A stretch of DNA of 57,571 bases, the filler included, from Nemertoderma westbladi (lineage: Eukaryota; Animalia; Xenacoelomorpha): the NCBI GenBank assembly GCA_032718475.1. It is 2 parts of 2 records of this genome, joined end to end, with 100 filler letters (N's around TTAATTAATTAA, not from the genome) between each part and the next. Parts side by side here need not be neighbours in the genome. Positions count along the whole stretch, not along the records: positions 1 to 30,749 come from JAUCBJ010000584.1; 1 more part is not named here. The stretch is one strand, 5' to 3'. Below the pieces are notes generated by a model. It saw nothing but the letters and a program-made list of their open reading frames with translations, ran no database searches and was not told where the DNA came from. Positions 1-57,571 of this stretch are shown here, piece after piece. The position numbers were made by a program, and so were the translations under genes. The stretch's first letter is position 1. Every line of letters starts with the position of its first letter.

Positions 1-320
1 ACAAGACAATTAGTGGCTATCCATAGTACAGCAGTGATATTACTGTAGTAGCCTTTATTAAACACATGTTCTCATGAAAAGGTTAAGTTACTTAAAAGCA
101 CTAGCTGGTGCCTAATGCAAGAGAAAGGCAAGCACAGATAAATCAATTGGAGTTATTTGTTTGTAACATGCTCCTGTTGCTATGGTTATTAAAACACCAC
201 AATCCATCAATGACTAAGTTTCCAATTGAGTCAGACACCTGGGACTACTGATTGAATGTATTGCATTAAACAAATAATGCATATTTAGGTTGCCTGTTGT
301 TCCTTCTGCAGTCGGGCCCT

Positions 321-505
321 TGTGAAGTATACCAGAAATTATGCTGTAATATTTCACTTTAGCAGTTTACCTCGATGTGAAGTATGCCAGACTTTCTGCT
401 GTTATATTTCACTATACATTTTACCCCAATGTGAAGAATACCAGACTTTCTGCCGTTATATTTCACTTTGCAGTTACCCCCATGTGAAGAATACCAGATT
501 TTCAC
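321..505. repeat. Degenerate ~54-bp tandem repeat, about 3.5 copies
   Basis: Unit TGTGAAG(T/A)AT(A/G)CCAGA...ATATTTCACT recurs at about 321, 376, 430 and 483. Confidence 0.75.
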
Positions 506-705
506 TAAAAACCCAGGTTACAGAATGGCTCAATCTAACCAAAACAATAAACGAATTAATATCTTTACAGGTTATGAGATATCAATAAACGCTAAAAATA
601 CACCTAATACGTAGAAATTAAAAAATACAAATTCTTCATGTATAAAATTTCAATAGAATTTCGACCAAAAAGTGAAAACTTGATATTCTTCACATGATGG
701 GCCGA

Positions 706-1546
706 CAGCTGTCGGTTGTCGGTTGTCGGTTGTCGGTTGTCAGCTGTCGGTTGTCAGCTGTCGGTTGTCAGCTGTCGGTTGTCAGCTGTCGGTTGTCGGT
801 TGTCGGTTGTCAGCTGTCGGTTGTCAGCTGTCGGTTGTCAGCTGTCGGTTGTCAGCTGTCGGTTGTCTGCTGTCGGTTGTCAGCTGTCGGTTGTCAGCAG
901 TCGGTTGTCAGCTGTCGGTTGTCAGCTGTCGGTTGTCAGCTGTCGGTCGTCAGCTGTCGGTTGTCGGTTGTCAGCTGTCGGTTGTCAGCTGTCGGTTGTC
1001 AGCTGTCGGTTGTCAGCTGTCGGTTGTCAGCTGTCGGTTGTCAGCTGTCGGTTGTCAGCTGTCGGTTGTCAGCTGTCGGTTGTCGGTTGTCGGTTGTCAG
1101 CTGTCGGTTGTCAGCTGTCGGTTGTCAGCTGTCGGTTGTCAGCTGTCGGTTGTCAGCTGTCGGTTGTCAGCTGTCGGTTGTCAGCAGTCGGTTGTCAGCT
1201 GTCGGTTGTCAGCTGTCGGTTGTCAGCTGTCGGTCGTCAGCTGTCGGTTGTCGGTTGTCAGCTGTCGGTTGTCAGCTGTCGGTTGTCAGCTGTCGGTTGT
1301 CAGCTGTCGGTTGTCAGCTGTCGGTTGTCAGCTGTCGGTTGTCAGCTGTCGGTTGTCAGCTGTCGGTTGTCAGCTGTCGGTTGTCAGCAGTCGGTTGTCA
1401 GCTGTCGGTTGTCAGCTGTCGGTTGTCAGCTGTCGGTCGTCAGCTGTCGGTTGTCAGCTGTCGGTTGTCAGCTGTCGGTTGTCAGCTGTCGGTTGTCAGC
1501 TGTCGGTTGTCAGCTGTCGGTTGTCAGCTGTCGGTTCTCAGCTGTC
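706..1546. repeat. 14-bp minisatellite (CTGTCGGTTGTCAG)n built from two 7-bp subunits
   Basis: Near-perfect array. The three long + strand ORFs (694-1658) are its translation. Confidence 0.97.
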
Positions 1547-1605
1547 GGCCGCCTGCCATCTTATCTCGGATCTCGGATTTCCTGCAGACATCCATGGATT
1601 CCTGT

Positions 1606-4590
1606 TAGAGTTTCTGAGAATATTAAAATATTCGAATGATTTTTTTAAAGCATTCTAATATTCGAGCACTTTTATAAACAACTAAACAACTAGTTTTCCC
1701 CGATGGAGTGAATAATTATTGTCTGATTTTTCGATCTCCATCAATGTCCATTATTGTTTTAATTTCTACTTTGAATATAAAAGTATAATACAACTTGACG
1801 ATAATATCATTAATATAATGCAGACAAAAAGAGTGATACTAAATGTGGCAGCACATGGAAAAAAGTGACGTATTCAGTGTTTTGTGAAAGGTAGAAAACA
1901 TATTTAGATCAGCAATGTAACTATAGATATAATATTTTTAAATCAAAATGTTACCACCTTTCCAGCTGCCAGAATTTCAGAAACGTAACTTCATGTCTGA
2001 ATTTGTTATGTCAGTCTATTCGACTGTCTCTTTGTCCGTCTTTCGTACTTTAGGTTGTAGAATATAACAAAGGCACACTAATTTGCTAAAGGTTTCACAA
2101 GTTTCACTAGTTTTCCAGGACAGTTTTCATGCTTATGCTTGACATAATATAGTCTGTCTGTCAGTCTATTTATCTGTCTGTCAATCTGTTGTTTGTCAAA
2201 ATATAAGAAGACCCTCTGCGTGGCCAGTATTTTAGCTACGGTGTATTTCTGGTCTGTTATTTTATTCTTGATGTTTGGCTGAATCTAGTCTGCCTGTTGT
2301 TTACTTTTGACAGACAGAGAGTCAGACAGTCAGGCAGACAGACAGACTGATAGAAACACTACTAGATCCACCAAACACTAAAACTGACATGTGAAATGAA
2401 AACACCGAATAGGAAAACACCCAGATCTGAAATATTAGCTCTGTGGTGTGTTTCATTATTGTGAAGTTACGTCATTAACAAACATTCTGTAAGACAGTAT
2501 TGAGATGGAAGGTTCATACTACGATATTTTGTCCGACACGATATCGTGTAGTTTTTGCTATTTTCCGAAGGCAAAAACATATCTAGAGTTTATACTAAAT
2601 ATACCATTAGAAAGCCCAAAAACTTTACTACAAAATGAGATGTAATCCAAAAAAATTGATTTTTTGTCATGTGTCCATTCTTACCTGGCAAACTGTGAAT
2701 GAGGTATCTATCTGGTCGGAAAAGTTGTGCAAAGGGGCGCCTCAAAGCCGATAGTCCCGAAGAACGTGTGGGGAAGTGGAAAAATCACTTCAGCAACTTG
2801 CTTGGGCAGCCACCAAACATCGAGGTCAGCCCTACAAGGAAAATATATGACAAGACACTACCTATAGAAACAGGGGACTTCACACCTGCCGAACTCCAAA
2901 GAAGCATTAAAAGCATGTCCAATAATAAAGCGAGTGGATTAGATGAAATCCCAGCGGAGGTATGGAAAACAGGAGTGCTAAACAGACCATTATTGAATGT
3001 TTGCAACCGGATGTTAAAAGGGGAAAAGCCTCCACCAATTTGGACTAAAGGTCAACTAAAGCCTCTCCCCAAGAAAGGAGACCTCGGTATACCAACAAAC
3101 TATCGTGGGATCTGTCTGCTTTTGGTAGCTGCCAAAATATACAATAAAATGATTCTATACAGGATTAGGCCTCACATAGAGAAACTACTGCGTAATTAGC
3201 CAAAACGGATTTCGACCAAGTAGATCAACAATAGCTCAGATACTTGCACTACGGAGACTGATTGAAGGAATTAAGTCGAAGAATCTCCCCGCTGTCATGA
3301 CTTTTGTGGACTTCAAGAAGGCATTCGACTCCATCCAGAGAGGCAAAATGCTTGAAATCCTAAGAGCTTATGGAATACCAGAAGTAATTGTTGCTGGCAT
3401 TGGATTGTTATATTGTGACACAGAAGCGCAGGTACTCTCACCAGATGGTGAAACTGAGTTTTTCTCAATCCTGGCTGGGGTACTGCAAGGTGACACATTA
3501 GCACCATTACTATTTGTAATTGTGCTGGATTACGCAATGAGGACAGCCACAAAGGGTGAAGACCTGGGATTTACACTTCAAGAACGCAGAAGTAGTAGAT
3601 ATCCGGCAACTACAGTCACAGACACCGACTTTGCGGATGACATCGCCCTGCTCTCTAATACCCTAGCAGATGCACAGCTTCTACTAAATAAAGTGGAGAG
3701 GGCTGCTAAGGAGGTTGGATTGCATATAAATGCTACCAAGACCGAATTCATGACCTTTAATGTTGATGGAAACTTGACAACCATTAATAGTAATCAACTA
3801 AGGAAGGGTGACGACTTCCAGTACTTAGGATCATGGATAGAGAGTAGCAAAAAGGACATAGAAGTTAGGAAAGCAAAGGCTTGGGTAGCTCTATCAAAAA
3901 TGTATACCATCTGGAAATCAGATCTCTCCAGGCACCTGAAGACTAAGTTCTTTCGAGCCACAGTGGAAAGTGTATTTTTATACGGGTGTGAGACCTGGAC
4001 ACAGACTAAATCACTTGAACAACGAATTGATGGTTGCTACTAAGACTACTAAGGGCAGCCCTAAACATCAGCTGGAGACAACACATGACAAACGCCGAAC
4101 TTTATGGTACAATACCACCTGTATCAACCACCCTCCGTGAACGCAGATTAAGATTCAGTGGGCACTACTGCTGGCGAAGTAAAGACGAGGTCATACCAGA
4201 TCTACTTTTCTGGCAACCAACTCATGGAAAGCGTAGTCGTGGACGACCGGCCACAACATATATAGATCAACTTGAAAGGGATACTGAACTTGGGAGAAAC
4301 GAAATTGCGACAACTATGGAGAATCGGGAAGCCTGGAAGGATCTCATTTCCACTGTCCGAGTTCGCTCGACTTAGTAGTAGTAGTTTAGTCAATTCTGTA
4401 ACCGCCACAAATACAGTTGAAAAAAATCACTAAAATGACAAATAGATAATTAACTTGTGAGATTTACTTAATTAAGTAGCTTATACTTTTATTGTTCTTG
4501 TATAATATTGTAATAGTAATTATAATTTTAATACACTTAAAAGTATCAACGAATATTCGAATAGTAAAATTGCCATTCTCAGAAACTCTA
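1606..4590. mobile_element. Probable non-autonomous hAT-like DNA transposon carrying an RTE LINE insertion
   Basis: TAGAGTTTCTGAGAAT (1606-1621) and its exact reverse complement ATTCTCAGAAACTCTA (4575-4590), both with subterminal TATTCGAAT. The putative 8-bp TSD matches only 5/8 (ATTCCTGT vs ATTCTTAC). Confidence 0.5.
2683..4385 (+). mobile_element. 5'-truncated RTE-clade LINE, reverse transcriptase pseudogene
   Basis: Consecutive ORF pieces 2699-3199, 3297-4043 and 4034-4375 carry RT motifs NYRGICLL, FVDFKKAFDS, GVLQGDTLAPLLF, DFADD and FQYLGS. They end in an RTE-type C-terminus (RSRGRPATTYIDQL...NREAW), with a (TAG)n tail at the stop. Disrupted by a stop and frameshifts. Confidence 0.9.
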
Positions 4591-7500
4591 ATTCTTACGA
4601 CGTAGTCCAAACTAACAATTTTTCAATAACTGTAAAAAGTTTATATTAAGTTGAGAAAATAATATAAATTATTGTACATAATAAAGTGTTTTATGGTGAC
4701 CTGGATTCAGCCTTCCCGATATTCGGAATTTTCCTAATGTTTTGGAAATAGTTTTCGGAGAAAATATATGGGGTCATTTATTTTTCTTTGGGGACTTATC
4801 TTTTTTTTTCACGTGGCCCCATTTTTTTCAGTGGGGGTCCCGCAGACACCAACACCGGAGCTGATTACAGGTACATAATTTGCTCGTATTTGTGGAGGGG
4901 TATAAAACAAGTTGCGGGAAAAAAGTTACATCGCTTGAGGCCAGCCTGGAAGCACAATCGCAACTGGAGATTCTGCTACCTTCAACTAACTCGAGATAGG
5001 CCTGCTGTATCTGTATCACTTCCCAGAAATCAGTTTATCCTTCCTTATCTTATAACTTACCCCACAACTGAAATATTCTTGTTTCGCCATAGTATAAAGG
5101 ACGCCTTACATACTATTATGGAAATGGTCTACATAAAAATTTTGACGATCTACTGCTTTTGAAAAATGAAATTTTATATGGCATTGAATAGTGATCAAAT
5201 ATCATATCTGCAAAAAATTTCGTTTTTTTGTTTGACACCATGAAAACTATTATTTCACAGAAACCGCACCTGTTTATTTCAAATTTTAGTCACTTTTAAA
5301 AAATCGAAATGCATTACAAAACTATACCATCTGTAAGAGCGAAAAATTCTCTATCAAATAGGGCAATAAACCCAATTTCGATTTTTTGACGAATAACGCC
5401 TTTCTATATGCACCGCCACAAATAACCACAAACACAAAAAAGACGCATATGTTCTACTCCACATTGTAAAAGATCCCTTCATGTTTGGCATACATATAAC
5501 ATCGTGCTTTATAGGGTTCATGCTCTTACTGTAGGGAGACAATGATGATTTATTTTTATTCACAATGTGAGGTTTTACCAACTCCTCCAGCCTGCTCATC
5601 ATTTAAAGTATTGCCTATCAGTAAGTAATTATTATTTAACATGCAAACGTTCCCCAATTAAATTAAAACAATTAGATATATAATAAATATAAGCAAGAGT
5701 CTTTTTAATTTTGTTCTGTAGTCCACGTGTATTTGTCGAGGCCTCGAGAGTTCTCAAATCCAATTACAGAGAAGGCAGGGCATCAGCGGATTTTCGGGAC
5801 AGAGGACACCGCGTTTCGTCGGTTGAGACATAAAGGCGCGTCGTCCCGTATTTCCGCACTCTCCATTCGTGTTGCAAATAACCGACCTATGTTTCTGGAG
5901 CATTTGCACGTAATTTGACACCATCTAGCGGATTAATATATAATTGTATATCGATCGAATACATTTTATAGCATGGGGTATAGGGTCAGAGCCACGAAGT
6001 TGGCGGAGCCTTTGCGAACTGACGCTATCTCTTAGGGAGGTAGGTCAATTATGGCAAATAGTTCATTCAATAATGGTCCTGTATGCCATCATCGTCGCTA
6101 CGATTTTGACTTACTTATAACTTCGTCGGATCTAAAGCTTCGAGTCTAAAATTAGTAGGCATCAATAAGACCATAAGTTTTTTTTAGGGACTTCCAGACA
6201 CCATCAAATCCCCAGTCTCTCGCTAGAGGGCTACATGTCTAGATATTAAATATACTCACATTTTCTTTGCTTTAAACCCGTTCTAGCTGAAACTTGGCAT
6301 GTTTGTACTAGACCATTAACTGTGTCATTCAAAGGAGGCTCATCTGTCTGCAGTTCTCTAGTCTGAGGCTAGAGAACAAATATCTCAAAGTGCAATCACT
6401 GATTTAGCTGAAACATCAGATATAGAACACGTCCGGTCCGTGTTTGCCGGGCTAGGAATCAGTCCGACCAGTTCCACCTCACCACGATTCCATCAAGGTG
6501 TAATTCTATAGGACATGCAATAGTGTTAGGCCCTCCGCCCTAGAGTAATAAGACAGCTTGCTTATTGTTTATAAAGACAGCTTGCTTATTGTTTATCTCG
6601 CAAAATGATTGCTGAGTATTTAATGGAGATTCTTTAGAATAAATATAGCTAAATAATTTTGTTGTGACATCGACATGGTAAATTAATATTTCAGTATCAA
6701 TACTAAAACGTCATAAGGTCACTGCAAAAGGCTTATATCCAAAATTGTTTATTTCTCAAAATATTAGGCTTATTATTTTTTGATGGGATTTCTGTGTATT
6801 TTAATTGTCTAAGTTTTCAGAGGCATTAACAGTATATTAAATAAATTATTTGAATATCATTCATTACTGCATCGACTGTATTTAGTACTGCGTAGATTAT
6901 ATTTCTATAAACCACCTGGCTTCGCATATTGAACGTGCGATTGGAAATAAGTTCGTGCTACCCTTCCGTGGGTGGTGTACTAAATTTTACTAATTTATAA
7001 AGTTAAATACTGATTCTGTGATACAGTCGCTCGATTTTAATTTGTATCTCATAACTGGGCCTCGTGCTGCGCGAAGGCCCCACGAACGTGTACTGTACTG
7101 TATACTGAAAGTATCCCATTAACTTTTTTTTCTATCGGGGCTTCTGACACTAACATCACCGCAGCGATTACTTAGAGATCGCTCCTTAACATTCAGGAAT
7201 CCTTCAGCCTCAGACTTGGCAACATCATTAGGAAATTTCCTGCCAAGGGTCATACAGATGTTTAAAAAAACGATACATAATATCAACTTAAAGTTCATTT
7301 TGTATAGATTTAATATCAGACTTGATCCGTTGTTTTACTGTAGGCCTACTGTAATTTTAAACAAACTACTGTAGCAATTACACGATCGAGGGACATCAAC
7401 TACATTGTACCAATTATTAACCTCCGAATTTTAGCCGACAGGCAGACAGTCCAACCGACAGACAATAGTCGTTGAAATTGCAGTTCACATGCGCTGAGCT

Positions 7501-7734
7501 ATATTCCTTTATGCCCCCCCCCCCCCCCCCCCAACCCAAAAAAAAGACTAGCGAGCAGTTTGTGCCTGTCAGTGTTAACAGAGAATGCTTTTTAGCAAAA
7601 ATCTATGGTACCTATATACCTGTATATAGGGGCCTACACAAAAATTCACAGGAATATGGATTACCTTACAGACACGTGGCAAATCATAACTTGGTCTACT
7701 GATTTAATCTGCGTTGCTTTGAATTCACATCTCT

Positions 7735-7770
7735 TCGGAGGTCGTGGGTTCGATCCCTGCATGAGGTTAC
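7735..7770 (+). other. tRNA-derived (SINE head-like) fragment with a Pol III B box
   Basis: GGTCGTGGGTTCGATCCC resembles a T-arm/B box. No complete cloverleaf is visible. Confidence 0.3.
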
Positions 7771-8569
7771 GTTAGTTTGCGTTTCAGCAGACTTTGTCTG
7801 GTGTAATAGTAATCCCTGGCTTACAGGCCATGAAAACAACTTTATACTTTACTTTTACTTGTGAGTTTGGTGAATGCACAAACTCTATATTTAGGGCCTT
7901 TATATTGTACTCTATGTGCGAAAAATACTATAAGACACGTGGAGTGTGTTGTACGGACCATCTGTATGTATGTAGGCCTACAGTACCGGTATACAGTATA
8001 CTGTCTGTAGGAAATATGATCATATCGCGTGGTGGCAGAGAGTCTGAGTCATTTATAATAATCGTAAATTATTAACCGAGGCTGCAATCTGTGACTTTGT
8101 TCAAATCTACTGTACTGTACCTACAAACTATAGCGCTTACTGATTAGTATACAGGTTGGTTTTATTAATAGACACACCATTTTTATGCAATGCTTTTTGA
8201 TGTGGAGCTAGCCATGAGTCATCGAGCCTTTCAATAATCTATGACGTTTCTATGCGAATAGGTTGCATGGATAAACGGAATAAAAATGTACAAAGTTGAT
8301 TTGTATGCAGTATCGATGCGGTTTCATCCCCCTTCCCCTCACTCCCCTACTACTATCAGCATATGCTGCATTTCAGCTGCATTATATATATTAAAAATAA
8401 AATATAACAACATTTTTCAATCATTGGCACACTTCATTAGTTGCATTCATGTTCCCGGTGTCTTCGATCTTGTGCGACATTTCGCAGTGATTTGACAGGG
8501 TAGCGGGGGGGGGGGGGGGGGGGTGGGTGGTTTGAGGTGGGTGGGTAGTGCAGTAACAGTACTTACGGT

Positions 8570-9426
8570 TGTAAGAGAACTCCTCTGGTATAGGTCACAA
8601 GAGGGATGGATATCTTTCGTCGGGTGTGTGTGAGATAATCGAGAGACCCTTATCCGATTCCACAGGCGCTCTCTAGTAGAAATGCCTATCTCCCTTCCCA
8701 CCTGAGTTCCGGTTTCACTCAGGGAACCTGCCGTCGGTCCACAAGTGGCCAGTCGAGGATATACGTTAGACCCCAGAAGCAGTGTAATGAGTAAGAGGGT
8801 TCTTGTTGACTGATCTTTAATGGCATTCACTAGTAGATGATGTCTCACCAATAAAAGCTCTTGCACTTATGGTGCGAAGTAGCGTAATCACCAATAACAC
8901 AATACAAATACTGTATAAATAACATATGGAAAGTTATAAGTAAATAGGAGAGAGGTAACATTTACTGTAGAAATACACCCATGGAATAAAAGAGTTTACC
9001 AAAAACATAATATTATACACCTCAAAAATTGGCACTAACATCTGACTAATCTCTAATATAGGTTACACCTTCACCTGTTGTATACAAATTTATAGTTACT
9101 TCTTTCTTAGCCGAGAGTGCCCTGGTATTTCCCCCTATGTACTAATGGTCCCCTTCTACCGTAACAAATAACCAAATTGTCCTTACTGTATTATTGCATT
9201 CTTACTGTAGGTTAATGCATCATTGTTCGGTCTGCCAATACATATTTAACACCCGATTTTTAGGCCTCCAATATGCATTCACACCTTCTCAATGTCTTTG
9301 TATTCACATCATACTATCACTCACTCTGTAGCCAATAACCCATTCTCAGTTCTTCTAATTGTGTCGCTTATTACTTAGCTAATTCTCGCTTATTGGTTTG
9401 GGATTACTTCACTAACACTCCCCCCT
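8570..9426 (-). mobile_element. Probable 3' LTR (~850 bp) with adjoining PPT from an unidentified LTR retrotransposon
   Basis: Bounded by TGTAAG (8570) and CTAACA (9417), directly followed on + by CTCCCCCCT, which is a PPT on the minus strand. No coding part and no second LTR seen. Confidence 0.4.
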
Positions 9427-9931
9427 GTCAGCTTGCTGACACACACAGGGTAATTCCAAACCAATCTCTTTATTTCCCCATTGTAGCTTAACTTATGAAC
9501 TAATAATACTCACATCACTTCAACTTATATACCCACATCAATGATCTCAATATTACTCTCTGTGCTTTATACTCACCTTTATTGTGTCTAATGAATTCGT
9601 CTCTTTACCATCATATAATACTAACCGCTAATGATGTGATATATCATTCCAAATATGAGAGTATTTATTTACCGAACTACAGTATTACTTGCCATGACAT
9701 TCTATGGGTTCCGTTATTAACCTGTGGAGTTAAATTAATTTAATATCCTAAAACTAGGCATCTTGATTCCTCTGAAATTAAATCGAATAAATTCATACAG
9801 TAAATATTTACGTTACGCAATCATATAATGTTCATTATTATAACAGTAATATTATTTTTTTATCTTCTACGGTTAACTTAGTGATTACTTTCAATGCGCT
9901 TGTCATCTCTATGCGACTTATAAAGATTAAG

Positions 9932-11611
9932 GTATCTCCGGGCCGGACTTAGTATCTCAGGGCCTGAGATAGTATCTCCGGGCCGGACTTAGTATCTCAG
10001 GGACTGAGATAGTATCTCTGGGCCGGACTTAGTATCTTCGGGCCTGAGATAGTATCTCCGGGCTGGACTTAGTATCTCCGGGCCTGAGATAGTATCTCCG
10101 GGCCGGACTTAGTATCTCAGGGCCTGAGATAGTATCTCCGGGCCGGACTTAGTATCTCAGGGCCTGAGATAGTATCTCTGGGCTTGAGATAGTATCTCCG
10201 GGCCGGACTTAGTATCTACGGGCCTGAGATAGTATCTCCGGGCCGGACTTAGTATCTCCGGGCCTGAGATAGTATCTCCAGGCCGGACTTAGTATCTCAG
10301 GGCCTGAGATAGTATCTCCGGGCCTGACTTAGTATCTCCGGGCCGGACTTAGTATCTCTGGGCCGGACTTAGTATCTCAGGGACTGAGATAGTATCTCCG
10401 GGCTGGACTTAGTATCTCAGGGACTGAGATAGTATCTCCGGGCTGGACTTAGTATCTTCGGGCCTGAGATAGTATCTCCGGGCTGGACTTAGTATCTCCG
10501 GGCCTGAGATAGTATCTCCGGGCCGGACTTAGTATCTCAGGGCCTGAGATAGTATCTCCGGGCCGGACTTAGTATCTCAGGGCCTGAGATAGTATCTCTG
10601 GGCTTGAGATAGTATCTCCGGGCCGGACTTAGTATCAAGTGGCCTGAGATAGTATCTCTGGGCCGGACTTAGTATCTCAGGGCCTGAGATAGTATCGCCG
10701 GGCCGGACTTAGTATCTCAGGGCCTGAGATAGTATCTCAGGGCTTGAGATAGTATCTCCGGGCCAGACTTAGTATCAAGTGGCCTGAGATAGTATCTATG
10801 GGCCGGACTTAGTATCTACGGGCCTGAGATAGTATCTCCGGGCCGGACTTAGTATCTCCGGGCCTGAGATAGTATCTCCAGGCTGGACTTAGTATCTCAG
10901 GGCCTGAGATAGTATCTCCGGGCCTGACTTAGTATCTCCGCACCGGACTTAGCATCTCAGGGCCGGACTTAGTATCTCAAGGACTGAGATAGTATCTCCG
11001 GGCTGGACTTAGTATCTCAGGGCCTGAGATAGTCTCTCTGGGCCTGTGATATAGTATCTCCGGGCCGGACTTAGTATCAAAGGACCTGAGATAGTATCTC
11101 TGGGCTGGACTTAGTATCTCCAGGCCTGAGATAGTATCTCCAGGCCAGACTTAGTATCAAAGGGCCTGAGATAGTATCTCCGGGCCAGACTTAGTATCTC
11201 CAGGCCGGACTTAGTATCTCAGGACCTGGGATAGTATCTCCGGGCCTGAGATAGTATCTCCAGGCTGGACTTAGTATCTCAGGGCCTGAAATAGTATCTC
11301 CGGGCCGGACTTAGTATCTCCGGGCTGGACTTAGTATCTCAGGGCCTGAAATAGTATCTCCGGGCCGGGCTTAGTATCTCCGGGCAGGACTTAGTATCTC
11401 AGGGCCTGAGATAGTATCTCTGGGTCGGACTTAGTATCTCAGGGCCTCAGATAGTATCTCCGGGCTGGACTTAGTATCTCAGGGCCTGAGATAGTATCTC
11501 CGGGCCTGACTTAGTATATCCGGGCTTGAGATAGTATCTCCAGGCCGGACTTAGTATCTCCAGGCCGGACTTAGTATCTCAGGGCTGAGATAGTATCTCT
11601 GGGCCGGAGTT
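9932..11611. repeat. 20-bp satellite with alternating 40-bp higher-order unit (AGTATCTCCGGGCCGGACTT / AGTATCTCAGGGCCTGAGAT)
   Basis: About 1.7 kb of uninterrupted tandem array with no unique spacers. Confidence 0.97.
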
Positions 11612-11871
11612 AGAAAAAAAAGGGGAAACCCATGTCCCTTTAGGGACTCCGTATTTAACTTATCAAGTAATAAGATTTCTAAGAGTGTACTAAAATCTTA
11701 TTAATAACTTGGGAATCATTGTAAGAATCACAAATTTGTTAAACTTTACAAGTGCAAATTCAATTAACTTAACAAGAGTGACACTATTACATAAACTTTA
11801 TAAGAAAGACATGTAGTATTAGTATACTTATACAGATGTCAGTGTGTCATTCGGTAGGTGCTAAAATGCAC

Positions 11872-12510
11872 AGCGAGCAACAATGACCAACAACGAGCAA
11901 CAATGAGCAACAACGAGCAACAATGAGCAACAACGAGCAACAACGACCAACAACGAGCAACAATGAGCAACAACGAGCAACAATGAGCAATAACGAGCAA
12001 CAATGAGCAAAAACGAGCAACAATGAGCAAGAATAAAGTACAACAATGAGCAACAACGACCAACAACGAGCAACAATGAGCAACAACGAGCAACAACGAG
12101 CAACAACGAGCAACAACGAGCAACAATGAGCAACAACGAGCAACAATGAGCAATAATAAAGTACAACAATGACCAACAACGAGCAACAATGAGCAACAAC
12201 GAGCAACAATGAGCAACAACGAGCAACTATGAGCAATAATAAAGTACAACAACGAGCAACAATGAGCAACAATGAGCAACAACGAGCAACAATGAGCAAC
12301 AATGAGCAACAACGAGCAACAATGAGCAACAATGAGCAACAACGAGCAACAATGAGCAACAACGAGCAACAATGAGCAATAATAAAGTACAACAATGAGC
12401 AACAATGACCAACAACGAGCAACAATGAGCAACAACGAGCAACAACGAGCAACAATGAGCAACAACGAGCAATAATAAAGTACAACAACGAGAACAAATT
12501 ATGAGCAACA
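11872..12510 (+). repeat. Left foldback arm: 10-bp minisatellite CAACAA(C/T)GAG
   Basis: Tandem array punctuated by AATAATAAAGTACAAC. Reverse complement of 15357-15750. Confidence 0.95.
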
Positions 12511-12918
12511 ATGAGAAAAAATAATAAAGCGATAAAAAATAACTACAATAAGTAGCAGTAACTACAATAACAGTAACTATAATAAAGTAACTAGAGTACA
12601 CCACTAAACAGATACATTCATTATACTTATGCAGTATAATGTATCCCAGTAATCCCGAATATATAAGTAGGATATGATAAATAAATTCCCAACCAAGAAC
12701 TTAATAAAAATGCTTCCATACCCGCAATGTCATCAAGATGGTGCACAATACAGCTATACCGGGACCGGTAGGCCTACAAATATTTATCAGTTTACCTGAT
12801 TTCAGTCTATCAGTCTTGTTCTGTTTGGGTAGTGTCGGTGAAACTTTCCTCAACCTATTATCTGGTTCTGACTGTCTGATGTACGGTACTGTCAGACTGT
12901 GAAGTGTGAACTGGTTTT

Positions 12919-14962
12919 CAGCCATTCCAAGCAAAAGTAAACCTTTTGGTGAAAAATGAAAGTACTTAGAAATGAATTTCTTTTGTATTGAGTGTGTAGC
13001 ACACATATTGTGCTTCATAAAACTGTTTTCAAATGTTCCATAACCCTAGCCAATTTTTTTTAAGGCGTCCGCAAAATGTGATTTAAAAAATGCCAAAAAT
13101 TCAATATTTTTGGCATTAATTACATACAAACCAAAATGGCATGATCATTACCAAACTGGCAATGCCATATGTTTTTCAGAATCTTATATGTACTGATGTA
13201 TGTAGTAATTAGCCATGTCGGTTAAATAATGTACAACTAATAAATATTTTTCTAATAGCATTGTAATGAGTGGATGGAAAATATGTCACGACCGTTACGC
13301 TGAAGAACAAGTTTTTCCAATATCTCCAGATCCCCGGCAGTAATGGTTATAGGCCCTAATCGTTTATATCTATCGTTAGGTGGTTCGTATCAATTGTTTG
13401 AGTCATATAGTTTAACTTTTGACTATATGTTCCAGTTGTAGCAATCAGCGTAACGGTCGTGACATTAACATGTGGGAAATGGGAATATTAGCATAGCATG
13501 TATAATTCAAGGAGCGAAAGGTCGTCTTTTTTACTCTCCATTTAGATTACATTTTGGAATATGATTCCACACAAAGTGATAATTGTAATATTGGGTGTAC
13601 AAAGGTTTCTTCTTAACCTATAATGTGCCATAACAGCACTTATGACCGTAACGGTTGTGACACAAATGACAAACCTTAGGAATCATTATTATACAGTATA
13701 AATTAATTTGTATCATTTATGATACCACTGCTGCAGTGGGATGTAATTATAATTATACTGTAATCAGGTAGTACACATAATAACCAAAATATCAGCTTAC
13801 AATACTACATAGAACATTTTACTTGCGAACGAAGAGTTTACCTGCACTTTTCATTTCAGCACCAAAAATGGTAGGTATGTTCAACCAGTCAACTGCGGAA
13901 TTTAAAAAGCCTTCCATTGAAATCGGCGTACCAGAACAGCAGGAAAACTGTATGTAATAGAGAAAGAAACACCATTCGTACAATTCTAGTTGTTTTCACT
14001 AATTTGAAAAATGCTGGTTACTTGCACTTTTCATTTTAGCACCACAAATGGTAGGTCAGTAGATGTGTTCAACTGCGGAATTTAAAAAGCCTTCCATTGA
14101 AATCGGCGTACCAGAAACCCTTTATATAATTGAAATAAATACCTTTCCTACAATTCTTATTGTTTTCACTAATTTGAAAAATGCTGGTTACTTGCACTTT
14201 TCATTTTAGCACCAAAAATGGTAGGTGTGTTCAACTGCGGAATTTAAAAAGCCTTCCATTGAAATCAGCGCACCAGAAAACCTGTATGTACAGATGTAAT
14301 TGAAATAAACACCATTCCTACAATTCTAGTTGTTTTCACTAATTTGAAAAATGCTGGTTACTTGCACTTTTCATTTTCTCACCAAAAATCGCAGATGTGT
14401 TCAACTGCGGAATTTCAAAAGCCTTCCATTAAAATCAGCGTACAAGAAAACCTGCCTGAAATCGATAGCAATACCTAACTCTAATACCTTACCATTTTTT
14501 GAAATTCAGATTTATGTGAAAATCGATAATGTCACAACCGTTACGAAACTATGTCACGACCGTTACGCTGGTTAATTGATTGCCACATTCTCTAATGATA
14601 TTATATTGCCATACTGTTAATTTCATTTTAAACTCTATCCATTAACATGTTAGTCTGACATAAGTAACGCTAAATAAGTACAGTAAATTCGATAGAAATT
14701 TGTAATGTGTAGGAGTCTCTAAAAACCTTGTCCATTTCAGTCACGACCGTTACGCCAACTTTAAACTGGAATACAATCAATAAAACGTAATGTATTCCAG
14801 TGCGGTTTCGATTTTATTAAAGGTCCATATCTTAGGATCATATCCTGATATCATAGTAATATCTTTTCAATATCATTCTTCCATGCAGCCATGTGCCCTT
14901 AGAATACTCATTAATACCGGAAACCCATGCGGAATGTCACGACCGTTACGCTGGAATGGCTG
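12919..14962. mobile_element. Nested non-autonomous TIR element with a 4-bp flanking duplication
   Basis: Ends CAGCCATTCC (12919) and GGAATGGCTG (14962), with TTTT on both sides. GTCACGACCGTTACG recurs internally in both orientations. Confidence 0.65.
13830..14455. repeat. About four tandem copies of a ~160-180-bp unit inside the nested element
   Basis: CAACTGCGGAATTT(A/C)AAAAGCCTTCCATT recurs at about 13890, 14070, 14232 and 14402. Confidence 0.85.
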
Positions 14963-15356
14963 TTTTCGTATTATTATTTTGTATTTTATACAGTTGGACT
15001 TGGACAGTGACCTGATTGCCCGGCAGTCCTGAAGTCTGCCTTGCGTTCTATATTACAGACTACTGCATAGCTTGTGGGATGGGGTAGGCCAAGCCTATTT
15101 TGTATTTGATTTGTTATTTACTTTAGGTCTATTAAATTTTTATTTATATGTTGAAACTTTATATTTGATTTATATTTTACTTGTGTATTATTGACCGGAC
15201 CCTTACCTGAGCTTTTTGTGACCGGACCCATAATCTTGTAACATGTCTTAACTTTCGTTTATTGTTTTGGTTCCCACCAACGCCAACACCTGAACACGCC
15301 TCTGTAAGCCGGTTCTTTACTAATCTGCTGCCTGCTCATTTCTGCCTTTAAATGGC

Positions 15357-15750
15357 AATTGTTGCTCATTGTTGCTCCTTGTTGCTCGTTGTTGTACTTT
15401 ACTATTGCTCATTGTTGCTCGTTGTTGTACTTTATTATTGCTCATTGTTGCTCCTTGTTGCTCGTTGTTGTACTTTACTATTGCTCATTGTTGCTCGTTG
15501 TTGTACTTTATTAGGCCTATTGCTTATTGTTGCTCGTTGTTGCTCATTGTTGCTCGTTGTTGCTCATTGTTGCTCGTTGTTGCTCATTGTTGCTCGTTGT
15601 TGCTCATTATTGCTCGTTGTTGCTCATTGTTGCTCGTTGTTGCTCATTGTTACTCGTTGTTGCTCATTGTTGCTCATTGTGGCTCGTTGTTGGTCATTGT
15701 TGCTCGTTGTTGCTCATTGTTGCTCGTTGTTGGTCATTGTTGCTCGTTGT
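15357..15750 (-). repeat. Right foldback arm: the same 10-bp minisatellite, inverted
   Basis: (TTGTTGCTC[A/G])n array ending at the right TIR. Confidence 0.95.
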
Positions 15751-16329
15751 GCATTTTAGCACCTACCGTGTCATTCTGCATTCTGGAGTTTGCCAGATAG
15801 TGGTGCACATTGACCGCAACTGAAAATAGTGATCTTCAGCGCAAATTGACCGCAATCGAACTAATGTATAGATTATTGTTTTGGTTAGAAAACACCGCCA
15901 CTGTAACCTTCTTCTCCTTTCCCTTAATGTTTTTAATTTAATTAAACTAATTGTTAAAACCCACTAAAATTTGCGCCACTGAATCGAGTTTGCAGGCAGG
16001 TATAGCGAGTGTATAGCTGTACTCGTACTGCTGTACTGTATAGGTCTGTGCCGCTATAATCTGCATATGGCTGGGTTTTTTTAAGGTTTAAGTTTAGGAA
16101 ACATATTTTTTGGTGAATTATTAGTGCTGGCAGATGTTGAGGAATGCAACAATAACAATATTTAACAAATAGGTTGAAAAACATGATTCAGTATTTCATA
16201 TTTTCCATTAGGCTAGTTCCACTGGTTTACAATTCAACTTGTTTATTTATATAAATCCTTAAACTAAGTTTCAAAAAGTAAACGTGAAGAAATGCTACAG
16301 GTACATGAAGAAGAAGAGCGATGTGGCTC

Positions 16330-16770
16330 CCTTATGTCTGTATGTTTGGGTCCGGTCTGGGCAACAAGCCAATTGCAAGTTGGCTGAGGAGAACAAATAA
16401 TTGATACTTTCCAAGTCTTTACTACTCGACTCTGCAATGCGTGATGGATCCTCGGCCAGTCTATGGTGAAAGCAATCGTGGCGATGTAACAGCTACGTGC
16501 GATACTGAATATCTGCTGGGACGTCTGTCAGAGTCGAGACTGCTGTTCACACAATGGGGAGATCTTTGAGGAACCAAGTGAAGACATGTGGTGGGTTCTA
16601 CTGATGGATGCCTCGAATGCGTTTAATTCGTTAAACCGAACAGCCGTGATGTATGGAACGTCAGTGCCAGTCCATTGTGGCCTGGCCTAGCCAGATACTC
16701 ATTACTCATTGTTGTTCAGGGGGCACAGTATCCCTACAGTTCGCAGGACAATGAGGGGATCCTCCCTCCT
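16330..16770 (+). pseudogene. Highly decayed non-LTR retrotransposon RT fragment, CRE-like
   Basis: Hand translation at about 16595-16650 gives VLLMDASNAFNSLNRTAV, preceded by VETAVHTM and followed by a TMRG(DP)-like motif near 16750. Frameshifted. Confidence 0.55.
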
Positions 16771-18187
16771 ACATCATCCACCAACTCCTGAAAAATCATC
16801 TAAAAAAAACTTGTTCGTGGACGGTAGAATATTACTTATTCTGTTCTATTGTTACCATTTTTCAAGCGAAAGTTTGTTCTATGGGATAATTCATTCAGAT
16901 TCATGAATGAGTCTCCCCTTGCTTTTGAGTTTTTTATGATGACTAATACAGTAATAGGTTGTGTTTTTAATAGACTGTGCGTCTGTGTCACCCGACACTG
17001 GACGGTGGTGGATCAGGCCTATATTCATTAAGCTAAAACTATTTAAGATTAATATATACAATAATAAATTATCACTATAAACACGGCGTCTTGTCGTTTT
17101 GTTATCTTTCACCTAACTATTAAAAATGTGACGAAAAATGCAAAACTTCTCGAAAAACTTATCTACCATCATCGGCACACATTTGTAAACTCATGAAGTT
17201 TTATTTAATTGATGATATTTTGCTGCGGCCAATGTATATTATTTTATCATTAATGGAAACTTGTTCTTCAAGTAACATTATCAATCAATACCAATTTATA
17301 TTATGTTCGTTGTTGTACGGAAACCTTATTGTTTTGTTGGTTTAACCTTATAACATAGCGTCAGTATAACTTTATCGATGTTCTTTCATTTGTATTGTTT
17401 ATATACATATATATACGCTACCAAACAAATATAATATTTTATGTTTGAATACTGTTATGCAATGCAACTTATGTATACTTATGCAATTTTTACAGAATTT
17501 GAAATGTGCAATCAAATTAGTTGAAATGTGCAATCAAATTAGAATGAGAAACATTTATACTTATTCAAATTTTACAGAAATGTGTTAATCTAATTTTAGA
17601 AATTATTGCATAAGTATGTTGTAGTTAAGAGGGTTTGTTTGTTTTAGGAATAAAGAATAATATGATATCAATAAATTACTGAAACAAGGAACTTATTTGA
17701 AAAACTTGCATTACGTTATGTAGTAGTTAGTTATTAAAAAATTCAAACTATTGTTTTTAAAAACAAAGTGGCAATAGTACATCGTTATTGGCGGATTATT
17801 TTCAATTTACCATTCTTCAGGTATGAAGATATGGCGCAAAATTGATAGACCACAACTGGAACAGGGTTTTGTATATTGTTTTGGTTAGAAAATAACACCA
17901 CTGTTAACTGATCATTTCTATTAATATTTTAAATTAAATTAAAACACCCCACTTTTAAACACACTAGACACATAGCTGGGGTTTGCGAGCATTTTGCGCC
18001 ATGAATTCCAGATATTACTATGTATCATGTTCCTTTGAATCTGTGTAATATTATTAATTAACATTGATGGTATTTGAGTTGAAATACAGTCGACATTCTG
18101 AAACTAAAAATCTTTTTAATTTGTAAAGAAGACATGGACCAGATATAATTATTACTAAACAGGAAGGATAGTACTAGATCGTGACAA

Positions 18188-19565
18188 TGTGACGGGATCA
18201 GGGGATCCCGACCGGTTTACTTTTGTTACGCGTCACCGTGTCGTTCGGAAAAAGATAATAGTTTGTTGTTGATGTTGACATAAACGGTAATATAATGAAC
18301 TAAATGTGACAGCACAGTTGTCCAGAATAATTGAATAGTGATATAGGGTATAATTGCTGAATAGGATACCGGTAACGGTGGTGACGGTACAAAAATGTCA
18401 CTGGTCCCCACTGTGTGACTGAGATAACTGAAAGGGGCACAAACATTAACCGGTAATATATATTCACCTCTACTTTACTGTGGCCTTGCTACCTAGCGGA
18501 TGCTTTCCCTTGTCCCTGATTGGCCAATAACCTAATTCTCGACTCCCACCTCTGTGGGAGTGTCCCCCCCCCCCCCCCCCCCCCCCGCTGCTGCTACTTT
18601 CCCTCTCCAAGAGGTTTGACCTCTAACCTCCTATCCTCCTTTGTGTGTGTGGCTCTTTGGGGCAGTGTTTTGTCCCCGTTATTGGGGGTGATACGAGGTT
18701 GATCGTGATTAACCTCGTATTCCCCAATATTGCTTAAAACGCCACTTCCCAACTTTATGGGGTTGGTGAGGCGGAATTGAATCCGCTCACACTCCCCCCC
18801 ATGCTATCTTCCCGGTGAGAAGATAGCATCTCCTACGAGTGCGCTTCAATTCCGCTGGAACCCGATCTATTATCGGGTGTGGGGTGGAGATCTCTTACTC
18901 GGAGCCGGCTTTCCAGGCCGCTCCCTCTGGGTATGATATTACTACCCTCTCTTGGTGCAACTTCACCTATGTTGCACCAAGACATATGGCATCTCGGTTC
19001 GAGACAATTGTGGATTTCTCTCACACAATTTTATCTCCACTCTACTCTCTCCACTCTAACTCCACTCTGACTGACTCTAACTTCTCCACTCTCACCCTAA
19101 TTCTCCTCTACTTCTCTTCTACTTTCACTCTAACTTTCGGACCCCCTTGTCCCTCACTCTACCTCTTACTCCCCCCCCCCCCCCCCCCCACATTTGAATT
19201 GCACTCGCCTCCTCTCCACGCCTCAGCACCATCTCTTACTAACTTCCCTGTGTTCTATACTCAACCCTTATCTACTTTAGCTCATTCACTCCTGACGAGC
19301 CTCACCCTCCCCTTCCGTGCCGTCGCACTCAAGAAGTGTAAGTCGTCTAGTGTCTCGTCCTGTCATAGTCAATTGGTCCCCAGTCCCAGTAGCTAATTGG
19401 AAAAAAGGTTACATGACTATAGTACTTACTTTGATTATATTGGCTATATGATTATATTCTATTCAAATGATTACTACATACATACATACTAATTGCACTT
19501 TTAATTAAATTTGCACTTAGGAGTTCGTATTACTTCACATGTGGTGCCTTCCAGGCATCCCCACA
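18188..19565 (-). repeat. 3' LTR of BEL/Pao copy 1 (~1.38 kb)
   Basis: TGTG...CACA termini, abutting the PPT. About the first 600 bp are homologous to 51325-51920, starting at the same TGTGACGGGATC. Confidence 0.85.
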
Positions 19566-19576
19566 TCCCCCCCTCC
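19566..19576 (-). promoter_or_regulatory. Polypurine tract
   Basis: The minus strand reads GGAGGGGGGGA immediately before the TGTG start of the LTR. Confidence 0.85.
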
Positions 19577-19581
19577 AAGTT

Positions 19582-22245
19582 CTAGTTCGCTCCTCCCGTC
19601 TTTGGGAACCATCTCAATTCCTTCCCTCTGTCGTCCTCCTCTCTCGGTCGCTTCCTGGTCGTCGCCGCTCCCTTGTTCTTGTCCCCTTTAAGGTTCCTGA
19701 TCCTTGCCGTCACTTCCCTACTGATTCCCGTCGTCGACTCCTTGGGCGCTGGTGTTATTAGCTCCCGGTATCGCTTCAAGGGTGGCTCCTCCGAATGGCC
19801 CTGCTGCTTCCCACTAGTGGCGTCCCATAGGATCACTTTCATGGCCCGCTGCACATGCTCCGCCAAGAAATCTCTGAACTCTCCCCGGTTCTCTGGCGTC
19901 CACCTGTCTAAATACCTCTGTGTATTTATCACTCCGGCATACGATGCCGCCGTTGACACTTCCTGATAAGTAGATGGAAGTCTCCGTTTGATGATTTCCA
20001 GGTGGGCCTCCTGGTTAATATTAAAGAAGCCCCACCGGAACTCGTGGGCCTTCATCCGCTGCCGCGTCATGGCGCCGACATCGGCCCACTCCTCGAAGAT
20101 CTTAAACTTCTCCTCGTCGTCCATCCAGTCGCACTGGCGTCCGTAGTGCCCCCGGAAGTTGCACTTAGAACACCAGTTGTGCAACCGTGGACACGCCCCC
20201 ATCCTATGACTCGACTCGCGACAGTAGAGACAACTCGTCCCCTTCTGGAATCGGTACAAGCAGCTCCTTTCCTGGTGAGTCTGCCTCCCGCAGTAATCGC
20301 AGCCGAGTACCAATGCCTCCCGCCCCACGTCGTCTTTCGTCCCAAGCGATCTCCTCGGTCTATGGAGTCGCTGGTAAGCGAACTTCTGGACGTTAGCATC
20401 CCTGTCCATGTCTATCTCCTCGTCTCGCCTGGGCATCGTCTCTCCGAATACTACCCGTGGTGCTGTTCCCGGTTTCTCGCCCAACCTGATGGTGCTCCCC
20501 GCGAAATCCATCGCCGGCTCCTCATGCACCCAGGCCCACTTGCCGTGTCTATCCCAAAAGGCCCTTGCCCCGCAGGCCGTCACCACTCTCCCGCCAACCC
20601 AGTCCGTGTCCGAGTGGCTGATTCTCCCGATGGGCGGCATCTCTCCAAACTCGTCGTCATCCTCGTCCTCCTCTGGGAGTGGCTCCAAGCCCGGTATCCC
20701 AGTGGATCCACTGTGTCCCTTCCCACCTTGGCTTTCGCCCGTGACTCTCCATTGTTCCAGCTCCCCTGGCCTTCTCATCGCGGAATCGCCCTATGGGCAT
20801 CGTCTGCAATCCCGATGTCGACTGTTTTGGTGATCCTTCCACCCACCCCAATTCTCGCCCTAGAGACTCGCCCGAACTCCCTGATGTCCAGTGTAGATCA
20901 TCTAAGGCCGCCTGTTCCTCGAACCCATAGCCCTCTCCTCTAGCTTCTGCCTCCCTTTCTTCTGCCTCCCTCCTTTCTCATCTAGCGATTTCTTCCAATC
21001 GCTTCGCCTCTTGTCTATCCGCCTCTAGCTGCTCCCACCTCTGATATGGCGTATCCACCTCCCTGTCTACTAGATATCGACAGTTATAATACACCGACTC
21101 GCCCTTCAGCCCCGGGTGGTCTACCAGACCCTCGAAAGCCACTTTGAAGGCTCTTCTGTAGTTCAGCAGGGGTGATCCCGATAGCAGAAATGCCGTTGGT
21201 TCTCTCTCGATAACCACAGTGATGAATAGGTTTAGCAAACCTATCATTATCCAGTCCTCCTGCAGGATATATCGCTTCTGATATATCTTTATCGCTCCTC
21301 TCCGGAATTGATACACCTATTGTTTCCCCGGCCTCGCTCCCCACTTCAGTGAGTTCGCCAACTCCGCTCCGTAGTCCTCCCTGAATTTACCCCAGTCCAT
21401 TGGTTTGTGGCATACGAGCCCCATTAGCTGGCCCATCGCCACCGCTCCACAATGGCCCGTGTTCTCTACTAGGCCCAACCCGTCTGGCGCTGTCATAGCC
21501 ATGTAGACCGTTTGCGTGTCCAGGAGGTTGGAGATCTCCGGACTGATGATCCTCTCCGCATTGTCGCGGATCGCCGATCCCACCTTTATCGTCGACTTCT
21601 CTCTTACTAGGCTCTGCACTGCCCTTTGCAACTGGTTTAACTTCGGCCCATTCTTCTTCCCATACGTTCCCAGATCAAACAGGAATATATCCCCATTTGG
21701 CACGGCCAAATGCAGGAGTATGGTTCTGGCCGATCCCGCCGACCCTCTTCTCAAACCCTCCTCATCTTCCACGGTCCCCTCATCGTCTAGGACCATGTAT
21801 CCTCCCCTGCTGACGGACTCTACAAACCTCTTCCAATCCTTCTTCAGTGGTTCCCTCGGATATTTCGGTATCCCGAACTTCAACTCGTCTCCCTTTACCA
21901 CGTAGTGGAAATGCTCGAAGATCGCATTGTCTAGCGACGGTGTCCCGTAGGTCCCGACCAGCCGCTGCTCGTGCACCTCCCTGAAATGGTCCTGCAGCGC
22001 TCGCGCCTTGTGACCCTTCTCCAACCGCTCGTAGTATCCCCTCGTCTTCTCTTCTGGATGCCTTTCGGTGAAATCCACCAGTATCTCCGTTCCTCCCAAC
22101 TCCGCCTTTCTCTTTCTAACAAGTTTCTCCGCCATTTCGAACTCTCCCGATCGCTCACCTATAAGGTGGGGCCTTGCCAAGGCACAATATAAGTGAGTGA
22201 TGTAGTTCGGATGGTCTGTACGGTCCGATAATGGCCTATCTCTCT
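19582..22245 (-). pseudogene. Accessory ORF (~890 aa reconstructed): DEDDy 3'-5' exonuclease-like domain, acidic linker, three CCHC zinc knuckles
   Basis: Pieces 21317-22180, 20978-21316 and 19582-20778 join into one frame by comparison with copy 2, which has GAG and CGA where this copy has TAG and TGA. Exonuclease-like motifs: MVLDDEG, LLHLAVPNGDIFLFDL, IKVGSAIRD(N/D), NLLDTQ, RYILQED. Knuckles: CDYCGRQTHQERSC, CLYCRESSHRMGAC, CSKCNFRGHYGRQC. Confidence 0.8.
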
Positions 22246-22549
22246 CTGAAGTGCTAGGTTATTGCCTAATTTTCCTACTTTTATTTTCTAAAGTGCCAAA
22301 TTTCCTAAATTCCCTAATTTTGTCGGTTACTTTAATTATGTTCTAGAATATCCTGCCTACTGTTACCATAATTTGTTTAATTTTGATTTTAATACTTATT
22401 TTAATCCTACAACTGTGGTATCAGTATCTATTAATGGATTTATTCTTTAATCCATATTCTGGCCTATTCTACGGGCTGTGCATTACAGTAGTATGTCTCG
22501 TGTGGCCTACATGTTCTGTCCTGCCGTACCCACGTGCCCCCCTCTCACT

Positions 22550-23240
22550 ACCCACTACTAACTCTACTAACTTTTACTAACACACTGACTCTTACTAACA
22601 TTCTAACTAACTTCTACTAACTCTTACTATGTACCCTCTTACTAACTCTTCTACTAACGGTACTACACGTACCCTCTTACTAACTCTTCTACTAATGGTA
22701 CTACACGTACCCTCTTACTAACTCTTCTACTAACAGTACTATGTACCCTCTTACTAACTAACTCCACTAACTCTTACTAATGGTACTACGTACCCTCTTA
22801 CTAACTAACTCCACTAACTCTTACTAACGGTACTACGTACCCTCTTACTAACTAACTCCACTGACTCTTACTAATGGTACTACGTACCCTCTTACTAACT
22901 AACTCCACTAACTAACGGTACTATGTACCCTCTTACTACTCTTACTAACTAACGGTACTACGTACCCTCTTACTACTCTTACTAACTCTCTAACTAACGG
23001 TACTACGTACCCTCTTACTAACTAACTCCACTAACTAACGGTACTACGTACCCTCTTACTACTCATACTGACTTTATAACTAACGGTACTACGTACCCTC
23101 TTACTAACTAACTCCACTAACTAATGGTACTACGTACCCTCTTACTACTCATACTACCTTTCTAACTAACGGTACTACGTACCCTCTTACTACTCTTACT
23201 AACCTCTATCTGCCTACTTACTTACTGTGTACCTACTATG
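22550..23240. repeat. Internal hairpin tandem array between pol and the accessory ORF (copy 1)
   Basis: More than a dozen units of core GGTACTACGTACCCTCTTACT separated by variable ACTAAC-rich linkers. Homologous to 48570-49290. Confidence 0.92.
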
Positions 23241-23373
23241 TACTATTACTTTCCTTTCTCTTACTCTCTTTCTCTATTATTATTTTTATTATTTTATTTT
23301 TTATATTTTGTGTGGGAAGGGGGTCTCGCCCTCAATCCCACCCCCCTCAGTCCAACATTTGGACGACTAAACT

Positions 23374-26300
23374 CTATGGTGCCCCTTCTAGCAGGCAACA
23401 CTTTCCTACAGCCCTCCTGTAGGTCTTCCTATCTTTCGCTCCTATCTTACCCCCTATCCGCACTTCCACAGATCGGACCCTTCCGTCCTCGTCGGAGTAA
23501 GTGTCCACGACTCTTGTTAACCTCCACTGATTGTTGATAATGGTGTCTTCCGTGACGATCACCAAATCACCCTTCTTTAACTCCCTAGTGGTATTTCTCC
23601 ACTTGCTCCTCCTATGAAGTGTGGGTAGGTATTCCTCAACCCACCTCCTCCAGTACTATGCGCTTATTGCCTTAGCGACTTTCCAACTCTGTCGGGAGTG
23701 TATGTCATCTGGGTCTACACCCCGCATGTCGATGGTCGCCGGCCTCTCCATTAGAAAGTGACTGGGTATCAGCACATCTAGTGATTCTGGGTCGTCATTT
23801 TCTGGATATAGCGGTCTGCTATTAATGGTACCCTCGCACTTAGCTAGCACCGTCCTTAATACATCTTCTGTCACCATGTGGGTGTTCATCAACTTCGTCA
23901 TCAGACGCCTGGAACTACCCACGAGTCTCTCGACGCATCCTAAAGTATGCGGAGCATATGGCGTCCTCCTCTCCCACTTCACCTGTCGTCTCCTCATGGC
24001 TGCCCTGACTTCCTCTCCTTCCAGGATGTCCAAGGACTCTGCCAGCTCGTTCTCCACCCCCACAAAGTTGGTTCCATTATTGGAGTATATCACTGCAATC
24101 GTCCCACCTTTGCAGTCTCTGAACCTAGGGCATTGATGAATGCCGATGCGGTTGCGTCTTGGGCAAGTTCTATTCCTACTGCCCGCGTGTTGTTACATAC
24201 AAAGATAATGCCGTAGCGCTTCTCCATGTGCCGCATCACCCTGATCTTTATCGGCCCAAACATATCTACACCGCAGTGCGTGAATTGCGGATCGTGCTGT
24301 CTCACCCTGCTGGCCGGTAATGGCGCCATCTCCTGTACGGCCCGCTCCTTTCTCATCCGTCGGCAGGTCTGGCACTGCCCCACTACCGCCTTCACCTTCT
24401 TTCTTAGTTGTGTGACCCAGAAGGTCCTCCGTATCTCCATGAGGGTCTGGTTGGTGCCCCCGTGCAATATCGACTTTTGGGAGTCCCAAATGATCTGGTG
24501 GACTATCGGCGATCTATTTGGGATGATAATGGGTTTCGGTGGGATGATGAGGCTGTTGTTACTTAGCACTCTAGAGTTCATTACTAGGATCCCATCGTCA
24601 CTGAGTTGTGGCGACAGCGTGATGAGTTCGCTGTCCTGACGAAGATGTTGTTGTTTACTGACACGCTCCACTTCGTCGCCGTAGTACCTTTTCTGTTCGT
24701 AGCGAATCACGGCCCTGGCCGCTCCCTCCAGATCGATTTTTGGTTTCCTCTTGGCGTCCTTGCCAATTCCCTTGAGGAAATCCCCGAAGGCTCTCCAGTA
24801 CGCCACCAACTTCTTGGTCTTGTACCAACTTGAGCTGTAGCTGAGGAGTTTATCCGTCGGGTTATCGCATGTTTCTTCTGACTTTGGTTGCATCTCCCTG
24901 ATCTCCCTCGCCATTTGACTATATATCTCTTCACCTTCTGAGTCTCCTCCCTCTTCTTCCAGTGTTACTTCCTCTAAGCCTGGGTCCACCTTCTTCATCG
25001 GTGGCCAGGCCGTCCTATCATTCAGGAACTGTGGCCCGTGTTGCCACAATACTTCCTTCTTCAAGAAAGTGTGGCGTGCCACGCCCCTCGATAACAGGTC
25101 CGCTGGGTTCTCGTCAGTTGGGCAGTAGTGCCACCTTTCCAACTCAGTTGTCGCTCTTATTTCATCCACCCTATTTGCGACGAATATAGGGTATCTCGTT
25201 TTCTCATTGTGTAACCAACCAAGCACTACCATGGAGTCCGTCCAGTAGTGTGTTTCCACTATGTTGGGAATAGTATCCATCAAGTAGGCTGTGGCCCCAC
25301 TCCTAACCTCGCAGCTGTCAACTCGAGTTTCGGGGCCGATGCTGAATCTGGCGGCGTCGACTTTGCTTTGCTGAATGCAAGTCTGGGCTTATGAGCCCCC
25401 TCTCGTTGTACTAGGTAGAGTGCCACTCCGTATGCTTCCAATGATGCATCGGAGAACATGTGTAGATCCAGATCCGTCATGTCACCATCCGGGAAATACA
25501 CGCATGGCATGCTGTATGTCCCTATCTGTTCTAAACTCTCTGTCCACTTGCTCCATCGCTTGCTGATCTCTTCCGGGACCTTTGTATCCCACTCGTCCTT
25601 TAGCTTATATACTTTCTTAAGTATCTGCTTCGCCGTGACTAATAGTGGGGATGCTAGGCCTAGGGGATCGTATATCCTTGCTATGTACGATACATAGCCC
25701 CTCTTTGTGTGGATGTCTGCGCCCTTCTGGCTCAGCTGGTACTTGAACTCGTCTGTCTTTCAGTTCCACACGATCCATAATGCCTTCTGCTGGGACTCTA
25801 CCCTCTTGTTCGCCATGTCCTGTCCCTTGGCTGTCGTGGGATTATCCATGGTCGACTCTGGCCTCCTGTCCTCTATGGCTTTCATAAACTCTTCTGAGCT
25901 GGATTGGAACTTGGTCAGGTTAAACCCGGATCTCTTCAGGATGTCGCGAACCTCACGCCCTGTATCCAGTAGTTCTTTAACCGTGTTTCCAGACTTCATT
26001 CCGTCGTCTACATAGAAGCCACGTCGAATCATATCGACGGCTTTGGCGCTATATTTCTCCTCTTTCCCCTCTACTGTATCTCTTACAGCCACAGTCGTCG
26101 TAAATGAGGACGACTTGGCTCCCATATTCTGCACCACCATCTTGTACATCAGTATTGTCGATGGTTCCTCGTCGCCGTTGTACCATAGGAAGCGCTGGCT
26201 GTCACTATCCTCCTCCGTCACACGGACTTGGTTAAACATGCCTTCAATGTCACAGGTGAAGGCGTGCCTCCAGTTTCTGAATCTCAGTAGGACCTCGATT

Positions 26301-26720
26301 CCTGAGTTATAAATATTGGGACCCTCCAGCAGATAATCATTTAGGCACTTGCCGTTGGTCTTAGCCGACCCGTCAACTACCATCCGCAGTTTACCTTTCT
26401 TTGGGTCTAGAGCCACGTGAAGTGGCAGGTAATAGGTCCTATCCGTGTTCGGTTCGTCGACCAGTAACTCCACGGCCCATCCTTTCTCGACATACTTTCT
26501 TATCGTTTTATGAATGTACTCATTCTTTTCGGGGCTCCATTTTAGCGTTTGCTTCAATTTACGAAGCCTCGTGAGTACCATTCCCTTGTTGTCTGGTAGC
26601 GGTAATTTTGGTTGTTCCCATACCATTCCTATGGTGTACCGCCCCTCGTCGCATCTCATCGACTCCTTTACACTTTGTATCGCCTGTTTATCCTCTACCG
26701 AGGTTCCGACCCCGGTCTCT
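23374..26720 (-). pseudogene. pol: BEL/Pao pol (RT, RNase H, integrase), disrupted
   Basis: RT at 25760-26659 (YYLPLH, LRMVVDGS, CLND, DIEGMFNQV, FYVDD). RNase H at about 25000-25510. Integrase at 23374-24550 (H..H..CQTC zinc-binding region, CGVDMFGP, S(N/D)NGTNFVG, C-terminal QWRLTRVVDTY). Confidence 0.93.
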
Positions 26721-26721
26721 T

Positions 26722-29700
26722 TTAATCCCTCAAAATCCTGCCTGAGTAGTCTCCTGAGCTGTTCCTCCGCTCCTCATCTTCCATCTCCATCATAGTTCCC
26801 GCGAACATGCACCCTGATGTCTCCGACATCCTAAATGGAATCTTGGTTCTAATTGGGCCGCTTAGCGTCCACCCGAATGGTGTTAAAATTGCCACTGTGT
26901 CACACTGTTTGTCTTCGCCGAAGACTGTCTGCATTCTCTCCTGGGCCGTCGGGCAGTCCATTCCTACTATAATGGATACCTTCCTAACATCCACCCCTGG
27001 TATTGAGAAATCGATACTGTCCAGGAATCTATTTTGTTCGACCTCGATGTTGGTTGGTCGCCTGGCGTTGATATTTATCGATTCTATCACCTGGATGGGG
27101 TCGATCATCGCCCCATAATCGCATCCCGGTGCTATCGCTGCTATCCCGCACCATCCAGTCCTCATCTCCAGGACCTCATCTTTGCTGGAGATGGTTGTTA
27201 CCGCCATTCTACTTGGCCTCGTCTTCAATCCTATCTCTTCGGCCACCCAATTCTCGACCAATGTGAAGGCTGCTCCACTGTCGACCAGCATCAGCGTGGT
27301 TACTGATTGATCGCCTTCTCCGATCACCCTCACTGGTACTACCCCGAGTAGTACCGTTCCTCTCTTCTTCGCCCCTACGGTGCTTGTCACCATTGTCTGT
27401 CCTTTGCCTTGACTGAACTTAATTGGTGTTTCTTTGCATTGGTTAGCTCTATGTCCACCCATCACACATCGAGGACAGACATCGCTCCTCCTCGCGTATT
27501 CTATCTGATCTTCTCTGGGCAGTGCTTGCCAATATCTGCAGTTCATGGTCTGATGAAGTACGTTCGTGTGTAATTGGCATTTATTGTTTGGGTTATAGCC
27601 GTCCTTATACAGTGCGCTGCGTAGCGCACTTGCGTTCATACCTAGATCCCTACTATTCTTATTGTTTGGTTTCGGCCTACTGGGCATGTTGGGGTTATGT
27701 TTGTTTGTGTTGTTATTTTTCCCCTGTCCGCTCCATGGTGTGGCCCTACCCCCGGCTACATGTGGACTAGTAGTCCCCTGCGTCGCCGCGTATGGCAGCG
27801 ATTGTCTGAGCTTTGGCAATGCGTTCACCGTGTTATGTTCTGGTTTTGGCCTGTTGTATTCGGTCTTTGGCCCCTTTCCCAGACTATCCTCGCTATAGAC
27901 TGGGTCTGTAATCAATTTGGCTTCGTAGTTGAGGAAGCTCGACATTTCCTCTAGGCCCGGTTCCGCACCCTTCTTCTCCCTGGTGGAGAAAGCGAATTTT
28001 CTCCATTTATTGTGCAGCCAGATTGGCAGTGCCTGCGCTATCGTGGTGATGTTAATAGATGCGTTGAGTTCGTATGGCGCGTCTAGCGTCTTCAACACGA
28101 TTAGCGCCTTCTCGACTTTGTTCGCAAATGTCTTTATGCTAATGGGGTTATCCTGTAGGCCACCCGATGTTATACCTCTCAGGGTCTGCCGGATGATCTT
28201 GGCCGGGTGCCCGTACTCCCTGTCTAGCGCCCGCCATGCTGTCGTGAAGCCACCCTCGATGCCCTGGTACTGCAACACGATGTTATACGCTGGGCCTCCT
28301 GTATATACCTGTAGATATTTTAGGCACTCTGCCTGCGTCAGGTTCTTAGTCAATATCTCATTGCTGTACATGCGCCGAAATTGCAGTTTAATCGCAATTT
28401 AAATGGTTCTACAGGTGGTAACTCGATTCTGGTCTTCAGTGCATCGATTAATGTAGCCATTCCCATCGCCTGTGCTTCCAATGGGTTCGATGGATGCTGT
28501 ACAGATTCTCCCATTGGGTGCGGTCCACCCATCCTGTCTGTTGCCCTCCTTTGCATCGGATATATCATTGGGGGTAACGGCCCCCTCCATATTTCCGTGT
28601 CGCAGGCTCTGTTCTCGTCCAGTGGGTTCGATGTTCTTATTCCTGTTTGAGTATATTGTTGATATTGTGATGGGGGAATGTCACCCTGCCCCCCCCCCCC
28701 CCCCCCACCGGTATATTTGGTACTGGGGTTGATGTTAATATATTGGGGCCCATACACCTATCCGCAATAACTCTCCCCTCCCCTGGATATATGTTATGCC
28801 CCTGCATGCTATAGTCATACTGTTGTGCTGGTACCGGTATAGGCCTATCCACTTCTGGCCTACCTACAGGTATGTACTCCGCGACTTCCGGGATTAATCC
28901 CGTCGTCCGCGCTGCCCTATCGTCTACATTATATCTCCCAGCATGGCCTATAGTATGTGCAGTAAGGCCTACAGTATGTCCTGCAGTCTGTATGTGTCCC
29001 TCCGGACCGAAGTTTAACCTTCTCGAATAATCCAAGAAGTCCTCCCCGCGGCTACGGTATCCTCGATCGGCAGCTACATCCCGTCGGGAAGTTTCTCTTC
29101 GATCCCCTCTCCTATTCTCGTCCTCGTACCGGTACGCCCTGTACCCCTCTCTCGGCGTATAGTACACCTCGACAGGTCGCGTCTCTCCGGGACGATGGCA
29201 ATCTCCCGGAGTTCGACCCCAATGACTCTCCAACTCCATCTCTACTACCGACAGCTCGCTATCCGTCCTCGCTCTCCTGTAGCTCGCAACGATACTTCCT
29301 CTACTCTCTTCTCTTCTTCTCTCTGCAGTGTAGCATCCCTGCTCGCGAGATCTCTCGTCGACCTCCCGGTTAAACTCCACTGTTCTTCTTCCCTCTTCTG
29401 ACTGGGCTCGACGTCTCGTAGCTAATGTATTGTTATTACCCCCCCCCCCCCCCCCCCCCCCCCCGCCCGTACGGTTACACCAGTCTTGGGTCTGTCGTCC
29501 GGTCCCTGTAAGTGGGGTATTAGCAAACGTTTCCATAACTTCTGGCTCCTCGTAAACACTACCCGAGCCAGCCTCACTCTCTGATAGCCCCAACTGTGCC
29601 AGTTCCAATCGGCGCTTCTGTTTGGCCTGACATTGCATAAGCCCCCTCAAACCGGGCGTGCATATCATCCCGCACACGCTTTCCCGTTCTCTCTCTCTCC

Positions 29701-30749
29701 CTATCCTCTCGCAAACTCTGCTCAACCAGCTCTGCCTCTCTCGCAATCCTCTCAAGCCGCCTCGTCTCGCGCTCCTTATGCTCGCTCGCCCCTCTAGCCT
29801 CACGCTCTTTGCATTCACTCGCCTCTTTCGCCTCTCTCGCCGCCTTACGCTCCTTTTGTTCATTCGCCTCTTTTGCCTCTCTCGCCTCTCGCATCGCCTC
29901 ACGCTCTTTACGCTCGTTCGCCTCTTTCGCCTCTCTCGCCTCTCGCTCCGCCTCATGCTCTTTACGCTCGTTCGCCTCTTTCGCCTCTCTTGCCTCTCAC
30001 TCCTTTCCTTCCCTTATATCTATCTCCTCACACTCTCTAAAGTTTCTCGCGACCCTCTCAGCCCTCTCTTCATTCTCTCTCGCCAGCTCTCTCTCTCTTT
30101 CTAACAACACAGTTCCCTCTTCCAACTGCCTCTCTAACTCTTTCTGGTCTAGCGCCACCATGTCTAATTGACACGCCAGATCTATTTCTAACACCCTTCT
30201 TGCTTTTGCGGAGGATGTAGCGGACTTGTCGGTCGCGACGGACCCCCGTCGCCTCTCTGTCCTACTAACTTTCCCCCGCTTTCTGGGGTTCTCGCTAACC
30301 GACGAGACCGAATCCTCGGGGTTAATCTCGGATTCGCCCTCGTGCGGGTCTGCCCAACCCACTAACTTAATTCCCCTAGCATCCACTAACCACAGCCCTA
30401 TGTAAACTACTTGCGGTTCCATTATCCCAGACCGCCACAGTTCAAATAGTTCGGTGGCGACCCCCCTCGCTCTCTCACTGGCTAGTTCTCCCTGTCCGAA
30501 GCGAACTAGGTATCTAAAGTGTTTATTCGACTGACCTAGTCGCTGGTTCAACTTCCTTTGGTCTAACTTTTCTCCCTCTCTGGCCTCCCTGAGCTGTTTC
30601 TTCGTCGTTCGTCGCATTGTAGGCTCGTCGGAGCTGGTCACTGGTTCCGACTTCCTCGTCGCCGACCTCTCCTCCTCCCCTCCTGGTTCGGCGTCGTACC
30701 GGCGGCCCCACCGTCGCCGTTCCGGCGGGCCGTCCGTCGCCCTCGGCCT
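26722..30749 (-). pseudogene. gag: BEL/Pao gag plus aspartic protease, frameshifted
   Basis: Charged coiled-coil N-terminus, gag core (IELPPVEPF, CLKYLQVYTGGPA, LDREYGHP), Cys/His knuckles CQLH..H..C and CPRC..GH..C, protease LVDSGA, and AILTPFGWTLSGP. Confidence 0.88.
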
Positions 30750-30849
30750 NNNNNNNNNNNNNNNNNNNNNNNNNNNNNNNNNNNNNNNNNNNNTTAATTA
30801 ATTAANNNNNNNNNNNNNNNNNNNNNNNNNNNNNNNNNNNNNNNNNNNN
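30750..30849. other. Assembly gap with artificial linker
   Basis: 44 N, then TTAATTAATTAA (stops in all six frames), then 44 N; 100 bp in total. Confidence 0.95.
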
Positions 30850-32011
30850 CAGGACAGTCTCCTGCATCTGCCCGAGCAGGATATCCATCCCCCGCCGTCT
30901 CTCGTCCACCCATTCGACCGCCGAAGCGGGAGTCCGCCAACGTCGTAGCGGGCGGACGAGGGACAACGGGCGACAAATTTGGAATATTTCGCTCGGGGTC
31001 CAGGACCTGAACTGTCTCTTGGGCAGTTCTACGGGGCACAGGTAGCTTAGTGCTATGCAGAGGGAATTTAGAAGCAGTTTCAGGGAGCACAGGTGTATCT
31101 ATCACCGAAGGGGTGATTTCAAGAACAGGCCTAATTATTTCAGGCTCATCTACTATAGTAGGGAGTCTTTCTATTTTAATTATTTGGTCTGTGGGCTCTG
31201 TACTACCTAAGTTGGTGTTATTTAGTTGCCTTCTAACAGCTGGAGGCAAATCAGGCAATTTCTGACGGTGGAATGTTCTTTTACGTCTGCTTAGACGAGA
31301 TCTATTTCCTTTGCCTTCAGTATCGGTGGTATCGCCTTCTTCAGATGATGTATACCCCTGTCTTTTGGGAGTAGATCGCCTCATCATCTGCATATTACTA
31401 GCTGTTAACTGTTTATTGAAGTTGTCTTGCCTCTCTTGAAGATTTTCCAACTCTAGTTGGGTTGCCTCTTCAGATGCCCTCCGTTCTGCTTCTGCCACTG
31501 CTGTTTTTCTTTCGGCTTCTGCCGCTGCCACTGCTGCTGCCGCTTTCCTTTCCGCTTCGGCCTCTGCCACTGCCACTGCTGCTGCCGCTTTCCTTTCCGC
31601 TTCGGCCTCTGCCACTGCTGCCTTTCTTTCCGCTTCTGCCTCTGCCACTGCTGCTGCTGCCTTTCTTTCCGCTTCTGCCTCTGCCACTGCTGCTGCCACT
31701 GCCTTTCTATCTTCTATACGTTTTTTCTTTAATTGTTCTTCTTGGTCTCTAGCGATGCGGAGTTGTTCATCGAATTTAGCTTGGTTCGCCGCTAACCTAT
31801 CCACATCAATTGCATCCAACACACGCTGGGCTCCTTCACTATTAGGGCTAAGCCCATCTAGTCTTCTCCGCAACTCTTCATCACCTACGAAACGCTGATA
31901 GTCTGACAGATAGATGTCAATGGCATCCCTCTTATGCGGTTTCTCTGCTGTCACTTCGCTCTCGGTTGTATCTAGTAGACTGTCTGACAGGTTCTGCTTT
32001 GCGTCAGACAT
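30850..32011 (-). CDS. N-terminal part (>385 aa) of an unassigned ORF, probably gag/ORF1 of a different LTR element; truncated by the gap
   Basis: ATG at 32011, open to the gap. Coiled-coil with AEAEAERKAAAAV repeats and a Pro-rich region. No diagnostic domain. Not homologous to the BEL gag N-terminus at 49962-51269. Confidence 0.55.
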
Positions 32012-33387
32012 GCTTATGTATACCGTTGAATGTCTACTGCTGTATTACAGTCTGAGTAAGTCTAGTAACTCAGTATTACCTGCTAGCCTAGTAATTAATT
32101 ACCGGTACTGCTACTCAGTGTAGCGTGATATATATAATATATTAGAATACCGGTATACTTATAGTATATATAACTATATAAGTATTATTACAGACTAGGT
32201 TTATCACAGAATACCGGTATAATTTTAGCACAAATATATATAAATATATAATAGGCCTATCGGAATACCGGTATACAGCTTACAGTTTGTAGGATATATA
32301 ATTCTGAAATAGAATTAATTACAAGTACCGGTATAATTTCAGCCTAGATTTATAGAAATAAAGATAATAGGCCTATCGTAAATACCGGTATATCAATTAT
32401 TTCAAATAATTGAATTTCTGTTACTTTAGGGTTACTTGGTTACTTTAACTTACTTTATTACCGTTATTTAAGCAGTAGTCCAACTGATATTGAGACCTAA
32501 TTGTTATATGGTAGGCCTACTATTTATAAATCGTTAGATTTGATTTATAATATATATATACCCGTTTTAATGGGTTTTGTCAATGTTTGAAATAAATGTT
32601 ATTATTTCTGGGGGTAATCACTACACAAAGCGGTGCGCTTTCAATGAAGTGTTACGTATGAGACACTAAAACAAATAATACTAATTTACCTAAGTTACTT
32701 AATACTACAAATTACGTACAATTCGGGTGAGATTACAATCTCTAAATAAACACAAAAATTTACAAAAACACAAAATACGAATTTTTAGGGTAATTTTACA
32801 AGAAGTCTACAAACCAGCCTAACAAAGGGTTAGAAAACTGGTTATTACAACGGACAGGGTACTACGGTATTTGAAATAATAAGTAGTAGTAAATACACTG
32901 CGTTGTCTAGATAGGAAAATACCACCGCCTGACGACCTATAGCCGTATCGCTATAGGTTCTACGTTATGTATCACGGAGTGTTCCTACCTAGAAGTTAAT
33001 AGAGCTAATCGAATGTGCCTATCAACCACTTTACAACACAAATATAATGCCTACACTAATTACTTTCGGAAAGCACTGTACACTAAACCCTAAATTAGGT
33101 ACGAGTACTTGTACAACAAATAATCAGTAGTTAAATATACTTGAACAGCTAAAAGAACCACGGCATCTGCTGGAGTGACCGATGCACAAAATCACCAGTC
33201 TTTACCTACGCCGAGCAGCCCGTGTAGTACCGAGGTTAATTTAACTATAGCGGTATGTATAACAAACACAATTACTGTAGGAACAAACTTGGGGAATGAA
33301 TGTTGCGGATAATCGCATAAACTCTGAATAATAAATATTACGCTACGCGTACAAACTACTCAAACAAAATACAGACCGAACACTGAC

Positions 33388-33897
33388 AGACTACTATCAA
33401 GCCTAAACAAACTACGGTATATGCAGACTCCGAAATGATTAGGGAGTATGCGCTCTAACCCAGTAGTGCGACTTATTCTTTAGTTGGGGGTTTACCTTAC
33501 AGCGTTCGCTGCCCCTACTGCCTAATCGTACTTAATCGGACAGATGATCTACACACGCGGCAATCCGTTCAGACCTAATAACAGCCAGACAACTATCCAG
33601 CCTACAAATTATCTAAATAAAATTATACGCTACCCGTACAGACTTACACAAACAAAGTACAGACTAAACGATGGCAGACTACTCTCAAGCCTAAATAAAC
33701 TACAGGACATGCAGACTCCGAAATGATTAGGGAGTATGCGCTCTAACCCAGTAGTGCGACTTATTCTTTAGTTGGGGGATTACCTTACAGCGTTCACTGC
33801 CCCTACTGCCTAATCGTACTTAATCGGACAGGTGCTCTACACACACTGTAATCCGTTCGGACTTAACAGCAATCAGACAACAGCTCAGCCTACAAAT
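33388..33897. repeat. Direct duplication with ~290-bp period in the putative leader
   Basis: ATGCAGACTCCGAAATGATTAGGGAGTATGCGCTCTAACCC... is nearly identical at about 33421 and 33709. Confidence 0.9.
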
Positions 33898-34284
33898 CGT
33901 CTGTACAATCTGATCAGGCTTACACGCCTTCTGTTCAATACTGGCCTACAAATAAATAAAACTTGACAGAAATAAGTAAAATCTCAATAAAAAATCAGGG
34001 CGGCCGTTCCCTGATTAAGTACTAAGACCTACCGGTATACAACAATCAAATCGAATAATACTAGTGTACTTATACGGAAGTACCGGTTAGGACAGCTAGG
34101 CCTACGGAATACAGAAGTACCGGTTCTAGCGGTTGGGCCTACTGACTACTGACCTACAGATGTACCGGTTCAGGTTTACCGGTTGACCGGTACTTTCAAC
34201 TTTATTGCTTACTGCAACAAAGAAGCTATATCCTTTAATGTTCGCGCTTTCAGACCTTTGGCAGTTTAACCCACCAAATTAAGA

Positions 34285-35574
34285 TGTCTTCTAGATATTA
34301 AATCGGTTTTTAGTCTATGACAAGTATTTGATTCACTACACTAGTCGAAACCAATCCGTGCGCGACCATTCACCCGCTGGATATTCCCGGGAGATTGGGT
34401 TCGACGGTTTAATTTTATTGCTATGTAAGCCTAATGTATTATTCGACTGACAGTATTATATAATCTCTGACAATATTATTCACCTTCGGTAATATTAACA
34501 GTTCCTTTAGGACGTGGCGCTTTATCTATATAAACAGAGTTATGACTTAAACTACTCACAACGATATGGCTTAATTATAATTCACATATATGGCGCATTC
34601 TTTAGGAATTGCTTCTTTAACAGACTCACTCATACACAATGCTGCACAATACTGCACACTAATCTGCCAATCTTCACTGATTTTAGTCACATATAAAAGG
34701 AACACAGACTGACTCATGTAGGGTCTATCAAATAACATTAGATTCACTTCAAACCACTTTAACATAAGTCACAATCGTTTATCTGTAACCCTTCTCTCTT
34801 ACCTTCGGTATATCAAGAATATTGGGTTTCGGGGTTATTTATCGTTATTCCAAATATAATAATTCATCAACCATATTATGAAGAACTGACGGTAAATAGC
34901 AGTATAAAACAACAACTGAACACTGATTGTTACGAGTTTGCAATGTTTCAGCAGTCAGGATGTATGATCCGTCAGCAGTAGTCTTTAGGTATGCCGATAT
35001 GTCAGTTAAAGGATATATGCCCTTTATAATTAAACCTACTAGTGTAAGACTAAAAACAGTAAAGCACAAAATACTTCCAAGCCGTTCTTTCTTTGGCTCA
35101 GGACTGAATGTAAACACTGCACATAGGCATTGCGTCATTTCTCGGAAATTTTCTGTACAAGGAGCCACAAAAACGCTCTAATTGGCTGACTGAACTGAGA
35201 GACGCCGTAGAACAAAGGAAATCAACACGTATGAATGTCAGCTGTTAACCGTAGTCATAGTAACTACTGTTCAAGAGTAGCTATCACCCCTTTGCGTCAC
35301 GAATTGCCATAGCATCATAAAATATGCCTTTCACAGTACACATACGGAGGAAATAGGTCTTAGATCCTCTAAAAACACCGATACAGCAATAATACGGTCT
35401 CTTACACTTATTAAATCAACTACAGAGTATTTTAATGTAAAAGATAATAAAAATAACGGGGCAATTCAGCAAAGGCTTTTACAGAATGTTTAGGGAATTA
35501 ATGCTATCCTACCATCCCCAACCAGCAGCAGTCTGCCTCTAACAGGCCAGGACATTCTCAGCGTTGCTAAGACA
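34285..35574 (-). mobile_element. Possible 5' LTR (~1.3 kb) of the element owning the 30850-32011 ORF
   Basis: Perfect 6-bp inverted ends TGTCTT and AAGACA. Minus-strand AATAAA at about 34415, TATA-like sequence at about 34530, and TGGTGGG (PBS-like) 8 nt after the end. No partner LTR in the window. Confidence 0.4.
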
Positions 35575-35997
35575 CGGGAAGGAATTACTCCGTATTGACT
35601 GTCATTAGGTGGTTAGAGCCTGCGTGTGAATTAATTGATAAAAATGTAATTTTAATTGTAAATCAATAAATAACTATAAAACTTGACATTAATCTCGAGT
35701 ATAAAGTAAAGACTTTGATAGAATGGGACACGGCGAATCTACCCATGTTAATTTTATACCAGATGGGATAAATGTTACCCCCCTAAATAATTAATTACCG
35801 ATAGAAGAATCGAAATAATTCGATTCAACCATACAATTTAACTGAAGATATTAACTTCGATTATGGCTTCCGACATTTATGGCTACCGACACACACACAC
35901 ACACGTCACACACAGACTTTTGAGAAACGGCCATAGTATAATTATATCAGTTCGCTGATGGCTCGCCATACGTGTCTCGCCCCACATAAGCCTACTT

Positions 35998-36612
35998 ACT
36001 CGGCTCAATCAGTTCGACTCGGCTCAATCAGTTCAACTCGGCTCGATTGGTTCGACTCGGCTCAATCATGGTTCGACTTGGCTTGATTGGTTCGACATGG
36101 CTTGATCGGTTCGATTCAGCTCAATTGGTTCGTCTCCGCTCGATTGGTTCCATCAGGCTCAATCGGTTTGATCTGGCTCGATCAGTTTGACTCGGTTCGA
36201 CTTGGTTTGATCAGTTCGACTCGGCTCCTTAGGTTTGACTCGGCTCGATAGGTTTGACACGGCTCGATAAGTTCGACTCAGCTTTATAGGTTCGGCTCTA
36301 TCAGTCCCACTCAACAGGTTCGTTCCAGCTCAATCGGTCCAAGACGGTATGATCCGGCTCAATCAGTTCGACTCTGCTCAATGGGTTCGACACGGCTCAA
36401 TAGGTTCGACTTGGCTCAATAGGTTCGGCTCGGCTCAAACGGTCTGACTCATCTTGATCTGGCTCAATTGGTGTGACTCGGCTTGATGGGTTCGACTCGG
36501 TTCGATAGGTTCAACTTGGCTCGATAGGTTTGTCTCAGCTCGATAGGTTCAACTCAGCTTGATAGGTTCGACTCGGCTCCATCAGTTCGACTCGGCTTGA
36601 TCGGATCGATAC
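35998..36612. repeat. Degenerate 20-bp minisatellite (GGTTCGACTCGGCTCGATAG-like)
   Basis: About 30 diverged tandem units. Confidence 0.9.
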
Positions 36613-36898
36613 GGCTTTCTTAAATAGCGAAATTTATTACCCTTTTTAATTATTATAATGTATTTGTAATAAATAAAAAAATATATTTTTTTAAATCTTA
36701 TTTTTTTTTTTTTAATTTTAATTTTATTTTTCAATTTATTTTTTTTGCTAATGTCTCGCAACACCGTTTGTGGCTCGGCCCGAGGAATAACCATTATGCT
36801 AATTGTAAATGCGTCTTGGCTGCCTTTATGGCTCGTCCCAATAGCCACTCTGATCAACTAACACCGTGGGAAATAGCTTACAAATAAATCAGGTAATA

Positions 36899-37108
36899 AA
36901 CACAGTGTATGGATGATAGAAATGAAATAAAATATTGAGGGTCTTTAGCTGGTTTATTATATTAATTAAAGACAGAAAGATAATAGTCTGATGCAGAAAC
37001 CGTTGAAAACGTTTACTAGTGTTATCTTTAATTAATATAATATAAACCAGCTAAAGACAGAAAGACCCTCAATATTATATTTGATTTCTATCATCCATAC
37101 ACTATGTT
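36899..37108. repeat. ~210-bp imperfect palindrome, MITE-like
   Basis: Arm CAGTGTATGGATGATAGAAAT...ATATTGAGGGTCTTTAGCTGGTTTAT is mirrored by ATAAACCAGCTAAAGAC...GACCCTCAATAT...ATTTCTATCATCCATACACT. Confidence 0.85.
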
Positions 37109-38189
37109 ACAGTTGTTTAATGCTTACCACGTAATCCGTGCGTGTAATAAACACAGTTCGTTGAACCTGCCGGCAATATGATATCTATTGTCAATACATT
37201 ATTCATATTCAGTAGATAATAGTAGGTAGTTATTCAGTTATTAGTCTGTGATTGGATGGAAGCAAGCAAGATGGAGTTCTAGCTAGGCTGAATTAAGAAG
37301 GCTAATCTACCTATAATAGTGGTCTATGGAAATATGTGTCCAGCGTGGATAATTCAACAATAAATATCACTTAAATCATTTCAATCAATTAAAAACATGC
37401 ATTCTTAACATTAATTTCTTAAATTAATTAAAGACTTTGATGGAATGGGTTATAGAGATTAGAGACTCTAGCAATTTAATATTTATATAAGAATAAGTTA
37501 TTCTTACCATGTAAAATAATTAGTTCCCACTTGTAGAACCGCTAAAAATCAGCTGAAATGAGTATTTTGTGCAAAAAGCCAATACATGTAAATTTCTCGA
37601 CACCCTTTGGTCTAAGATTTTCAAACTTTTTTTTCACCAACTAGAGAACATTTCATTCGATACCTGTTTCACAGTGTTTCATTAAATGCTCGTGCGGCCA
37701 AGCCATTTTGTGGACAAACAAGGCCCTCCAGCCCGCCACATAGATAGATAGATCCCAAATTTCTTTCAGCCTCCAACTTCGTACAAAAAGGCAGGTTCGT
37801 TATTACTTAATACTTTCCATAGCACACACTATTCTCCATTGCCCACTGAGACAGACATTAGGAGAGCCATCCCAGTTAACACATGGACTGTCATTATATT
37901 ATTATTATAGTATTATAGTTATAATATTATTATAGTACATCATAGCACATAATATTATATATAGATATAATTGCAATTTGTCTAACAATAAGCACTAAAA
38001 CGTAGTATATATTAATTACAATGACAAAGTACGTATAATAACTAACAATAATACAATATGAAATCACCAAATATACTCGCATCGCAAATATATTAAATAT
38101 TTTAATTAATTTGTTACTTTATATAATATTAATTCTAATTAAAATATAAATTACATCAGGAAAATCCATTGAAAAATATTAATAACGAC

Positions 38190-38630
38190 TAGAAAATATA
38201 CACCGAATCGGTGTCTGAGTGGAAAAAAAGAGCCGATTCGGTGTATTTTCAAGAAAATTGAATTCCTGAATCGGTGTACTAGAAAATATTGACCCCGAAT
38301 CGGTGCTCTGCAGGCTGTATGAAAATATCGCAAGCCCCGATTCGGGGTACAGGGAGTCCTGGATACCCTGATTCGGGGTACAATTTACATTAGATTTTCC
38401 GGTACAATATTGAAGCCGGAAGATTTCATTATTACTCCAAAGTTTACTTATTTGTAGAACATATAAATGTGTATTCGAATATGTTAAAACGAAATTGCGG
38501 AATTAAAATCTTCACATGCGGAAATTAAGGAGAAAAAATGTCTATGGGAGACCCCAGAATCGGGGCATTACAAAACCCAGAATCGGGGTTTGCCTCTATG
38601 CCCCGATTCGGGGTATTTTCCCTTACTGGC
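38190..38630. mobile_element. Non-autonomous DNA transposon remnant with subterminal repeats
   Basis: Repeated GAATCGGTG and CCCCGATTCGGGGTA motifs in both orientations. Termini not resolved. Confidence 0.4.
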
Positions 38631-39050
38631 AGTAGGCACTGCCAGACTGACCTAGGTTGTAGGTCAGTGTCAGTAGGTATATGGAATACCGGTATTGAAA
38701 AAAGGCGTGCCACACGGCACACGAGTTCGGTTAAACGAATAGAGCGCCATCCATCTGTCTACAGGTCTATGTTATGGATCGACCGAATTTAAAATTTTGC
38801 CGAACCGAAATTGAAAAAAAATTCCGCAAATTTGGTAGTACCGAATACCGGTAGGGTACCGTAATTCCAGTCTGGTTCCTGGCTTAATTTGACATTATGT
38901 CAAATTTGACATTTTGCTTTTCAAATTTGACATTTCATGCTAAACATGGCAAACACCAACCATCAGACCATGGTGCAGTTGATTTCAGTTAGTGAACCAA
39001 ACTTAAGCTTGGAGGGTTCAGGGACACAGGCGCCTGGATCAACTATCCAG

Positions 39051-41488
39051 CTGATGAGGCATGGATTATATTAAAATCTGAACTCTTAACTGGCCAAGAT
39101 GTGTATGTCCCCATTGTAAATGCTCGTTCATCTTTTAGGGAACGCTGGATGTCACAGACTGCAATTTCTGCTGTTCAGAGGAAGCAAGTGCTTTTTCAAC
39201 GTTGGAGGACATATCCTACTGAGCGCAACCGTAATAGATATGTCAGTGCCAGACAGACGGCTGGTAGGGCATGTAGAGTGTCGAAATCAAATCACGAAAA
39301 ACGTATTGCTGAACTTTGTAGTTCCAATCCTAAGGCTTTCTGGTCTTACGTTAATTCTAAAAGAAAATGTTGCAACCCAATTGGCCCATTACGTACAGGG
39401 AATCAGACTGTTACCACGGAGTCTGAAATGTCGGAAGTTCTAAGTGACACATTTTCTGCTGCGTTTATTTCTGACGACGGCATCAGTCTGTCAGTGACCC
39501 ATTACCTGACCCCCCAACCTTTGAGCGTGATATTCCCCTTCTTGAGAATGTTGACGTTTCTATTGAAAATGTGATGAAGTTGTTATCTGATTTGAATCCT
39601 ACCAAGTCTGCTGGCCCCGACAAACTACATAGTCGAATACTGAAAGAGTTAACCGAGGTCATTGCAGTCCCATTATTTGTCATTTTGAAGGAAATAATAT
39701 TTTCACTGATGCCCAGCACGGAGCTCGTGCTCACCGTTCTACAGTTACACAGTTACTAGAAGTAGTGGAAGACTTCTGCAACTTTGTAGATGAACTGCAT
39801 TCTCTTGGAGCTGATGTTGTGTATCTCGATCTAAGACGAGCCTTTGACACTGTCTCACACACCCTGCTACTGCATAAATTAGAGAGTTATGGTGTAAAGG
39901 GCAACGTTTTAGTTTGGATAGGTAACTTTCTTACTGGGCGTACCCAAACTGTTAGGGTTAATGGAGTATTAAGTGGGACTCGAATGGTGACCAGTGGCGT
40001 TCCTCAAGGGACTGTTACTGCGCCAATATTATTCTTGATCTTCGTTAATGATGTTCCTGATATGATCACATCTTGTTGTAAGATATTTGTAGATGATACG
40101 AAAATATACAGACAAATTTCTAGTACGGACGACACCAACTTCTTGCAAGCGGACTTAAACCGGCTTGTTGAATGGGCAAACAAATGGCACTTACAGTTTA
40201 ATTTTTCAAAGTGTAAAATACTTCACCTTGGTCGTAGAAATCCATCAACGCCATACTATATGTCTAACACAGTTCTGGATGCAGTATGCGAAGAGAAAGA
40301 CCTTGGTGTTACTTTTAGTTCCAATATGTCATTCTCCGCTCATTGTTCTAATATTGCTGCTCGTGCGACACGTATTCTTAACTTAGTAAAACACACATTC
40401 ACGTTTATGGAACCGATAATGTTTACCAAGTTATATAAGTCTATAATTCGTCCGCTACTCGAATATGGTACAGTTGTATGGTCACCGTATCTTCAAAAGG
40501 ATATCGAGCACATAGAACAAGTGCAACACCGCGCAACCCGTATGGTACCTTCACTACAGCATCTGTCATATGAGGAGCGTCTTCGTTCACTTAAAATACC
40601 GACACTGATTTACAGACGAGCTAGAGCGGATATGATATCAACATACAAGTTTGTTCACAAACTTGATAACGTAGACTATAGTAACTTTTTTGAACTCAGA
40701 AGCCAGCGTCACTCATATTCGACAAGAGGTTCATCACTGACATTGTACAAACGAAACACCGCGGGTCAACATCTGTTCCACACTAACAGTTTTGCGTCTC
40801 GTGTAATAAACTTATGGAATATGTTGGATGAGAATGTTGTTAATGCTCGAGATTTTCATGGTAATCCTAGTGTAAACTTATTTAAAAATCGTCTTGATTG
40901 TGCCATGAAGTCCAAAATGAATATTTATAGTGATATACCAGTTAGACAAGTTGCCACTGCCCAGTTTACATTCCATCGGTACTTATATTAAATTAAATTT
41001 TTCTTTTGTATCATTGTAATTACAATTTTTACTTAATTAAATATCAGGTTCTTTGTTTTTAATATTTTCATATGAAGTGCACGGTATTTTTTATTATTTT
41101 TATTATTTTTTATTTGTTTTTTTTAATATTATTGCACACATCGAAGTTTTTACTGTATCGTTCTTAATAGAAACATTTTAATCATAACGTGCCTTTTATG
41201 TTTATTTTTTATTGCAATATGTAAAATTATCAACATTGTGATTTTTACTTACAATCTACGTCGTATAATTTTGAACCCCACTATCTGTTTATTGTTTATT
41301 TATGTTTGTAATATGTTATATGTTTGTACCTATAATGTATGTAACTTACCTGCAGTACTTCATAAAAGAAATATACGCATATGCGTAGAATCCTTATAGA
41401 TTTGCCAGTTCATTGTGTTTTATAAGAATTTATGTGCTGTATGTATTAATTTTAATTTGCATTTGGCGTATTAAACTAAACTAAACTA
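39051..41488 (+). mobile_element. 5'-truncated CR1-clade LINE
   Basis: ORF2 pieces at 39101-40991 (NPKAFWSYV, KSAGPD, VYLDLRRAFDTVSH, SGVPQG, IFVDD, EKDLGV, EQVQHRATR, SYEERL). AT-rich 3' UTR, (CTAAA)n tail at about 41472-41488, and flanking duplication ATCCAG at 39045-39050 and 41489-41494. Confidence 0.92.
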
Positions 41489-41958
41489 ATCCAGAGTCAG
41501 TAGTGAATCAGAGATAGCTCCAGATACGCAACCTAGTTCATGTCACCCTGTCAATCCAGCTCACAAAATTGGATCACGATTATATTAGACCAAGTAATGT
41601 TTTGTCTGATTACGAATTTATGATAAAGCAAATGAAGCAGGCATTGGTGTATTATGGATCTACAGTCCATGGACTTAAAAATTTCAATGATCTCAATATT
41701 GACACCAAAAACTACATCCCAGAAGGAAGTATAACAATAATATTCTTATATGAAGAGAGGCTATATAATATATATTTACAGACACATCGGTCAACCATTA
41801 CTGACCACCAAATGTAAATAAATTTGGGTAAAACGAAGCCACCTAAATAAGGGAACGAAAATTTTTAGTTTAATAGTCCCCCCCCCCCCCCCCCGTTTAA
41901 TTTTTGAGAATTTTGAATTATATAAGTGCCAAATTATGTGCCTTATTTGTACTTCCAG

Positions 41959-42435
41959 ATCCTGTTATTGCCGCTGAGGTATTCACCAAGTTTATTCCCA
42001 GTATTCCGGAACCGAAGGAATTAGGCAACTCAATTGATTATTGCGAAGGACAAACAGCGAGTTGGAATATTTATTGTGTCGGATATGTTCCAAGCAATAA
42101 CCCTGCAGTATCGTTGACAAAGTTAATGTTAAAGAAACCTGGGGATGCGGATGTGAAGCTCGCTACCACAGCTTATCACTTAATTGATGGAGTGTCGATC
42201 ACCGAATATCCAGATCGCGGTTGTATACAGAAGGGAACCTACCGTACAGAAGACCCTCCAAAGGAGCCGCCACTCATTGAAGGAAAAACAGCACAACCAC
42301 ATTACATCGACTACGAGTTTACTGGCTGCACGAAGGAACACGCTGGGGAATACGACTGTGAACTAAAAGATCAGGATTCTTTGGACTTCGATCCTTCCAG
42401 TAATGGAGCTGTTACTGTCACCTTCAACAGAAATT
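41959..42435 (+). CDS. Internal host-gene exon encoding an immunoglobulin-like domain
   Basis: Acceptor TTATTTGTACTTCCAG and donor GTGAGT bound 477 bp of open frame, phase 1 at both ends. IYCVG (B-strand Cys) and HAGEYDC (F-strand G-x-Y-x-C) motifs present. Confidence 0.75.
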
Positions 42436-43290
42436 GTGAGTATCTTACTTTGTTACAAATTATAAATATCTAGGATAAATAAAATATAAAATACCTTGTT
42501 AAAAAAAATCATTAAAAAAATTTCAATTTTTATTGATTTTGAACTCATTTTAAAATGATATAAATAAAAATCTGTTTTCTTATTAGATTTTTCTTATTAT
42601 TTCTTAGAAATCTTATTTTTATAAAATAGAACAAACAACAAAACATACATAATAATAGGGTGGAAGCTTAAATGGTGAAATAACAAAAATTTTAGAATTT
42701 CAAAATTGTAACAATTTTTTCGATGAATGGTCCTATTTTAAGATGTTTGACACCATTTCCATCAATTGCCCCGAGGGGTTTTTGAAATGACCCCTATCGT
42801 GCAGTTACTATCAATTGAAGGAAAAAGTCAATTTGCCAGTTCGGACACTTGCAGTCATCGTATGACATCAATTTTAGTCTCATTTGAACCGCAATGGTCG
42901 ATTTAGTGGGGGTAGATGAGATTCTCGAAGCCCGCAAACCAAAATTTTGGAAGCTACAGTCAAATTTATTTACATATTGCTAGGCCTACAGTATTGATAA
43001 TGATACAATTTACTACAGCTACTGTAGTTATTATTCATTCAGACATAAAGACATACTAAAAAAAACATGTGCAGCACCCACCAAGCAGACCTAACCCCAC
43101 TAAATCAATGATTGCGGTTCTAATGAGCCAAAAATTAGCTCTGTGCAGTGCACCCAAAGAATTACCCTGTCAGAGTCTATATTTCTGACCATCTAACGCC
43201 CTCTCGTGCAATTCTCCTCCGAGAAGCCCAATTGCTTAAAAAAAGTAAAATGATTCATTCTGCTTCCCTTCGGTTCCTACGACAACGGCC

Positions 43291-44570
43291 TTGACGAGGA
43301 CGAACAGTTTGATCGGTCCAGTTGCCAATAATAGTTACTCGGATGCTGCCCGTAGTGGGGGACCTGTGGGTGCACCTCGTAACGTTACAGCTGACGTCAT
43401 TGTCTGTCCCACGAACGACGATTCCAATAACGGTTTCATAGTTGTTGGCCACAATGGGCGCCATCGCCCAATTAAACCCCCAAGGGCGGCTGCTGGTACT
43501 ACGGTATCTGCAAAATTGGGACCGTCTCACAACCAGCAACTCTCAAGGAAGTATATTCGCAGGAAATTCGTACAGGGTTCTTCTCAGACTATGGCATTTC
43601 CTACTTTTCAACCCATAAGGAAGCTCTACCTTACTGGGTGTGGACCAGATGTAGAGGCATCTGTCATCGAGAAGTACGTCAAGGAATCGTTTGATTTTTC
43701 AATCACCGCTGAGCGCGACATAACCAGGAGAGTAACCAAGCCTCGTTTATTCTCAGCTGCTCTAACGACACCGATCGTGATCGACTTATGGATGGTTCCT
43801 CCTGGCCACGGAATGCAAGAATTAATAAATATTTCCCACCCAGGTTTTCTGGTACTAGGGAAGGCCGGGTCTCAGAGAGAGTTTCAGATGGAGCTTTGGC
43901 TACATCTGCTAATATTTAAATGCAGTTATCATCTCGATATGCCCAGTTGGTTTCTTTATAATTACATACACTTGTTTTTTATAAGTTTCCTTCATTTGCA
44001 ATTCACTTGTAGATATATATTTTCCGGTATATGATATATATATATAATTTTTGCCTACTTTTACTAATTATGGTTTTTGTGTTTTTTGCAATTTTTACAT
44101 TTGTATATATAATCTATTTAACAACTAACAATGGAGTCTCATATTTTGAAGATAGCTAGTTATAATTGTAATTCAGTCCGTAGAGTGGAGTCTTGTGCAG
44201 TCATTAAAGACATGTGTAACACGGGCTGTGACATAGTATTACTTCAAGAAACGATGGTTCCTAAACAGGAACTTTCGTTATTTATGGATATCCATCCTAA
44301 TTTTTTGGGCAGAGGGTTCTCTACTACAGACTACGCTGATGGGCTCTTACATGGTAGAATTAAGGGTGGCTTGGCGTTTCTGTGGAAGAGGTCTATTGCC
44401 CATGCATTTAATGTTGTTGATTTTAACGATGATAGAATTCTTGGTGCTACAATTGAGATTAACAATAATGATACTCTTCTTATTTTGAATGTGTATTTAC
44501 CATACGAATGTCCTGATAACTGTGAAGCTTACAGTGTATGCTTAGGTATTCTGAAATCCTATATTGAGAC
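43291..44570 (+). mobile_element. 5' portion of a LINE: ORF1 remnant plus N-terminal APE endonuclease of ORF2, 3'-truncated
   Basis: ORF from 44131 has LKIASYNCNS, DIVLLQET, GGLAFLW and LILNVYLP (APE motifs). The upstream ORF has KLYLTGCGPDVEASVIEKYVK, resembling LINE ORF1. Confidence 0.8.
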
Positions 44571-44620
44571 GGAATCGTCCTTCCGTCCTGTTTTCTATAA
44601 ATTTTATTGAGAAAAAATGT

Positions 44621-44738
44621 GGACTTTTCGGATAAATATATTTTTTTCACAAGAATGACTAGCTGAGAAAAAATGGCCCGTATTTTCGGCTGGCCCTAAG
44701 GCACGTGCCTTATATGCCTTAAGGTTAATCCGGCACTG
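44621..44738 (-). mobile_element. Terminal fragment of a hAT-like DNA transposon, ending ...TTAATCCGGCACTG
   Basis: Diverged reverse complement of 56226-56343, with a CAGTG terminus. Confidence 0.7.
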
Positions 44739-46020
44739 GTAAGGAAGTCACTACAATTTGGTAGGTCATTGATATATAATAAAAATAGTATTGGGCCCAG
44801 AATTGAACCTTGCGGAATACCACAGTAAATCGATTTATATGATGAACAAGTTCCAGCCAAAGAAACACATTGAGATCGATTCGAAAGGTAACTAGAGAAA
44901 AGTGAGTGTGGGAGTCCCCTTCTGCCATATGATTCCATTTTTTTTAATAAGATTGAGTGGTCTAGCGGTCTAGTCTTTTTAAGGTCAATGTATACCATAC
45001 AAGCAGAGTCACCCTCATCTAGAATAGATCTCAATTTTTCTACTATTTGTAATATTGCCTCCGAGGTCGTGTATTTTTTCCTAAATCCAAATTGATTGCG
45101 TGATATGATTAGATTATTATCGAGATATGAAACTAACTGTGTATAAATAATTTTTTCAAATATTTTGCTATAAATTGGAAGTAGTGAGATAGGGCGGTAG
45201 TTGGAAGTGTCACATGGATCACCGCCCTTATAAGCGGGGATTACTTTGGCACACTTTAGGCTATCAGGAAATATACCAGCTTTTATATTAGAATTGATTA
45301 AGGTAGCTAAATGGGAACTTAATATATTGGCACCTAATTTTACCAGTTTAACAGGAAATGAGTCATTAGTGGCCGAAGTCTCACTCAGATTTAATAAGTA
45401 GTAATGTACTTTAACCTGAGATGTTTCTAGTATACCAAACGAGTTATATTTTTTGTGTCTGATAAATATAGTAGGCGAGCGAGCAGAGTGTGGAATGGAT
45501 GATGCTAATTTCGGTCCTATTGAAGTAAAAAATGTGTTAAATTCTTCTGCCATTTCATTTGGCGTGGTATGGCAAATTTCATCGTTATTGTTATTTTTTA
45601 ATTTTAGCGACCTAGGAATTGAATTAGTATTGCATTTATGTAGCGCTGAATTGATACATTTCCAAGTTTTTTTCATATTCGATTTATTTTTTCAAATTGT
45701 TCAGTATAGTATTTTCTTTCTGCCCTGCGCAATAGTGTGGTGAGACTATTTCTGTAAAGTTTATATAAATTGTGGTTCTGCTCTGTGGGTTTTGAAATGA
45801 AAAGTGCATACAGACGATATTTTTTATGAACAGACTTTATTAATGATTGTTTAAGCCAAGGTTAACGTGGGATATTTTTTTTGGTGAATGTTCTAGTTGG
45901 TAGCTGGTCTTTGCAAATGTCTTCAAAATTTTTGTAAAACAAATCAAATTTTTCATGTTCTGGAACGCTGGAATGTTTATATGACCAGGAATTGTTATTT
46001 TGTAATTTGCGTAAAAAACA
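44739..46020 (-). pseudogene. CR1/L2-group LINE RT fragment, truncated at both ends
   Basis: FNTFFTSIG, FPDSLKCAKVIP, NYRPISLLP, QFGFR and GIPQGSILGPILFLLYINDL. Cut by the hAT-like end before the YADD motif. Confidence 0.88.
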
Positions 46021-46056
46021 ACCTGCATTCAATTTTGAATAATCATAGGATATTTG

Positions 46057-48247
46057 CTGCCATACGCTGCCGTGTCATGGCGCCGACGTCGGCCCACTCC
46101 TCGAAGATCCTAAACTTCTCTTTATCATCCATCCAGTCGCACTGGCGTCTGTAGAGCCCCCGGAAGTTGCACTTGTTGTGCAACCGTGGACACGCCCCCA
46201 TCCTGTGGCTCGACTCGCGGCAGTAGAGACAACTAGTCCCTTTCTGGAATCGGTACAAACAGCTCCTTTCCTGGTGAGTTTGCCTCCCGCAGTAATCACA
46301 GCCGAGCACCAATGTCTCCCGCCCCATGTCGTCTTTCGTCCCAAGCGATCTCCGCGGTCTGTGGAGTCGCTGGTAAGCGAACTTTTCGACGTTAGCGTCC
46401 CTGTCCACATCTATCTCCTCGCCCCTCCCGGGCATCGTCTCTCTGAATACTACCCGTGGTGCCGTTCCCGGTTGCTCGCCCAACCTGATGGTGCTCCCCG
46501 CGAAATCCATCGCCGGCTCCTCATGCACCCAGGCCCGCTTGCCGGGTCTATCCCAGAAGGCTCTCGCCCCACTGGCCGTCACCACCCTCCCGCCAACCCA
46601 GTCCATATCTGAGTGGCCGATCCTCCCGATGGGCGGCATCTCTCCGAACTCGTCATCATCCTTGCCCTCCTCTGGGAGTGGCTCCAATCCCGGTATCCCG
46701 GTGGACCCACTGTGTCCCTTCCCACCTTGGCTCTCGCCTGTGATTCTCCATCCTTCCAGCTCCCCTGGCCTCCTCAGTGTGTAATCGCCCTCGGCGCCCG
46801 CTGGTATGGGCGTCGTCTGCAATCCCGATGTCGACTGTTTCGGTGATCCCACCGTCCACCCTAATTCTCGCCCTAGAGACTCGTCCGAACTTCCTGATGA
46901 TGTCCAACGAAGTTCGTCTAAGGCCTCCTGTTCCTCGAACCCGTAGCTTTCCCTTCTTGCTTCCTCCTCCCTTTCTTCTGCCTCCCTCCTTTCTCGCCTA
47001 GCGATTTCTTCCAATCGCTTCTCCTCTTGTCTATCTGCCTCTAGCTGCTCCCACCTCTGATATGGCGTATCCATCTCCCCGTCTACTAGATGTCGGCAGT
47101 TATAGTATACCGACTCGCCCTTCAGCCCCGGGTGGTCTACCAGACCCTCGAAAGCCGTCTTGAAGGCTCTTCTGTAGTTCAGGGGTGATCCCGATAGCAG
47201 GAATGCTGTTGGTTCTCTCTCAATGAATGAATAGGTTTAGCAAACCCATCATTATCCAGTCCTCCTGCAGGATATATCGCTTCTGATATACCTTTATCGC
47301 TCCTCTCCGGAATTGATACACCTCTTGTTTCCCTGGCCTCGCTCCCCACTTCAGCGAGTTCACTAACTCCGCTCCGTACTCCTCTCTGAACTTACCCCAG
47401 TCCATTGGTTTGTGACACACGAGCCCCATTAGCTGGCCCATCGCCACTGCTCCACAATGGCCTGCGTTCTCCACTAGTCCCAACCCGTCTGGTGCTGTCA
47501 TAGCCATGTAGACCGTCTGCATGTCCAGGAGGTTGGGGGTGTCTGGACCGATGATTCTCTCCGCATCGTCGCGGATCGCCAATCCCACCTTTGTCGTCGA
47601 CTTCTCTCTTACTAGGGTTTGCACCGCCTTTGGCAACCGGTTCAACTTCGGCCCGTTCTTCTTCCCATACGTTCCCAGGTCGAATAGGAAAATGTCCCCA
47701 TTTGGCGTGGCCAAATGTAGGAGTATGGTTCTGGCCGACCCTGCCGACCCTCTTCTCGAACCTTCCTCGTCTTCTACGGTCCCCTCATCGTCTAGGACCA
47801 TGTATCCTCCCCTGCTGACGGACTCTATGAACCTCTTCCAATCCTTTCTCGGTGGCTCCTTTGCGTACTTCGGAATCCCAAACTTCGCCTCGTCTCCCTT
47901 CACGTAGTGGAAATGCTCGAAGATTGCGTTGTCTAGCGACGGTGTCCCGTAGGTCCCGACCAGTCGCTGTTCGTGCATCTCCCTGAAATGGTCCTGCAGC
48001 GCTCGCGCTTTGTGACCCCTCTCTAACCGCTCGTAGTATCCCCTCATCTTTTCTTCTGGATGCCTCTCGGTGAAGTCCACCAGTATCTCCTTTCCTCCTA
48101 ACTCCGCCTTTCTCTTTCGGACAAGTTTCTCCGCCATTTCGAACTCTCCCAATCGCTCACCCGTAAGGTGGTGCCTTGCCAAGGCGCAATACAGATGAGT
48201 GATAAAGTTAGGATGGTCTGTGCAGTTCGATAATGGCCTATCTCTCA
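46057..48247 (-). pseudogene. Accessory exonuclease/zinc-knuckle ORF, copy 2, C-terminally truncated
   Basis: ORFs 47220-48248 and 46043-47074 align end to end with copy 1. They retain MVLDDEG, KVGLAIRDD, NLLDMQ, RYILQED and two intact CCHC knuckles; the third is partly deleted. Confidence 0.8.
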
Positions 48248-48569
48248 CTGAATCTTAGGTTATCGCCTAATTTTCCTACCTAATTTTCTAAAAGTGCCAA
48301 ATTGTACTAAATTTCGTAATTCTGTCCGTTACTTTAATTATGTTCCAGAACATTTCTCCTACTGTTACCATAATTTGTCTAATTTCTAATTTTATTTTAT
48401 TTTAATATTTAATTTAATCCTACTACTGTGCTATCAGTATTCTGCCAATGGATTATTCTATTTTATAATCCACATTCTGGCCTACTCTGTGGGCTTGTGC
48501 AGTACAACAGTATGTGACGCGTGGCCTACACGATTTATCCAGATGTACCCACGTGCCCCCCTCTTGCTA

Positions 48570-49290
48570 CTCACTACTAGCTCTACTAACTTCCTAACTA
48601 ACCTCTACTAACTCTCACTATATTTCATATCATACATACCCTCCTACCACTAACTCTTACTGCTAACGGTACTATACGTACCGTTTTACTAACTTCTCTA
48701 CTAACTCCTACTACCGGTACTACGTACCCTCTTACTAACTTCTAACTCCACTAACTCTTACTAACCGGTACTATGTACCCTCTTACTAACTTCTAACTCC
48801 ACTAACTCTTACTAACCGGTACTACGTACCCTCTTACTAACTTCTAACTCCACTAACTCTTACTAACCGGTACTACGTACCCTCTTACTAACTTCTAACT
48901 CCACCAACTCTTACTAACCGGTACTACGTACCCTCTTACTAACTTCTAACTCCACTAACTCTTACTAACAGGTACTACATACCCTCTTACTAACTTCTAA
49001 CTCCACTAACTCTTACTAACCGGTACTACGTACCCTCTTACTAACTTCTAACTCCACCAACTCTTACTAACCGGTACTACGTACCCTCTTACTAACTTCT
49101 AACTACACTAACTAACGGTACTACATACCCTCTTACTACTTAACTAACTATCTAACTAACGGTACTATGTACCCTCTTACTACTTAACTAACTATCTAAC
49201 TAACGGTACTACGTACCCTCTTACTGCTAACTCTTACTAACTTCTATCTGCCTACTTACTTACTACGTACCTACTACATACTATTACTCT
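48570..49290. repeat. Internal hairpin tandem array, copy 2, with a regular 51-bp unit
   Basis: Unit GGTACTACGTACCCTCTTACTAACTTCTAACTCCACTAACTCTTACTAACC, about 7-8 near-perfect copies plus variant flanks. Confidence 0.95.
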
Positions 49291-49337
49291 CTCTTTCTCT
49301 TTCTTTCTTTTTTTTTTTATATTATTTTTATATTATT

Positions 49338-49833
49338 TTATTTTTTTTTATACACGTCCGACACGTTCACATTAATAGCACCACTGATATTGCCATTGGT
49401 TAGATCAATTAAATCCTCTAACTCAATTAAGTTATTTTGTGCGCCCAGATTAGAAACGGAATTATTTTGCTCGTTCGAAATAAGATTATTTGAATTATTT
49501 TGTAAATTCGGATTTAGGTTTAAATTATTCGAATTATTTTGCATATTATTTTGTAAATTCGGATTTAGGTTTAAATTATTCGAATTATTTTGCGTATTAT
49601 TTTGTAAATTCGGATTTAGGTTTAAATTATTTGTATTATTTTGCGTAATTATATTATTTGAATTATTTTGCGTAATTATATTATTTAAATTATTTCCTAC
49701 ATTAATATTAGAATCACTCGGATTTAAATTACTACTGTCGGGCAAAATATTATTTCCTGCAATGAAAGTTTGATTAGAATTATCTAATACGGTTGTATTA
49801 ATATTAACGTTGTCTACTGTATTATTATTATTA
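49338..49833 (-). other. Asn-rich low-complexity open frame with 48-bp repeats, foreign to BEL copy 1
   Basis: NLNLNPNLQNN(T/M)QNNSN repeats. The frame is open back to the poly-G/GGT-AAT junction at about 49835. Confidence 0.55.
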
Positions 49834-51269
49834 CCCCCCCCCCCCCCCCCCCCCCGCCCGTACGGTCACACCAGTCTCTGGTCTGTCGTGCGGTTCCTGT
49901 AAGTGGGGTATTAATAAATGTTTCCACAACCCTTGGCTCCTCGTAAATACTCGAGCCAGCGTCACTCTCTGACAACCCCATCTGCGCCAGTTCCAGCCTG
50001 CGCTTCTGTTTGGTTTGATGAATAAGTGCACATGCACATGCTTTCCCGCTCTCTCTCTGTATCCTCTCGCAAATTCTGTTTCACTAATTCTGTTTCTCTC
50101 GCCACATGCTCCTTACGTTCACTCTGCTCTCTCGCCTCACGCTCCTTACGTTCACTCTGCTCTCTCGCCTCACGCTCCTTACGTTCACTCTGCTCTCTCG
50201 CCTCACGCTCCTTACGTTCATCCTGCTCTCTCGCTTCACGCTCCTTACGTTCATCCTGCTCTCTCGCCTCACGCTCCTTACGTTCATTCTGCTCTCTCGC
50301 CTCACGATCCTCTTGTTCCTTCCTCTCTATTTCCTCGCACTCCCTAAAGCTTTTCACAACCTTCTCCCTATTTTCTCTAACTAGTTCTTTCTCCTTCTCT
50401 AATAGCGCACTCTCTTCCTCTAACTGTCTCTCAAATTCTCTCTGACCTAGCGCCGCCAGATCGAGTTGGCACGCCAGATTTATCGCCATCACCCGTTTTT
50501 CTTTTGCGGAGGATGTAGCAGACTTATCGGTTGTGACGGATTCCCTCCGCCTTCCCGTCCTGCTGACTCTCCCCCGCCTCCCGGAACTCCCTCCGACCGA
50601 CGAGACCGAATCCTCGGGGTTAACCTCGGATTCGCCCTCCTGCGGTCTCCTCCAACCCACTAATTTTACTCCCCGGGCATCGACTAAGTATAGCCCTATG
50701 TACACTACACTAGGCTGCATACCCCTACACTCCCATAGTTCAAACAGTTCGCTGGCAACCCCTCTCGCTCTCTCCTCGGCTAGTTCTCTCTGCCCAAAAC
50801 GCATCAGGTAGTTAAAATGTTCATTCGACTCACCTAGTTGTCTTTTCAACTTGACCTGGTCTATCTTGGCCCCTCCTTTAGTCTCTTTGAGTAGCTTCCG
50901 GGTCGCGTTGTAGGCCCGTCGAAGTCGATCGCTGACCCTGACGTCCTCGTTGCCGACATCTCCTCTATCTCTCCGGGTCCGGCGTCGTACTGGCGGCCCC
51001 ACCGTCGCTGTTCCGGTGGGCCGTCCGTCGCCCTCGGCCTGTGGCTGGCCGGCGACTTCGGCACGTCGACCGCCGTCGTGTGTCAACTTGTCTCTCTTTC
51101 CTCCCGACTCGTCCTCTAGTTGTAGACGGCTCCCCTCGTATTGGATCACCGGGTCACCCATTGGCGATGGGTCCGGCGTCGTGGGTCTATACCGTCGCGC
51201 CGCGGCCTCGCGGATCGTTAGATCGCCGTCCGGGGTCCGCGGCGGTGTCGTCTCTCCTGTTCGGCTCAT
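49834..51269 (-). pseudogene. gag: BEL/Pao gag N-terminus, copy 2, including the start codon
   Basis: 435-aa ORF from ATG 51269, homologous to 29430-30749, with 33-bp EAREQxERKER repeats. Confidence 0.85.
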
Positions 51270-51324
51270 CTTTGTACTTAGTGACTTAGTGACTAGTTTG
51301 TTAGGCAGCAGTTGTTCTAATTAC

Positions 51325-51920
51325 TGTGACGGGATCCACGGAGGATCCCGGTTTATCCGGTTTTGGTTTCTAATCTACGCGTCCCCGCCGTGTGTGAAAG
51401 GTAGAAAGAGTTCTGAGTTATTGATTGATCGGTGTATATAGGTTCGGGATATAATATAATAAAATGATAATAGCACGAATAGTTGATGTTTGATGCAGTG
51501 TACCGGTAAATGATATATCTAATATGCTGACAGGCATGACGGTGACGGTGACGGTAATTAGAGTTCCGCTACCGTCCTAACTAGCTGACTTACTACAAGT
51601 GAAGGAATGATACACGTGACACGGTAATATATTGCACCGGTTGGCCGCATTACACTACTCAGCCGATGCCTTCCCCCCATTGGCTAATAGCTCACTTGTC
51701 ACCTTCCCATCTCCCTGGGTGTGCTTCCCCCCCGCTGCTGTCTCTCTCTCCCTCCCGGAGGTGTAACCTCTGACCCCCGCTGTGTGTGTGTCCTCTTGGG
51801 GCCTGTCGTCCCCGCTTATTGGGGTGACACGAGGTTGATTGGTAACCAACCTTGTGCTCCCAATATTGCTTAAAGCTAACTCTTGTGGGGTGGCTAGCGG
51901 AATTGAATACGCTAACACTC
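51325..51920 (-). repeat. Partial LTR upstream of copy 2 gag; distal (U3) part missing
   Basis: Starts TGTGACGGGATC like 18188 and is homologous to 18188-18795. Fused to integrase sequence at a CTCC microhomology. Confidence 0.85.
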
Positions 51921-54900
51921 CTCTCCCACTTCACCTGTCATCTTCTCATGGCTGCCCTGACTTCCTCCCCTTCCATGATGTCCAAGGCATCTGCCAGCTC
52001 GTTCTCTGCCCCCACAAAGTTGGTTCCGTTGTCGGAGTATATTACTGCGATCGTCCCACCTTTGCGGTCTCTGAACCTTTCTAGGGCATTGATGAATGCC
52101 GATGCGGTTGCATCTTGGGCGAGTTCTATCCCTACCGCCCGCGTGTTGTTACATACGAAGATAATGCCGTAGCGCTTCTCCGTGTGTCGCATCACCTTAA
52201 TCTTTATCGGCCCGAACATATCCACACCGCAGTGCGTGAATGGCGGGTCATGCTGTCTCACCCTACTGGCCGGTAGTGGCGCCATCTCCTGTATGGCTCG
52301 CTCCTTCTTCGTTCGTCGGCAGCTCTGGCACTGCCCCACTACCGCCTTTACCTTCTTTCTTAACTGTTTGACCCAAAAGGTCCTTCGTATCTCCGTGAGG
52401 GTTCGGTTGGTGCCCCTGTGCAATATCGACTTGTGGGAGTCCCAGACGATCTGGTGGACTATCGGCGATCCATTAGGGATGATGATGGGCTTTGGTGGAA
52501 TGATGATACTGTTGTTGTTCAACACCCTAGAGTTCATTACTAAGATTCCATCATCATTGAGTTGTGGCGACAGCGCGATCAGCTCACTGTCCCGTCGGAG
52601 ATGCTGTTGTTTACCGACGCGTTCCACCTCGTCGCCGTAATTCTTTCTCTGTTCGTAGCGGATGACGGACTTGGCCGCTCCCTCCAGATCGATGGTTGTT
52701 TTATTTTTTATGTCTTTGCCGACTCCCTTGAGGAAATCCCCGAAGCCTCTCAAGTACGCCACTAAATTCTTGGTCTTGTACCAACTTGAGCTGTAGCTAA
52801 GGAGTTTTTCCATCGGGTTATCGCACAGTTCTTCCAGTTTTGGTTGCACGTTCCTTATCTCCCTCACCATCTGGCTATATATCTCTTCACCCTCTGAATC
52901 TCCTCCCTCTTCCTCTCTGCCGCTCCATATGCCTCCAATGACGCATCGGAGAACATGTGTAGATCCAGATTCGTCATGTCCCCATTCGGGAAATACACCC
53001 TTGGCATGCTGTATGTCCCCATCTGTTCTAAACTCTCTGTCCACTTACTCCATTGCTTGCTGATCTCTTCCGGGACCTCTGTATCCCATTCCTCCTTTAG
53101 TTTGTATACTTTCTTAAGTATCTGTTTCCCTGTGACTAGTAATGGGGATGCTAGGCCTAGGGGGTCGTATATCCTTGCTATGTACGACACATAGCCCCTC
53201 TTTGTCTGGATGTCTGCGCCCTCTTGGCTCAATTGGTACTTCAGTTCGTCTGTCTCTCAGTTCCACACGATCCCTAGTGCCTTCTGTTGGGACTCTATCC
53301 TCTTGTTCGCCATGTCCTGTCCCTTGGCTGTCGTGGGATTATCCATGGTCGATTCTGGCCTCCTGTCTTCTATGGCTTTGATAAATTCTTCCGAACTGGA
53401 TTGGAACTTGGTCAGGTTAAAGCCGGATCCTTTAAGGATGTCGCGAACCTCGCGCCCTTTATCCAGTAGTTCCTTAACCGTGTTTCCTGACTCCATGCCG
53501 TCGTCTACATAGAAGCCGCGTCGAATCATATCGACGGCTTTGGCGCTGTATCTCTCTTCTTTCCCTTCTACTGTGTCTCTTACGGCCACAGTCATCGTAA
53601 ATGAAGACGACTTGGCTCCCATATTCTGCACCACCATCTTGTACATCGGTATTGTCGACGGTTCCTCGTCGCCGTTGTACCATAGGAAGCGCTGACTGTC
53701 GCTATCCTCTTCCGTTACACGGACTTGGTTGAACATGCCTTCGATGTCGCAGGTGAAGGCGTGCTTCCCGTTCCTGAATCTAAGTAGGACCTCGATCCCT
53801 GAGTTATAGATATTGGGACCCTCCAGCAGATAATCGTTTAGGCATTTGCCGTCGGTCTTGGCCGATGCGTCAACTACCATCCGCAGTTTACCTTTCTTCG
53901 GATCTAGAGCCACGTGGAGTGGCAGGTAATAGGTCCTGTCCGTGTTCGGTTCATCGACCGGTAACTCCACGGCCCATCCTTTCTCGACATACTTCCTAAT
54001 CGTCTTATGATAGTACTCATTCTTTTCGGGGCTCCGTTTTAGCGTTTGCTTCAACTTACGAAGCCTCGTGAGTACCATTCCTTTGTTGTTGGGTAGCGGT
54101 AATTTTGGCTGTTTCCATACCATCCCTATGGTATACCGCCCCTCGTCGCATGTCATCGATTCCTTTACGCTTTGTAAAGCCTGTTTATCTTCCACCGAGG
54201 TTCTGACCCCGGTCTCTTTCAATCCCTCAAAATCCTGCCTGAGCAGTCTCCTGAGCTGCTCCTCCGCTCCCTCATCTCCCATCTCTCGCATAGTTCCCGC
54301 GAACATGCACCCTGATGTCTCCGACATCCTACACGGTATTTTGCTTCTAATTGGGCCGCTCAGCGTCCACCCGAATAGTGTTAAAATCGCCACCGGGTCA
54401 CACTGCCTGTCTTCGCCGAAGACCGTTTGCATTCTCTCGTGGGCCGTCGGGCAGTCCATTCCTACTATAATGGATACCTTCCTAACGTCCACCTCTGGGA
54501 TTGAGAAGTCGATACTGTCCAGGAATTTATATTGTTCGACCTCGATGTTGGTTGGTCGCCTGGCGTTGATATTTATCGACTCTATCACCTGGATGGGGTC
54601 GATGGTCGCCCCATAGTCGCATCCCGGTGCTATCGCTGCTATCCCGCACCGTCCGGTCCTCATCTCCAGGACCTCATCTTTGCTGGAGATGGTTGTTACC
54701 GCCATTCTACTTGGCCTCGTTTTCAATCCTATCTCTTCGGCCACCCAATTCTCGACCAATGTGAAGGCTGCTCCACTGTCGACCAGCATCAGCGTGGTTA
54801 CTGATCGGTCGCCTTCTCCGATCACCCTCACCGGTACTACCCCGAGTAGTACTGTTCCTCTCTTCTTCGCCCCTACGGTGCTTGTCGCCATCGTCTGTCC

Positions 54901-56225
54901 TTTGCTTTGACCGAACTTGATTGGTGTTTCCTTGCATTGGTTAGCTCTGTGTCCACTCATCACACATCGAGAACAAATTTCATTTCTCCTCGCGTATTCT
55001 ACCTGATCTTCCCTGGGTAGCGCTTGCCAATACCTGGAGTTCATGGTCTGATGAAGTGCATTTGTATGTAATTGGCATTTGTTCTTTGGGTTGTAGCCAT
55101 CCTTATACAGTGCGCTGCATATCGCACTTGCGTTCGTACCAAAGTCCCTACTGTTCTTATTGTTTAGGTTCGGCCTACTGGGCGTGCTGGGGTTATGCTT
55201 ATTCGTGTTGTTATTTTTCCCCTGTCCGCTCCATGATGTGGTCTTACCCCCGGCTACATGTGGACTAGCAGTCCCCTGCGTCGCCGCGTACGGCAGTGAT
55301 TGTCTGAGCTTTGGCAATGTGTTTGCCGCGTTATGTTCTGGTTTCGACCTGTGGTATTCGGTCTTTGGTCCCTTTCCCAGGCTATCCTCGCTATAGACTG
55401 GGTCCGTTATTAGTTCGGCTTCATAGTTTAAGAAGCTCGACATTTCTTCTAAGCCCGGTTCCGCACCCTTCTTGTCTCGAGTGGAGAAAGCAATCTTCCT
55501 CCACTTGTTGCGCAGCCACATCGGCAGTGCCTGCGCTATCGTGGTGATGTTATTAGACGCGTTGAGTTCGTATGGTGAGTCCAGCGTCTTATCAGCACGA
55601 TTAGCGCCTTCTCAACTTTGTTCGCGAATGTCTTTATGCTAACGGGGTTATCCTGTAGGCCACCCAATGTTATACCTCTCAGGGTCTGCCGGATGATCTT
55701 GGCTGGGTGCCCGTACTCCCTGTCTAGTGCCCACCATGCTGTCGTGAAGCCGCCCTCGATGCCCTGGTATTGCCTCACGATGTCGTATGCTGGGCCTCCT
55801 GTATACACTTGCAGATATTTTAGGCACTCCGCTTGTGTCAAATTCTTCATTAGTATTTCATTACTATACATGCGCCGAAACTGCAGATACTCCTCCGGCC
55901 TACTTCCATCGAATTTAAATGGTTCTACAGGTGGTAACTCGATCCTGGTTTTTAATGCATCGATTAGTGTAGCCATTCCCATCGCTTGTGCTTCCAATGG
56001 GTTCGATGGATGCTGTATAGATTCTCCCGTTGGGTGCGGTCCGTTCGTCCTATCTGCTGCCTTTCTTTGACTTGGATATATCATTGGGGGTAGCGGCCCC
56101 CTCCATATTTCGGTGTCGCACGATCTGTTTTCGTCCAAGGGGTTCGATGTTCTTATTCCTATTGGGGTATATTGTTGATATTGTGATGGGGGAATGTCAC
56201 CCTGCCCCCCCCCCCCCCCCCCCCC
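51921..56225 (-). pseudogene. pol: BEL/Pao gag core-protease-RT-RNase H-integrase, copy 2
   Basis: ORFs 55536-56138, 53257-55521 (PR and RT continuous), 52864-53232 and 51938-53044 (SDNGTNFVG). Several hundred bp of RNase H are deleted at about 52920. Confidence 0.92.
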
Positions 56226-57571
56226 CAGTGCTGGATTAACCTTAAGGCATATAAGGTACGTGCCTTAGGGCCAGCCGAAAATCCGGGCCATTTTTTCTCA
56301 ACGAGTCATTCCTGTGAAAAAATTATTTTTATCTGAAAAGTCCGGAAACAGAGCAAGAAAGTGCATCTTTCGACTACTTTCTATCCCTAAATTTGTGATA
56401 GAAAGTGCAAAATTCTAGCTCAGTCGACCAACAGGTGCTGTGTTATTAGTTCGAGACCTGATGGCAGGGAAATAATAAAACATGGGCAGTAAACTTTTAA
56501 AGTGCTAATTATGAACGAATTTAATTTTATTTATTTGTGGGGAATTATTTGTTGTTATACTCTTAAACTTTCTAGAACAACCAAATAATGACATACTGGA
56601 AATACTGTACATAGTAAATGTATGGCGTGGAGATATGGTAGTGCGAAATTAATTTTGATTTACCGGAAACTAGTTTTATAAATATAGGCCCTAATAGATA
56701 AAAAAAAGGATAAATTAGCTCTAGATGAAATAGTTGTTGATAAAAAAAAAACCGTGTCAGAAAAAACTTCTTGACACTAATTTAATTTATCCGAAATTCA
56801 GATGTTCTGCCCTCGTGTATTGAATTTTGCATTTGATGGCATTTTAGGTGCAATTCCTGCAAAACATAAAACTTGGGGTAAATTAAAATTAGCGACAAAA
56901 AGTGCTTATTTCCGAGACTGTTCTCTATCGGAGAACATTTCTTTCTAAGCAAGTCCAAATCTAGATCAGAAATATTATATCTTTGCACTAAGCCCCACAC
57001 TTTTGGTATGTTATATTTCTCAGCAAGTCCTGTAATGATAAGTACCGTGCAAAACCTACCCTACAGAATATAAATAACACATTCCCACGATCCGATCAAA
57101 ATTGCTAAATGCCTACAGGGCCAGGCAGCCTTAAGGGGGCAACTATAACCCTCACAGAATTGAAATTTTCTAAAATTTACACAATTTTTTGTAGTTTGAT
57201 AGAAGGGCTTTCATAAGGTGATGTCGGTTTTCAACATTGAATTATTACATTTCAACAACATAATATTACATTTCTGATATTTATGATTCTCTGTATACAG
57301 TAAAACAACCTTTTTATCAGTTTGTCGATTTTGACTTTTTTTCATCACTAAATTCCCTACTACATATATACTATTTAATTTTTTACTTTTTTTTTAATTT
57401 AATTTTTTAATTGTCATCCAACATAAAAAAAATGTTTAGCAACTTTAGGACTACTATCGTTGGTTTTGTAAAACATTGCCATATTGGATATTCTAGAACA
57501 GATTTTCTAAATGCTACACTTTGTCTATCACAAAATATTTATTCTCAAAATATGGCCCGTAAATACTAAAA
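56226..57571 (+). mobile_element. hAT-like non-autonomous DNA transposon beginning CAGTGCTGGATTAACC; right end not resolved
   Basis: About the first 120 bp are the inverted copy of 44621-44738. Extent beyond about 56345 is assumed. Confidence 0.5.

Follow-up and report, generated by a model that had tools for sequence, protein, structure and literature searches.

A predicted DEDDy exonuclease gene with CCHC knuckles in the env position of a BEL/Pao retrotransposon from Nemertoderma westbladi

Several BEL/Pao retrotransposons, namely Tas, Cer7/Cer13 and Atlas, are known to carry an env gene (PMC8742986; PMC9094657 and PMC554778, both in part). The element considered here carries, in the corresponding position, a long gene that a preliminary description read as a DEDDy 3'-5' exonuclease followed by three zinc knuckles. 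We refer to this gene as ORF3, and we ask whether it is a functioning part of the element, to which fold its product belongs, and what such a protein might do in a retrotransposon. The window, that is, the whole stretch of DNA that was analysed, comprises 57,571 nt from Nemertoderma westbladi (GCA_032718475.1) and joins two records, the first of which is JAUCBJ010000584.1 (1-30,749).

The element and its third gene

Judged by its sequence features, the element that hosts ORF3 is a BEL/Pao element (Belpaoviridae), and the domain order found with Pfam, together with the integrase homologs, bears out the preliminary description on this point. Across its gag C-terminus and pol, copy 1 encodes, in order, DUF1759, Cys-His boxes, protease, RT (with YVDD), RNase H (PF05380) and integrase (Table 1), and this order of protease, RT, RNase H and integrase, accompanied by PF05380 and DUF1759, is that of BEL/Pao. 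Of 223 integrase homologs, the best 120 are polyproteins of the BEL/Pao type with 29-39% identity; PF05380 is carried by 116 of these 120, and PF01612 is listed in none of them. YVDD in RT, DAS in RNase H and DSG in protease, all of which are seen in the translations, are BEL/Pao hallmarks according to the available part of PMC554778. An 11-nt polypurine tract (PPT), of the roughly 10-nt type found in BEL/Pao, precedes a 3' LTR with TG...CA ends. Among the Cys-His boxes of gag we see one canonical knuckle and one variant, and a third is not evident; Tas, too, is without a triple Cys-His box (PMC554778, in part).

Table 1. Features of the two ORF3 copies and their surroundings, in window coordinates.
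Feature	Position	Strand	Details
ORF3, copy 1 (broken)	19582..22258	minus	Two in-frame stops (21319, 20980) and a frameshift (near 20792); stop codon 19584-19582; regions in order: N-terminal, predicted DEDDy exonuclease, charged low-complexity linker, three CCHC knuckles, C-terminal with basic motifs
Predicted exonuclease core, copy 1	21254..21793	minus	ExoI VLDDEG 21793-21776; ExoII column 21586-21560; ExoIII RYILQED 21274-21254
Three C-X2-C-X4-H-X4-C knuckles, copy 1	20131..20301	minus	20301-20260, 20232-20191, 20172-20131
PPT, 11 nt	19566..19576	minus	5 nt past the ORF3 stop
3' LTR, copy 1, 1378 bp	18188..19565	minus	TGTG...CACA ends; adjoins the PPT
Non-coding pol-ORF3 spacer, copy 1	22259..23373	minus	Tandem-repeat array 22556-23208; common to copy 2
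gag C-terminus and pol, copy 1	23374..28398	minus	Interrupted by stops and frameshifts
Long gag N-terminal region, copy 1	28637..32044	minus	Assembly gap at 30750-30849
ORF3, copy 2	46061..48254	minus	Frameshift near 47226; two intact knuckles; ends at 46061; ExoI 47798-47781, ExoII 47591-47565, ExoIII 47279-47259
Spacer with tandem array, copy 2	48255..49346	minus
gag N-terminus, more diverged subfamily	49814..51320	minus	72% to copy 1; dS 0.65
3' part of a related LTR	51325..51926	minus	63% to copy-1 LTR; identical 12-nt end
Second gag-pol piece	51918..56225	minus	87-90% to copy 1; truncated within integrase, where the LTR piece adjoins

In copy 1, ORF3 lies on the same strand as gag-pol and starts about 1.1 kb past the end of integrase (~23374). 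Its stop precedes the PPT by the 5 bp originally given, and its place after pol and ahead of the PPT is indeed the env position. From the start of gag to the end of the LTR, copy 1 exceeds 13.8 kb. Within the window no 5' LTR matching copy 1 was found upstream of copy-1 gag; the long gag N-terminal region has no Pfam match, and no Rfam families were found in 17500-36000.

The first ATG of copy-1 ORF3 is at 22135. The start chosen in the preliminary description, 22245, comes right after a TTCAG that is present in both copies, with no pyrimidine tract, and the 39 codons ahead of the first ATG have a dN/dS of 0.32 (p 0.02-0.07). Together these two features faintly suggest that the frame might begin further upstream or be reached by splicing.

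The surroundings of copy 2 are rearranged. On the minus strand, the second gag-pol piece is followed by the LTR part, the diverged gag N-terminus, an Asn-rich stretch, the spacer and finally ORF3. Copy-2 ORF3 is therefore not directly behind its integrase, since the LTR piece and the diverged gag N-terminus intervene, and the claim that this copy, too, lies between integrase and PPT is not sustained. What follows the LTR of this second region does not begin with TGG, and the first 9 nt there are the complement of a stretch within this LTR (a result reached by 14 of 5000 shuffles).

Selection on ORF3 and its presence among elements

Our firmest result is that ORF3 was a functioning protein-coding part of the element, under purifying selection. 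The open frame of ~890 codons reported for both copies stands as a coding region on the gag-pol strand, but neither copy is intact: copy 1 contains two stops and a frameshift, and copy 2 contains a frameshift and a damaged third knuckle and lacks ~155 codons at its 3' end. Each of these breaks is private to a single copy. The active element therefore most likely had one continuous frame.

Protein identity between the copies is 89% over the 717 ORF3 codons that they share; dS is 0.30, dN 0.051 and dN/dS 0.17, and we count 118.5 synonymous versus 82.5 nonsynonymous differences (binomial p ~5e-29). The constraint extends along the whole gene from its first ATG, dN/dS being 0.12 in the N-terminus, 0.17 in the exonuclease core, 0.20 in the post-exonuclease segment, 0.19 in the linker and 0.08 in the knuckles. 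The corresponding control values are 0.08 for RT and 0.16 for both gag-protease and integrase. Because the breaks are private and dN/dS resembles that of protease and integrase, we conclude that the protein was kept by selection. Likewise, since dS in ORF3 is close to that in RT (0.34) and gag-protease (0.31), ORF3 has travelled with pol.

ORF3 is also present across many copies of the element family. Contigs from four DNA runs (three studies) cover it, with many distinct contigs in three of the four runs, and at 21319 all contigs (42, 36, 37 and 2 per run) differ from the copy-1 stop. These runs were picked with ORF3 as query, two of the four represent one sample, and their depth does not equal copy number.

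Among related BEL/Pao elements the picture is different. As related loci we took the best 80 of 561 confirmed BEL/Pao loci from a partial metagenome scan, in 21 of which the sequence continues for 2.5 kb or more past integrase. Searching 2168 frames of these 80 loci with HMMs built from ORF3 and from two bacterial exonuclease sets gave nothing under E 0.49. No exonuclease was found in the 24 frames scanned out of 31 downstream frames of at least 150 codons; nine of the 24 are gag or protease of the next element copy. Nor was there an ORF3-like match in 120 BEL/Pao polyproteins (the best 120 of 223). Given how distant these relatives are and how shallow the profiles, the results show no more than that ORF3 is not general among BEL/Pao elements.

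The predicted exonuclease domain and the knuckles

The ORF3 domain is likely to have a DEDDy (WRN/RNase D-type) fold. Its top matches in the ESM Atlas are WRN-like/PF01612 clusters, with a score of 0.93 (of 100 shuffled proteins, 4-10 score 0.9), 181 of 256 features in common and 25 of 30 matches carrying the family. As a reference we used 17 bacterial WRN-like exonucleases; a profile dominated by these finds WRN at E 1.5e-26. In an ordered test with six ungapped WRN-family blocks, copy 2 scores 40.0 bits and copy 1 scores 34.1, compared with a mean of 7.6 and a maximum of 38.3 over 500 shuffles; none of the 500 reaches 40.0, although the resulting p-value is optimistic because the spacer ranges were picked after the query was seen. 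ORF3 is the best among 373 real segments in this test, the next unrelated segment scoring 21.8 and true family members 104-138. When a WRN-like HMM is run over the 276 frames of the window, the copy-2 frame ranks first (E 0.059) and the copy-1 frame third (E 1.3).

Support for the DEDDy assignment thus comes from the Atlas and from the ordered blocks, whereas Pfam, phmmer and an unguided AlphaFold model were blank, HHalign gave no significant result, and ExoIII has the form YxxxE. Specifically, HHalign of ORF3 against the WRN-like set is collinear but not significant (probability 1%, E 0.049, with 4 of 100 shuffles equalling the score), and against RNase D/NrnC-like sets (27 short proteins and 13 mixed loci) it does no better than shuffles. 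At E up to 10, the exonuclease domain matches nothing in Pfam, NCBIfam, PHROGs or the PDB sequences, so that the Pfam check proposed in the preliminary description did not return an exonuclease, and ORF3 has no significant profile match to PF01612 or to a solved member. We found no relatives of ORF3 by phmmer over 1.84 billion representatives, by word searches, in viral and metagenome contigs or in plasmids.

The structural check that had been suggested, AlphaFold followed by Foldseek, was likewise uninformative when unguided: the model has a pLDDT of 32.7, is unusable, and matches nothing at E 0.001. In this low-confidence model, strands and helices follow one another in DnaQ order across residues 97-213. 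A model guided by WRN-like rows reaches pLDDT 61.8 and matches TbRND (the top Foldseek match), EXD2, WRN and Nibbler, with Z 8.7-10.4 (10.4 to WRN) and rmsd 3.2-4.0 against the WRN-fold group; because it was built with WRN-like rows, the comparison is circular and indicates compatibility only. By Atlas features and this same circular model, the nearest fold group would comprise WRN exonuclease, EXD2, Nibbler/Mut-7, EXD1 and Egalitarian. ORF3 differs from the group in its low identity (~20% to bacterial WRN-like proteins), in an insertion of ~36 residues ahead of ExoIII, and in YxxxE. Two of its members, Nibbler/Mut-7 and EXD1, are small-RNA factors.

At the level of motifs, ExoI, ExoII and ExoIII occur in the order originally described, and the exonuclease domain of copy 2 is open. 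The two copies agree in the D-x-E of ExoI, the Tyr of ExoIII and two acidic residues. One of the strings originally given, 'IKVG..I.DD', proves to be a blend of the two copies, which read IKVGSAIRDN (copy 1) and TKVGLAIRDD (copy 2); the ExoII column accordingly holds Asn in copy 1 and Asp in copy 2. ExoIII is Y-x3-E-D, which places Glu at the catalytic Asp column, and MAFFT aligns the family's ExoI Glu with an ORF3 Glu four residues further on. Because of the Glu in ExoIII, the copy-1 Asn at ExoII and the ExoI shift, the enzyme may be weak or dead. We consider catalytic activity in the active element to be somewhat more likely than not.

The three C-X2-C-X4-H-X4-C knuckles are all present in copy 1, but only two are intact in copy 2. 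Over the six frames of the whole window this pattern occurs seven times, five times in the two ORF3 copies and twice in gag. Pfam zf-CCHC_4 gives E 0.013 on the ORF3 knuckles, which falls below the cut-off, and the ESM Atlas returns only leads under 0.9 for the region. In the PDB, the knuckles are matched best, though weakly, by retroviral nucleocapsid proteins and by TbRND (E 0.02-0.5; TbRND E 0.078). A PDB search with the C-terminal region (20130-19750) returned nothing.

The highest 19-residue Kyte-Doolittle mean in ORF3 is 1.59, in the ExoIII helix, and the C-terminal part reaches 0.32. An env-like glycoprotein function was rejected on this hydropathy, 1.59 being too low for a clear membrane anchor.

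Known counterparts and possible roles

Juno and Vesta, from bdelloid rotifers, belong to Ty3/gypsy-type lineages. DEDDy ORF3s were described in these LTR retrotransposons in 2017, and also in Terminons (PMC5408684, in part), and rotifer retroelement DEDDy ORFs are treated further in PMC5718144, PMC6431247 and PMC6338049 (each in part). As far as the available text of PMC5408684 goes, the rotifer ORF3s resemble ours in being RNase D-like DEDDy genes in the env position after pol, with no membrane segment, a non-canonical acidic set (DEED in rotifers) and a putative activity and role. They differ in belonging to elements with a dUTPase and GPY/F integrases, which are not BEL/Pao; in showing no clear departure from neutrality in their intragenomic evolution, compared with a dN/dS of 0.17 for Nemertoderma ORF3; and in that this text makes no mention of a triple CCHC knuckle in them.

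A cellular counterpart is TbRND, the RNase D of Trypanosoma brucei (PDB 7C42), whose CCHC fingers bind RNA and support exonuclease activity (PMC7797062, in part). In TbRND, as predicted for ORF3, a DEDD exonuclease precedes a series of CCHC knuckles, and TbRND is the top Foldseek match of the guided, and hence circular, model. From what is available of that study, it has four knuckles and a 28-residue linker, whereas ORF3 is borne by an element, has ~850-890 codons and places its three knuckles ~300 codons away from the core. Homology between the two may extend no further than the fold.

Other transposons carry DnaQ-like 3'-5' exonucleases as well, such as Dada (DEDDy) and KolobokD (DEDDh); in the accessible parts of PMC3706591 and PMC9587614, however, these are DNA transposons whose nuclease is proposed to process DNA ends, and that of Dada lies inside the transposase. 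The env-bearing BEL/Pao elements share with ours the PR-RT-RH-IN order, YVDD, DAS, DUF1759, PF05380, a ~10-nt PPT and an extra coding region ahead of the 3' LTR, as far as the sources consulted in part extend; the third gene of the Nemertoderma element is not a glycoprotein gene, and its 1378-bp LTR and total size lie above the ICTV ranges (PMC8742986).

The preliminary description knew of no such architecture in BEL/Pao. Within BEL/Pao we, too, found no case; beyond it, the rotifer DEDDy ORF3s and the exonuclease-CCHC layout of TbRND were already known (PMC5408684 and PMC7797062, both in part). No BEL/Pao exonuclease appears in the literature searched, a scope that leaves most subscription papers, Repbase, Dfam and GyDB outside; PMC8742986 makes no mention of one, nor do the available parts of PMC3118150, PMC554778, PMC9094657, PMC3985635 and PMC11662393. 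Malik et al. (2000) reportedly noted an RNase D-like domain in Cer/Tas elements of nematodes.

What, then, might the protein do? The reading that we favour, with a confidence somewhat short of even, is that of a WRN/RNase D-type exonuclease with RNA-gripping knuckles, serving as an accessory that would most plausibly blunt small-RNA silencing or RNA decay. The protein would be made from its own transcript, arising in the 1.1 kb spacer; the three knuckles would hold single-stranded RNA so that its 3' end enters the exonuclease active site; and the exonuclease would then blunt the small-RNA silencing or RNA decay of the host. By analogy with Trypanosoma RNase D, RNA rather than DNA is the likely substrate, and we likewise regard a separate transcript from the spacer as likely; counter-defence as the target, among the functional options, is proposed tentatively. 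An accessory rather than a core replication role fits, because nothing resembling ORF3 turned up in the related BEL/Pao elements examined, where the gene appears to be dispensable. The ~300 codons between knuckles and core count against a TbRND-like mechanism, given the 28-residue linker of TbRND.

An alternative is that an active exonuclease serves the element's own replication, entering particles via its nucleocapsid-like knuckles and trimming the 3' end of primer, genomic RNA or cDNA. The weak knuckle matches to retroviral nucleocapsid proteins and TbRND are in keeping with this, as is the 9-nt self-complementarity after the region-2 LTR, which hints at unusual priming, and 3'-end processing has been proposed for the rotifer ORFs (Rodriguez et al., PMC5408684, in part). 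Yet no such gene was found in the 21 BEL/Pao loci with at least 2.5 kb downstream or in the 120 polyproteins, and because ORF3 lies outside gag-pol, nothing ensures its packaging; we regard the replication role as unlikely. We are doubtful, too, of a more specific form of the counter-defence reading, in which BEL/Pao, independently of the rotifer elements, captured a TbRND-like exonuclease with knuckles and used it as a small-RNA trimmer against piRNA/siRNA silencing; no demonstrated retrotransposon-encoded suppressor that trims small RNAs was found in the literature searched.

A weak or dead exonuclease fold might instead act as an RNA-binding adaptor, Egalitarian- or EXD1-like, that moves or shields element RNA. 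Such a role would suit the YxxxE of ExoIII and the copy-1 Asn at ExoII, as well as the long charged linker, the knuckles and the basic motifs, and EXD1 and Maelstrom are themselves described as inactive DEDD derivatives that retain RNA binding (PMC5408684, in part). Against it, both copies preserve the D-x-E of ExoI, the Tyr of ExoIII and two acidic residues, and copy 2 has Asp at ExoII; moreover, copy 1 has decayed, and therefore its Asn may be a late lesion. We judge the adaptor to be quite unlikely.

It is improbable that ORF3 encodes a conserved nucleic-acid-binding protein of another fold whose motifs match by chance: the blank profile searches, the HHalign result and the Atlas shuffles that reach 0.9 would allow it, but the Atlas and the block test, as separate lines, agree on one family, and the unguided low-confidence model follows the DnaQ order. 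Weakest of all, since ORF3 stands apart from pol and did not turn up in the BEL/Pao relatives examined, is proofreading of reverse transcription in trans, comparable to nidovirus ExoN for RNA polymerase, which we consider very improbable: the element is large (>13.8 kb, versus 4.2-10 kb in the ICTV profile, PMC8742986) and the fold family includes proofreading domains, but the knuckles of this separate gene are of an RNA-binding type and nothing links ORF3 to RT.

Returning to the favoured reading of an accessory exonuclease, our results add BEL/Pao to the rotifer elements as carriers of a predicted exonuclease in the env position and, going beyond the rotifer study, reveal purifying selection on the third gene as strong as that on protease and integrase. 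Unrelated transposons (LTR elements, Terminons, Dada and KolobokD) have captured DEDD nucleases repeatedly. A high-copy family with a structurally understood cellular analogue would offer a direct route to asking whether transposons bring an RNA-trimming enzyme to bear against silencing.

Accompanying features and neighbouring sequences

The other features recorded in the window are collected in the table. Among the LINE-type fragments, the endonuclease (beginning at 44122) and the reverse transcriptase (44696-45691) lie on opposite strands; in addition, positions 56225-56343, at the edge of the second gag-pol piece, match 44739-44621 at 92%. The frame with spaced cysteines and tryptophans resembles an immunoglobulin-domain exon; a Pfam search at E 0.01 gave no match for it. 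Pfam was likewise searched without a match for the Asn-rich frame. At L193, one of the metagenome BEL/Pao loci compared with the window element, a DUF3504 (PF12012) frame occurs downstream of the BEL/Pao polyprotein (L193:7879-8985; E 5e-12) and may be either a neighbouring gene or cargo.

Further features of the window
Feature	Position	Strand	Remarks
LINE-type fragments	3180-4043, 39633-40991, 44122-44610, 44696-45691		RVT_1 in three frames; endonuclease domain
190-codon frame	41901-42473	plus	spaced Cys/Trp
AT-rich stretch (probable leader)	32050-34500		upstream of copy-1 gag; many ACCGGT/CGGTA words
Asn-rich repeat frame, 175 codons	49338-49865	minus	between gag N-terminus and ORF3 spacer of the second element

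Sequence at the ends of the two LTRs

Directly 3' of the LTR end in the second element there is no TGG start (51324-51316, minus strand). The first 9 nt there are complementary to 51562-51554 (minus strand), inside the same LTR, a degree of complementarity that is reached in 14 of 5000 shuffles. This arrangement resembles a self-priming signature; the homologous place in the LTR of copy 1 has a different sequence.

Probable leaders and the permuted second element

Upstream of gag in copy 1, the AT-rich stretch is probably a long 5' leader of that element. It contains a 288-bp tandem duplication (33323-33897), and its ACCGGT/CGGTA words are also common in the LTRs and in the spacer arrays of ORF3, the third gene.

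The second element (46061-56225) is permuted, reading in minus-strand order gag-pol piece, LTR piece, gag N-terminus, spacer and ORF3, with a short CTCC microhomology at the integrase-to-LTR junction near 51920. This order may stem from a pair of deleted copies, either nested or in tandem, or it may be an artefact of assembly. The LTR-to-gag region is also spanned by other contigs, and therefore a short-leader subfamily of the BEL/Pao element probably exists.
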